Positions 1 to 38,200 of a stretch of DNA of 38,200 bases are shown here, piece by piece. This stretch comes from Escherichia phage sortregn. Location of the stretch: the sequence record MN850588.1, one strand, 5' to 3'. Numbering within the stretch: position 1 is the stretch's first letter; every line of letters starts with the position of its first letter. Made by a program: the position numbers and the translations under genes. Under the pieces are notes generated by a model, which saw only the letters and a list, made by a program, of their open reading frames with translations, was not told the DNA's origin and did no database searches.

Positions 1-1029
1 AAAATATTCTTTGTAACGTTGTTGTAAGTAGGTCGGAGTAGTCAGCGCGATCTCCTCCTGACCGTTTGCGTAGGCGGGCCACACGTCCGAGTCGCGGCAG
101 TGTTTGAACACCTGGAGCGCGGTCTTGTACTGCAAGCGCCCGATCATGATTTGCTCCGGCGTTAATCGGTTCATGAGCGCCAGCCACGGCTCGTCTTTTT
201 CCTGAACGAGGAGTTTAGTCCCCGCCGGATCCTGGTTATAGGCCAGCTTGAAACAGTCATGTTGTAAAGCCATCTTGCACCAGTAGCCCAGATCGTGAGC
301 CAGACGACCGAAGCGCTCCGGCTCCGCGCTTTGCGTGGTCTTGTAGTCGATGATCTCGCCGATGTCCGTCACGCGGTCCAGGCGGACCTTAACCGGGACG
401 CCATCGATCACGCAGAACAGCGACAACTCCGGGACGCCCGTCTCAATGATCCGGCGGTAGTTATGATTGACCAGCAACACGTCGCGCATTGAGTGAACGC
501 GGTCCCAGTCCTTCGCCGGGACGATCTCGCGACCGTTCGCCTCTTTGACGGCTTGCGCCTCGATCTCGTGCCAGATATTAAGCGTCTCGCCCGGCATTTG
601 TACGGCGCGACACATAGCGATCAATTCTTCGGCGGTTTTGTTGGAGTAGCCCTTCTGACCGCGTTCCTTTAGCCAGCTTTGCATCTTCGCTACTGACGTG
701 ATCAACTCCGGGAAGTCCTCCGGGTTAGGCAGACGGAAAAACTCGCGCTCGAAGCGTTCCGGCTCAAGTAACATCGTGTGGGAAGTGGTCCCGAATGTGA
801 GCGGCTTCTGGGCGGAGTTTAGTTTTTTGTTGGCGGCTTCCTGTGCTTTCTGGAAACGCCAGGCGGCGGGGCATTTGCTGTAAATGGTCCAGAGGCTCGA
901 CCCGGTAATGTAGATCTCGTCCTCGTGGTATTGCTCGTTTGTAAGCTGGTCGGCGCTCCGGGCGTCGATAAACATCGAAGCCGCGACGTCGTAGGACGGG
1001 AGCGCCGGGATCAATCCGTTCGTTTGCAT
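1..1029 (-). CDS. PD-(D/E)XK exonuclease (RecE/Cas4-like), C-terminus beyond window edge
   Basis: Absent from ORF track (no in-window stop). Hand translation from ATG 1029-1027 (GAGAGG RBS 8 nt upstream) stays open for 343 codons to nt 1: MQTNGLIPALPSYD...VKVRLDRVTDIGEIIDYKTTQSAEPERF... with a D..D/E-x-K nuclease core. Adjacent to VRR-NUC and helicase genes. Confidence 0.75.
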   Translation of the reverse strand, partial: MQTNGLIPALPSYDVAASMFIDARSADQLTNEQYHEDEIYITGSSLWTIYSKCPAAWRFQKAQEAANKKLNSAQKPLTFGTTSHTMLLEPERFEREFFRLPNPEDFPELITSVAKMQSWLKERGQKGYSNKTAEELIAMCRAVQMPGETLNIWHEIEAQAVKEANGREIVPAKDWDRVHSMRDVLLVNHNYRRIIETGVPELSLFCVIDGVPVKVRLDRVTDIGEIIDYKTTQSAEPERFGRLAHDLGYWCKMALQHDCFKLAYNQDPAGTKLLVQEKDEPWLALMNRLTPEQIMIGRLQYKTALQVFKHCRDSDVWPAYANGQEEIALTTPTYLQQRYKEYF

Positions 1030-1068
1030 TGTTGGGACCTCTCACTGGTGAATGTGAGAGGCATTAAA

Positions 1069-1536
1069 TCATTCTTTCGTGATGTTTGCAACTGGTAAAT
1101 TGAGATAATACTCCAGCGCCGCCAGGCCAGCCTCCGCACCCCATGCGACAGCAGTCCAGCCACCACGCGCCCGCGCTCGTTCGAGGACGGTCTTTTGTTC
1201 CGGCTTTAACCGGGACTTTCCGCGATTGTTCCGCTTCAACTCGATCAGCGCGAAGCCATAGCCGCCGCGAGGCTCCAGGAAAACCCAGTCAGAGATCCCG
1301 GCGAGGCGTCCGAGCGCGTTTAACTTCGCCCCGTACCGGGGATCGCTGGAGCCGCCGCTCTCGTTTACTGGGTGGAACGCCAGAAGCGCGTCGGGATCAG
1401 TGTGGGGATCGCCGTAAATCTCCCGGATGTTACTCGCCATGTTTTGCTGTTCGACGTCCTCGTGTGGCGAGTAGGTCGGAATGTGGTCCAGGTAGAACTC
1501 GCGCCAGAACTCAGTCTTTTTGTTTAATACAGGCAT
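1069..1536 (-). CDS. VRR-NUC domain nuclease
   Basis: ORF 1069-1551. Preferred start ATG 1536 (GAGGG 9 nt upstream, 1 nt after helicase stop). GFALIELKRNNRGKSRLKPEQKTVLERARARGGW fits the VRR-NUC E-x-K ... x-x-Q pattern. Confidence 0.8.
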   Translation of the reverse strand: MPVLNKKTEFWREFYLDHIPTYSPHEDVEQQNMASNIREIYGDPHTDPDALLAFHPVNESGGSSDPRYGAKLNALGRLAGISDWVFLEPRGGYGFALIELKRNNRGKSRLKPEQKTVLERARARGGWTAVAWGAEAGLAALEYYLNLPVANITKE

Positions 1537-1537
1537 G

Positions 1538-3580
1538 TTAAAAACCCTCATTCATGAATACTTTGTTAGTGATAACGTCTTTACCCTTGCCGATCTTCCG
1601 GTGGGTAACTTTCAGTGGGGCCATGAAGTACGGCGCGAAGGCGAGGACCTCCTGGGGCGTCCGTAGCTTCTTGATGTCGGCCCGTTTCTTTCCGTCCAGT
1701 ACGTGCTTAAGGATCCCATTGTGGAGCCATTCCTTTTTCGCCTGTGGGCTATCGCTACCGGGCCAGAATACTTGCCACGCCACGAACTGATCGCCGTCCT
1801 TCTCCAACTCGTACCGGAAGGCGATCCCCCCAGTCCCTCGCGCCAATTCCAGACGGAAGCCCCTCACGTTGTAGTAGTCGTCCCTGCTGTACGTGGTCCG
1901 GCTTAAGTTCTTGTTCGGATCTACGAGCGAGTTCCCGCAGCAGCGGCAGATCCTGGCTACGATGTCGTTTTGTGCGCCGCATCCCTTCTGTACCACCTTC
2001 CGCCCGCTGGAGTCCTTCCAGTCGTCGCAGGTGATGAACTGGAAAAAGTGTTCGCAGCGTTCGCCAGTGTCGGGATCGACGTAGCGGCAGCGTCGGGCGT
2101 GTTTGCCGTTTAGCGTCGGGTGGCCCGCCTTGCGACACTTCGGACAGTCTAACTCTAATTCTCCTTTGCTCTCGTCTGCGCTGTGCTGGTATGCCTCCAG
2201 CAGCGGGGAGAAATACAGGGATCCGAGTTCGTCAAGCGTCCCGGCATAGTCGAGGACCAGGTGATCCTCCTTCGTCACCCCGGCGGCGATGTGGAACGGC
2301 TTAAGGATGCGCATACCACGGCCTAAAAGCTGGGTTAGGAGCGTGAGGGATCCGATCTTCCGCAGTATCACGGACGTGTCCCAGAACGGGACGTTAACGC
2401 CAGTCGTTAGGGCGTTAACCTGGAATATAAATTTGATCTCCCCGGTATTGGCGCGGCGCAAAATGTCCATGCGCTTCTTGCCCGTCGTGTCGTCCGTGAT
2501 GATGGCGTAAGGCGTACCAGGGGGAAGGGCCTCCGCCGCCTGTTTGCAGTGTCTCACGCCCGCACACGTCACTAACACGCCGTTCCTGTGCTGGGCGATG
2601 GCGTATACCTCCGCCATGATCTCATGCGTGAGCTTTTTGTCCTTAAGGATCGCCTTTTGCATGGCGTCCATTTCGGCGTCCGTGAACTCCTTAATGCCAT
2701 CCTCGCCGGACGATCGCCACTGGTCGAGGTTGTAGTGGAGATTGGAGATCCCGAAGTGAGTCGGAACAACCGCGCCGACGCTTACCAGGTATTCCGTCGA
2801 GATCTCGCATACCTTCTTACGCCAAAATCCGGGCTGTTCGAGGTCTGGCTGGATGATGGACTCCACGCCACGGTATGGCGTCCCGGTGTAGCCAATAATG
2901 CGGAGTTCCTTCCCGTAGACCTCGCGGGCGCGTTGCTGGAATGTGCGGATAATGATCGTATAGCTGGAGCGACCCGCCTCGATCATCTCCTCGTAAGTCT
3001 CGCCCTTGTGCTCGCCGATAATGGTCGGCTCGTCGAAGCCGTCCAGGATGATCTCCCCGGTTTTCTCGTCCCGCAGGTACTCCGGGACCACGCGCTCCTG
3101 TGAGCGGATCAGGTCCTCAATGTTGACGTGATGGCATTCATCGATCAGCAGGAACAGCGGCGCGTAATGGGCGAGTGCCTGACCTGGGCGGAGTCCTCCG
3201 ATCACTGTACCCTCGGAGCCGACCACGATCGGGAAGTGTGCAGACTTGCGGCCCAGGCTGGCGCAGTAGATCGAGGAGTTCACGCCGAAGTTTTTCAACT
3301 CCTCGAAGTCCTGATCGATGATCTCCCCCTGGCGGGACAGGATCATGGCAGGGAAACCCATATCCCTGATCCGGCGGGCCAGCATGGAGATCATGATGGT
3401 TTTACCCGCACTCACGGCGGCGTCCACAATGACCGGGCCAGGATAGCGACGGATGGCCTCCGCGCAAGCCTCATACGCGACGAACTGGTGATCGTATGGT
3501 GTAACGGGCATATCTCCCAGGGCGCGGAGAATCGCGTCCCGGTCGAGCGCTTCGATCTGTTTCTCCAATGTCATTAACAT
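1538..3580 (-). CDS. SF2 (DEAD/DEAH-type) DNA helicase with C-terminal Zn-ribbon region
   Basis: 680 aa. Walker A VSAGKT, DECHH box, helicase C-terminal half, Cys-rich segment CPKCRK...CRYVD...CRCCGN. AAGGGA RBS. Confidence 0.9.
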   Translation of the reverse strand: MLMTLEKQIEALDRDAILRALGDMPVTPYDHQFVAYEACAEAIRRYPGPVIVDAAVSAGKTIMISMLARRIRDMGFPAMILSRQGEIIDQDFEELKNFGVNSSIYCASLGRKSAHFPIVVGSEGTVIGGLRPGQALAHYAPLFLLIDECHHVNIEDLIRSQERVVPEYLRDEKTGEIILDGFDEPTIIGEHKGETYEEMIEAGRSSYTIIIRTFQQRAREVYGKELRIIGYTGTPYRGVESIIQPDLEQPGFWRKKVCEISTEYLVSVGAVVPTHFGISNLHYNLDQWRSSGEDGIKEFTDAEMDAMQKAILKDKKLTHEIMAEVYAIAQHRNGVLVTCAGVRHCKQAAEALPPGTPYAIITDDTTGKKRMDILRRANTGEIKFIFQVNALTTGVNVPFWDTSVILRKIGSLTLLTQLLGRGMRILKPFHIAAGVTKEDHLVLDYAGTLDELGSLYFSPLLEAYQHSADESKGELELDCPKCRKAGHPTLNGKHARRCRYVDPDTGERCEHFFQFITCDDWKDSSGRKVVQKGCGAQNDIVARICRCCGNSLVDPNKNLSRTTYSRDDYYNVRGFRLELARGTGGIAFRYELEKDGDQFVAWQVFWPGSDSPQAKKEWLHNGILKHVLDGKKRADIKKLRTPQEVLAFAPYFMAPLKVTHRKIGKGKDVITNKVFMNEGF

Positions 3581-3590
3581 TGTTTATCCC

Positions 3591-3620
3591 TTGTAATATC
3601 ACTAAAGCATGATTTATAGT
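3591..3620 (+). promoter_or_regulatory. sigma70-like promoter candidate for the rightward early operon
   Basis: TTGTAA (3591-3596), 18-nt spacer, TATAGT (3615-3620), in the 65-nt divergent gap between the helicase and primase genes. Confidence 0.4.
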
Positions 3621-3645
3621 AACCGGGAAATAACCGGAGGGCAAT

Positions 3646-4464
3646 ATGGCGATCTACAAAAAAGAGGACGTTCTCGCGGCGATGCCCGGCAAATGGGAAC
3701 AGGCGCTCCTCGATCTTTGTGGCTGGGACCGCAAGGCGTTTAACGGCAATCATCAACCTTGCCCGATCTGTGGCGGGACGGACCGCTTTCGCTGGGGCCA
3801 TAAGCAACAGACGAAGAAGGCGGAGGGCTTCGGCTACTGTTCCGGCTCCTGTGGCGGCGCTCGTGATGGCATGTTTTGGTTCATGACCAGCCGATCGCAG
3901 CCGTTCAACGAGGCGATCAACGACCTGGGCGACTGGATAGGCGGACTCACCCCGGAGAAGCGGGAAACCATCGTCAAGGAGGCGCGGAAGTATGCCCGCC
4001 AGCAGGATAAGCCCGCGCAGGACTGGGAACTCACCCCGGAGGACGTGGACAAGATCATGAGCAAAGGCACGATGCGCGACGGATTCCTGTATGTTCCATG
4101 CGCTCGTCCACTGGGGGGATCCCTGGGGCCGTGGTGCAACGTGGCGAAGATCGGCTCCGACAGGTCCGTGGTGTTTGCCGCTGGTGGCCCGACGTGGGGC
4201 GCGGTAGGTCTGATCCACCCAGTGCCAGACGCTCCGGTGTATCTGGTGGCGGATCCGGTCCATGCGGTGAACGTGGCGGCGCGAGGGGAGGCGGAGGTCT
4301 GGCTTACGTTCCGGCCTATGAACGCGGTCCAGGCGTCGGCGATATATGACGGCGATCGGGAGATCCGGTTCGTCTACACTGACCCGGACGAGGTTTTCCT
4401 GTACGGCTACGAGAGGACGGGGAGGCCATGCGTCGGCGGGCATCTTGCCGGGGCGTTCGGGTAA
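3646..4464 (+). CDS. DNA primase-like protein (Zn-ribbon + Toprim-like)
   Basis: 272 aa. HQPCPICGGTDRFRW matches the primase-helicase zinc-binding motif (P4 alpha type). C-terminal VYLVADPVHAVNVAARGE is Toprim-like. GGAGGG RBS. Confidence 0.7.
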   Translation: MAIYKKEDVLAAMPGKWEQALLDLCGWDRKAFNGNHQPCPICGGTDRFRWGHKQQTKKAEGFGYCSGSCGGARDGMFWFMTSRSQPFNEAINDLGDWIGGLTPEKRETIVKEARKYARQQDKPAQDWELTPEDVDKIMSKGTMRDGFLYVPCARPLGGSLGPWCNVAKIGSDRSVVFAAGGPTWGAVGLIHPVPDAPVYLVADPVHAVNVAARGEAEVWLTFRPMNAVQASAIYDGDREIRFVYTDPDEVFLYGYERTGRPCVGGHLAGAFG

Positions 4465-4489
4465 AAAAAAAGGCCCCGCACGAGGGGCC
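4463..4489 (-). terminator. intrinsic-terminator-like hairpin oriented for leftward transcription
   Basis: A9 run (4463-4471), then GGCCCC-GCACGA-GGGGCC (4472-4489). On the minus strand this reads as a hairpin followed by a U9 run. There is no T-run on the plus side. Confidence 0.5.
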
Positions 4490-4542
4490 AGTGGGCGCGA
4501 CCGATACCAGCGGGCGCTAAAGCAATGGTGAACAGTCAACAA

Positions 4543-4560
4543 ATAGCACTTTTTGTTAAA
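4543..4560 (+). repeat. conserved element ATAGCACTTTTTGTTAAA (copy 1)
   Basis: 17/18 identical to 6855-6872. Both copies follow a terminator hairpin and precede CAATTATC (4577-4584) and the next gene. Confidence 0.6.
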
Positions 4561-4616
4561 ACACAAAACAGTTAATCAATTATCGTTAGTCACCACCAAC
4601 CAAAGAAGGGCAGCAG

Positions 4617-5258
4617 ATGAAAGACGAGAAAGACACCACCACGATCGATCATGTGGACGGCATGACCGAGGCGGAACGCGCAGCGGCAGACGTGACCACT
4701 GTTAGCGGTCGCCGCTTCAACAAATCCAAGACGCCGGACGCTATCCGCCAGAAGTGGCAGACCCCGCGCTGGCTGTTCGACTGGGCCGTGAAGCGCTTCG
4801 GGCAATTCGGGATCGATGTGGCAGCAGAAAAGGCTAACGCCCTTTGTGATGTCTACCTGGACGAGAAAACGGACGCCCTCAAGGATGGCGTGGAGTGGGG
4901 AGCCGAGGGCGGGCTGGCGTGGTGTAACCCGCCATACGCGGAGCCGCTTCCGTGGATCGTGAAGGCCATCCAGCAAGCGAAGGATCGCGACGTTACGACC
5001 GTGTTTCTCCTGAACTCCGACGCGTCTACGGCGTGGTTTAAGAAGGCGCTGGACGCCGGGAGCCTGGTTATCCATATCACCAGCGACGGCGAGAACTCCG
5101 GGCGCGTGGCGTTCGTGAAGGCCGGGACCGAAGTCGCGGGCAAGAAGAACAGCAAGCCGTCCGTAATGTTCGTTATCAAGCCGAAGAAGCGCGGACCGAT
5201 CAAGACTGAATATCTGACCCAGGCGGAGATGATGTTCGAAGGCAAAACGATGATTTAA
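4617..5258 (+). CDS. dam: DNA N6-adenine methyltransferase, small phage Dam family
   Basis: 213 aa. LAWCNPPY catalytic (D/N)PPY motif; size and layout of phage Dam enzymes (T1 / Stx-phage type). AAGAAGGG RBS. Confidence 0.85.
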   Translation: MKDEKDTTTIDHVDGMTEAERAAADVTTVSGRRFNKSKTPDAIRQKWQTPRWLFDWAVKRFGQFGIDVAAEKANALCDVYLDEKTDALKDGVEWGAEGGLAWCNPPYAEPLPWIVKAIQQAKDRDVTTVFLLNSDASTAWFKKALDAGSLVIHITSDGENSGRVAFVKAGTEVAGKKNSKPSVMFVIKPKKRGPIKTEYLTQAEMMFEGKTMI

Positions 5259-5274
5259 CCGAGAGGACCCAGAG

Positions 5275-5856
5275 ATGATTATTTATGCACCAGTAAGCGC
5301 CTTACGCGCTCACCAACTGACCAAAGGCCAGCAGGACGTCCGCTATTACCTGAACGCGATCCACTTCATCGGCAACCGGATCCGCACGTCTAACGGTCAT
5401 GTTTGCATGGAAAGCACCCATAAGCTCGTCAACGCGCCGGAGGAGGGGATCATCCTCTCAATCTCCACGCCACCGACTGGGCGGATCTTCTCCGCCGTGA
5501 TCGACACGGACGCCGGGATCGTGTACTGGCTGGACATTCCGGCAGATAAGCCGAAGGACCTCGAAGAAGTGGACCACAAAAAGGCCCGCGTCGCTGTGGG
5601 GACCGTGGACATTGTGGAGGCCAATTATCCGAACGTGGACGCACTCCTGAACAAGGCCCGCGAGAACTCGAAGGCCGTCCACGAGATCGGCGTGGCGACG
5701 CCTTACCTCGGAATGATCGAGAAGCTGGCGAAGAAGTTCGGGATCAAGATGCCTTTTGCGAAACTGAACTTTAACGGCGCAGCGGAGCCGATCCGCGTGA
5801 ACCTGACCACGCCGGACGGCGAGGCCACCCTGATCATTATGCCCGCGAGAGTGTAA
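5275..5856 (+). CDS. truncated DnaN (beta sliding clamp) homologue
   Basis: 193 aa. GQQDVRYYLNAIHF..RTSNGHVCM resembles the E. coli DnaN domain II start (..HQDVRYYLNGMLF..ATDGHRLAV..). ANYPNVDALL resembles GRFPDYRRVLP, and C-terminal ATLIIMPARV resembles AAYVVMPMRL. No domain I equivalent. GAGAGGA RBS. Confidence 0.6.
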   Translation: MIIYAPVSALRAHQLTKGQQDVRYYLNAIHFIGNRIRTSNGHVCMESTHKLVNAPEEGIILSISTPPTGRIFSAVIDTDAGIVYWLDIPADKPKDLEEVDHKKARVAVGTVDIVEANYPNVDALLNKARENSKAVHEIGVATPYLGMIEKLAKKFGIKMPFAKLNFNGAAEPIRVNLTTPDGEATLIIMPARV

Positions 5857-5858
5857 GC

Positions 5859-6083
5859 ATGGGACCTTATCAGACCTACCGCTGGAAATATTTCGTCCGT
5901 TGCGTGGCGGACGAACTCATGGATCGTAAACTGGTGGCCTCCCGCGAGGAGGCCGAGCACTTCGCCGAAGATCTGGAGGATTCGTTCGCGGAGGACTACG
6001 ACCCGCGTCCGATCTCAGAATGGCGAGCTATCGCGAAGAAAGACGCAGACGACTACGAGAAGGATCTGAAACGTGAAGCATAA
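5859..6083 (+). CDS. hypothetical acidic protein
   Basis: 74 aa ORF starting 3 nt after the upstream stop. Acidic (EDLEDSFAEDYD), no recognisable motif. Confidence 0.6.
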   Translation: MGPYQTYRWKYFVRCVADELMDRKLVASREEAEHFAEDLEDSFAEDYDPRPISEWRAIAKKDADDYEKDLKREA

Positions 6084-6825
6084 GGCGATCTTTTTATTCA
6101 ACCTGACCCGGATCATGGTGGACAAGTGGCTGGACGCTGGCGTGGAATGCTGGATGTATGACGGGCAGCACGAGCCAGGGATCCACCCAGACGCCGACGA
6201 GCCGAACCTGATCCGAGTGGGCCGGATGTTCGACGCGGACAACTCAATCAGGGAAGCGGCTCGCATCGCCGAGGAAGTCGGCCCCGGCGTGATCTTCGTG
6301 GCGTCCTTCGCTGAATGCACCGATCTAACCTGTACCGGGGCGCGATGGTGGGAAGCGAAGCGCAAGAAGGATCCGCGCTTCCAGGAGAAGGCCGTGGCGC
6401 TGGCTAAGATGGTGAAGCACGTCGCGGAATTTTGCAGCGTGGAGAACGGCAGCTTTGAACCCGCTTCGACGGTCCCCTGGATGCTGGAGAATCCGAAGAT
6501 CTCCCGACTCTCCACGATGTGGCGACCTTGCGATCACTGGTTCCACCCCTACAACTTCGGCGGCTACTTGCCGGAGGATCACCAGCATAGCCTCTACCCG
6601 GAGATCTACCCGGCGCGGGACGCGTACCCGAAGCAGACGGGGATCTGGTGCGGTGGCGGCTTCAAGATGCCGGAACACAAGAACGTCCCGGCGGTTAAGG
6701 ATAATCCCGGATGGTCGAAGCTGGGCGGATCTTCGACCCGAACGAAGAACATCCGCAGCGCCACCCCCGAAGGCTTCGCCGTCGCCGTGTTTATCTACAA
6801 CGCCACCCCGATCGCTCCATTCTGA
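6073..6825 (+). CDS. C5-cytosine-methyltransferase-like protein (divergent)
   Basis: 250 aa; GTG start overlaps the upstream stop (GAAGGA RBS). SFAECTDLTCTGARWW (cf. PPCT.L..SG.RW), WMLENP (ENV-like motif) and C-terminal RSATPEGFAVAV. This is the pattern of a phage family usually annotated DNA cytosine methylase. No canonical FxGxG. Confidence 0.5.
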   Translation: MKHKAIFLFNLTRIMVDKWLDAGVECWMYDGQHEPGIHPDADEPNLIRVGRMFDADNSIREAARIAEEVGPGVIFVASFAECTDLTCTGARWWEAKRKKDPRFQEKAVALAKMVKHVAEFCSVENGSFEPASTVPWMLENPKISRLSTMWRPCDHWFHPYNFGGYLPEDHQHSLYPEIYPARDAYPKQTGIWCGGGFKMPEHKNVPAVKDNPGWSKLGGSSTRTKNIRSATPEGFAVAVFIYNATPIAPF

Positions 6826-6828
6826 CAC

Positions 6829-6850
6829 AAGGCCCTCCGGGGCCTTTTTT
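6829..6850 (+). terminator. rho-independent terminator
   Basis: AAGGCCC-TCCG-GGGCCTT stem-loop followed by a T6 run, 4 nt after the stop of the methylase-like gene. Confidence 0.75.
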
Positions 6851-6854
6851 GCGT

Positions 6855-6872
6855 ATAGCACTTTTTGCTAAA
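6855..6872 (+). repeat. conserved element ATAGCACTTTTTGCTAAA (copy 2)
   Basis: 17/18 identical to 4543-4560. AGCACTTT recurs at 6872-6879 and CAATTATC at 6880-6887. Confidence 0.6.
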
Positions 6873-6927
6873 GCACTTTCAATTATCCTTTGTTATTATT
6901 CTTTCACACCAACACGAGGACGACGAA

Positions 6928-7152
6928 ATGAAACAGACTTTACTCCCGACCAAAACAAACAAGGCTCAACTGGTTAACCCGCTGTTACTGAAACAGGCGC
7001 ACATCCTGATCGAGGTGGCGATGATTCTCCGTAATCGCCTGAAAATGTACGCCGCCGGGCCAGCAGCTACAGCAGCTTTAAAGCGCGAGGCTCGCCAGGC
7101 AGAGGACGACGCTCGCGAACTGATCCGAGGCGCTTATGGTTATCGCCCGTAA
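6928..7152 (+). CDS. hypothetical protein
   Basis: ORF 6865-7152. ATG 6928 preferred (GAGGA RBS); the upstream part overlaps the conserved non-coding element. Confidence 0.6.
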   Translation: MKQTLLPTKTNKAQLVNPLLLKQAHILIEVAMILRNRLKMYAAGPAATAALKREARQAEDDARELIRGAYGYRP

Positions 7153-7411
7153 GACTTCGCGCCGGGAGTTATGGGAGGCGGCGCAAGCCGCCGAACTGGA
7201 CGGCATGATCAGCGCAGTCTCCCGCGTGTTCGGCAAGGAGGCGATCGCCGACATATCGATCGAGACGCCGGACGGCGAGATGTACCTGAACAACCCGGAC
7301 CCGCACCACTGGCGCGTCGTGCCTGGGACTAAAGGCGGAAAGAACGCTCTCAAAGACGCGATCGCCGACACCAAAAACCGGAAGCACCTCAAAGGGGGAT
7401 CTCGTGGGTAA
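7136..7411 (+). CDS. hypothetical protein
   Basis: 91 aa; GAGG 5 nt upstream of ATG; 17-nt overlap with the upstream gene. Confidence 0.6.
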   Translation: MVIARKTSRRELWEAAQAAELDGMISAVSRVFGKEAIADISIETPDGEMYLNNPDPHHWRVVPGTKGGKNALKDAIADTKNRKHLKGGSRG

Positions 7412-7796
7412 AGTAACAGCGAAGATTATCGGATGGACTGACGAGCAGGACGCGGAACTGGTTCGCCTGGCTGGAACCATGCCAGCGCCGGACCTGGCGA
7501 AGAAGATAAAACGCAACTTCCGCCAGATGCAGGTCCAGGCGTCGAAGCTGGGGATCTCCCTGGCGTACCGCAGGACGTACACGCAATGGACAGCGGAGGA
7601 GGACCGGAAGCTGGTCCGCTTCTGGGAGGATAAACTGACCCCGGAGGACGTGGTGGAGATCGCAGAGACTACGGGGATCTATGAAGTGACCCGCGACGAA
7701 CTGACACACGAGCACGTCGCGACCTGGCTCGACAAATCGCGCCCGGCAGTACGCGGACGCCTGGCAAAATTCAAGAAAGAGGGGAAAATAGCATGA
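7404..7796 (+). CDS. tandem Myb/SANT- or GcrA-like HTH DNA-binding protein
   Basis: 130 aa; GTG start with AAGGGGG RBS. Two repeats: WTDEQDAELVRLAG..LAKKIKRNFRQMQVQASKLGISL and WTAEEDRKLVRFWE..SRPAVRGRLAKF. The first resembles the GcrA N-terminus (WTDERV..L..LW..GLSASQIA..LGGVTRNAVIGKVHRLGLS) as recalled. Confidence 0.6.
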   Translation: MGKVTAKIIGWTDEQDAELVRLAGTMPAPDLAKKIKRNFRQMQVQASKLGISLAYRRTYTQWTAEEDRKLVRFWEDKLTPEDVVEIAETTGIYEVTRDELTHEHVATWLDKSRPAVRGRLAKFKKEGKIA

Positions 7797-7894
7797 CTGA
7801 CTTACGCGGAAGTAAATACGTTATATGGGGCGTAATCGCAGCCAGCGCCGCGCTGTGGGCTTTAATCGGTTTTGGCGTGTCGATGGTACTCTAA
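7793..7894 (+). CDS. small membrane protein (33 aa)
   Basis: Below the ORF-track cutoff. ATGA overlap with the upstream stop. MTDLRGSKYVIWGVIAASAALWALIGFGVSMVL has one TM helix. Followed by a terminator. Confidence 0.5.
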   Translation: MTDLRGSKYVIWGVIAASAALWALIGFGVSMVL

Positions 7895-7902
7895 AAAAAA
7901 GG

Positions 7903-7930
7903 GCCGCTTAAAAAGCGGCTCCTTTCGTTT
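7903..7930 (+). terminator. rho-independent terminator ending the rightward early operon
   Basis: GCCGCTT-AAA-AAGCGGC stem-loop followed by TCCTTTCGTTT, and preceded by an A8 run. Confidence 0.7.
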
Positions 7931-7990
7931 AAACGCCAGAGATGATCTACAATGCCCCGGCAGTATAACCAAACAAGAGAGGACCCGACA

Positions 7991-8788
7991 ATGGGGAATT
8001 TTTGGACCTACCACGAGAACACCCAGCGCGGCGGGATCGAACTGGGCCGAGTAATCGACCCGGCGAAAGCCTCGCGCCCGGTGATCTACCTAGAATCAGA
8101 TCCGCCAGGTCTGGACGCGGCGAAGGTTTCCGCCTTCATGCCGTACTACGTTTACACTCCGATGTCCTTCACTCAGGACTTGCCGGGAGTGGCTGGTGGC
8201 GATGCCGCCGCGACCTTCGTCCCTGGGGGGAGCACGTTCTCCGCGACGGTCGAAGTCGCCGGAGGTCAAGCGCCGTTTACTTATCAGTGGTACAAGTTTA
8301 GCGGCGGAGTCGGAACGGCGATCACGCTGGCGCAGAACGCCACGGCCCAGTCGAAGGTATTCCAGATCACCAACTACACCGCAGCGGCTCAACCCGGATC
8401 CGGTAACGGTGATTGGTATGTTGTCGTAACCGACGCGACCGGGGCCACGCTCCAGTCTCAGCGCATCCGCACGAAACAGGCGATCGCCTACTCCGTCAAC
8501 CTACCGACGACCGACACCTGGACCGTCGGGACCGCCGACGCCTTAACCGTCACCGTGAACGCGGCTACGGGCCTTGCGCCGTATACTCATGAATGGTTTA
8601 AGGATGGCGTTTCTCAGGGGCCGGGGACGTCGAGCGGGACGGGGAACGCGACCTCCACGCTATCGAAGGCAAGCCCGGCAGCGGGCGACGCTGGCGTGTA
8701 TTATTGCATTTCCACCAGCGCCAACACGAACCCGCCGAAAACCATCCAGAGCATTTCTTGCACTGTAACCGTTAACCCGGCAGCATAA
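7991..8788 (+). CDS. Ig-like domain protein (two I-set-like repeats)
   Basis: Start ATG 7991 preferred (AGAGAGGA RBS; the 7952 ATG has no RBS). Ig-like repeats ..APFTYQWYKF..GDWYVVVTDATG.. and ..APYTHEWFKDG..DAGVYYCISTS..CTVTV. Confidence 0.75.
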   Translation: MGNFWTYHENTQRGGIELGRVIDPAKASRPVIYLESDPPGLDAAKVSAFMPYYVYTPMSFTQDLPGVAGGDAAATFVPGGSTFSATVEVAGGQAPFTYQWYKFSGGVGTAITLAQNATAQSKVFQITNYTAAAQPGSGNGDWYVVVTDATGATLQSQRIRTKQAIAYSVNLPTTDTWTVGTADALTVTVNAATGLAPYTHEWFKDGVSQGPGTSSGTGNATSTLSKASPAAGDAGVYYCISTSANTNPPKTIQSISCTVTVNPAA

Positions 8789-8798
8789 GGAGCCGACT

Positions 8799-9011
8799 AT
8801 GTTTTATCACTCGCAGGACCTACCGGAGCGCGGCGGCGTTCTACTGACGAAGATCGCGGATCCTGGTTCGGCCCAGGTACAAGCGCGGGATCTGGTCTGG
8901 CTGGATGCTGACCCGACGGGCGGATCGTGGGAGCCACTCCCGGCAGTGTTCGACAAGGTGGACGCCTCCGGGCTGGAGAATCACCTCTCCTACTTCATCC
9001 CATACGCATAA
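8799..9011 (+). CDS. short paralogue of the N-terminal domain of the upstream Ig protein
   Basis: 70 aa; AAGGAG RBS. FYHSQDLPERGGVLLTKIADP..LDADPTGG parallels FWTYHENTQRGGIELGRVIDP..LESDPPG. C-terminal SYFIPYA parallels FMPYYVY. Confidence 0.7.
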   Translation: MFYHSQDLPERGGVLLTKIADPGSAQVQARDLVWLDADPTGGSWEPLPAVFDKVDASGLENHLSYFIPYA

Positions 9012-9038
9012 AAAAGGGGGCCAATCGGCCCCCTGTTT
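9010..9038. terminator. bidirectional terminator between convergent Ig cassette and lysis genes
   Basis: A-run, GGGGGCC-AATC-GGCCCCC, then TGTTT. Lies between the stop at 9011 (+) and the stop at 9037 (-). Confidence 0.8.
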
Positions 9039-9558
9039 ACTGCTGACGCTCCACGGCGTCGTAATTCACTTCGCAGACCTCCCCGGCGGTGATCGCCTTC
9101 TCCGCTATATCAGCATACCGTCGAGCAGCTTCTCCAGTCCCTCGGAGCAAGTCGGAATACATTCGGGCGGTCTTTTCCCCTGACGCCCTTCCGAGGGCAG
9201 CGGTCTGATCAGCGGCTTCGCGTCTGGCGTTCTCTTTGGCGGCTCGTTCGAGCAACCGATCAAGGGCAGCACCAGCAGCAGCAGAAGCGGCGCGAGCTTT
9301 TGCGGCCTGTTCGTTCGCATATTTTACGGACTCCTCGCGGGCAATGGCCCGGCCTTGTTCAATGATACGGGCGGCGGCTTGTGCGTTCGCTTCCTGGGTG
9401 GATTCCTTCGCGATCCGAGCATTGTCGCGAGCGGTCCAGCCCCGGTCCGTCCAGGCCGAGCCAGCCCAGAAAGATCCCCCCAGCGCCAGCAGCACGACAA
9501 CGACGAGCAGCAGCGATCGCCAGTGAGTCGAAAGGAACACGCGGAGGGCGGCGATCAT
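9037..9558 (-). CDS. Rz: i-spanin (Rz-like)
   Basis: 173 aa. N-terminal TM (WRSLLLVVVVLLALGG), Ala/Glu/Arg-rich coiled-coil periplasmic part. ATGA overlap with the endolysin stop. Contains the embedded Rz1-like ORF. Confidence 0.85.
   Translation of the reverse strand: MIAALRVFLSTHWRSLLLVVVVLLALGGSFWAGSAWTDRGWTARDNARIAKESTQEANAQAAARIIEQGRAIAREESVKYANEQAAKARAASAAAGAALDRLLERAAKENARREAADQTAALGRASGEKTARMYSDLLRGTGEAARRYADIAEKAITAGEVCEVNYDAVERQQ
9105..9320 (-). CDS. Rz1: o-spanin (Rz1-like lipoprotein), embedded in the i-spanin gene
   Basis: 71 aa in the +1 frame inside Rz. Signal peptide with lipobox LPLIGC, then a Pro-rich mature part (EPPKRTPDAKPLIRPLP). Confidence 0.85.
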   Translation of the reverse strand: MRTNRPQKLAPLLLLLVLPLIGCSNEPPKRTPDAKPLIRPLPSEGRQGKRPPECIPTCSEGLEKLLDGMLI

Positions 9559-10034
9559 TCGTCTGCAACCTTACCGCCAGCGGCGCGGAAGTAGCCCAGG
9601 AAGTCCTCGAAAGTCTCCGTTCGCTGACCGTATGGGGAGCCAGGCAGGGAGGCCCAGATGGTCCGGCATTTCTTCACGGCGTCCTTGATCCGGCCCGCGT
9701 CGATGTCGTCCAGCGCTTTACGCTCGCTGATCTGCTGGAGGGCGATCTGGTCCTGTGATGCCGGAGAGAAGTCCGGGAGTCCAAGCTGTTTTTTGTACAC
9801 GTCATAATAGCGGCTTAACAACTGGTAGCGCCCGGCGGCGGTTGAATTGATCCCCAGCTTCGGCAGCTTTACGAGGCGGTTCGGATGCTTCGAGTAGTCG
9901 CTGAACAGGGAGCCGCCCACGATCACGTCGTAGCCGTGATTGCGCGTCTGCTGGCGTCCGTTGTCTGTTCCCTCGCCTACCGCGATCGCGTCCAGGAATG
10001 CCTTACGCTGGGGCGTGACTTCAAATTTTGCCAT
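9555..10034 (-). CDS. endolysin, lambda R-type lytic transglycosylase
   Basis: 159 aa, near-collinear with lambda R as recalled: QRKAFLDAIAVGEGTDNGRQQTRNHGYDVIVGG, AAGRYQLLSR, IWASLPG. Confidence 0.95.
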   Translation of the reverse strand: MAKFEVTPQRKAFLDAIAVGEGTDNGRQQTRNHGYDVIVGGSLFSDYSKHPNRLVKLPKLGINSTAAGRYQLLSRYYDVYKKQLGLPDFSPASQDQIALQQISERKALDDIDAGRIKDAVKKCRTIWASLPGSPYGQRTETFEDFLGYFRAAGGKVADE

Positions 10035-10374
10035 CGGTCTGATCCTCGTGGTTAGTGTGCGCCGGAGTAGCGCGGATTTTTTTCAGGAATGGGATCTTTT
10101 CGCTGGCCCAGTCGAGCGCCGTCTCTACGCCCACGTAGCCCAGGAACACCGAAGCCAGATAGCCCCAGGTGCCATGATCGACCCCGAAGAATGATAAAAT
10201 ATTATTCATACCGAAAGCGACAGCAGCGCAGATCGCCCCGCCGCTGACAATATCGCGGAACGGGTGGCGCAATTGCCAGTGACGGAACACAGCCACCGAT
10301 GCCGCGATGAACGAATAACCTAACTCAACGCGGTATAGCTGGAACAATTGCCATAGCGTCGTATGCTCAGACAT
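10021..10374 (-). CDS. class I holin (lambda S-like)
   Basis: ORF 10021-10440; start ATG 10374 (MSEHTT) preferred. Three hydrophobic helices. ASVFLGYVGVETALDW..KIPFLKK resembles lambda S [24 protein letters not shown]. Basic/acidic C-terminal tail. Confidence 0.8.
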   Translation of the reverse strand: MSEHTTLWQLFQLYRVELGYSFIAASVAVFRHWQLRHPFRDIVSGGAICAAVAFGMNNILSFFGVDHGTWGYLASVFLGYVGVETALDWASEKIPFLKKIRATPAHTNHEDQTDGKI

Positions 10375-10472
10375 TGGAGGGATCCCTTTTAACAAGTGAG
10401 TGAACGCTAAAAGGGTAGCATGTGGAATCAAGGGCCGCAAAGCCCCTTTTCAGATGAAAGGTTAAGTAATTG

Positions 10473-10784
10473 TTATTTGCCGGAAAGAAGGCGCAAGGCG
10501 TCCATAGGAGACTCCGCCCCGGCTAACTGTTTAGCGAAGCCCTCCGCCGCCTGGCGCAGCTTGTCCACGTCCTCGAAGCCGCGATCGCGAGCCGCTTCCG
10601 CTTCGGTGTAGGCCGCTTCCCCGTCCATCGCCTGATCGTCCGGGTGGAACACCAGGTTAAACGACAATTCCGCGCCCTGGATCTCAGTGACCAGGCAGAT
10701 CGCCGGATTGTCGTCCGAGTCCTCGCCTTTGCGGACCAGAACCTGGCGATCGTGTGCTTCAAATAAGTGTGCGAAACGTTCCAT
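10473..10784 (-). CDS. hypothetical protein
   Basis: ORF 10473-10889; ATG 10784 preferred (AAGAGGT RBS). 103 aa, acidic, no motif recognised. Confidence 0.6.
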   Translation of the reverse strand: MERFAHLFEAHDRQVLVRKGEDSDDNPAICLVTEIQGAELSFNLVFHPDDQAMDGEAAYTEAEAARDRGFEDVDKLRQAAEGFAKQLAGAESPMDALRLLSGK

Positions 10785-10789
10785 AATAT

Positions 10790-11026
10790 TTACCTCTTGC
10801 CTTTGACCTGGAGCCGCTGACGACGGCCCCGCGTTTTGTTGTTGTACTCCTCGTGGGACAGTAGATCCCACGTTTCCCCCTCGTCCCACGTCACGAGCCG
10901 CCAGCTATAGCCCACGTTGAACGCTAACACCTTGCCGAAACCCCGGAGGCGCTTCGGTGACAACTCCCGCGCATAGTACCGCGCCAGAATGTCGTCGGCC
11001 TTCCGCTGGACCTTCTCCGGGATCAT
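10790..11026 (-). CDS. small basic protein with tentative RelE/ParE-like pattern
   Basis: 78 aa. RLRGFGKVLAFNVGYSWRLVTWDEGETWDLLSHEEY resembles RelE KLRGMPDCYKIKLRSSGYRLVYQV (as recalled). ATGA overlap with the upstream gene. The functional call is weak. Confidence 0.55.
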   Translation of the reverse strand: MIPEKVQRKADDILARYYARELSPKRLRGFGKVLAFNVGYSWRLVTWDEGETWDLLSHEEYNNKTRGRRQRLQVKGKR

Positions 11027-11400
11027 CCCGCAGGACCGGACAGGACAGCCAGCGCGAGGCGGGCGTGTTTGATCCGGCCTTCCAGAAATTCCCGCATCTC
11101 CTCGATCGCAGCCTCAGCCGTGACCGCTTCGAACTCGTCGCGATGGTTCCCGCGAGGGCCTTCCGGCAGCGAATAACAAGCCGTGTAACGCGTGATGCTA
11201 CGGCAGACGATCGAGACTGGTCCGCATGTGAGAATGTACCCGAACCCGCCGCCCAGCTTCTCCTCGCGCTCGTATGTCTGAACGCGGATCGGCATGGACT
11301 GGACGCTGGACTGGTGGCGAATGAGCGAGGCCACGCGCTCCGCGTCCTGCTGTGCGTCGGAGGCAGTGGGCCAGCGTGTTACTACTGTTACTTTCGACAT
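11023..11400 (-). CDS. hypothetical protein
   Basis: 125 aa; AGGAG RBS; translationally coupled to the downstream 78-aa gene. Confidence 0.65.
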   Translation of the reverse strand: MSKVTVVTRWPTASDAQQDAERVASLIRHQSSVQSMPIRVQTYEREEKLGGGFGYILTCGPVSIVCRSITRYTACYSLPEGPRGNHRDEFEAVTAEAAIEEMREFLEGRIKHARLALAVLSGPAG

Positions 11401-11419
11401 CTTCGACTCCTGGGTGGAT

Positions 11420-11435
11420 GGCCCCCGAAGGGGCC
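11420..11435 (-). other. stable intergenic GC hairpin
   Basis: GGCCCC-CGAA-GGGGCC in the 41-nt gap between two leftward genes. No U-run, so possibly an RNA stability or processing element. Confidence 0.3.
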
Positions 11436-11441
11436 GGGTGA

Positions 11442-11693
11442 TTAATAATATTCGTCGGCGCGGATCTTGTTACGATGGATAATGCGACGTGCTTCGAGTT
11501 CGCCGCGTGTGGTGTACTCGTCCACGTACTCCTCGATCTCCGGCTCCTCGCCTGTGAGTTCCGGCGCTTTCCATGAGAGATAACGCTTAACTGTGCCAGT
11601 TTTAACGAACGCCGGGAGCAGGTTTTTAAAGTTACGTGACCAGTGACGCCCGCGCTCTTGATCGCCTTTTACCATGATTGTTAAGTTTGCCAT
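11442..11693 (-). CDS. hypothetical protein
   Basis: 83 aa; GGAGAG RBS; charged, no motif recognised. Confidence 0.65.
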   Translation of the reverse strand: MANLTIMVKGDQERGRHWSRNFKNLLPAFVKTGTVKRYLSWKAPELTGEEPEIEEYVDEYTTRGELEARRIIHRNKIRADEYY

Positions 11694-11766
11694 CGTTATC
11701 TCTCCGGTAGTGGGCGACCCATTGCCGCCCGGTGAAAGAACTATAACAACATTTGATAAATCGCTT

Positions 11767-12420
11767 TTAGCAATTCGTGCTATTCGGATAAAGATACTCG
11801 CTCAACCGGGCCACCAGCGGCTCGTCTGGACCGAACTCAAACAGCCCGCCGTCGTTCTTGATCGAGTGGTGGATCTCCGCCAGTAACGTCTCCGCCCGCT
11901 GGAGCCTGGACGCCGCCGCGTTATCATGCCCGATCAGCTTCGTGATCTCCTCCTCCAGATCAGCGCCGAGCGCCGACGTCGCCCAGTGTTCGGCATACTC
12001 GCGATCCTTCAACAACCGGATCAGGGCCAACACGTCCGACTCGATACCGACAGTCGGGCCAGGCTGGAGCCGTGGCTGGATCTCGTCGAGCGTCTGCTGG
12101 GTAGCGTTCAACGTCCGGCGGATCTTGTCCTGTTCGGCCTTGCTCAGGTCCAGGATCAGCGGCGAAGCCGGGAGGCCATTTAACCAGGCGATCAGGTCGT
12201 CGTAAGGCATGACGGAATAAGCCTTCTCCGACGCGTACCCGGTGATCCGCCAGTCAGTGGTCGAACTGTACGCCTCGGAAATATCATCCTCCCGCAATTC
12301 GCGATAGACGATCTCAGCGCGACCGTTGTCGATCTTGCTCAGGCTCTCGATCAGCGTCTCCGGGATGTGGATCACTTCTTCGCCATTCTTAACGGCGGTT
12401 ACTGCGACATATCTGATCAT
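11767..12420 (-). CDS. hypothetical protein
   Basis: ORF 11767-12447; ATG 12420 preferred (AGGAAAGAGAG RBS, ATGA overlap with the upstream stop). 217 aa. Confidence 0.65.
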   Translation of the reverse strand: MIRYVAVTAVKNGEEVIHIPETLIESLSKIDNGRAEIVYRELREDDISEAYSSTTDWRITGYASEKAYSVMPYDDLIAWLNGLPASPLILDLSKAEQDKIRRTLNATQQTLDEIQPRLQPGPTVGIESDVLALIRLLKDREYAEHWATSALGADLEEEITKLIGHDNAAASRLQRAETLLAEIHHSIKNDGGLFEFGPDEPLVARLSEYLYPNSTNC

Positions 12421-12851
12421 CTCTCTTTCCTCATGGCTTGTTTGCATTGTAAAGCGGCGAGGGCCATCTCCGGGCCAATCTCGACGCCTGGGGGGAACCC
12501 TGTTTCCGTGGTCGCCAGCTTCGAACGATCCACCTTAAGGTCCCGTAATTGTCCGGCCCGTTCCATTTGTCCGGCGTGTCGGCAGAGATCCAGCAGCTTC
12601 TTACGATCGACGCCGGGGCAGTCCCAGAACGCCGCGAATATTTGCTCCGATGGTCGCAGGGCGCAAAAAGCATTGCGCGTTTCAACCGTCGGCAGATAAG
12701 GATCCATTCTCCCCTGTTCTATCGCCTCAATGATCGAGGGATCGGTGGAGCGGATCTTCTCCAGAATCTCCAGGCGGCGCTCCATTGCCGTCTTGCGTTT
12801 AACCGTGGCCCGAAGTGGGGCGGCAGGTTTTGAATCATCAAACAGTGACAT
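12417..12851 (-). CDS. hypothetical protein, first gene of the leftward operon
   Basis: ORF 12417-12977; ATG 12851 preferred (GGAGGG RBS). The upstream ORF part overlaps promoter-like AT-rich DNA. 144 aa. Confidence 0.65.
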   Translation of the reverse strand: MSLFDDSKPAAPLRATVKRKTAMERRLEILEKIRSTDPSIIEAIEQGRMDPYLPTVETRNAFCALRPSEQIFAAFWDCPGVDRKKLLDLCRHAGQMERAGQLRDLKVDRSKLATTETGFPPGVEIGPEMALAALQCKQAMRKER

Positions 12852-12876
12852 ATTGCCCTCCGTTGTGTGGAAATCA

Positions 12877-12904
12877 ATATTACATAACGTTACCATGATG
12901 TAAA
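12877..12904 (-). promoter_or_regulatory. sigma70-like promoter candidate for the leftward operon
   Basis: On the minus strand: TTTACA (12904-12899), 16-nt spacer, TAATAT (12882-12877). The spacer contains GGTAAC (complement of 12889-12894). Confidence 0.5.
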
Positions 12905-12975
12905 GCCCAACCGTGATAATAATTGACTTTACAGTGGTAACAAGGGCGGGTAACATTGCGACCAGTAACGCAACC
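12889..12975. repeat. GGTAAC/GTTACC hexamer cluster (candidate operators or iterons)
   Basis: GTTACC 12889-12894, GGTAAC 12936-12941 and 12949-12954, aGTAAC 12964-12969. GTAACGCAACC (12965-12975) resembles GTTACCGCAACC at 14713-14724. Confidence 0.55.
12916..12943 (-). promoter_or_regulatory. second leftward promoter candidate
   Basis: On the minus strand: TTGTTA (12943-12938), 16-nt spacer, TATTAT (12921-12916). The -35 overlaps GGTAAC 12936-12941. Confidence 0.4.
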
Positions 12976-12991
12976 ATGAGGTGATTAAACA

Positions 12992-14656
12992 GTGATTGAC
13001 TACGACGACGACAACCAGCCAGATCGCAGCGAGCAGGAGATCAGGGAGATGATCCGCCCAGAGCCGACGCCTCTCGAACCCGTCCCGGACTGGATGGGCC
13101 AGACCCCGGAGCCGACGGACGAGGAGGTGGCCCGGCAGATGGCGATCGAGGCTGAACGCGAAGCGGCAGAGCTGGAGTATTACCGATTCAACGACGACAA
13201 CCCGGACGATCACGCCTACGAGGTCGCGGTGAAGGATAACGAGGTGACGCTGGTCAAGCGCTCCGAAATGACCGAGGAGGAGCGGGCGGAGGCTTACCTG
13301 GCGAAGCAGCGCGAGAAGGACCGCAAGGCGATCGCCGACCTGCTGGCAGACGAGCCGGACCCCCTGCTGGAGGAACTGAACAAGGGCAACGAGATCAAGC
13401 CCGTTAATTACGTGATCCAGAACCTGATCCCGGAGCGCTCCGTGGGCTTCCTGGTCGGCGAGTCCGGCGCTAAGAAAACCTTTGCGGCCCTCCATATGGC
13501 CCTGTGCGTGGCGCGTGGCGTTCACTTCGGCGGCTTGCCAGTACGACAGGGATCCGTGATGTACTTCGCGCCGGAGGATGCGAACGGCGTCCGTGAGCGT
13601 TACGCGGGCTGGAAGTACACTCAGAACAAGAACGAGAACTTGCCTAATTTTTGGGTACTGGGCCAACAGGTCCCACTCCACCGCGAGGATCTTCTCCGCA
13701 AGTTCGGCGCGAGGATCAAGGACTCCGCATTTTTCCAGGCGAACCCCCTCTCCCTGATCGTGATCGATACCTACAGCGCCAACTCCGCCGGGCAGAAGGT
13801 CGGACAGACGCCAGTCAAGAAGGACGGGAAGATCGCGGAATGGGTAGGCGGGCGCGACTTCGACGAGAACGACAATAACGTGGCGGCGATCCTCATGAAG
13901 AACGCGGCAGACCTGGCGGACATGCTGGAGTGTGCCGTGATGATCATCCACCACACCGGGAAGGACACGGAGCGCGGCGGGCGCGGCGCGTCGGCTCTCA
14001 AGGCTAACGCAGGTTTTGAGGTCCTCGTGAAGAAATGCGCGAAGGACCGGGAGCTTTTCATCATTGAGCACTCGAAGGCGAAAGGCTGTGCGCTGTTACC
14101 GCCGCGAGCCATGCGCACGAAGGCGGCGAAACTCCCGCCGGACCTGGTGAAGATGAAGCGCGACGCGCTGGCCCGCATGACCGGACTCGACAACGAGGCG
14201 AAGAACAACCCGGCAGCGTGGGAGATCGGCGACAACCTGGGGACGCTGGTCGTCGTGAACAAGGTCGAGCCAGTCCCGACCGATAAGGCCGAGGAGAAGG
14301 ACGCGGGCGAGGAGAAAGGTCGCACCAAGCAGGAGGAACACGCGCTCCAGCTTTTGGCCTACGTGGTCGAGTACAACCACGATCGCGCCAGCAAGAACTA
14401 CAGGACGCCGAAACTCACAAAGGCGGCGCTCCGTGAGTGGGCGAAGAACTTCGCGGACCCGTCGCTGGATAAGCATCAATTCGCCCGCGCGTTCAAGTAC
14501 GCCACCGAAAAAGCGATGGTGATCAAAATGGCCGGGGATCAGACGCTAACCGCATCAACGGAAGCGCCCGCACTCCTGGGAGGGATCCGCGAACAGCAGC
14601 CACGATCCACGGACTGGAAACCAACCTCCGGCGGAGGTGATCTTGATGACTTTTGA
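12992..14656 (+). CDS. RepA/AAA_25-like RecA-fold replicative ATPase (putative helicase/initiator)
   Basis: 554 aa; GTG start with GAGGTG RBS. Walker A GESGAKKT, Walker B-like LIVIDTY, MIIHHTGKD motif. Acidic N-terminal extension and helical C-terminal domain. Confidence 0.85.
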   Translation: MIDYDDDNQPDRSEQEIREMIRPEPTPLEPVPDWMGQTPEPTDEEVARQMAIEAEREAAELEYYRFNDDNPDDHAYEVAVKDNEVTLVKRSEMTEEERAEAYLAKQREKDRKAIADLLADEPDPLLEELNKGNEIKPVNYVIQNLIPERSVGFLVGESGAKKTFAALHMALCVARGVHFGGLPVRQGSVMYFAPEDANGVRERYAGWKYTQNKNENLPNFWVLGQQVPLHREDLLRKFGARIKDSAFFQANPLSLIVIDTYSANSAGQKVGQTPVKKDGKIAEWVGGRDFDENDNNVAAILMKNAADLADMLECAVMIIHHTGKDTERGGRGASALKANAGFEVLVKKCAKDRELFIIEHSKAKGCALLPPRAMRTKAAKLPPDLVKMKRDALARMTGLDNEAKNNPAAWEIGDNLGTLVVVNKVEPVPTDKAEEKDAGEEKGRTKQEEHALQLLAYVVEYNHDRASKNYRTPKLTKAALREWAKNFADPSLDKHQFARAFKYATEKAMVIKMAGDQTLTASTEAPALLGGIREQQPRSTDWKPTSGGGDLDDF

Positions 14657-14670
14657 CCGGGGCGTGTGTT

Positions 14671-14811
14671 GGTAACGAGTAACACCCCCCCTTATAGGGG
14701 GGGATGTAACGTGTTACCGCAACCCACAAGGCCGAAAACATAGTTTTTTATGTGTACTGTTACCGACAAGCGACCGTAATCAAATCAATCATTTATGTGT
14801 GATTCGGTAAC
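14671..14811. repeat. GGTAAC/GTTACC hexamer cluster downstream of the RepA-like gene
   Basis: GGTAAC 14671-14676, aGTAAC 14678-14683, tGTAAC 14705-14710, GTTACC 14713-14718 and 14759-14764, GGTAAC 14806-14811. Confidence 0.55.
14685..14703. other. C7-TTATA-G7 perfect hairpin/palindrome
   Basis: CCCCCCC (14685-14691) TTATA GGGGGGG (14697-14703), bracketed by GTAAC motifs. No U-run. Confidence 0.6.
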
Positions 14812-14824
14812 GGGGAAAGTAGCG

Positions 14825-14872
14825 AATCGGTCGCGGGGAAATCGGGGGGTAAAAATCGGGGGTGACCCCCGA
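14825..14872. repeat. AATCGG(G)n direct repeats ending in a near-palindrome
   Basis: AATCGG 14825-14830, AATCGGGGGG 14840-14849, AATCGGGGG 14854-14862. TCGGGGGTGACCCCCGA 14856-14872 is palindromic apart from the centre. Confidence 0.55.
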
Positions 14873-14911
14873 CAAAATCCCCGCCAAATAATCATTGATA
14901 AGTGATGCGAA

Positions 14912-15100
14912 ATGAGCGACGATAACAACGTTATTTTATTCCCCAGACGGACACCGATCGGAGAGGTTCAACCAGTACGATCGAACGTCTGGATCGAGCG
15001 CTTCGGAATGTGGAATTACTTCCTGATGGTAGCGACAACCATCGGCGCGATCGTGGTCGGACTGGCGGCGATCGTGTTTAACATGCTGGGCCTGATGTGA
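14912..15100 (+). CDS. small membrane protein
   Basis: 62 aa with a C-terminal TM helix (YFLMVATTIGAIVVGLAAIVFNMLGL). Weak RBS. Confidence 0.5.
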   Translation: MSDDNNVILFPRRTPIGEVQPVRSNVWIERFGMWNYFLMVATTIGAIVVGLAAIVFNMLGLM

Positions 15101-15130
15101 GGCCCGTCACGACGACGAGGAAACGAGGAG

Positions 15131-15259
15131 ATGATGATGAATGACGAACACGGCAAGAAATCCAACGTAGCGGACGTCTCGCATATGTATGTAGGCCCGA
15201 ACCAACGCGCCTCACTGCTGGAGAAGGCGTTCGAGATGTTCAGAGCGGCGGCGTCGTGA
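15131..15259 (+). CDS. hypothetical small protein (42 aa)
   Basis: Below the ORF-track cutoff. Strong GAGGAG RBS directly upstream of ATGATGATG. Hand translated MMMNDEHGKKSNVADVSHMYVGPNQRASLLEKAFEMFRAAAS. Confidence 0.45.
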   Translation: MMMNDEHGKKSNVADVSHMYVGPNQRASLLEKAFEMFRAAAS

Positions 15260-15281
15260 TCCTGGACTCGTCCGTGGTCGA

Positions 15282-15554
15282 ATGGTCCGAAGTGGAGGCA
15301 TACCGCCCGGCAAAGTGAGGGCCGGGACCTGGGGGGATCGCCAGGCGGAGCGGCCTCCCTACTACGTGCAGATCAATAACCGCGTAGTGACCCCGGCGGA
15401 GTTCCACCGCCAGAAGCAGGAATTTATGAGGGGCGCGGTGATTGTAGTCCCACCGGACGAACCAACGTTCCCGATCGGCGAGATATGTCGCGGGATCCTG
15501 ATGATGTTCGGGCTATTCGCCCTGCTGTGGTTCGTGCTTACCTTCTTAAGATAA
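15282..15554 (+). CDS. hypothetical membrane protein
   Basis: 90-aa ORF with C-terminal TM (ILMMFGLFALLWFVLTFL). No good RBS at 15282; an internal start (MRGAVIVV, AGGAA upstream) is possible. Confidence 0.45.
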   Translation: MVRSGGIPPGKVRAGTWGDRQAERPPYYVQINNRVVTPAEFHRQKQEFMRGAVIVVPPDEPTFPIGEICRGILMMFGLFALLWFVLTFLR

Positions 15555-15619
15555 CGCTTGCATGATGTACGCCCCGGCGATATGCTGGGGCCGTTTCCAC
15601 CCACGAGAGAGATCGAACA

Positions 15620-16258
15620 ATGTCAATATTCACTTTCATTAATCGCAAACTGGGCCGTTTCAAGACGTGCCGGACCTGCAAGGATAAGCACCCTTGCGGC
15701 TTCGGGGAATGGCCTTCGATGTTCTTCATGTGCGACAAGTGCCAGAACAAGACGCTGGAGGAGCTATTCGAACCGGGACGCCTTAACCGCCTGACGATGG
15801 TCCACCAGACGGAGGAACAGATGGCAGAGTCCCGCCGCCGTCTGGGGCCGTTGATCGACAGCCTGGTGAGCCAGCAGCGCCAGAGCAAACAAACCGCAGC
15901 CCAGACCCAGGCAGCGAAGGCCGCGCAGTATCGCGACCCGCGATCGGTGGCAATGGCCCGCCAGATGGCGCACGACCCACGCCCGGCGGCTCGTGGTACG
16001 CAGCAGGATCCGATCTCGGACCCGATGCACCTCCTCAACCCGTTAAACCCGCTCTCCCCAGTGTCTCCGCTCAACCCGCTGAACGACTGGGACGACAGCA
16101 GCCACCGCCACCACGTCGCGCCAGCCATGAGCGAGCCGACGGAATGCCACACCACCAGCCACTCCTCCGGCTATGAGTCCAGCAGCAGCGACTACAGCAG
16201 CAGCAGCTACGACAGCGGGAGCGACTCCTCCAGCTACTCGTCCGGGGGCTGTGACTGA
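15620..16258 (+). CDS. Zn-ribbon protein with NPL repeats and Ser/Tyr/Asp-rich tail
   Basis: 212 aa; GAGAGAG RBS. CRTC-x17-CDKC, Q-rich middle, NPLNPLSPVSPLNPLN, and tail SSSSDYSSSSYDSGSDSSSYSSGGCD. Confidence 0.65.
   Translation: MSIFTFINRKLGRFKTCRTCKDKHPCGFGEWPSMFFMCDKCQNKTLEELFEPGRLNRLTMVHQTEEQMAESRRRLGPLIDSLVSQQRQSKQTAAQTQAAKAAQYRDPRSVAMARQMAHDPRPAARGTQQDPISDPMHLLNPLNPLSPVSPLNPLNDWDDSSHRHHVAPAMSEPTECHTTSHSSGYESSSSDYSSSSYDSGSDSSSYSSGGCD
16181..16245 (+). repeat. imperfect AGC-rich trinucleotide tract inside a CDS
   Basis: agcagcagcgactacagcagcagcagctacgacagcgggagcgactcctccagctactcgtcc encodes the Ser/Tyr/Asp tail of the 212-aa protein. Confidence 0.6.
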
Positions 16259-16554
16259 TGGCGATGGACAAGGACCGCAGGGTGGGCCGCACGAAGGCGG
16301 AAGCGCAACTCCTGAAACTCAAGCTGTACAAGGGGCCGGAGTGCAAGGTCCACGGCGGGAACTTCACCCGGTACACGTCAAACGGCGCTTGTGTGCTGTG
16401 CCGTAAGCTGGAGGCCGACACGACGAAGGGCAAGAGCCGGGGCTATATCGCCAAGAAGCGCGACACGCTGGCGTTTAATCACCCGGTTTCACCCTGGCCC
16501 ATAACCGCCGAGAATATGCACCTGTGCCCGGATCTCTCGTTCAAGCGAACTTGA
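16258..16554 (+). CDS. hypothetical Cys/His Zn-binding-like protein
   Basis: 98 aa; TGATG overlap with the upstream stop. ECKVHGGNFTRYTSNGACVLC pattern. Confidence 0.6.
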   Translation: MAMDKDRRVGRTKAEAQLLKLKLYKGPECKVHGGNFTRYTSNGACVLCRKLEADTTKGKSRGYIAKKRDTLAFNHPVSPWPITAENMHLCPDLSFKRT

Positions 16555-16576
16555 TCACGCTTCCGTAACCGCCGAT

Positions 16577-16626
16577 AATCCTCCGCGTAACCCTGTGACA
16601 CTCAGGCGATAAACGGAGGATTTTTT
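16577..16626 (+). promoter_or_regulatory. long-range hairpin pairing an anti-SD with the terS Shine-Dalgarno
   Basis: AATCCTCCG (16577-16585) can pair with CGGAGGATT (16614-16622). The latter holds the GGAGGA SD 9 nt upstream of the terS ATG. The loop is 28 nt and T6 follows. Confidence 0.4.
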
Positions 16627-16630
16627 CATC

Positions 16631-17185
16631 ATGGCAAACGAACAGAACCTTAAGAAGGGGAACCGCTTCTCCAAAGAGAACCAGCCGGAGCGACGCGGCA
16701 GGGCGAAGCAGAACCGGACGTTACTCCTCGAAGCACTCCGCAAGGTTCGGATCAAGGAGGCCACCGGGCGCAAGGTCGAGGACATCGATCCAAACACTGG
16801 CGAGGTGAAGGTGAACAGCGAAACGGGCGAGCCGATCATGGTGGACGAGTTCGTGGAGGTCCCGCTCACGGAGGACATGTTCATCCAGCGAGCGATCCAG
16901 ATGGCCCTCGTAGACGGTTCCATGATGCGCGACATCATGAGCCGATTAATCCCCTACACCAAGCCGACCAGCCCGACCTATTGCTTTGAACTGACCGGAT
17001 CCACCCCGTCCGAGCGTATCACCGAGATCGAGGACCTGGTGGCAGCGGGAGAGCTTCCGTTCGACGCGGCGGAGTCTATGGTGAAGATGATCCGCCACGG
17101 CGCGGAAGTGTTCGAAATGTCCGAAATGGTCAAACGACTGGACGCACTGGAGGCCCGACTGAATGGCGAAGCCAAAGACGAATAA
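16631..17185 (+). CDS. terS: putative terminase small subunit
   Basis: 184 aa upstream of terL, separated from it by the 144-aa HExxH gene. Basic N-terminus KKGNRFSKENQPERRGR typical of small-terminase-like DNA-binding N-termini, and coiled-coil C-terminus. Largely a positional call. Confidence 0.6.
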   Translation: MANEQNLKKGNRFSKENQPERRGRAKQNRTLLLEALRKVRIKEATGRKVEDIDPNTGEVKVNSETGEPIMVDEFVEVPLTEDMFIQRAIQMALVDGSMMRDIMSRLIPYTKPTSPTYCFELTGSTPSERITEIEDLVAAGELPFDAAESMVKMIRHGAEVFEMSEMVKRLDALEARLNGEAKDE

Positions 17186-17597
17186 ACTCCCGCCGGACAC
17201 TTACGGCAGACTGGAGGCGCTGGGCCTGAAATGGTTCACCGCCTCCCCTTACCCTTATTTCATCGTGTGCTTTGACCCGCAGGACGAGGAGATGGTGGCG
17301 AAGCTGGGCGAATGCTTCCCGGACTGGAACCGCGAGAAGCCGATCCAGCAAGGCGTCGCCATTGAGTACCACGCCGCCGACGTTAAGCTGGTGTTCGTAG
17401 GCGTCCGCCGGGGCCAATACTGGCGGACGACCATCGTCCACGAGATCGTCCACGTTAAGAACTACATCGGCGACACGCTGGGGATCGAGTGGGACGTGAA
17501 CAACGACGAGCCGGAGGCTTACTTCGTGGGCTGGCTGTTTAACATGATGGAGCAAACCTTCCAGGATCTGGGCTATGGCAAAAAATCGAAAGGATAA
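17163..17597 (+). CDS. HExxH motif protein (putative zinc metallopeptidase)
   Basis: 144 aa. IVHEIVHV followed 19 residues after the second His by EPEAY. Overlaps terS and terL by 23 nt each, in a third frame. Confidence 0.6.
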   Translation: MAKPKTNKLPPDTYGRLEALGLKWFTASPYPYFIVCFDPQDEEMVAKLGECFPDWNREKPIQQGVAIEYHAADVKLVFVGVRRGQYWRTTIVHEIVHVKNYIGDTLGIEWDVNNDEPEAYFVGWLFNMMEQTFQDLGYGKKSKG

Positions 17598-19197
17598 CCT
17601 CGCACGACTGGCCCGACTGGAGGGCCGGGCGTCTTACGTGGCCCGCGATGGTGGCCTGGTGTATGGCGTTTATGAGCCGGACGGGACCAGCGCCAAGCAC
17701 TGCTACAACATGAAGAAGGTTAACGGCGAATGGGTGTACACCTCCGAGCCGCACGACATCACGATCGCGGAGTGTCTGACCCCGATCCTCCTCCGTCCGA
17801 AGCGCTTTATTATCCTGGTCGGCGGGCGTGGCTCCGGGAAGTCGCTCACCGTCGGCGGGATCATCGACGCAGACGCCCACGACGAGGCGGCGAGCGCGAT
17901 GTGTCTCCGCGAATACCAGGCATCGATCAAGGATTCAGTCCACCCGCTCCTCGTCAACCGGATCGAGGAGTACGGTCTGGACGGCTTCGAGATCCTGGAG
18001 AAGGAGATCCGCCACACCAACGGCGCGATCATCCGTTTTAAGGGGATGGCGAGGGACCCAGCGGGCGTAAAATCCGCGTTCGGCTTCCGTCGCTTCTGGG
18101 GCGAGGAGGCGCAGACCTTTTCCGCCGAGTCTCTCCGCCAGTTAACGCCAACGATGCGCGAAACGGGCGGTATTATGCTGTTCACGGCGAACCCCGGCTC
18201 CAGTGAGGACGCATTCAGTCAGAGATTCCTGATCCCATTCTGGGAGGATCTCCAGCGGGACGGCATCTACGAGGACGATCTCCACCTGATAATCCGCGTC
18301 AACTGGTCGGATAACCCCTGGTTCCCCCCAGAGCTTCGATCGGAGATGGAGTTCGACCGCCAGACGCTTTCAAAGGCGCTATTCGATCACGTATGGGAAG
18401 GCCATTTTAATGACAGTGTGCCGGATGCCATTATCCCGGCGGAATGGTTCGACGCGGCGATCGACGCCCACAAGAAACTCGGATTCAAGCCGACCGGGAT
18501 CAGGATCGGCGCACTCGACCCGGCGGACGTCGGGGCGGATAACAAGGCTTACGGCGAGCGTTACGGCTCCGTGGTCACGCATATGGAGGAATGGTTCGAA
18601 GGTGACGCGAACGACTCCGTAGACAAGGCGATCAACACGGCGAAGGACCACGGGATCGAGGCGTTCGTGTGGGACCGCGCCGGACTGGGCGCTGGCTTGC
18701 GCCGCCAGGTCACGGAGGCTTACGCCGGGACGAAGGTCCTCGTAGACGGTTACAACGCCGGGGACGGCGTGAAGCACCCTGACAACCCTGTGGAGCTTGA
18801 TCACTGGCTGAACAACAAGGCCAGCGGGAACAATATCCAGAAGAACGCCGACGCGTTCGCGAACCGTGGCTCCCAGGACATCTACCTGTTACGGAAGCGC
18901 TTCGAAAGGACTTACGAGGCCGTGGTGAAGGGCGTATATCACAACCCGGACGAACTGATCGCGCTGGACAGCGAGGGGATCGGGGAGCATATGACCAAAC
19001 TCAGGGCGGAAGTGTGCCGTATTCCGCGCATTTACAACACCAACGGGAAATTTGCTAGGATGCCTAAGCCGCAGATGCGGACCAAACTCAAAATGAAGTC
19101 GCCGGGGATGGCTGACGTGCTTTGCATGTTGATGCAGCCGCCGGAGACGGTGAAAGACGAAGATTATTCCGGCTATAATGTGCCGAGCAACCGCTAA
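17575..19197 (+). CDS. terL: terminase large subunit
   Basis: 540 aa. Walker A-like ILVGGRGSGKS, ATPase N-half and nuclease C-half. Position upstream of portal. Confidence 0.9.
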   Translation: MAKNRKDNLARLARLEGRASYVARDGGLVYGVYEPDGTSAKHCYNMKKVNGEWVYTSEPHDITIAECLTPILLRPKRFIILVGGRGSGKSLTVGGIIDADAHDEAASAMCLREYQASIKDSVHPLLVNRIEEYGLDGFEILEKEIRHTNGAIIRFKGMARDPAGVKSAFGFRRFWGEEAQTFSAESLRQLTPTMRETGGIMLFTANPGSSEDAFSQRFLIPFWEDLQRDGIYEDDLHLIIRVNWSDNPWFPPELRSEMEFDRQTLSKALFDHVWEGHFNDSVPDAIIPAEWFDAAIDAHKKLGFKPTGIRIGALDPADVGADNKAYGERYGSVVTHMEEWFEGDANDSVDKAINTAKDHGIEAFVWDRAGLGAGLRRQVTEAYAGTKVLVDGYNAGDGVKHPDNPVELDHWLNNKASGNNIQKNADAFANRGSQDIYLLRKRFERTYEAVVKGVYHNPDELIALDSEGIGEHMTKLRAEVCRIPRIYNTNGKFARMPKPQMRTKLKMKSPGMADVLCMLMQPPETVKDEDYSGYNVPSNR

Positions 19198-19214
19198 ACC
19201 CCACGGAGAACATC

Positions 19215-21449
19215 ATGGCACGAGTTAAAAAATCGGTGCAGAACTGGCAGGAATGCGCCCGGAAGAAATTAAGCGCCGCGATCGGGGCGGAGGACACCAG
19301 CCGCAAGAAGATGATCGAAACGGCGCGATTTGTCCGCATTCCTGGCGCTCAGTGGGAAGGCTCCACGAACTCCGGCTTTGCGATGGATGATGAACGTTTC
19401 CAGAAATACCCGCGATTTGAGCTAAACAAGGTCGGGCGCGAGGTGGATCGCATCATTTCAGACTACCGCCTGAACCGCGTAAACGTCACGTTCCGCCCGA
19501 AGGACACCCAGGCCTCCGAAGAACTGGCGGACAAGCTGAACGGCAAGTTTCGCGCAGACTTCAACGAGTCGAACGGCTCCGAAGCCGTGGACAACACCTA
19601 CGAGGACGGCGTGACGGGCGGAATGGGCGCTTTCCGCATGGACACCGAACTGGAGGACGAGTTCGACCCGGACAACGAACAGCGTCACATTGTTTTTTAC
19701 CCGATCTATGATCCGGCCTCGTGCCTGTTTATCGATCAGGACTCCAAGATGTACGATCGCAGTGATGCTATGTGGATGGCGGAGCTATTCAGCATGACCC
19801 CGGACAAGTACGAGGAGCGCTATCCCGACGCCCTCGCCCCGGAGGACCTGATGGCGATCGATACCGGGAAACAATTCGACTGGGCCACGAAGGACGCGAT
19901 CTATCTGGCGCGTTACTACGAGGTGAAGATCGAGGACACCACCGTGATCTCCTACAAGAACCCGTTAACCGGGGAGGTGGAGGTCTACGACGAGGACGAG
20001 ATCGAGCAGATCGAGGACGAACTGGAGGCCGGAGGCTGGGAACGCCAGAAGGATCGCAAGGTCAAGCGCCGCAAGGTCTATTGCGGACTTATGACTGGTG
20101 GCGAATGGCTGGAGGAGCCGAAGCTGATCCCGTTCGAGTGGATCCCGATCTTCGTGTTCAACGCCCGCCGCTCGTTCATCGACAACATGGAACGCGTAAG
20201 CGGTCACGCGACCCAGGCCCTCGACGCGCAACGTCTGGAAAACCTGATCGTGTCCATGATGGCGGACCAGGCCGCGCAGTCTGGCGGCGATAACATCCCG
20301 ATCATGGACATTGATATGATTCCCGGAGCGCTGGCTGACGCCTGGGGGGAACGTAACACGAAGCGCCCGGCATACTTGCCCGCTAAATCGCTCCGTAACG
20401 CCGCTGGTGAGGTTGTGCAGCAAGCCGGGCCACTGGGTTACACGCCATCGACGCCGCTCTCTCCGGCGCTGGCAGCGGTCCTACAGTACACCGGGAGCAC
20501 TATCCAGCAGATCGTCGGCTCGTCCCAGGTGGAGGCGTTACCGTCGAACCTGGCGACCGAAACCGTGGAGGCCATTTTCGCCCGTATGGACGGACAGGGC
20601 GCTCTCTACATGGACAACCTGGGGAAAACGCTCCGCCACTGTGGGCGCGTGTACCTCAGCGCGGCCCGCAAGGTCTACGGCTCGGAGAATTACGTCCGCG
20701 TGAAGAACGAGGACGGGACCGACGATCTCGTGTTAATGACCGGGAAAGTGATCGATCGTGACACGGACGAGGCGATCGCGATTAACGACCTCAAGCGCGG
20801 GAAATATGAGGTCGAGGCCGACGTGGGCGAGTCCTCCCAGACGAAGCGCGTCGCAACCGTTCGCAGCCTGACGAATCTCCTCCAGTCCATGCAGCCTGGC
20901 GACCCGAACGCCGCCGTAGTGATGGGCCTGATCATCATGAACATGGACGGCGAAGGCTTGCAGGACTTCAAGGAATACAGCCGCCGCCAGCTTCTCCTGA
21001 ATGGCATCGTGAAGCCGCAGACGGACGAGGAGAAAGCGATGGTAGCCGAGGCCCAGCAAGCCGCCCAGCAGCAGCCGGACGCGCAGATGGTAGCCGCTCA
21101 GGGCGTAGCGCAGCAGGGACAGGCCGCAGTGATGGAGCAGGAGAACAAGCGTTTAGAACTGACGCTCAAGGCGCAGAGCACCGCGTCCGACGGTCAACTG
21201 AAAAACGCGCAGACGGTCAAGACGATGGCAGAGGCGGCGGCAATCCCGCAGGATCAGCTATTGAGCGCGATCGCCGTTCTCCAGAAGTACGTCTCCCAGC
21301 AGAACAGCGACGCCCACAAACAGGCGGATCTGTTCCTCAAGGCTCAGGGACAGGGCCACACCCAGCGCGAGGACCAGATGGCCCGCGAGATGGCAGAGCG
21401 CCAGGCATCGCAGAGCGCCGATCGTCAACTGGGATTAGCTGGCCTGTAA
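19215..21449 (+). CDS. portal protein, P22 gp1-like
   Basis: 744 aa, collinear with P22 gp1 as recalled: ARYYEVKIEDTTVISYKNPLTGEVEVY vs [28 protein letters not shown], and KVKRRKVY vs QIKRRRVY. C-terminal Q/A-rich barrel AEAQQAAQQQPDAQMVAAQGVAQQGQAA. Confidence 0.95.
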   Translation: MARVKKSVQNWQECARKKLSAAIGAEDTSRKKMIETARFVRIPGAQWEGSTNSGFAMDDERFQKYPRFELNKVGREVDRIISDYRLNRVNVTFRPKDTQASEELADKLNGKFRADFNESNGSEAVDNTYEDGVTGGMGAFRMDTELEDEFDPDNEQRHIVFYPIYDPASCLFIDQDSKMYDRSDAMWMAELFSMTPDKYEERYPDALAPEDLMAIDTGKQFDWATKDAIYLARYYEVKIEDTTVISYKNPLTGEVEVYDEDEIEQIEDELEAGGWERQKDRKVKRRKVYCGLMTGGEWLEEPKLIPFEWIPIFVFNARRSFIDNMERVSGHATQALDAQRLENLIVSMMADQAAQSGGDNIPIMDIDMIPGALADAWGERNTKRPAYLPAKSLRNAAGEVVQQAGPLGYTPSTPLSPALAAVLQYTGSTIQQIVGSSQVEALPSNLATETVEAIFARMDGQGALYMDNLGKTLRHCGRVYLSAARKVYGSENYVRVKNEDGTDDLVLMTGKVIDRDTDEAIAINDLKRGKYEVEADVGESSQTKRVATVRSLTNLLQSMQPGDPNAAVVMGLIIMNMDGEGLQDFKEYSRRQLLLNGIVKPQTDEEKAMVAEAQQAAQQQPDAQMVAAQGVAQQGQAAVMEQENKRLELTLKAQSTASDGQLKNAQTVKTMAEAAAIPQDQLLSAIAVLQKYVSQQNSDAHKQADLFLKAQGQGHTQREDQMAREMAERQASQSADRQLGLAGL

Positions 21450-21473
21450 CTGGTCGGACCGCACGAAAAGCTA

Positions 21474-21502
21474 AAGACAAGCCCGCTTCGGCGGGCTATT
21501 CT
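21474..21502 (+). promoter_or_regulatory. promoter candidate overlapping the portal terminator
   Basis: AAGACA (21474-21479), 17-nt spacer, TATTCT (21497-21502). Same architecture as 25006-25034. Confidence 0.4.
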
Positions 21503-21505
21503 TTG
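21481..21505 (+). terminator. rho-independent terminator after the portal gene
   Basis: GCCCGC-TTCG-GCGGGC followed by TATTCTTTG. Confidence 0.7.
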
Positions 21506-21508
21506 CCT

Positions 21509-21519
21509 CGACACATCAC
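21509..21519 (+). repeat. conserved leader CGACACATCAC (copy 1)
   Basis: Identical 11-mer at 25041-25051. Both copies lie exactly 6 nt after the -10-like hexamer. Confidence 0.6.
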
Positions 21520-21543
21520 TAAACCATTACAAAGGAGTTTTGA

Positions 21544-21765
21544 ATGGCCCGATCACTGATAGCAGTCAAAGACGCCGCCGGGGAAAAGTACCTCCTCCCG
21601 GTCCGTAACATCGTGAGCGTGACGGAGTTCCCGGACAACGAGCGCCGCGTGGAGGTCAAGGTCCGCGAGCCGATCAATGGCCCAGACGGGCGGATCTGTG
21701 GGTACGAGTTAAACCTGTATTACTCGCCAATGTCGATCGCACAATTCGAAGGGGCTTACGCGTGA
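21544..21765 (+). CDS. hypothetical protein (insert gene 1)
   Basis: 73 aa; AAGGAG RBS; first gene after the portal terminator. Confidence 0.6.
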   Translation: MARSLIAVKDAAGEKYLLPVRNIVSVTEFPDNERRVEVKVREPINGPDGRICGYELNLYYSPMSIAQFEGAYA

Positions 21766-21932
21766 AACGCTACAAATGCACCGTAGGCGACAAGCGCGGG
21801 GCGTTCGGCGACTGTATGGAGCAGGACAAGGACGGGGACTGGATGCGCGTCTCCGACCATAATCGACACATTCAGGCACTGGAGCGCCAGATCGCGGCGC
21901 TAAAGGCCAAAACCAGAGAGACGAAACAATGA
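21762..21932 (+). CDS. hypothetical protein (insert gene 2, 56 aa)
   Basis: Below the ORF-track cutoff. GTGA overlap with the upstream stop and ATGA overlap with the downstream start. MKRYKCTVGDKRGAFGDCMEQDKDGDWMRVSDHNRHIQALERQIAALKAKTRETKQ. Confidence 0.5.
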   Translation: MKRYKCTVGDKRGAFGDCMEQDKDGDWMRVSDHNRHIQALERQIAALKAKTRETKQ

Positions 21933-22297
21933 AAACGACCTACAACCTCGACCAGATGGCCCTCTTTTCTGCGATCGCCGCAGCGGTAGGAAAACAGGCG
22001 CCAGGGCTTCCGGCGGATAACCGCGCTAACGTGGTGATCGAGGCCGCAAACATGATCGTAGCGGCCTATGCGCTGACCGATGCCGAATACATGGCGAAGA
22101 AGGCAGAAGCGCCGATCGCCGTTGACCTCCAGCCGACGGCGGAACAGGTGGAGGCCGGGATCGCCTCGCTGTGGGACACCATCCCCGGCGCGATGGATCA
22201 GCTATGCCAGGACGTGGCAGAGGAGGAGCAGGGCGATCTATTCTCCGACGCTGTTACTTTCGTGTGGCAAGCCATGATCGGGAAGCGTCCACAATGA
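21929..22297 (+). CDS. hypothetical protein (insert gene 3)
   Basis: 122 aa, Ala-rich and acidic, translationally coupled on both sides. Confidence 0.6.
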   Translation: MKTTYNLDQMALFSAIAAAVGKQAPGLPADNRANVVIEAANMIVAAYALTDAEYMAKKAEAPIAVDLQPTAEQVEAGIASLWDTIPGAMDQLCQDVAEEEQGDLFSDAVTFVWQAMIGKRPQ

Positions 22298-22563
22298 GCG
22301 TAATCCATCACTACCTCGCCTTTCCGGGCGGGGGAGTGTCCGCCCTCCGCAAGCTGGGCCAGACGCTCGAAGAACGCCACGACCTCGACGGCATACTGGA
22401 GGGGCCGGAGGAGGGGGAGCGCTGGCGCATCGTAGCCAGTGAGATGATCCACGCCGCAGAAGGGCCAGACGTCGCGCTCTACTACGTGATCCCCGCTTCG
22501 GTTCCACCGCACCACGAGGCGCTCTATCTCTCGCAAGCCCTCGTAAAAGCCGCCACGAAATAA
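22294..22563 (+). CDS. hypothetical protein (insert gene 4)
   Basis: ORF 22171-22563; ATG 22294 preferred (ATGA overlap with the upstream stop). 89 aa. Confidence 0.6.
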   Translation: MSVIHHYLAFPGGGVSALRKLGQTLEERHDLDGILEGPEEGERWRIVASEMIHAAEGPDVALYYVIPASVPPHHEALYLSQALVKAATK

Positions 22564-22647
22564 CCCGCCACCCTGGGGGGATCGTTAATCGCGATCTCCC
22601 CTATTTGCATTTTCCCGCCGCCCTCGCTTAAACTTACTCCCGCCACC
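22564..22647 (+). repeat. CCCGCCRCC triple repeat in the portal-insert/scaffold gap
   Basis: CCCGCCACC 22564-22572, CCCGCCGCC 22614-22622, CCCGCCACC 22639-22647. Confidence 0.5.
22576..22612 (+). terminator. imperfect hairpin plus T-rich tail (possible terminator of the 4-gene insert)
   Basis: GGGGGATCG-TTAATCG-CGATC(T)CCCC, then TATTTGCATTTT. Confidence 0.4.
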
Positions 22648-22690
22648 GATGGGCGAATACATCGCGTATGCAACAAAACGAGGATCTACG

Positions 22691-23689
22691 ATGAAATTCC
22701 GTGAAATGTTTTTGAAATATTATGCACCGTACACCGAGAACGACGGCGGCGCGGCGGCATATGAAGCTATGCAGAACGGCAACTCTCAGGAAGCCACGGA
22801 CGACACCCCGGACACTGACCCGAACGAGCAGGACCACGACAACGACAACGACGTGGACACCGATCTGGACGAGCAGGATCTGGACGAGAACGGCAAGCCG
22901 AAGGCGAAGGAAGGCGGCGAGAACGCGGAAACCGAGGACGAGGAGGAGGAGTTCCTGTTCGACGGTCAACCAGTTACCGCAGCGCCTACGGACGAAGATG
23001 ATCAGGAAGGCGACAGCGACCTGGTGAAACATCTCCGCGCCCAACTCCGCGAGCAGAAAAAACAATTCAAGACCTCCACCCAGGCGGCGCAGGAGCGCAA
23101 AGAGATTCCCGCAGATATGCCCCGCAAGCCAGAGATGGGCGACGAGGGGATCGACTGGGACCCGGAGAAGTACGCCGAAGCGCTGGACAAGTGGACCGAG
23201 GACAAGGCCGCTTATCAGCAGCGCGAGCAGGAGATGGCAGCGAAGCGCGAAGCGTTCGGGAAGAAATTCTCCGAAGGCCAGCAGCGCTACCAGACCGAAC
23301 GCGCTAAGGCGATCAAGAAGTATGCGGGCTTTGAGAAGGCCGAAGCCGCGATCGCAGAACTGCCGGAGCCGTTACAGGCGGGCCTGATGATCAACAGTAA
23401 GAACCCGGCGGCGCTGGTCATGGTACTGGGACGTAACGCTGATTTGCGGAAGCAAGTCGAGGATGCCTATAATAGCGACCATATCGCGCTGGGCTACCTA
23501 ATCCGCGATATTGAGGCCCGCGCAGGTTCCAAGCCGAAGGCGAAACAGAATCTCAATTCTACGCCAGAAGTTAAGGGCCAGAACGGAGTCGCAAACGTCG
23601 GACAACTGGAAGCACTTCGCAAACGAGCGGAAGCGACCGGGGATTATACGGAATACTTCGCAGCCAAGAACAAACGGGCTGAAAAGTAA
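22691..23689 (+). CDS. putative scaffolding protein
   Basis: ORF 22649-23689; ATG 22691 preferred (GAGGA RBS). Highly acidic N-half, charged helical C-half. Position between portal and coat as for P22 gp8. Confidence 0.65.
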   Translation: MKFREMFLKYYAPYTENDGGAAAYEAMQNGNSQEATDDTPDTDPNEQDHDNDNDVDTDLDEQDLDENGKPKAKEGGENAETEDEEEEFLFDGQPVTAAPTDEDDQEGDSDLVKHLRAQLREQKKQFKTSTQAAQERKEIPADMPRKPEMGDEGIDWDPEKYAEALDKWTEDKAAYQQREQEMAAKREAFGKKFSEGQQRYQTERAKAIKKYAGFEKAEAAIAELPEPLQAGLMINSKNPAALVMVLGRNADLRKQVEDAYNSDHIALGYLIRDIEARAGSKPKAKQNLNSTPEVKGQNGVANVGQLEALRKRAEATGDYTEYFAAKNKRAEK

Positions 23690-23719
23690 AACTAACACTC
23701 TATCGGTGGAGATGGATAA

Positions 23720-24976
23720 ATGGCTAACCAGTTAGCGAAGGATCTCGAAATTGCATTCGAGAATTATGTGGCAGGCTTTGACGCGTCTTGCGTAGTATCG
23801 CAGAACGCAGCCAAATTCCGCCCGGATGATACCGCGATGCAACGCGCCGGGGACGTGATCTATCGTCCGCAGCACTACCACGCGGATATTTTGGAAGGTC
23901 TGGATCTGACTGGCAAGGCCGGGACCGATATCGTCCAGCGCCTGGTCCCGTCGGCGTTCAAAGAACCTCAGAACGTGCTCTATAAGCTGGACGCTCGCGA
24001 AATGCGCGACCCAGAGCACAAGAAAGAAATGGGCCGAGCAGCGGGCCAACGTATCGCAGCGAAGATCGACTCCGATCTGATCAACGCCGCAGCACGTTAC
24101 GCGACGCACGTCGTCCCGGTAGGCACTAACACGACCGGAACCCTGGGCCGCGACCTGTGGAACGCAGCGGCGGGCGTGGATGCCGAAATGACCGCTATCG
24201 GGATCCCGGTAGGCGTGAACCGTCGTTCCTTCTGGAACCCCTTCTCCTACAAAGACCTTGCGGGCGAACTGGGCGGACGCCAGTACGTCGCGGGCGTGAC
24301 CCTCTCCGCATACGAGAAGGCGCAGATCCCGGATGTGGCGAGCTTCGACTCCTACAAGACGGACATCTCTCCGCGTCTGGGCGCTGGCCCGACTGGAGCG
24401 ATCACCCTGACCGCAGCCCCGGCGCACAAAGTCCAGTCTAAGAACGCGAACGACATCCCGGTGGATAACCGCGAAGGCGTGATCGATGTTTCTGCTGGTC
24501 ACGGTCTGAAGGCTGGCGACGCGTTCACTATCGCGGGCGTTCACTCCGTCCACATGATCAGCAAGGACACGACTGATCAGCTTCAAGTGTTCCGTGTGCT
24601 GGCAGTGTCCGACAACAACGTAACGATCACCCCGCAGATCCTCCCGCCGGATAACGCGGATCTGCCGTCTCGTCCTTACTCCAACGTGGACGCGAACGCA
24701 GCCTCCGGCGCTGAACTGACCGTTATCAACAAGAACGCGGCGAACGCTAACTTGCTGTGGGCGGACGGCTCCGTGGAGCTTATGCTGGGTAATCTGGCGT
24801 TCCCGACTGGTCAAGGCCCGCAGGTTATGCGCGCTACCGCGAAGAACGGCGCGACGCTGATCATGTCCTACAGCTTCGACCACATCGCGGGCGTCACCAC
24901 TTGCCGCTTTACCACGCTTTACGGCGTTTCCGTCCTCGTGCCGGAATATGTCGGCCTGGTACTGCCGAACCAGTAA
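23720..24976 (+). CDS. major capsid (coat) protein, P22 gp5-like
   Basis: 418 aa. AGDAFTIAGVHSVHMISKDTTDQLQVFRVLAVSDNNVTITPQI vs P22 gp5 [45 protein letters not shown] (as recalled). Followed by a strong terminator. Confidence 0.9.
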   Translation: MANQLAKDLEIAFENYVAGFDASCVVSQNAAKFRPDDTAMQRAGDVIYRPQHYHADILEGLDLTGKAGTDIVQRLVPSAFKEPQNVLYKLDAREMRDPEHKKEMGRAAGQRIAAKIDSDLINAAARYATHVVPVGTNTTGTLGRDLWNAAAGVDAEMTAIGIPVGVNRRSFWNPFSYKDLAGELGGRQYVAGVTLSAYEKAQIPDVASFDSYKTDISPRLGAGPTGAITLTAAPAHKVQSKNANDIPVDNREGVIDVSAGHGLKAGDAFTIAGVHSVHMISKDTTDQLQVFRVLAVSDNNVTITPQILPPDNADLPSRPYSNVDANAASGAELTVINKNAANANLLWADGSVELMLGNLAFPTGQGPQVMRATAKNGATLIMSYSFDHIAGVTTCRFTTLYGVSVLVPEYVGLVLPNQ

Positions 24977-24995
24977 GACGCGACGCGCAGCACAA

Positions 24996-25022
24996 AGGGG
25001 AGCCATTGGCTCCTCTTTTTTT
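24996..25022 (+). terminator. rho-independent terminator after the coat gene
   Basis: AGGGGAGCC-ATT-GGCTCCTCT 9-bp stem followed by a T7 run. Confidence 0.8.
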
Positions 25023-25034
25023 ATGGCTTATACT
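25006..25034 (+). promoter_or_regulatory. sigma70-like promoter candidate overlapping the coat terminator
   Basis: TTGGCT (25006-25011), 17-nt spacer, TATACT (25029-25034). Confidence 0.55.
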
Positions 25035-25040
25035 GTTCCC

Positions 25041-25051
25041 CGACACATCAC
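25041..25051 (+). repeat. conserved leader CGACACATCAC (copy 2)
   Basis: Identical to 21509-21519, 6 nt after the -10-like hexamer. Confidence 0.6.
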
Positions 25052-25070
25052 CCTATCAAGAGGATCTACC

Positions 25071-25589
25071 ATGTCACGCAATAAGACCGCGATCGCCGTA
25101 GCTATGACCATGATTTACACCCGCCCCGCTATCATCGCCGGGGAAAATATCAAAGGTCTGGAAGTCCTGACCCGCGACCACACGGACGGCCCCTACGCCC
25201 GCGCCTCGTTCCCGGATGAAGAAGCCGCCGAGCGTCTGGAGTCTGGCTTCTGGGTGGATCATCCGGTCAAACTCTCCACGCTGGACAAGGCGATCGCCGA
25301 AGCCGCTCAGAAGGAAGCGGAGCAGGACAAAAAGGACGCCGACAACCAGAAAGCCGAGCAGGTGAAGAAGGAGCAGGACGAGAAGGTGGAAGATAAGGCC
25401 CCAGAATCGACCGCTACGGCCTCCGAGCAGAAAGACGACCCGAAGGCCACCGAAGCGGAAAAAGCCGCAGAGAGCGGCGCAGAGGCTCAGGAATCCACCC
25501 AGGAAGCGAAGGCCGACGAATCCAAGCCGAAAGACGGCGAGAAGGTAGACGGCGCGAAAGTTCCGACTGATAAGAAGGCGAAGAAATAA
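25071..25589 (+). CDS. hypothetical protein with Lys/Glu/Ala-rich disordered tail
   Basis: ORF 24948-25589; ATG 25071 preferred (AGAGGA RBS, downstream of terminator and promoter). 172 aa: a folded N-terminal ~75 aa, then a polyampholyte tail ending KKAKK. Confidence 0.6.
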   Translation: MSRNKTAIAVAMTMIYTRPAIIAGENIKGLEVLTRDHTDGPYARASFPDEEAAERLESGFWVDHPVKLSTLDKAIAEAAQKEAEQDKKDADNQKAEQVKKEQDEKVEDKAPESTATASEQKDDPKATEAEKAAESGAEAQESTQEAKADESKPKDGEKVDGAKVPTDKKAKK

Positions 25590-25591
25590 TT

Positions 25592-26047
25592 ATGGCGACC
25601 ATGCAGAAGATCCAGATCGTGAACCTGGCGTTACGCCGGGGCGGGATCGCGTCGTCTGCTGTTCTCATGCAACCAGATCCCCAGCAGTTAGCCGACGCGC
25701 TGGGCGATCTGGAGTCCCTTATGGCTTCGGTGATCAAGGACGGCGTGGATCTGCCGTACAACTTCACCACCAACCCGGACGGCATTCCCGACGGGAACGA
25801 GGACTCCGGTCTGGAACTTTGGACGCTGGAGGCGCTGGGCCTCAAGCTGGCACAAAGGATCCTGATCGATATGCAGCGCGACCTAACGCCGCAACAAAAC
25901 GCGGTCTTGCGCGAACAGTGGGACGTGGTGAAAGTGGCATTCTACAAAGTGCCATCACTCAAACAGCGTAACGATATGCCAACCGGGGAAGGAAATAATC
26001 CTTTCTGGGCTGACGATCGTTTCTACTATGACGGGACGGCGAAATGA
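25592..26047 (+). CDS. tail accessory factor, P22 gp4-like
   Basis: 151 aa. IVNLALRRGGIASSA..DALGDLESLMAS vs gp4 LVRAALRKLGVASDA..DAVDDLEAMMAE; MPTGEGN vs MPTGSGN. Position after coat. Confidence 0.8.
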   Translation: MATMQKIQIVNLALRRGGIASSAVLMQPDPQQLADALGDLESLMASVIKDGVDLPYNFTTNPDGIPDGNEDSGLELWTLEALGLKLAQRILIDMQRDLTPQQNAVLREQWDVVKVAFYKVPSLKQRNDMPTGEGNNPFWADDRFYYDGTAK

Positions 26048-27480
26048 GGAACCCAGAGCGCGGGCAGGAGATTAACATCCCGTTACTGTACGGTGACGGG
26101 CGCAGTAATAAGACGCTGGACTGGACGACGCGACTCCCGGAGAACATGCTGGCGGTCGCCCGACAGGTCAAAGGCGGCAACGGCTACATGCGGATCATGC
26201 CGGGGATCGATAAGGTCGCCGACGTGGACGGGATCAGCCGTGGCTCGGAATGGAACACGGTCAAAATGGGACCTTCCCGCGTAATGGGTGGCAAGCTGTA
26301 CCTCTTAGGCTCGCCGCTGGCGGACGTGTCCGGCGTGGACCGTACTCCTATGGCGCATAGCCGCGACAGGATCGGCATTGTGACCGATAACCGCCTGTTA
26401 ATGGTCGGCTATGACGGGACTGTGACGAACTTTTCCAACTGGACGGGGGAGGACGCTCCGATCTACTCGTGGGGCGACATTAACGACGTTTGCCACCTCC
26501 GCCAGCGCTTCATCTTCTCCACGAAGGGGACGGACACCTTTTGGATCTCCGACCTGGAGGACGAGACGAAGCCGGACAAGATCGCCCCGGCGTATCGCGC
26601 TGAATCCATGCCGGACGGCATCGTGGCGATCCGCTCGTGGCATGACTATGTTGTGTGCTTCGGTAGCGCCTCGATCGAGTTCTTCGGCCTGACCGGGGAC
26701 GACCAGAACGTCTACGCGAACCAGCCCTCCTACACCGTCCAGGCCGGAACGCTGGGACGTGAAACCGTTTGCGCCTATCTGGACACGTTCGCGTTTATTA
26801 CGTCCCAATTCTCCGGGGAGTACACGATCGCCATCATGCAGCCCGGCGCGGCTCCGACGGAGATCGCCAGCGCGGAAGTTAAGAAGATGCTCGCCGGGTA
26901 CACCGTGGAGCAGCTACAGGCGGCGCGACTGGAGTCACTCAGCTATGAAACGCATAAATTGCTTATTGTCCACCTACCGGACAAAACGCTGGTTTACGAT
27001 CACCCCGTTAGCCAGGCCCAGGGCGTCCCGGTCTGGTCATTCCTCAAGACGGGGATCCTCTCGCTTAAGCCGTGGCGGGCGATTGACGTCATGAACGAGG
27101 GCAACCGGATCACCGTCGGCGACAAGACGGGGAAATGGCTCGGAGCGCTGAACAATACCCACTCCGCGCAGTACGGCGAGGACCAGGAGATCGTCCTGTA
27201 CACGCCGATCCTGTGGGCTGAAAATGCGATCCTCGCTGACTTTAGGATCGACGCTTCGACCGGGGGCGGCTCTACCACTTCCCGGATCTGGCTCTCCGCC
27301 ACCGAGGACGGGATCAACTACGGGCAGGAGCGAACGATCGCTTATAACACGCCTTACCGCTGGCTACAGAACGTTATCTTGCCCGTTGTGGGCCGCGTCC
27401 GTTCCGCCATCGGCTTTAAACTTCGCACCGTTGGCGCGACCCCGGCGACTCTCTCGCGGGCGCGTGTCCGTGTGACCTGA
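26044..27480 (+). CDS. tail hub protein, P22 gp10-like
   Basis: 478 aa. FWISDLEDETKPDK..YRAESMPDGIVAIRSWHDYVVCFGSASIEFFGLTG vs gp10 WFITDLEDESHPDR..YRAESQPDGIIGIGTWRDFIVCFGSSTIEYFSLTG. Confidence 0.9.
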   Translation: MRNPERGQEINIPLLYGDGRSNKTLDWTTRLPENMLAVARQVKGGNGYMRIMPGIDKVADVDGISRGSEWNTVKMGPSRVMGGKLYLLGSPLADVSGVDRTPMAHSRDRIGIVTDNRLLMVGYDGTVTNFSNWTGEDAPIYSWGDINDVCHLRQRFIFSTKGTDTFWISDLEDETKPDKIAPAYRAESMPDGIVAIRSWHDYVVCFGSASIEFFGLTGDDQNVYANQPSYTVQAGTLGRETVCAYLDTFAFITSQFSGEYTIAIMQPGAAPTEIASAEVKKMLAGYTVEQLQAARLESLSYETHKLLIVHLPDKTLVYDHPVSQAQGVPVWSFLKTGILSLKPWRAIDVMNEGNRITVGDKTGKWLGALNNTHSAQYGEDQEIVLYTPILWAENAILADFRIDASTGGGSTTSRIWLSATEDGINYGQERTIAYNTPYRWLQNVILPVVGRVRSAIGFKLRTVGATPATLSRARVRVT

Positions 27481-27495
27481 TGCACTGGGGGGATC

Positions 27496-28092
27496 ATGGC
27501 AGTCGTTAACACTCTACAGCAGCTTAATACGGGCATTTTGCCACCCGGTACTTCTCAGGCGTTCCGGGATTATCTGGTCCGCCTGGGATCCTTCACGCAG
27601 GAAGCCGGGGACACCGCGAACAACGCCGAGGGATCGGCGTCTGACGCCTTCACGATCGCGGAACAGCAGAGGATCCGAAACGACCAGCAGGACAACGAGA
27701 TCGACAACCTGGAGGGGCAAGTCTCCAGCCTGGCGACCCGCGTCACCGAAGCGGAGAACCAGGTGGACACGCTGGCCCAGCAGGTCGAAGCGTTCGACAG
27801 TATCGTGATCAAGAACAACGTGGACACCCTCCAGATCATGGACGGGCCTCTCTCCATCGGGACGGAGATCCGCGTGAACAACGTCAAGGTAATGGGCGGA
27901 CGTCAAACTGGCTGGACCGCGCAGACCGGGACCACGAAGAAGGGCGGGATCGACGGTTCGGCGGCGTATGCCGTCGGCGGCGCATACAGCCAGGCAGAGG
28001 TCCAGGCACTGGCGGACGGCCTGGTGGAAGCCCGGCAGGTGATCGCCGCGCTGGTGGCGCTGGCGCTCTCTCACGGCTACGCGGGGACCTGA
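27496..28092 (+). CDS. tail needle, P22 gp26-like
   Basis: 198 aa. Heptad-rich N-half; GGRQTGWTAQTGTTKKG vs gp26 GARQTGWTAATGTANKG. Confidence 0.85.
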   Translation: MAVVNTLQQLNTGILPPGTSQAFRDYLVRLGSFTQEAGDTANNAEGSASDAFTIAEQQRIRNDQQDNEIDNLEGQVSSLATRVTEAENQVDTLAQQVEAFDSIVIKNNVDTLQIMDGPLSIGTEIRVNNVKVMGGRQTGWTAQTGTTKKGGIDGSAAYAVGGAYSQAEVQALADGLVEARQVIAALVALALSHGYAGT

Positions 28093-28094
28093 TC

Positions 28095-28496
28095 GTGGAT
28101 TATGGCGAGATGATCGAACTTGTCCCGGACTCCGGCGTGGACCTCCTCCACGCCTGGGGCCTCCCGGAGTGGCCCCGCCACGTCGAGGCAAAGTATTTTC
28201 TGTGGGAAAGATGTTGCGTGTTCGCGATCATGGCGAACGACGAAGGCGGGATCGATGGACATATGGCAATGGATCCACCCATGCGCAGACGGTCCCGCGA
28301 GGCTTGCCAGGCGTTCCTCGCACACTGGGGCCACTATGCGATCCGCGTCCCGGTATTGATGGACCACCGTCACGCCCGGAACGTCGTCCGCAAAGTCGGA
28401 TTTGTTGAAAGTCCGCCCCAGCTTGTACAATTGGCGGACGGCAGAGAGGCGGAAATTATTTTCATGAGGAGAGGACCAAATGGGCGGAGCAATTAG
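28095..28496 (+). CDS. P22 gp14-position protein (head/ejection accessory)
   Basis: 133 aa, GTG start. Assignment is by synteny after the needle gene only. Confidence 0.5.
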   Translation: MDYGEMIELVPDSGVDLLHAWGLPEWPRHVEAKYFLWERCCVFAIMANDEGGIDGHMAMDPPMRRRSREACQAFLAHWGHYAIRVPVLMDHRHARNVVRKVGFVESPPQLVQLADGREAEIIFMRRGPNGRSN

Positions 28497-29142
28497 CGGG
28501 ATCGGTGGAGCCGTCTCGTCCGTTTTAGGCGGTATCGGGACGAATAAGGCCCTTAAGCAGCAGCAGAAGGCCACCGACAAACAAATGGACTACCAGCGCG
28601 AGCTACAGGCGCAACAGGCCGAGTGGTTAAGTCCTTTCCGTGAGGCAGGGACGAACGCTATCCCCGGCCTGACTGCGATCGCGGGCCAGCCGATTGACCG
28701 GGAGGCGTTACTCTCGGACTACTACGGCGGGAACGAGTTCAAGATGGCGGAAGAACAGGCCCGACGCTCTCAGCTTGCCAGCGCGGAAGCGACCGGGGGC
28801 CTCGGATCCACGGCGACCGGGAACAGCCTCGCAGCCATCGCGCCGACGCTGGGCCAGAACTACCTGAACGCGCAGCAAGCGCAGCAGCAGGATATGTATA
28901 ACCAGCTTTTAGGCCTGGTTAACGTGGGCTTGTCCGGCGCTGGCGCTCAGTCCGCAGCGGCTACCGGGACCACTAACGCACTGACGGCGCTCGCCGGGCA
29001 GAAAGGCCAAATTCTGGGCCAGAAAGCGGCCTTGCCGTGGAATACCGCAGCAACGGCTAACAATCAGATGGCGCAGGGCGCGGCGCAGGATATGAACACG
29101 TTTACTAACATGTTCGGCGGCATGTTCGGAGGGATGATCTAA
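28480..29142 (+). CDS. ejection/internal virion protein, gp7-position
   Basis: 220 aa. Gly-rich N-terminus (GGAISGIGGAVSSVLGGIG), Q/A-rich. Synteny with P22 gp7. Confidence 0.55.
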   Translation: MGGAISGIGGAVSSVLGGIGTNKALKQQQKATDKQMDYQRELQAQQAEWLSPFREAGTNAIPGLTAIAGQPIDREALLSDYYGGNEFKMAEEQARRSQLASAEATGGLGSTATGNSLAAIAPTLGQNYLNAQQAQQQDMYNQLLGLVNVGLSGAGAQSAAATGTTNALTALAGQKGQILGQKAALPWNTAATANNQMAQGAAQDMNTFTNMFGGMFGGMI

Positions 29143-30464
29143 TGGCTCAATTATTAGGCGGCGGCGGTTCGGATCCGGGCGATCTGTGGAATAACCTCCA
29201 GAACATCCAGGCCGCAGGGACTAACACGCTCCAGAACATCGGGCAGATTCAGGCTAACACGGCGCAGCAGATCCAGAACCGACAGCAGGGGATGGCGATG
29301 CAAGCCGCAGCAGCCCAGCGCGACCAGATGGCGGCGTTTAATCAGGACTGGCAAGCAGCCCAGGGCGACCCGTCCAAGATTTCGGAACTGGCCTACAAAT
29401 ACCCGACCCAGATCGAAGCGCTCCAGAAGCGTCTCGGACTGGTGGATGATATTCGCCGCCAGCAGGGATCCCAGCTTGCAAGCCAGGCCGACGTCGCGAT
29501 CTCGCAGGGGCCGCAGATGGCCCAGCAATTCGTCCAGCAGAACGCCCCGGCGCTCCAGGCGCTGGGAATTGATCCGCAGGTGGCCTACCAGACGGCGGCG
29601 CAGGACCCGGAGGCGTTTAAACGCTCCGTTCAAGCGCTCCACCTGGCGAGCAATACCAGCAAGGATCAACTGGACTACTCGAAAGAGATCATGAAGAACC
29701 AGACCACGATCAGGGGCCAGGACCTCGACGCGGCGGCGAAGGCGGCAGACCGTAACCTCCGTTACATCGGGCTACAGAATGACCGCCTGAACACGCAGAT
29801 CGCGCAGGAAGGGAACGACATCAAACGCGCCCAGATGCAGCAGACGCTACAGAAGGCGCAACAGGACAGCCTGAACACGAAACGCGATTTTCTCCAGACC
29901 TACGACAAGACGGTGGCCCCGATCGACACGTCGCTGGAACTGGCGAAACAGCTATTAAACCGTAAGGATCTGGGCTTCGTGACCGGGATTAACGGCTACG
30001 GAAACCGCTTCTGGTCGGCGGCTACTGGCGGCGGCGATAACACGGCGGAGATCATGCAGACCCTGGATCAGCTTAAGAGCCAGGCGCGACTCGCCGGGAT
30101 GGAGTCCTTGCGCGGGACTGGCTCCGTCACCGAGAAGGAAGGCGAGGCGGCGGCTAATGCCCTGCTGAACGCTAACCCCGGACAAATGAGCGAGGATCAG
30201 CTTAAGGCGGTGATCCAGCGTTATGTCTCCAGCCTGGAGAAGGGCAAGGCAGCGCTGGAGAAGAACCAGGGCGGGCGAGTCCAGGCCTACCGCCAGGAGA
30301 TCGCACGAGACGACGCCAAACAGGAAGCAGTCGGGCAATTGACCGCTGGGGGGATCCCCGCGCAGAACGCGCAAGCGGCTATTAATTACCTGATGCAGAA
30401 CCCTACCCCTAGCGTTAAGGCGCAATTTAAGGAAAAATACGGTTTCTTACCGGAGGGGCTTTAA
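29142..30464 (+). CDS. ejection/internal virion protein, gp20-position
   Basis: 440 aa, Q/A-rich helical. Synteny with P22 gp20. TAATG overlap with the upstream stop. Confidence 0.55.
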   Translation: MAQLLGGGGSDPGDLWNNLQNIQAAGTNTLQNIGQIQANTAQQIQNRQQGMAMQAAAAQRDQMAAFNQDWQAAQGDPSKISELAYKYPTQIEALQKRLGLVDDIRRQQGSQLASQADVAISQGPQMAQQFVQQNAPALQALGIDPQVAYQTAAQDPEAFKRSVQALHLASNTSKDQLDYSKEIMKNQTTIRGQDLDAAAKAADRNLRYIGLQNDRLNTQIAQEGNDIKRAQMQQTLQKAQQDSLNTKRDFLQTYDKTVAPIDTSLELAKQLLNRKDLGFVTGINGYGNRFWSAATGGGDNTAEIMQTLDQLKSQARLAGMESLRGTGSVTEKEGEAAANALLNANPGQMSEDQLKAVIQRYVSSLEKGKAALEKNQGGRVQAYRQEIARDDAKQEAVGQLTAGGIPAQNAQAAINYLMQNPTPSVKAQFKEKYGFLPEGL

Positions 30465-33400
30465 ATGGCGAACATCTTCGACCAATTTGATCAGAACATG
30501 CCGAAAAATGCGACGGCGCTCCCTAATCAGATTCCAAACCAACCCGGATCCACTGGATCCGGTTATGCTGATCTGGTGGAGAGTGCCGGGGCGAAGTGGG
30601 GGATCCCTGCTGGCCTCATGACCCAATTAGTGGGGAAAGAGTCCAGCGGCAACCCGTCCGCCGTCTCCTCGAAAGGCGCAACCGGGCTAACTCAGGTTAT
30701 GCGCGGGACCGCCGAGGATATGGGCTACAACTGGGACGCGCTGAAAAACGATCCAGCATTACAGGCAGACGCGGGGGCGCAGTACCTTTCCCGCATGTAT
30801 CAGAGGTATGGAGACTGGGGGACCGCTCTCCAGGCTTACCATGACGGCCCCGGCAACGTAGACAAACAACTGGCGGGACAGGCAGAACCTGGCCCGGAGG
30901 GGCGTCAATATGTGGATGATCGGTTTAATCAATGGACTGGGCGAGGCGCTGGCGACAATGGCAGCGGCGAACCTACTCAATACGCAACCAGCGCACGATC
31001 TCCGAGTGCTGGCGGTAATGTTTTCGACCAATTCGGGGACTACCAACCCCCAGCAGCAGCCGCAGCCGACGGAGCCGGACCAACCGGAGCCGATCAACAA
31101 GTCGCAGCCGTCGCCGCTGGCAATGCACCTAATCAAGCGGGATCTGATGGCGCACAAGGGGCGGCAGCGCCGAACGGTAACGGAGTCCAGAGCGGAGCTA
31201 ATCAGCCCGGACAAACCGATCCAAACGAAGAAGCCGCCCGAAACTGGGAACAGTTAGGCCAGACCGTTCTCCATTCGCTGGATCAGGGCGCTCGCGGCGT
31301 GGCTCAGACGGGGATCGACCTGCTGAACACGCCGATCTCGCTGGCGAACATGATCTCCAATGCCGTGACCGATGCGGGCAAATGGGCCGGAGTCGTGGAC
31401 CAGGACACCCAAGCGCCGACCATCACGCCTGGGGGGATCCCTGGTCTCGCGCCTACCGACAAATACGCGCAGATCGGGACCGTGATCGGGGATATGCTCG
31501 CGCCACTGCCTGGCCCTCGTAAGGCTCAGGCGGCGACCGAACTCCTCGGACTGGTCCGTGAATCGCCGGACGTGGCTACCTTCTCGACTCGCCTCGCTGA
31601 TGCCGTGCAGAACTGGATCGCGGCTCCGGCGGCTCGTGCCGTTCCCGGCGCGGTGGCCGCTGGACGTGGGGACCCGGAGGAGACGCTGACGAACATCGCG
31701 TTAGCTCCCGCTGGCGAGGCTGTGGGCCGCGCTGTTATCGGTGGCGCTGGTAGGCTGTGGAACGCTCTCCGGGGCGAAGCTGGGGCCGCTGGTGGCGCTG
31801 GTGCAGATGCAGCGGCAGACGCCGCAAGATCCACCCAGGCGTCCGAGGCGGGCATTTCCGACGCGGTGGCTCGTGACGCGAGCAAGTTCCGACTGACGCC
31901 GGATCGCACTGTGCAGGGCGCGAACGGTGAAACCCTCCGCGCTTCTGACGATGCGATCGATCTGGCGAACATGGCGGACGTGGACAAGAAGGTCCTCAAG
32001 ACGGCCCGCGATCTGGGACTGGAGGACCAACTGACCCCGGCGGCTTATGCGCGTGACACCAATTTCCGCAGCACGATCCAGCAGCTTGTAAGCCGTAAAG
32101 GTTCCAACCTGGAGACGCAGCAGCTAAACGGGATCGCCCGCTTAGGCGAGAAAGCCGACGAGCTGATCGACAGCATGAGCAGCATGAACGCGCAGACCAT
32201 TGATCAGGCGTTTACCGCCCGCACTCGTGCAGTGATCGACGGACTGGGCGACGAGGCGGAGAAGGCTTATAACGCGATCGCGGCGAAGATCCCGCGTAAC
32301 GCCGAAGTAAGGCCGGACAGTACCGTGGACTATCTGACGGCGAAAGCCGACGAGTTAGGCGGCGACGCGTACCTGTCAACGGCAGAGCGTAAGGCGCTGG
32401 ACTGGATGGCTCCGAAGCCTGGCAAGGTGGACCCTGTGACGGGCCTCCCGGATCAGGACGTGGCGACGATCCCGACTTACTCCCGACTGGACACGCTTCG
32501 TAAGCAGGTAGGCCAGGCGCTCAATAAAAAATCCGGCCCGTTCAAGGACGAGGAGACGGGAGCGCTTAAACAGCTTTACGCCCGCCTGACGGACGACCAG
32601 GAGAAAGTCGCGGCCCAGTACGGCGCGGCGGACGACTGGAACGTGGCTAAACAGCTTGTTAAACGCCGTAAGGACCTGGAGACGATCGCCCAGGACGCGC
32701 TCGGAAAGAACCTTACCGACTCGATCACCGGGAAAGTGCAGAACGCGATCCTGAATCTGGGTAAAAAGGGCGGCAGCGCGAAGGACTGGGACCGTCTGAT
32801 GGCTGCAACCCCGGAGAGCCTGAAACAGGACGTAGTGGCTAACGCGCTGGAGCGTACCCTGGGCGCACGTAGCGCCCGCGATACCTTCGCGATCCCCGGC
32901 TTCGTGGACTGGTACAAGACCGCCCAGGCAAACGGGACGTTAGGCAACGTCATGAAGCATTTACCCCGCGATCAGCGTGTGCGCCTGATGCAGGTTTACC
33001 GCGTGGCGAACGCCATCGACCGGGCGAAACGCTTTACCACGACGACGGGATCGATCTCCGACTTCGTGAAGCGCTTCGACGATCCTAGCGCTGGCGGCGT
33101 CTTGTCCAAGCTGTACGGCGCGGCGGGCTGGCTGGGTAAACATGCGGCGGCGTTCTATGCAGCAGGTCCGGCGGGTAATGCGGCCCTCTCAGCGGCTCAG
33201 GCAGCGCGGGGCGCTCGCGTCCCTCGTTCGGTGCTGGCGGACAATTTGCTTTCGTCCACGAACTTCTCCAAACTTATGCAAGCCGCAGCCGCGCAGAGTT
33301 CCGGGAAGCTAACCCCAGCGGGCCGGACGTTCGTCCGCGAGGCCGAGGAAGCGGCGGCAAACTCCCCAGAGTGGCGGGCCTTGTATGAGGCATTCACCCC

Positions 33401-33491
33401 GGAGGAGAAAGCCGCAGTAAACCGGGCCGGGATCGTCGGATTCTTCTCCGGCGCTGGCGGCAGGGCAGCAGCGAACGAGCAGCAGCAATAA
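30465..33491 (+). CDS. large ejection/internal virion protein with N-terminal lytic transglycosylase (SLT) domain
   Basis: 1008 aa at the gp16 position. SLT motifs GKESSGNPSAVSSKGATGLTQVM ... YLSRMYQRYGDWGTALQAYHDGPGNV (about nt 30560-30870), then an A/G/Q/N-rich linker and a long helical region. Confidence 0.75.
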   Translation: MANIFDQFDQNMPKNATALPNQIPNQPGSTGSGYADLVESAGAKWGIPAGLMTQLVGKESSGNPSAVSSKGATGLTQVMRGTAEDMGYNWDALKNDPALQADAGAQYLSRMYQRYGDWGTALQAYHDGPGNVDKQLAGQAEPGPEGRQYVDDRFNQWTGRGAGDNGSGEPTQYATSARSPSAGGNVFDQFGDYQPPAAAAADGAGPTGADQQVAAVAAGNAPNQAGSDGAQGAAAPNGNGVQSGANQPGQTDPNEEAARNWEQLGQTVLHSLDQGARGVAQTGIDLLNTPISLANMISNAVTDAGKWAGVVDQDTQAPTITPGGIPGLAPTDKYAQIGTVIGDMLAPLPGPRKAQAATELLGLVRESPDVATFSTRLADAVQNWIAAPAARAVPGAVAAGRGDPEETLTNIALAPAGEAVGRAVIGGAGRLWNALRGEAGAAGGAGADAAADAARSTQASEAGISDAVARDASKFRLTPDRTVQGANGETLRASDDAIDLANMADVDKKVLKTARDLGLEDQLTPAAYARDTNFRSTIQQLVSRKGSNLETQQLNGIARLGEKADELIDSMSSMNAQTIDQAFTARTRAVIDGLGDEAEKAYNAIAAKIPRNAEVRPDSTVDYLTAKADELGGDAYLSTAERKALDWMAPKPGKVDPVTGLPDQDVATIPTYSRLDTLRKQVGQALNKKSGPFKDEETGALKQLYARLTDDQEKVAAQYGAADDWNVAKQLVKRRKDLETIAQDALGKNLTDSITGKVQNAILNLGKKGGSAKDWDRLMAATPESLKQDVVANALERTLGARSARDTFAIPGFVDWYKTAQANGTLGNVMKHLPRDQRVRLMQVYRVANAIDRAKRFTTTTGSISDFVKRFDDPSAGGVLSKLYGAAGWLGKHAAAFYAAGPAGNAALSAAQAARGARVPRSVLADNLLSSTNFSKLMQAAAAQSSGKLTPAGRTFVREAEEAAANSPEWRALYEAFTPEEKAAVNRAGIVGFFSGAGGRAAANEQQQ

Positions 33492-33496
33492 CAAAC

Positions 33497-33514
33497 GGGG
33501 GCCAGGTGGCCCCC
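33497..33514 (+). terminator. GC hairpin between the ejection protein and tailspike genes (weak terminator/attenuator)
   Basis: GGGGGCC-AGGT-GGCCCCC followed only by TTCTC. Confidence 0.35.
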
Positions 33515-33531
33515 TTCTCATGGAGCGCATT

Positions 33532-35925
33532 ATGTCCGACTTAGACACGCTTTCGGCGGTTTCTATGCCGTCCGTCCCATTCCTCCGCATCGATCGCTTT
33601 GCGGCGGTGGCGGACGGTGGGCTTTACGTGGGCCAACCCGACACGGACCCGACGCAGCCGGAGAACCAGGTCCCGGTCTACATCCTGAACGAGGACGGAA
33701 CCCTGACCCAGATCGAGCAGCCTGTGAAGATCGGGATCGCGGGCTATCCGGTTTATAACGGGCAAGTCGTCAAGGTCCTGACGCAGCCGGGGACCTCTCT
33801 CGACGTCCGCGACCGGAACAACGTCCAGATGTTCTACTTCGACAACCTGACGAAGTACGACCCGGAACAGATGTGGAAACTACTCCAGAGTTCGACGGGC
33901 TGGGAGTTCGTGGGGACCACTTACGGCAACGTGAAACAGGCCATTCAGGGCTATATCACGCCGTGGAACTTCGTCGGCAAGCCGGAATATGCGACCGAGA
34001 CGGAAGCGATTCAGGCCATGTTTGACTATGCGAAGGCGAATAACCTCCCGATCCGCGCTTTCAACTGGGAAGGCACGACCGCCGGGATCGTCACCGCAGA
34101 GAACATCACGATCGTCGGCGGGATCTGGAACCTGGTCGGCAATAACGCAAAGTTCACTAATTGCGTGGTTTTTGATGGGATCTGGCGTCGCCGCTCTATC
34201 TGGTCAAAAGGGACTTACTTCGAGCGTTGCCGCTTCGAACAATGCCGCATCCTTCACGCGTCGGACGACGTGCTGATCCTTAACTCCAAGTTCTCCGGCA
34301 AGGTAGGCAGGAACGTGGCCTCCATCGTCATGCAGGGGAACCAGGTCGAAGGCGACAACAACAAGGACTATTTCGGGCGTTTACGCGTCGAGAACTGCGA
34401 GTTTAATGATATTTCTGGGGGGATCTTCCAGCAGGGCGGGCACTTCAAAATCACCCGCATGATCTTGCGTAACCTGACGTTTACGAACCTGGACTCCGAC
34501 GCGATCGAGCTTAACGTGGTGAATGATGGCTCCTTTACCGAAGGATGCACGATCGAGAACATCGAGATCTATAACTCTAACGCCACGCTTGCGAACTCCA
34601 ACTTAGGGATCGGGATCGGTGTGGCTGGTGCTGGCCCGTACTCGTGGGACGCGCCGGAAACCAACTACGCGAAAAACTTCGTGATCCGCAACGTGACCGC
34701 CGTCGGCGTTCGCCAGTGTGTCCACGTCGAGGTCGGATCCGACTTCGTGATCGAGAACGTGAACGTAAACCCGGACGCCAACAAGTCGATCGGGACTGGC
34801 CTGATCGTCTCCGGCGTTTATATCGCTGGTTCGAAGAACTTCACGATCAACGGCGTAAGCGGAACCCCTGTTCCGTCCGCGACTGTGCCGATCACGGACA
34901 TTCGTATGATCTGCCTGGTGCCGGGACCTACTGACCAATCCGCCCAGCAGTACAATACGCTTTGCCGTGACTACACGATCCGAAACGTGGACGCAAAGGG
35001 CGCATGGGTGCAACTGTGGGTAGACGCTTACCCCGGCTATGGTTCGATCCAGCCACACAGCAACCACGCGACGATCGAAAACGTGGACTGTTATCGCTTC
35101 TCGTGCTTCGGCGTGGGGACCGTGACGACGCTCCGAAACATCACTTGCACCACGTCCGACTGTTTAGGCGATACCTCCACCGGGGGCGGCTATAAAAACC
35201 AGGCGGGATCCGGTACGCTGTTATATATCTTCACTAAATCGGTGCTGAATATTGACGGCTTCTACTCGGAGACTCCGGGCGAGATCTACCGCAAGCCGCG
35301 CTACATGTACACCAATGTGAAGAACTGCAACATTCAGGTAGATCAGGGCGCTAACTTCGACGGACGCGTGGGCGCTCAACTGACGCCGATCACGAAGGCT
35401 TACGCGCCGCAGATCACGGCCCACGGTGGATATGGGAACTTCTTCCCGCGTGGTCGGGAGTTCGACGTGGGCGATCAGGTCTTTGTCTACGACTACGGCA
35501 GCAACGACCCGGCTAATGGTCCTGGGGGGATTGTGGCGCTCAAGGCTTACGTGGTGACGGGCTTCGGCGCGTACTACCCGGCGAACACTGGCGCGTCCAC
35601 CCTCCGCGCAGCAGCAGCGGGCGCTAAACGCGTTTACTGTGCGCTGACGCCGACCGGGACCAGTACCGGATCGCCGTGGCTGTACACTGACACGCTGACC
35701 GCCGGGACGCGTATCAAGATCACGACCAGCGTCGGACAGGAAACCGTGACGATCACCCGCGCACCGTTCCAGCCGCTGAACGATAACGACAACACGGACA
35801 ACCCGGCGAACACGTCGTTACCTATCGCGATCGAGTTCACCCCGGCGCTACAGGGTAGCGTGGCGGCGAACGCTCGCTTTACGATGGCTTACCCCATCAC
35901 CACGCGACCGCCGATCTCCGCATAA
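33532..35925 (+). CDS. tailspike with P22 gp9-type head-binding domain
   Basis: ORF from 33520; ATG 33532 preferred (GGAG 5 nt upstream). FAAVADGGLYVGQPDTDPTQPENQVPVYILNEDGTLTQIEQPVKIGIAGYPVYNGQVVKV vs gp9 [60 protein letters not shown]. The remainder is beta-helix-like. Confidence 0.9.
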   Translation: MSDLDTLSAVSMPSVPFLRIDRFAAVADGGLYVGQPDTDPTQPENQVPVYILNEDGTLTQIEQPVKIGIAGYPVYNGQVVKVLTQPGTSLDVRDRNNVQMFYFDNLTKYDPEQMWKLLQSSTGWEFVGTTYGNVKQAIQGYITPWNFVGKPEYATETEAIQAMFDYAKANNLPIRAFNWEGTTAGIVTAENITIVGGIWNLVGNNAKFTNCVVFDGIWRRRSIWSKGTYFERCRFEQCRILHASDDVLILNSKFSGKVGRNVASIVMQGNQVEGDNNKDYFGRLRVENCEFNDISGGIFQQGGHFKITRMILRNLTFTNLDSDAIELNVVNDGSFTEGCTIENIEIYNSNATLANSNLGIGIGVAGAGPYSWDAPETNYAKNFVIRNVTAVGVRQCVHVEVGSDFVIENVNVNPDANKSIGTGLIVSGVYIAGSKNFTINGVSGTPVPSATVPITDIRMICLVPGPTDQSAQQYNTLCRDYTIRNVDAKGAWVQLWVDAYPGYGSIQPHSNHATIENVDCYRFSCFGVGTVTTLRNITCTTSDCLGDTSTGGGYKNQAGSGTLLYIFTKSVLNIDGFYSETPGEIYRKPRYMYTNVKNCNIQVDQGANFDGRVGAQLTPITKAYAPQITAHGGYGNFFPRGREFDVGDQVFVYDYGSNDPANGPGGIVALKAYVVTGFGAYYPANTGASTLRAAAAGAKRVYCALTPTGTSTGSPWLYTDTLTAGTRIKITTSVGQETVTITRAPFQPLNDNDNTDNPANTSLPIAIEFTPALQGSVAANARFTMAYPITTRPPISA

Positions 35926-35930
35926 AGCAA

Positions 35931-35957
35931 AGGGGCCAATTAAGGCCCCTTTTTTTG
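35931..35957. terminator. bidirectional terminator between the tailspike and the leftward early operon
   Basis: AGGGGCC-AATTAA-GGCCCCT stem-loop, T7 run on the plus side, and TTTGCTTTA on the minus side. Confidence 0.8.
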
Positions 35958-35979
35958 TCTCTCGATTCGAACTTAACAT

Positions 35980-36177
35980 TTAGCGCGGCAGGTCGAGCCG
36001 AGCCTGTAAAACGCCCGCGTAAGCCTTCATCACGTCCAACTGTACGACGAGGAGACGCTGTTCCGTAGGGTTAACTTTCGCGAACCCCGGCGAGTTAAAA
36101 ATGAATTGCGACAGTGCCGTGATCTTGCCTTCGAGATCGGCCTTTTCGATGCGGACGCGTTCTAAAAAGTCAGTCAT
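35980..36177 (-). CDS. small helical protein (crAss001_48-like family as recalled), function unknown
   Basis: ORF 35980-36195; ATG 36177 preferred (8-nt overlap with the upstream HTH gene). FLERVRIEKADLEGKITALSQFI..F..L...EQRLLVVQLDVMKAYAGVLQARL pattern. Confidence 0.65.
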   Translation of the reverse strand: MTDFLERVRIEKADLEGKITALSQFIFNSPGFAKVNPTEQRLLVVQLDVMKAYAGVLQARLDLPR

Positions 36178-36388
36178 GGTTAACTCCTGTTTCAATCAGA
36201 TCCGCGATCGAGACGTCGAGCGCCTTCGCGATGCGGCATAGGTTAGTAACAGATGGCAATTCATGCCCGTTTTCGTAGCGGCTCAACTGATGCGGGATCA
36301 TGCCGATTCGCTCCGCTAATTCTTTTTGCTGGATGCCTTTCGCTTCGCGGACTTGCTTCACGAGGCAAACGGCTTTTAATTCCGCCAT
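36170..36388 (-). CDS. Cro/CI-type (XRE) HTH transcriptional regulator
   Basis: ORF 36170-36403; ATG 36388 preferred (AAGGAG 6 nt upstream). KGIQQKELAERIGMIPHQLSRYENGHELPSVTNLCRIAKALDVSIADL is a classic XRE HTH. Confidence 0.8.
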   Translation of the reverse strand: MAELKAVCLVKQVREAKGIQQKELAERIGMIPHQLSRYENGHELPSVTNLCRIAKALDVSIADLIETGVNHD

Positions 36389-36420
36389 GTTCGGCTCCTT
36401 CATTGGTTAACGTCTCCGTG

Positions 36421-36449
36421 ATTATTCATTAAAGCGTTATGCAAATCAA
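36421..36449 (-). promoter_or_regulatory. sigma70-like promoter candidate for the HTH/small-protein pair
   Basis: On the minus strand: TTGATT (36449-36444), 17-nt spacer, AATAAT (36426-36421). TAACG...CGTTA inverted repeats flank the -10. Confidence 0.55.
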
Positions 36450-36451
36450 AA

Positions 36452-36892
36452 TTATTCTGGGTTAAGCCCTTCACCGTTAACCAGATGCCACTCTTTATGA
36501 TGCTTCTCGCAGAGCCAGCGCACATCTAACGGGCGATCGTAGTCGTCATGATGTCCCACTACCTTCTCCGCCCCGCAGACCTCACACGGCCCCCTGTGGA
36601 GTTCTCCAGTCTTTAGCGCGTAATAGACCATGCTATGAGCGCGGCGCTTCTTTGGATGCCTGGCATGATAGGCTGATTTTGTAGCGTTCGATCGCTCCCG
36701 GCCTTCTCCATGCTGATATTTTTTAGCGTGACAGATGATCCTCTCTTTTCTTTCTGGATCGCTGTGGTAATAACTCCGGTAATTCTTGTTCTTGCACTGG
36801 CGACAGCGTGGATCCCTTCCGTCCTTCCGGCGCTTGTCCTTGTGGAACTCCTCCGGCGGCTTTGATTCGTGGCAAATTGTGCATTGTTTCAT
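36452..36892 (-). CDS. HNH endonuclease
   Basis: 146 aa. N-terminal CTICH..CRQC zinc motif and C-terminal CEVCG..VGHHDDYDRPLDVRWLCEKHHKEWH. Confidence 0.85.
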   Translation of the reverse strand: MKQCTICHESKPPEEFHKDKRRKDGRDPRCRQCKNKNYRSYYHSDPERKERIICHAKKYQHGEGRERSNATKSAYHARHPKKRRAHSMVYYALKTGELHRGPCEVCGAEKVVGHHDDYDRPLDVRWLCEKHHKEWHLVNGEGLNPE

Positions 36893-36935
36893 CTCGTCGT
36901 CTCCTGGGAGGATCGGCCCCGAAGGGCCTCACCCG

Positions 36936-37481
36936 TTAAAACGGAATATCATCGTCGAAATCTTGAGGCGGCTCGTTAGACGCTCCAGAAGCGCCACCAC
37001 GAGGCGCAGACCCAGACCCGCTACCCTTGCCAGGATTTTGCGAGTTCGTCGCGCCACGGCCCGGAGAATTGCGAGAATTGCCACCGCCGCCGGAGTGGGT
37101 AGGTCCACTCCCCCCAGACTGACCGCCTTCACGCTTCCCGCCTAACATTTGCATCGTGCCGCCGACGTTCACGACGACCTCCGTCGTGTACTTCTCGACG
37201 CCTTGCTGGTCCGTCCATTTGCGCGTCTGGAGCTTGCCTTCGATGTAGACCTGGGACCCCTTGCGGAGATACTCTCCGGCGACCTCCGCCAGCTTGCCCC
37301 ACAAAACGACGCGATGCCATTCCGTGATCTCCTTCATCTCGCCCGTTTGCTTATCGCGCCAGGACTCGGAGGTGGCTACGGTGATATTTGCCACCGCGCC
37401 GCCGTTCGGCATGTATTTTACTTCGGGATCCTGGCCCAGATTGCCGACCAGAATCACCTTATTAACGCCGCGTGATGCCAT
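36936..37481 (-). CDS. ssb: single-stranded DNA-binding protein
   Basis: 181 aa. [22 protein letters not shown] fold, Gly-rich linker, acidic tip DFDDDIPF. Confidence 0.97.
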
Positions 37482-37483
37482 GC

Positions 37484-38164
37484 TTAGAAGTCCTCAATAT
37501 TCGGTTTATCTTCCGCCGCTGGTGCTTCCTGCTGTGGCTCTACCGGGGCGGCGGGCTGTGCTTTCGCCGTGGCATTATCGGCGGTCTTTTTCTGCTTAAC
37601 AACCGAAGCCGGGTTAAACCCTTTCGACTCGCTGGCGCGGAGTGCCGCCTTGCGGGTAATGTGCCAATCGCGGACGACCTTCACGCTCGCCGAGTCGTCC
37701 GCCAGCATGTGGACCACTTTCCCCACGGCTTCGTCCAGTTTTTCCACGTCGTCGATCGATTCGAGATCCGCGATCCACTGGCGGGCGGTTTTCTTCGTCG
37801 CGTTGCCGTCGTCGTCTGCCTGGGTGATGCCGAACAGCGCCGCCAGGTGATAGCGTCGGGCATAGGTGATCGCCGAGCCGACAGAGTGAGCCGCCGCGCC
37901 CTTACCGAAGGAGAGAGGCATCTCCATAACCGCCGTCATGAACTCGCCGGACTCGTGGAGGACCATCGTCTCCAGCGGTAACACGAGCATGTTATTTTTT
38001 TCGGTGCAGGGCATAGGCGTTTGAACGACGATCAAGCCGTTCGACTCCAGCGCCGGGCGGATCGTGGCGATGAAGGATCCCAAGTCCGCATACCAGTTAT
38101 GCAGGTGATTATTTTCCGTGTTCTTTTTGGCCTCGGACATCATAGCGATGCGGGCCTTAACCAT
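37484..38164 (-). CDS. erf: ERF-family single-strand annealing protein
   Basis: 226 aa. [20 protein letters not shown] is an Erf-family signature. The start may instead be ATG 38143, which forms an ATGA overlap with an upstream frame. Confidence 0.85.
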
Positions 38165-38200
38165 TGCCGGGACAATCGCGGCGCGTGATTCAGAAAATAA
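38140..38200 (-). CDS. possible 3' end of an upstream gene (fragment)
   Basis: Minus frame open from the window edge to TGA at 38142-38140, overlapping an internal erf ATG in an ATGA arrangement. Only about 20 codons are visible. Confidence 0.25.
   Translation of the reverse strand, partial: YFLNHAPRLSRQWLRPASL

Follow-up and report, generated by a model that had tools for sequence, protein, structure and literature searches.

Candidate terminator-promoter junctions in the structural gene cluster of a Murrayvirus podovirus with a P22-like head module

Introduction

In temperate P22-like phages such as P22, Sf6, CUS-3 and epsilon34, the late genes form an operon with a single promoter that depends on antitermination by Q (gp23). 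In T7, a promoter (phi10) precedes the major capsid gene, gene 10, and a terminator (T-phi) follows it. T7-type promoters are 23 bp long, are conserved from -17 to +6 and are read by a single-subunit phage polymerase.

Lambdoid phages also carry morons, such as HK97 gene 15 and the P22-like 'ant moron'. We applied the published definition (PMC3594210; PMC2629481), under which a moron is extra DNA between genes that are adjacent in relatives, preceded by a promoter, followed by a terminator and deviant in base composition. In temperate P22-like phages no moron lies between the portal and scaffold genes (PMC2629481), the position of the cassette that we describe here in Escherichia phage sortregn (MN850588.1; the whole stretch of 38,200 nucleotides is called the window).

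Results

The window belongs to a Murrayvirus podovirus with a P22-like head module, in which the order of the portal, scaffold, coat, gp4-like and gp10-like genes matches that of their homologues in temperate P22-like phages. The phage is apparently virulent; the Salmonella phage Lumpael is 99% identical to it, and our comparison covered about 25 relatives. The annotation of the Lumpael record lists no phage RNA polymerase, sigma factor or Q-like protein, and nine small ORFs, a subset of those in the window, had no Pfam or PHROG match to such proteins. In contrast to the temperate P22-like operon, the window has three internal promoter-like sites and, within the scope of the Lumpael annotation and the nine small ORFs, no recognisable Q, and so differs from a Q-antiterminated lambdoid late operon with its Q gene and single late promoter. 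A search with the covariance models of Rfam 15 gave no match at E <= 1 on either strand of 21000-25600.

The original prediction described two units, one after the portal gene (U1) and one after the coat gene (U2), in which a -35-like hexamer, a 17-nt spacer and a -10-like hexamer accompany a GC-rich hairpin, and an identical 11-mer, CGACACATCAC, follows exactly 6 nt past the -10. We found every one of these sequences in place at both units (Table 1). The transcript start, which had been put at or near the 11-mer, is also predicted there by the sequence, as the C and G at positions 7 and 8 after the -10 fall within it. The U1 hairpin occupies the whole promoter spacer, and its final T doubles as base 1 of the -10. 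Folding predictions give no structure at the 11-mer in either leader. Upstream of the scaffold gene, whose true start codon is at 22691, lies a third unit built in this way (U3, 22575-22646). The units had been taken to mark non-canonical, accessory genes. Since U3 precedes the canonical scaffold and coat genes, the terminator-promoter architecture is no marker of accessory genes.

Table 1. Positions of the junction elements and neighbouring genes in the window
Feature	Coordinates	Strand	Remarks
U1 -35-like hexamer AAGACA	21474-21479	+	Twelve relatives have AAGACA or TTTACA here
U1 hairpin AGCCCGC-UUCG-GCGGGCU	21480-21497	+	3' of portal gene; terminator-like; fold z-score -4.1
U1 -10-like hexamer TATTCT	21497-21502	+	Overlaps U-rich tail of hairpin
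11-mer CGACACATCAC, copy 1	21509-21519	+	Predicted start, G 21510
Four-gene cassette (73, 56, 122, 89 aa)	21544-22563	+	Recurring gene families shuffled among relatives
U3 hairpin closing the cassette	22575-22601	+	Terminator-like; 11 pairs; z-score -2.45
U3 putative promoter (TTGCAT, 18-nt spacer, TAAACT, TACTCC, CGCCAC)	22605-22646	+	Kept in relatives
Stem-loop CGAUG / CAUCG in scaffold-gene leader	22647-22664	+	Conserved, also in temperate P22-like prophages; one compensatory pair
U2 hairpin, then T7	24994-25018	+	After coat gene; strongly like an intrinsic terminator; 11 pairs
U2 -35-like hexamer TTGGCT	25006-25011	+	Within hairpin loop and 3' arm
U2 -10-like hexamer TATACT	25029-25034	+	Promoter match 9/12
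11-mer CGACACATCAC, copy 2	25041-25051	+	Predicted start, G 25042
172-aa gene	25071-25589	+	Conserved N-terminal domain and charged tail; first gene of head-completion/tail operon

The genes behind U1 and U2 had been read as two insertions. For the four-gene cassette this reading stands, as neither Kc259 nor the temperate P22-like prophages carry it. Portal and scaffold are neighbours in Kc259 and in about 75 temperate prophage loci, and the cassette is thus extra DNA in the sense of a moron. In Kc259, one U1-type promoter (TTTACA, 17 nt, TATTAT) is joined straight to the scaffold leader, an arrangement that would fit insertion of the cassette behind an ancestral promoter. The predicted U1 promoter precedes the cassette and the U3 hairpin follows it. 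At 56-64% GC, the cassette is within the range of its neighbours, and lacks the deviant composition of a moron. Of 13 genomes, 12 have kept the last cassette gene, so that some of the cassette may belong to the core of this lineage.

For the 172-aa gene the insertion reading fails: it is ancestral and syntenic, with homologues in every related genus. Its N-terminal domain is homologous to the small post-coat gene of temperate P22-like prophages (hhalign 94.5%; BLASTP 1e-4). From this gene through the next 10 kb, which hold essential head-completion, ejection and tailspike genes, no gap exceeds 28 nt. The putative U2 promoter is therefore not dedicated to an accessory gene, and probably also serves the approximately 10 kb of head-completion and tail genes downstream.

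A search of related phages, which the original prediction had proposed, recovered the units, with hexamers, spacing and hairpins kept across genera. We compared the hexamers at all three sites in Murrayvirus, Sortsnevirus, Kc237, Skarpretter, C130_2, Kc166B and Logan relatives, which span four or five genera. At each site the -35 and -10 hexamers are kept 16-18 nt apart, while the spacers, including hairpin arms and loops, turn over. At the U1 -10, the block GGGCTAT(T/A)(C/G/A)T is almost unchanged across genera; at the U2 -10, GCTTATACT is kept in Murrayvirus, Sortsnevirus, Kc237 and Logan relatives; and at U3 the hexamers and a spacing of 17-18 nt are kept in eight genomes with unrelated spacer sequences. 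The -10-like hexamers of the window (TATTCT, TATACT and TAAACT) are near the sigma-70 consensus TATAAT and share its A at position 2 and its T at position 6, and the -35-like hexamers (AAGACA, TTGGCT and TTGCAT, with spacers of 17, 17 and 18 nt) each agree with the sigma-70 consensus TTGACA at four of six positions. The -10 forms in relatives are TATTCT, TATTAT, TATAGT, TATACT, TACACT and TAATAT. Of the genome/site combinations in our tabulation, the large majority have a pyrimidine-rich discriminator whose last pyrimidine is followed by a purine at position 7 or 8 past the -10, the pattern at which E. coli RNA polymerase prefers to start.

The hairpins are also conserved. Across 10 genomes, all 70 cells of the U1 stem are paired (100%), with compensatory changes at two pairs, and none of 500 shuffles reached its covariation score. 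At the U2 position, all relatives have stems that differ in sequence (GGGGAGCC, GGGGCC, GGGGC), and a hairpin with a T-run follows the coat gene in every relative, temperate ones included. In a scan of the + strand from 15000 to 34000, the U1, U2 and U3 hairpins ranked among the best terminator-like sites. U2 (11 pairs and T7) and U3 (11 pairs and UAUUUGCAUUUU) have the GC-rich stem-loop and U-run of intrinsic terminators; U1 is the weakest case, with seven pairs, a UUCG loop and an imperfect tail, AUUCUUUG, that has five U in eight. Because the hexamers and their 16-18 nt spacing are kept, the hairpin is compensated, and a purine follows a pyrimidine 7-8 nt past the -10, we think it fairly probable that U1, U2 and U3 are compact junctions, each combining an intrinsic terminator and a host sigma-70-type promoter within the same 50-60 bp.

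The 11-mer has a different distribution at each site. At U1 it is present in all Murrayvirus-like genomes, sister clade included, and three Sortsnevirus-like genomes have a related form, CACAACATCAC. At U2 it is identical in Lumpael, L339, L340 and L341, and is replaced by CGAACATCAC in ST231, KMB41 and L345 and by GAAACATCAC in IME_EC2; it was not found there in Sortsnevirus, L342, L343 or L346. The 11-mer or its ACATCAC core thus occurs at U2 in Murrayvirus proper only, and is missing from U2 in Sortsnevirus and a sister clade. On these comparisons the 11-mer is old at the first site and belongs to the second in part of the genus only. At U2 the promoter-leader forms a discrete block, about 30 nt long, that Skarpretter, C130_2, Kc259 and temperate prophages lack; in these the ribosome-binding site directly follows the hairpin. 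When the window is compared with L339-L341, identity is 97.9% over the 48 nt that run from the U2 T-run to the ATG, 73-75% over the 5' part of this intergenic region and 69-80% over the first 270 nt of the next gene.

This conservation could mean that the 11-mer, or ACATCAC, is a specific recognition site, either an operator over +1 or a 5' RNA tag, through which the cassette and tail-operon transcripts are switched or stabilised together. An operator could be bound by a protein such as the XRE-type regulator encoded at 36170-36403, and an RNA tag by a phage or host factor. The ACATCAC island is kept in three diverged U2 variants in which the bases on either side differ, the 48-nt block stands out from its flanks, and the U1 11-mer is retained in a sister clade in which the end of the portal gene is just 72% identical. 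ACATCAC is also mildly enriched, with eight copies in the genome and 3.1 expected. Yet the 11-mer has no dyad symmetry, no candidate binding protein emerged from the analysis, and the scaffold-coat unit carries CGCCAC only. Sortsnevirus, Kc237 and the L342/L343/L346 clade share the gene order but do not have the motif at U2. Moreover, in Sortsnevirus-like genomes U1 and U2 are no more similar within a genome than between genomes, which argues against any general co-evolution of the two sites. We regard a dedicated recognition site as unlikely.

A second, still less likely, explanation is that there are no internal promoters: a single long late transcript would run through the hairpins, which would act only as partial terminators or as elements for RNA 3' ends or stability, the hexamers would be incidental A/T-rich sequence beside the T-runs, and the 11-mer would be an ancestral leftover. 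Temperate P22-like prophages, Skarpretter, C130_2 and Kc259 all have the post-coat hairpin without the promoter block; thus, read-through alone can feed the downstream genes. The hexamers at the units match consensus at four to five of six positions, a promoter scan found seven sites overall (4.8 +/- 2.3 in shuffles, and so no excess), and only U2 of the three units passes a 9-of-12 scan. As the matches are modest and the scan did no better than shuffles, the case for promoters rests on conservation. Against incidental hexamers, the -35 sequences lie upstream of or inside the hairpins, outside the T-runs, and are held 16-18 nt from the -10 across genera; the U3 spacer has been wholly replaced between clades and is still 17-18 nt long. 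The U2 promoter block behaves as a discrete indel, and in Sortsnevirus the -35 is preceded by A-tracts (AAAAAACCAC-TTTACA) that resemble UP elements.

The 11-mer alone is weak evidence for a relationship between U1 and U2. When all intergenic regions were shuffled, some pair shared a word of at least 11 nt in 54 of 300 shuffles (18%); for the U1/U2 pair alone, the count was 10 of 5000. The match between whole units is beyond chance: ungapped identity is 19/23, and the best of 20,000 dinucleotide-preserving shuffles reached 18. Exact matches to TAWWCT-N6-CGMCAC occur in three places only, one in each long intergenic gap of the structural cluster, and with one mismatch there are five matches (0.8 expected; 0 of 100 shuffles reached five). 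It is thus highly improbable that the U1/U2 match is an accident or a recent, functionally meaningless patch of local gene conversion: although shared words are common among shuffled intergenic regions, Lumpael alone among IMG/VR contigs has the exact 23-nt unit twice, and U2 of close relatives differs by a 1-nt deletion or three substitutions, the in-register identity speaks against it, and both copies are found in at least five genomes (the window, Lumpael, L339, L340 and L341) in which the downstream protein is only 60-72% identical.

Discussion

What we observed are the sequences and how they are conserved, the covariation in the hairpins and the synteny of the genes; from these we infer promoter activity, a start site, termination efficiency and a role in dosing. 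If U1, U2 and U3 are terminator-promoter junctions, polymerase arriving from upstream would mostly be released at the hairpin and U-rich tail, and a new polymerase would bind at the -35 and -10 hexamers, which lie on either side of the hairpin or overlap with it. Initiation would occur at the G of the CG dinucleotide, 8 nt past the -10. Since this start is downstream of the hairpin, the new transcripts would not contain the terminator. The 11-mer would supply the start site and the first ten transcribed bases, so that the 5' end would be C/A-rich and free of structure. A C/A-rich start is also seen at other promoter-like sites of the genome (for instance, CACCAAC at ~4590 and ~6905). The three junctions would split the structural cluster into separately dosed units: terminase-portal; the small cassette of accessory genes; scaffold-coat, of which hundreds of copies are required; and the 172-aa gene with the head-completion, ejection and tailspike genes. 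They would stand in for the single Q-antiterminated late operon of temperate P22-like relatives.

The window and the temperate operon share the post-coat hairpin and T-run, the small homologous post-coat gene and the scaffold leader stem-loop, but the temperate operon has no promoter block after the coat hairpin or between portal and scaffold. As with gene 10 of T7, the proteins of highest copy number, scaffold and coat, are bracketed, here by U3 and the U2 hairpin, and genes downstream depend on read-through or a further promoter. Unlike phi10 and T-phi, the putative promoters of the window are of the host sigma-70 type and would overlap the terminators. T7-type promoters also have a conserved block that spans the start and the first transcribed bases, such that transcripts share 5' ends. 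In the window, by contrast, the upstream elements are sigma-70 type, and the shared downstream part is found at two of three sites, at the second in part of the genus. The cassette resembles lambdoid morons in sitting between genes that are adjacent in relatives, in having a promoter-like site before it and a terminator-like hairpin after it, and in its shuffled content. It differs from them in base composition and in that the phage is apparently virulent, which would leave no repressed prophage to express it from.

U1 and U2 most likely match because a promoter-core/start module was copied or inherited from a common ancestor. Selection could afterwards have held the start region, and a dedicated regulator would not be required. 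A regulated promoter or common leader shared by U1 and U2, as the original prediction proposed, is possible. A plain promoter model leaves unexplained both the survival of the ACATCAC core in all three Murrayvirus U2 variants while the flanks change and the near-invariance of the 48-nt block in four diverged genomes. If the promoters are constitutive sigma-70 promoters, late timing would also call for an explanation. One speculative and unlikely reading is that the 48-nt block with its 5'-GACACAUCAC start is a shared tag, read as DNA or RNA by a phage or host factor that co-regulates the cassette and the tail/ejection operon apart from scaffold and coat. If so, virulent descendants of P22-like phages would have swapped Q antitermination for terminator-nested, factor-tuned promoters.

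The terminator-promoter junctions that we favour do not overturn current understanding, and host-type promoters nested in terminators are unsurprising. They offer a testable transcription-unit map for virulent podoviruses that have gone unstudied (Murrayvirus, Sortsnevirus, Skarprettervirus and Hungariovirus), and suggest that a P22-type late operon can run without Q antitermination, using host-type promoters nested in internal terminators. As terminator-promoter modules of 50-60 bp, they could act as compact insulators in phage engineering. Two of the conserved junctions flank variable small genes. In one relative, the post-coat junction carries an anti-defence gene of the Acb2/Tad1 family, which makes these slots reasonable places to seek new counter-defence genes.

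Three gaps in the structural cluster carry the same kind of unit

All the elements of the original prediction lie where it placed them, confirming that a terminator-promoter-leader unit after the portal gene (U1) is repeated after the coat gene (U2), and we extend the observation to a third unit before the scaffold gene (U3). The 11-mer at the predicted starts of U1 and U2, CGACACATCAC, is the longest word common to any two intergenic regions of the window. By itself it is weak evidence against chance: a shared word of at least 11 nt arose between some intergenic pair in 54 of 300 shuffles, and between U1 and U2 alone in 10 of 5,000. Aligned without gaps from the -10 hexamer through the 11-mer, U1 and U2 agree at 19 of 23 positions, a value reached in none of 20,000 dinucleotide-preserving shuffles (highest value, 18). 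The whole unit is not a product of chance. U1, U3, and U2 are the only places that match a loose pattern, TAWWCT-N6-CGMCAC, exactly, and therefore the scaffold gene is preceded by a unit of like design that had not been listed. A possible fourth unit at 17183-17200, with one mismatch to this pattern, falls within overlapping coding sequence and was discarded for that reason. The 11-bp direct repeats are not insertion scars, as the essential scaffold and coat genes lie between them.

Positions 19000-26200 are 99.3% identical to Salmonella phage Lumpael (NC_048113, genus Murrayvirus) and 84-85% identical to IME_EC2, sortsyn, ST231, and KMB41. Sortsnevirus, Kc237, Skarpretter, C130_2, Kc166B, and Kc259 are more remote, and the temperate Sf6/CUS-3-like phages of the P22 type are the remotest kin. 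Our comparison set consisted of 13 GenBank genomes, three IMG/VR or metagenome contigs, and eight Logan contigs, the last taken from 24 protein clusters listed. Mapping Lumpael genes onto the window (38,200 bp, 59.3% GC) revealed a single co-directional block, 12992-35925, in which only the gaps holding U1, U3, and U2 exceed 30 nt within the structural cluster (see table). At 15241/15242 the window lacks ~2.9 kb present in Lumpael (the end of gp05, gp06-gp11, and most of gp12), joining the gp12 start to the gp05 end and accounting for the difference in size (38.2 versus 41.1 kb).

Searching IMG/VR with the exact 23-nt unit returned Lumpael, IME_EC2, and one relative only, plus two apparently chance matches in unrelated sequence contexts. 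Two scans with patterns of 14-15 bases were too unspecific, adding one new relative, L143.

Genes, predicted units, and other promoter-like sites and hairpins in the window
Feature	Position	Strand	Elements	Basis
Terminase		+	first in structural block order, before portal	Lumpael gene mapping
Portal gene	19215-21449	+		Lumpael gene mapping
U1	21450-21543		hairpin 21480-21497; -35 AAGACA; spacer 17 nt; -10 TATTCT; next 6 nt TTGCCT; start region CGACACATCAC (21509-21519)	
Four small genes (cassette)	21544-22563	+		Lumpael gene mapping
U3	22564-22690		hairpin 22575-22601; -35 TTGCAT; spacer 18 nt; -10 TAAACT; next 6 nt TACTCC; start region CGCCAC	
Scaffold leader element	22641-22668		stem 22647-22651 with 22660-22664; CCGATGGG-N5-13-CATCG(C/A)GTA	
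Scaffold gene	22691-23689	+		Lumpael gene mapping
Coat gene	23720-24976	+		Lumpael gene mapping
U2	24977-25070		hairpin 24994-25018, then T7; -35 TTGGCT; spacer 17 nt; -10 TATACT; next 6 nt GTTCCC; start region CGACACATCAC (25041-25051)	
172-aa gene	25071-25589	+		Lumpael gene mapping
gp4-, gp10-, and gp26-like genes, ejection proteins, tailspike	3' of 172-aa gene	+		Lumpael gene mapping
U1-like layout	4543-4600		ATAGCACTTTTTG (4543-4555); CACCAAC start	
U1-like layout	6855-6915		ATAGCACTTTTTG (6855-6867); ...CTAAAGCAC, 17 nt, (TGT)TATTAT, TCTTTCA, CACCAACACGAGGA	
Promoter-like site	~12882	-	TTTACA, 16 nt, TAATAT, TGATTTC, CACACAACGGAG; C/A-rich start	
Intergenic region, 255 nt	14657-14911		long hairpin (CACCCCCCCTTATAGGGGGGG); repeated GTTACC/GGTAAC and AATCGGGG motifs	
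Promoter-like site nested in hairpin	16551-16630		TTGATC, 17 nt, GATAAT; ATCCTCCG...CGGAGGAT + T6	
GC-only hairpin	33497-33514		GGGGGCC-AGGU-GGCCCCC, no T-run	

Predicted terminator and promoter share the same bases

In all three units, the putative terminator tail and promoter have bases in common. The hairpin of U1 forms the promoter spacer, its closing T being the first base of the -10 hexamer. In U2 the -35 hexamer lies within the hairpin loop and 3' arm, and the T-run makes up most of the spacer; in U3 the -35 hexamer lies in the U-rich tail, and a leader stem-loop (22647-22664) follows downstream. U2 and U3 share the ribosome-binding stretch GAGGATCTAC. Each predicted start lies 3' of its terminator, so that the terminator would act on incoming polymerases only. 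No Rfam family matched within 21000-25600.

The U3 stem-loop belongs to a conserved element that lies 25-45 nt before the scaffold start codon. All virulent relatives have this element, as do the temperate Sf6/CUS-3-like prophages; Kc166B shows one compensatory pair, and no Rfam family covers the element. It is a candidate RNA target in autoregulation of the kind known for the P22 scaffolding protein, which is post-transcriptional (PMC5529062, its refs 52 and 53). An ORF start at 22649 falls within the stem-loop, and the scaffold gene really begins at 22691.

Promoter-like hexamers and hairpins are conserved among relatives

A promoter scan found 7 sites, versus 4.8 +/- 2.3 in shuffles, and alone proves nothing; the case for U1-U3 as putative promoters rests on the pattern of conservation. 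At U1 the -10 hexamer is TATTCT, TATTAT, or TATAGT in all genomes compared, with AAGACA or TTTACA as the -35 hexamer and a spacer of 17-18 nt. Stem (GCCCGC/GCGGGC, GCCCGG/CCGGGC, or GCCCCA/TGGGGC) and loop (UUCG, CAAGU, UACGU, CGGA, or UCCG) both vary, yet in ten genomes the stem is 100% paired, and two of the pairs show compensatory changes. At U3, with TTGCAT, TTGCAA, TTGCCA, TTTACA, or TTGCCC at -35 and TAAACT, TACACT, or TAATAT at -10, the two hexamers are held 17-18 nt apart by spacers that are wholly different in sequence between clades. At U2 the T-run is followed by GCTTATACT in Murrayvirus, Sortsnevirus, Kc237, L100, L143, and all Logan relatives. Skarpretter, C130_2, Kc259, and ~75 temperate prophage loci have the post-coat hairpin without the ~30-nt promoter block, the ribosome-binding site directly following the hairpin.

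The seven bases that follow the -10 hexamer are rich in pyrimidines in most genome/site combinations tabulated, and a pyrimidine-purine step closes them, with the purine at position 7 or 8. E. coli RNA polymerase prefers to start at such a step. The Lumpael record annotates no phage RNA polymerase, sigma factor, or Q-type antiterminator, and a scan of nine small ORFs detected none either. A literature search found no published promoter data or transcript mapping for any of these genera.

The distribution of U1 hairpins departs from overall relatedness: GCCCGC-UUCG-GCGGGC occurs in the window, Lumpael, and distant C130_2, while GCCCGG-CAAGU-CCGGGC occurs in closer Murrayviruses and Sortsnevirus. 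This distribution suggests recombination at the U1 junction.

The cassette is an insertion, the 172-aa gene is not

The repeats had been taken to mark two insertions, and only one of these stands. The four-gene cassette is absent from Kc259 and the temperate P22-like prophages, where the scaffold leader alone separates the portal and scaffold genes. Since a U1-type promoter (TTTACA, 17 nt, TATTAT) in Kc259 is directly fused to the conserved scaffold leader, the comparison suggests that insertion took place downstream of an ancestral scaffold promoter and that the cassette either carried in or gained a terminator and a second promoter, U3. Cassettes combine five recurring small-gene families and singletons differently among relatives; the last gene is present in 12 of 13 genomes, and GC content is not deviant.

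The 172-aa gene is no insertion; every related genus has a homologue in the corresponding place. Its N-terminal domain is homologous to a 62-69-aa post-coat gene of temperate prophages (hhalign probability 94.5%, E = 7e-8; BLASTP 1e-4). A metagenome search with a six-sequence alignment of the 172-aa protein found two Sortsnevirus-like contigs only. Pfam, PHROGs, and PDB sequence searches gave no function for this gene or the cassette genes.

In the Murrayvirus-like contig L343 (Logan SRR32678519), an extra 78-aa gene (5172-5408) with its own upstream hairpin lies between the coat gene and U2. It encodes a member of the Acb2/Tad1 family of anti-CBASS/anti-Thoeris sponges (Pfam E = 7e-18), and therefore the post-coat junction accepts counter-defence genes.

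The junctions may insulate and re-dose parts of the cluster

We infer that the three junctions insulate successive parts of the structural cluster and re-dose their expression. The scaffold and coat genes, which supply the proteins required in the highest copy number, would lie between the U3 promoter and the U2 terminator, an arrangement analogous to phi10-gene 10-T-phi of T7. The cassette, lying between the U1 promoter and the U3 terminator, would resemble a moron (defined in PMC3594210 and PMC2629481). After the strong coat terminator, the U2 promoter would restart transcription for low-copy virion proteins; as no gap exceeds 28 nt from the 172-aa gene to the tailspike stop codon, the entire operon of head-completion, ejection, and tailspike genes is most likely transcribed from this promoter. 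The temperate P22-like relatives, which also have the hairpins, lack internal promoters and depend on Q antitermination (PMC2629481), a mechanism that the virulent lineage appears to have replaced with internal promoters. The feature as a whole belongs to kinds already described, namely sigma-70-type promoters, intrinsic terminators, and moron-like cassettes; its compact nesting and its conserved start block, though neat, are unsurprising.

The 11-mer is probably a transcription start block

At U1, CGACACATCAC occurs in all Murrayvirus-like genomes, including the sister clade L342, L343, and L346, whose portal gene end is only ~72% identical. Related forms are CACAACATCAC (sortkaff, IME279), GCAACATCAC (L143), and CACAACATCAT (L100) in Sortsnevirus-like genomes and GTACACTTCAC in C130_2. 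At U2, CGACACATCAC is limited to the window, Lumpael, L339, L340, and L341; ST231, KMB41, L345, and L020 have CGA-ACATCAC, and IME_EC2 and sortsyn have GAAACATCAC. No trace of the 11-mer was found at U2 of Sortsnevirus and Kc237 (CCCGTTAAC...) or of L342, L343, and L346 (GGGCTTGATTATC...). Judged by this distribution, the 11-mer is old at U1 and younger and variable at U2.

U1 and U2 do not in general co-evolve within a genome: the similarity of their start regions is raised in Murrayvirus only. A 5' stem-loop would fit sortkaff, IME279, L143, and L100, where AUCA(C/U) at U1 is the 5' arm of a small stem-loop, some Sortsnevirus leaders forming an AUCACG/CGUGAU stem. In the window, AUCA(C/U) is predicted to be unpaired and the leaders fold no better than shuffles (z -0.25 and +0.75), ruling this structure out. 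It is conceivable that a specific factor binds the start sequence, GACACAUCAC, as RNA or as duplex DNA.

Our reading is that the 11-mer represents the start site and initial transcribed sequence. Between the window and L339-L341, identity is 97.9% over the 48 nt of U2 that stretch from the T-run up to the ATG, compared with 73-75% for the intergenic part on the 5' side and 69-80% for the start of the downstream gene (its first 270 nt); where present, the U2 block is evidently under constraint. ACATCAC is the sole stretch between the -10 hexamer and the ribosome-binding site common to all three Murrayvirus U2 variants, and C/A-rich starts recur at other promoter-like sites (CACCAAC twice, ~4590 and ~6905). 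One promoter-core module may have been copied to, or retained at, two sites, with selection on the start region keeping it.

Other promoter-like sites and hairpins

The 13-mer ATAGCACTTTTTG occurs twice in the window, each time followed by a U1-like promoter layout, and also adjoins the U1 -35 hexamer in Skarpretter, C130_2, L342, L343, and L346. Its role may be that of an upstream promoter element or activator site. An ORF start annotated at 6865 is doubtful because it lies inside one of these layouts. Similarly, the good promoter-like site on the minus strand, inside the annotated 5' end of gene 12417-12977, suggests that the start of this gene is mis-annotated.

The 255-nt intergenic region may be a replication origin or regulatory region. 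The promoter-like site nested in a hairpin looks like another terminator-nested promoter. As the 3' arm of its hairpin holds the ribosome-binding site of a 184-aa gene, this site would be masked in read-through transcripts and free in locally initiated ones. The GC-only hairpin occupies the 28-nt gap before the tailspike gene; in temperate P22-like phages, the "ant moron" sits at this position (PMC2629481).

Follow-up and report, generated by a model that had tools for sequence, protein, structure and literature searches.

What are four small genes doing between portal and scaffold in a phage whose head module otherwise follows the P22 pattern? The question is raised by Escherichia phage sortregn (MN850588.1), from which a window of 38,200 nucleotides was analyzed. 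Sortregn and Salmonella phage Lumpael, which are 99% identical, have P22-type genes for portal, scaffold, coat, adaptor, needle, and ejection proteins, in the P22 order. The classical procapsid module (P22, Sf6, Sf101, CUS-3, phage L) runs terminase, portal, scaffold, coat; sortregn differs in carrying 1.0 kb and four genes between portal and scaffold. All four products are annotated as hypothetical. The flanking head genes and the four intervening genes, here called g1 to g4, are laid out as follows.

19215-21449, + strand: portal gene, left flank of the slot (PF16510 P22_portal, E 5e-158; phrog_156)
21532-21537, + strand: strong SD sequence of g1, AAGGAG
21544-21765, + strand: g1 (sortregn_34), 73 aa, ATG start, family A
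21762-21932, + strand: g2 (sortregn_35), 56 aa, GTG start, basic (pI 9.4), phrog_35516
21929-22297, + strand: g3 (sortregn_36), 122 aa, acidic (pI 4.1)
22294-22563, + strand: g4 (sortregn_37), 89 aa, family C
22691-23689, + strand: scaffold gene, right flank of the slot (phrog_648, E 3e-69)
23720-24976: coat gene (PF11651, E 6e-71)

The scaffold start is most likely the ATG at 22691 (RBS GAGGA, as in the Lumpael annotation) and not 22649. A first-pass annotation, made from the sequence of this locus, had proposed that the four genes are additions to the classical P22-like head module. They are: in the temperate P22-like phages Sf101, CUS-3, Kapi1, and Huey, the aligned region is annotated with portal, scaffold, and coat only. 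A description of the phage L procapsid module is given in PMC8022706.

The four open reading frames of 73, 56, 122, and 89 aa, and the stop/start overlaps reported to link them, can be read directly in the sequence: GTGA at 21762-21765, ATGA at 21929-21932, and ATGA at 22294-22297. Overlaps of four bases occur commonly in such genomes as this one (in Lumpael, at 9 of the 53 same-strand junctions); three consecutive ones are the sole such run in the genome, yet no statistical oddity. Comparison with Lumpael, sortsyn, and ST231 reveals mostly synonymous changes, with pN/pS of 0.0-0.2 across g1 to g4 (0-0.12 for g1), the signature of purifying selection. The called frames have a GC content of 58-64% and a GC3 of 73-77%; the genome has a GC content of 59%, and the genes adjoining the cassette a GC3 of 70-81%. 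Thus, the base composition is the genome's own and is not foreign. Since substitutions are mostly synonymous and GC3 resembles that of neighboring genes, the four ORFs are shown to be real genes, and they form one short translationally coupled unit between two hairpins, T1 and T2. The GTG start of g2 is backed by a 52%-identical homologue in which the first 18 residues are conserved. None of the four proteins has a transmembrane or hydrophobic segment, and all are small and soluble; g3 has a net charge of about -10.5.

The unit occupies a position that is widely used. A portal-scaffold slot is present across a clade of virulent P22-like phages (Murrayvirus, Sortsnevirus, Skarprettervirus, Hungariovirus, and related contigs). 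Its content is a varying combination of a few families restricted to the clade, and they always stand in one order: A or E, a small insert, B, D, C. This order holds across genera whose scaffold proteins share only 35-45% identity, and family C is the final slot gene before scaffold in all loci examined but L034. Families A, B, C, and D were never found outside this head module and clade; the matches to resident families lie on contigs of about 40-42 kb from this phage clade. At the same time, no family occurs in all of the sequenced isolates compared: IME279 is without family C, KMB41, Skarpretter, and C130_2 are without family B, and sortregn, Lumpael, ST231, Kc237, and Sortsne are without family D. 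The slot itself is absent from Kc259, where portal and scaffold are adjacent, from L036, L037, and L039, where the portal-to-scaffold gap is only 140-155 bases, and from temperate P22-like phages and some distant relatives. Because each family is missing from at least one isolate and slotless relatives exist, none of the families is required to build a P22-type head. By this comparison the cassette is accessory, as had been proposed, in a slot that the clade fills with differing, dispensable genes, and it is no new kind of system.

Family relationships divide the cassette into residents and imports. Family A, to which g1 belongs, occurs only in the portal-scaffold slot. When the g1 profile was run with HMMER against the full set of 1.84 billion representatives, 10 matches reached E<=0.001, 6 of them short proteins of g1 size, and no wider family emerged; the other 4, very long multi-stretch proteins, were judged spurious. 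Among named isolates, g2 is found in Lumpael and sortregn only, and IMG/VR contig L027 carries a 77%-identical copy at the same position. Its homologues in the Vibrio phages LV6, VHS1, and ICP1 lie in non-structural regions, and Skarpretter-like contigs carry one upstream of portal on the opposite strand. The g3 protein is composite. Its C-terminal half (about residues 61-122) corresponds to the domain conserved in family B (PI.V.LQPT ... WQAMIG.R), in keeping with a family whose N-terminal half is variable and whose C-terminal half is conserved. The relatives of its N-terminal half (about residues 1-58), each from an early or right-arm region, are Bas77_0084, which stands alone amid small non-structural genes, and the N-terminus of N15 gp42, encoded in the early right-arm operon. 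On these alignments g3 is shown to be a family B protein with a replaced N-terminal domain. Given that their relatives reside in non-structural regions of unrelated phages, g2 and the g3 N-terminal domain look, by homology, like imports. The first-pass picture of a single self-contained cassette inserted at this site finds no support: the slot is long-standing across the clade, and g1, the C-terminal half of g3, and g4 come from slot-only families that keep the same order in diverged genera. What does stand of the imported origin concerns g2 and the N-terminal half of g3; the other parts are residents.

How would such a slot be expressed? The candidate signals are listed here.

21474-21502, + strand: candidate promoter P1, inferred from alignment; -35 AAGACA (21474-21479), 17-nt spacer, -10 TATTCT (21497-21502)
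21480-21497, + strand: hairpin T1 (AGCCCGCTTCGGCGGGCT, then ATTCTTTG), 3' of the portal gene; -20.4 kcal/mol, z -5.0
21509-21519, + strand: motif CGACACATCAC, 6 nt downstream of the P1 -10 hexamer
22575-22601, + strand: hairpin T2, 3' of g4, then TATTTGCATTTTC; -21 kcal/mol, z -3.8; terminator-like, with a U-rich tail
22605-22634, + strand: candidate promoter P2 for scaffold and coat; TTGCAT, 18-nt spacer, TAAACT
22646-22668, + strand: scaffold-leader element CCGATGGG...ACATCGCGTA, invariant in 11 phages

The left border had been described as a portal terminator/promoter unit. The hairpin is there: T1 scans as terminator-like on both strands, and its stem is kept in 10 relatives despite differing stem and loop sequences. 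The promoter is plausible from comparative footprinting. The 17-nt spacer of candidate P1 is the T1 hairpin itself; in the -10 hexamer, T, A, T, and the final T are invariant in the alignment, Skarpretter has TATAGT at this position without a U-run, and in the Sortsne group the -35 position reads TTTACA. The candidate agrees with the sigma-70 consensus at 8 of 12 positions, below the scan threshold, and was therefore missed by the consensus scan. Since the conserved bases of P1 overlap the terminator tail, their conservation could serve termination alone. The 11-mer CGACACATCAC recurs in identical form at 25041-25051, 6 nt past the -10 (TATACT) of P3, a promoter-like site downstream of the coat terminator.

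At the right border, the terminator-like hairpin previously placed at 22576-22612 corresponds to T2 with its U-rich tail, and relatives keep a G-run/C-run hairpin at this position with differing interiors. The P2 hexamers are conserved in 11 phages (TTGC.. or TTTACA; TACACT or TAAACT), and the 18-nt spacer between them diverges. The scaffold-leader element is also found in Kc259, a phage without the slot, and marks where the slot is bounded on the right. An Rfam and tandem-repeat scan of the region gave no match. On the strength of the conserved promoter-like hexamers and hairpins, we hold with moderate confidence that the slot is its own late transcription unit. P1 would start slot transcription, with the T1 hairpin serving as its spacer; the strong SD sequence on g1 and the stop/start overlaps would yield the four proteins in fixed ratios; T2 would terminate the unit; and the separate, conserved P2 would restart transcription for scaffold and coat.

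The proteins themselves resemble nothing characterized. Pfam, NCBIfam, and PADLOC (which covers defense proteins and not anti-defense proteins) gave no significant match to g1-g4, and PHROGs returned "unknown function" families only: phrog_35516 for g2 (E 1.6e-10), phrog_15291 for the N-terminal half of g3 (E 5.1e-8), and PHROG 35278 for g3 (E 9.4e-22). These searches agree with the earlier reading that the genes carry no recognizable motif or domain. Profile and sequence searches of all PDB sequences with each of the four proteins gave chance-level matches only. AF2 structure models cover g3 and g4: the g3 model is all-helical with low confidence (pLDDT 72, pTM 0.42), and its fold matches are generic helices only; the g4 model is confident. 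Set beside catalogued defense and anti-defense proteins, among them DNA mimics such as Ocr or ArdA, g3 is acidic but offers no more than these generic helix matches. Overall, profile, structure, and fold searches assigned no function and found no detectable similarity between g1-g4 and a characterized protein or fold. Of the functions suggested in the first-pass annotation (anti-defense, superinfection exclusion, a capsid accessory role), none was favored or disfavored by a search. Specifically, Pfam, NCBIfam, and PDB sequences revealed no homology to known assembly proteins (portal, scaffold, coat, terminase), Pfam and NCBIfam no toxin or antitoxin domain, and there was no sequence or fold similarity to known internal head proteins (T4 IP, T7 gp6.7/7.3). 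By hhalign, families A, B, and C show no relationship to each other or to scaffold, with probabilities below 1% for families B and C against the scaffold profile. Pfam and PHROGs found nothing functional in the other slot families, in N15 gp42, or in the Bas77, LV6, and ICP1 homologues, and nothing in the extra ORFs of L038 and L040. Literature searches covering Murrayvirus, Sortsnevirus, Skarprettervirus, Hungariovirus, and single phages of the group turned up no proteomics, transcriptomics, or genetics on these genes. In Kc237, homologues of g1 and g3 bear the label "internal virion protein"; we set this label aside, as the source paper gives it no experimental basis, and the terms "internal virion," "mass spectrometry," and "proteom" are absent from that paper.

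In terms of function, our working model is that the slot residents are head-linked accessory or minor cargo proteins; by analogy and comparative data this is a weak proposal, and we advance it as a tentative one. The resident families would be produced together with the procapsid proteins, taken up by the head as minor cargo, and delivered into the next host with the DNA, there to handle host factors. In family B, the conserved C-terminal domain would be the head-targeting part and the interchangeable N-terminal domain the payload. Four circumstantial lines point in this direction. First, the resident families go with this head module and no other, and traveling with it ties them to it. Second, family B combines variable N-terminal with conserved C-terminal halves. 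Third, the N-terminal domain of g3 is a stand-alone protein in Bas77 and part of N15 gp42. Fourth, family D, in relatives, ends in the C-terminal SSB motif D-I-P-F, the same tail as on the phage's own SSB; this tail would point towards host DNA-metabolism partners and away from capsid parts. Taken as a whole, an accessory slot with its own late transcription unit and the cargo working model is the best explanation we can offer, held at somewhat less than even confidence.

Several observations count against the cargo model. Canonical P22-type ejection proteins are already encoded downstream (Lumpael gp43-45), the profiles of families A, B, and C show no match to scaffold, and we know of no targeting signal or capsid-targeting sequence in P22-type heads.

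Known systems provide a frame for the cargo model. The T4 internal proteins IPI, IPII, and IPIII are packaged and injected to counter host restriction, and the T-even ip locus is hypervariable, with small dispensable genes in the head-morphogenesis cluster that are expressed with prohead proteins. The sortregn slot genes are similarly small, variable, located inside a head-gene cluster, and apparently dispensable. They differ in lacking sequence or fold similarity to the T4 proteins and in the head they accompany: to our knowledge, P22-type heads have neither a prohead protease nor a capsid-targeting sequence. T7 gp6.7 and gp7.3 are virion proteins of about 90-100 aa that are ejected at infection, and their genes adjoin the portal and scaffold genes of a podovirus. 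Here too no homology was detected; the T7 genes lie upstream of portal, whereas those of sortregn lie between portal and scaffold. A more ambitious version of the cargo model, which we consider rather improbable, would make the slot the source of a modular set of effectors, delivered by the capsid and peculiar to this P22-type head. Residents would enter procapsids by way of clade-specific targeting domains, the family B C-terminal domain being one example; the interchangeable payloads would be the swapped g3 N-terminal domain and, in relatives, the SSB-tailed family D; and these payloads would be injected with the DNA to neutralize host nucleases or defenses in the first seconds of infection, making the slot a P22-lineage counterpart of the T4 internal-protein system.

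Could the proteins act without ever entering a particle? As unpackaged, cytoplasmic effectors active late in the infected cell, they might blunt host sensors of portal, terminase, or coat, or adjust the DNA or RNA metabolism of the host while packaging proceeds. We regard this as possible, if doubtful. The genes' dispensability and their varying presence among close relatives suit such a role, as do the relatives of g2 and the g3 N-terminal half in non-structural regions of other phages, the strong acidity of g3 (net charge about -10), and the SSB-type tail of family D. Hosts sense late structural proteins through Avs and CapRel-type systems, and co-expression with portal and coat would fit counter-measures against sensors of those proteins. 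However, counter-defense genes usually move between phage types, unlike families A, B, C, and D, which are confined to this head module and clade; a gene order fixed over long divergence is unusual for arms-race genes; and PADLOC, restricted to defense proteins, yielded no match.

The same fixed order and module restriction that speak against late effectors would suit non-essential helpers of head assembly or stability, individually dispensable: small chaperone-like or minor structural proteins that aid portal incorporation, scaffold function, or capsid stability. The constant portal-scaffold position, with family C directly 5' of scaffold in nearly every locus, the native composition, the purifying selection, and a weak match of one family D member to a scaffold PHROG (E 6e-4) argue for this role. 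It is nonetheless unlikely: the proteins resemble no known assembly protein, there are slotless phages whose portal, scaffold, and coat are of the same P22 type, and the domain swapping of g3 and the SSB tail of family D fit an assembly role poorly. In addition, family C has been lost in IME279, a phage that shares ~90% nucleotide identity with sortkaff (Olsen et al. 2020). As an observation on the slot itself, fixed order and long residence could equally mean a non-essential assembly role.

A further candidate is the classical moron that benefits a lysogen, such as a toxin-antitoxin, superinfection-exclusion, or lysis-timing cassette. The moron concept reportedly goes back to Juhala, Hendrix, and colleagues and to lambdoid late operons (HK97, lambda). 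Like lambdoid morons, the sortregn genes are extra genes that separate two neighbors lying side by side in related phages, form a compact, translationally coupled unit of small proteins with hairpins at both ends, have a terminator-like hairpin and a plausible promoter of their own, and appear dispensable for virion assembly. Unlike them, the cassette matches the rest of the genome in composition (GC 58-64%, GC3 73-77%), and three of the four genes are long-term slot residents in fixed order and not recent single-gene insertions. Moreover, toxin-antitoxin, Sie, and membrane features are absent (no Pfam or NCBIfam match, no hydrophobic segment). The sequenced relatives come from isolations based on host lysis or plaques, which speaks against expression from a prophage; no prophage copies were found among the homologues, and the contigs that carry the matches are of this phage type and measure about 40-42 kb. 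A classical moron is therefore very improbable. Finally, that some of the four ORFs are chance open frames, as 59% GC yields in numbers and at length on both strands, is effectively refuted by the dominance of synonymous substitutions, the neighbor-like GC3, the protein-level homologues of all four, and the confident AF2 model of g4.

At present the locus amounts to four hypothetical proteins that GenBank already lists, for which sequence and structure give no functional lead. If our description is right, it represents a natural "expansion slot" with clear limits, set into a P22-type head module that is otherwise rigid; the boundaries are conserved, and the ORFan families that fill it are interchangeable and few. 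Such a slot provides a system for studying the accessory proteins that a virulent podovirus makes alongside its procapsid, as well as a convenient engineering site for payloads. Protein injection for counter-defense is familiar from T4, P1, T7, and N4. If the cargo model is true, it would extend this strategy to P22-type capsids and give functions to about five ORFan families.

The four overlapping small genes between the portal and scaffold genes of sortregn (g1 to g4; 21544-22563, plus strand; 73, 56, 122, and 89 aa) are genuine genes, and it is firmly established that they make up an accessory cassette, dispensable and coupled in translation, which occupies a variable slot found across the clade in the P22-type head module. 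The first-pass annotation described their positions, lengths, and GTGA/ATGA/ATGA overlaps exactly, as read in the sequence. GenBank holds proteins identical to all four products, every one labeled "hypothetical protein": g1 is QHR68056 (sortregn_34 by consecutive numbering), g2, g3, and g4 are sortregn_35 to sortregn_37 (QHR68057-59), and the four correspond to Lumpael gp56-53. Most differences from Lumpael, sortsyn, and ST231 are synonymous (pN/pS 0.0-0.2 for the four ORFs), and the GC3 of the called frames is like that of neighboring genes. The Shine-Dalgarno sequence of g1 is strong (AAGGAG, 21532-21537) and those of g2, g3, and g4 are weak, which fits translational coupling. A 52%-identical homologue keeps the residues before the first internal Met of g2, in support of the GTG start. 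Four-base overlaps occur at 9 of 53 same-strand junctions in Lumpael, where those of the slot are the sole run of three; such a run is ordinary phage gene packing.

Sortregn (MN850588) is a 38,200-bp Murrayvirus in Olsen et al. 2020 (PMC7552041); Lumpael (41,126 bp) and other Murrayvirus genomes exceed its record in length by about 3 kb. From portal to coat, identity is 99.2% with Salmonella phage Lumpael (NC_048113, genus Murrayvirus) and 85-87% with sortsyn, IME_EC2, ST231, and KMB41. The Lumpael annotation gives the P22-type morphogenetic order: large terminase, portal, the four genes, scaffold, coat, adaptor, head closure, needle, three ejection proteins, and tailspike. Pfam and PHROGs confirm portal, scaffold, and coat in the window. 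The longest scaffold ORF starts at 22649, within a conserved leader and without a ribosome-binding site; the ATG at 22691 has a GAGGA site and agrees with the Lumpael annotation (332 aa).

The cassette had been proposed as a local insertion, a view contradicted by its relatives. Two to four small genes lie between portal and scaffold in every sequenced Murrayvirus, Sortsnevirus, Skarprettervirus, and Hungariovirus relative and in Kc237, and likewise in metagenomic and IMG/VR contigs. The slot is absent from Kc259 and from three further loci (L036, L037, and L039); in temperate P22-like phages (Sf101, CUS-3, Kapi1, Huey, and others), the annotation under the aligned region comprises portal, scaffold, and coat only. 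All-against-all BLASTP of slot proteins from ten relatives gave eight families:

Family A: g1-like
g2 family: g2-like
Family B: g3-like
Family C: g4-like, with a short form of 88 aa and a long form of 119-148 aa
Family D: about 156 aa (range about 145-168 aa), not in the window
Family E: a separate BLASTP family
Two singletons

Further combinations of slot genes, from wider sampling, are as follows:

L027: A-g2-B-C
L021: A-B-D-C
L030: E-B-C
L032: D-C
L034: D-C-s2
L038: new-D-C
L040, 3062-4165: a lone 367-aa ORF

Gene order is A or E, a small insert, B, D, and C, and family C directly precedes scaffold in all loci examined but L034, where a singleton, s2, follows it. L040 is a more distant relative; its ORF overlaps the portal stop by 4 nt and has no Pfam match. 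Profile searches of 5.8 billion proteins returned 40 clusters for C, 50 for B, and 10 for A, without a Pfam domain in any; their contigs are all of this phage type and reach about 40-42 kb. When 1.84 billion representatives were scanned with the g1 profile by filter-free HMMER, 10 matches were listed at E<=0.001: six are short, g1-sized proteins, and the other four, very long multi-stretch proteins, were judged spurious.

A tblastn matrix of presence and absence across the relatives revealed no universal slot family. Family B is missing in KMB41, Skarpretter, and C130_2; family D in sortregn, Lumpael, ST231, Kc237, and Sortsne; and family C in Klebsiella phage IME279, which shares 89.8% nucleotide similarity with sortkaff (Olsen et al. 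2020, PMC7552041). The sequence 3' of the last slot gene stop in IME279 (L008:4532-4674) matches that found 3' of the sortkaff family C gene; IME279 has lost the g4-like gene that sortkaff keeps. Since every family is missing somewhere and slot-less relatives exist, an essential role in head assembly is ruled out.

The slot combines residents and apparent imports. Confined to it are g1, g4, and the C-terminal half of g3 (PI.V.LQPT ... WQAMIG.R); this head module and these parts have co-evolved. In its N-terminal half, g3 is unlike every other family B member. That half matches phrog_15291, and its relatives are a stand-alone 61-aa gene, found in Bas77-80 and DS8 amid small non-structural genes, and the N-terminus of gp42 of N15, encoded in the early right-arm operon. 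Lumpael and sortregn are the only named isolates with g2 (phrog_35516), which the IMG/VR contig L027 also carries; g2 has relatives in the Vibrio siphophages LV6 (adjoining a "putative DNA polymerase" gene) and VHS1, and in ICP1. The 52%-identical homologue lies upstream of portal on the opposite strand in Skarpretter-like contigs (L022-L025:236-385, minus strand), adjoining a hydrophobic protein of 68 aa; the module in which this small gene sits thus varies inside a single clade. By the distribution of these relatives, g2 and one g3 domain behave like mobile accessory elements.

Intergenic DNA flanking the slot on both sides is more conserved than coding DNA; in C130_2, for example, 53 nt at the portal terminator are 92.5% identical, as against about 69% in genes. 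The elements are:

21480-21497: T1, hairpin after the portal gene (-20.4 kcal/mol), kept in ten phages despite differing stem and loop sequences
22575-22601: T2, hairpin after g4 (-21 kcal/mol)
22605-22634: TTGCAT-18-TAAACT, P2 (candidate promoter for scaffold and coat); hexamers conserved in 11 phages, spacer divergent
22646-22668: invariant scaffold-leader element CCGATGGG...ACATCGCGTA, conserved in 11 phages
24994-25051: second terminator-plus-promoter unit, after the coat gene (hairpin 24994-25018)
25006-25034: promoter-like TTGGCT-17-TATACT, after the coat terminator

Directly 3' of T1 lies the hexamer TATTCT, whose T, A, T, and final T are invariant among aligned relatives (Skarpretter has TATAGT and has lost the U-run), and 17-18 nt upstream of it is AAGACA, or TTTACA in the Sortsne group. 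We read these as a putative promoter for the slot, P1, with the T1 hairpin as spacer; a consensus scan missed it because it scores 8/12. Independent support comes from the 11-mer CGACACATCAC, found exactly twice in intergenic DNA, at 21509-21519 (within the unit 21480-21519, after the portal terminator) and at 25041-25051 (after TTGGCT-17-TATACT), each time 6 nt 3' of a -10-like hexamer that comes after a terminator hairpin. The two units may share this 11-mer as a late 5'-leader or regulatory site. Kc259, which lacks the slot, has the scaffold-leader element as well; the CGATG and CATCG arms of the element make a small inverted repeat with a variable-length loop, and folding alone gave no significant structure (z -0.15). 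The P22 scaffold gene is translationally autoregulated, and by analogy the element could be an operator of that kind. The 9-mer CCCGCCACC brackets the T2/P2 unit, at 22564-22572 (directly after the g4 stop) and 22639-22647 (just before the conserved leader), with related copies in relatives; this repeat might be a scar left by recombination or duplication, or might serve in regulation. In the predicted arrangement, terminase and portal make up one late unit, the slot a second, and scaffold and coat a third; a hairpin would end each unit, and a promoter-like site would restart transcription. The self-contained layout noted in the first-pass annotation gains support from these putative boundaries.

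The same annotation saw no recognizable motif, and Pfam, NCBIfam, and PADLOC likewise give no match for g1 to g4. Their PHROG matches are to "unknown function" families only, and sequence searches of the PDB found nothing. The predicted g3 model is helical, at modest confidence (pLDDT 72, pTM 0.42), and a fold search with it returned generic helices only. We found no proteomics or genetics in the literature on these genera. GenBank labels the g1 and g3 homologues of Kosakonia phage Kc237 (L003:2825-3510) "internal virion protein"; the terms "internal virion," "mass spectrometry," and "proteom" are absent from the Kc237 paper, and a label without data there should not be propagated. A further observation concerns family D, found in relatives only:

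L005:3441-3917: KMB41
L007:3792-4262: sortkaff
L008:4062-4532: IME279
L009:2712-3167: Skarpretter
L010:2674-3147: C130_2
L032:862-1368
L034:3157-3588

Its C-termini (...PLDIPF, ...DLDIPF, ...DPDIPF, or ...FDDIPF) carry the C-terminal motif of bacterial single-stranded DNA-binding protein (SSB) and share their last residues with the phage's own SSB (Lumpael gp39, ...DFDDDIPF); the sortsyn copy lacks this tail. The motif suggests that family D docks onto SSB-tail-binding host proteins, and points to host DNA-metabolism partners rather than capsid parts.

We tentatively favor a head-linked cargo model, in which small soluble slot proteins would be produced alongside those of the procapsid, packed into the head, and set free in the next host. 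It is favored because the resident families never leave this head module, because family B joins a conserved C-terminal domain to interchangeable N-terminal domains, one of which other phages encode as a separate gene in non-structural regions, and because family D ends in the SSB motif. About as probable is a reading in which the products act instead as late effectors in the cytoplasm. Non-essential assembly helpers are unlikely; profile-profile comparison with the scaffold family was negative. Toxin-antitoxin, exclusion, or lysis functions are highly improbable; all four proteins lack a hydrophobic segment of transmembrane length. Of the four, g3 is acidic (pI 4.1) and g2 basic (pI 9.4).

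Variable accessory regions in structural modules are a well-known phenomenon, exemplified by morons and the T-even ip locus, which the sortregn slot resembles in this respect. The g1 to g4 ORFs were already annotated in GenBank; new here are the definition of the slot with its conserved boundaries, the catalogue and order of its families, and the swap of a g3 domain.
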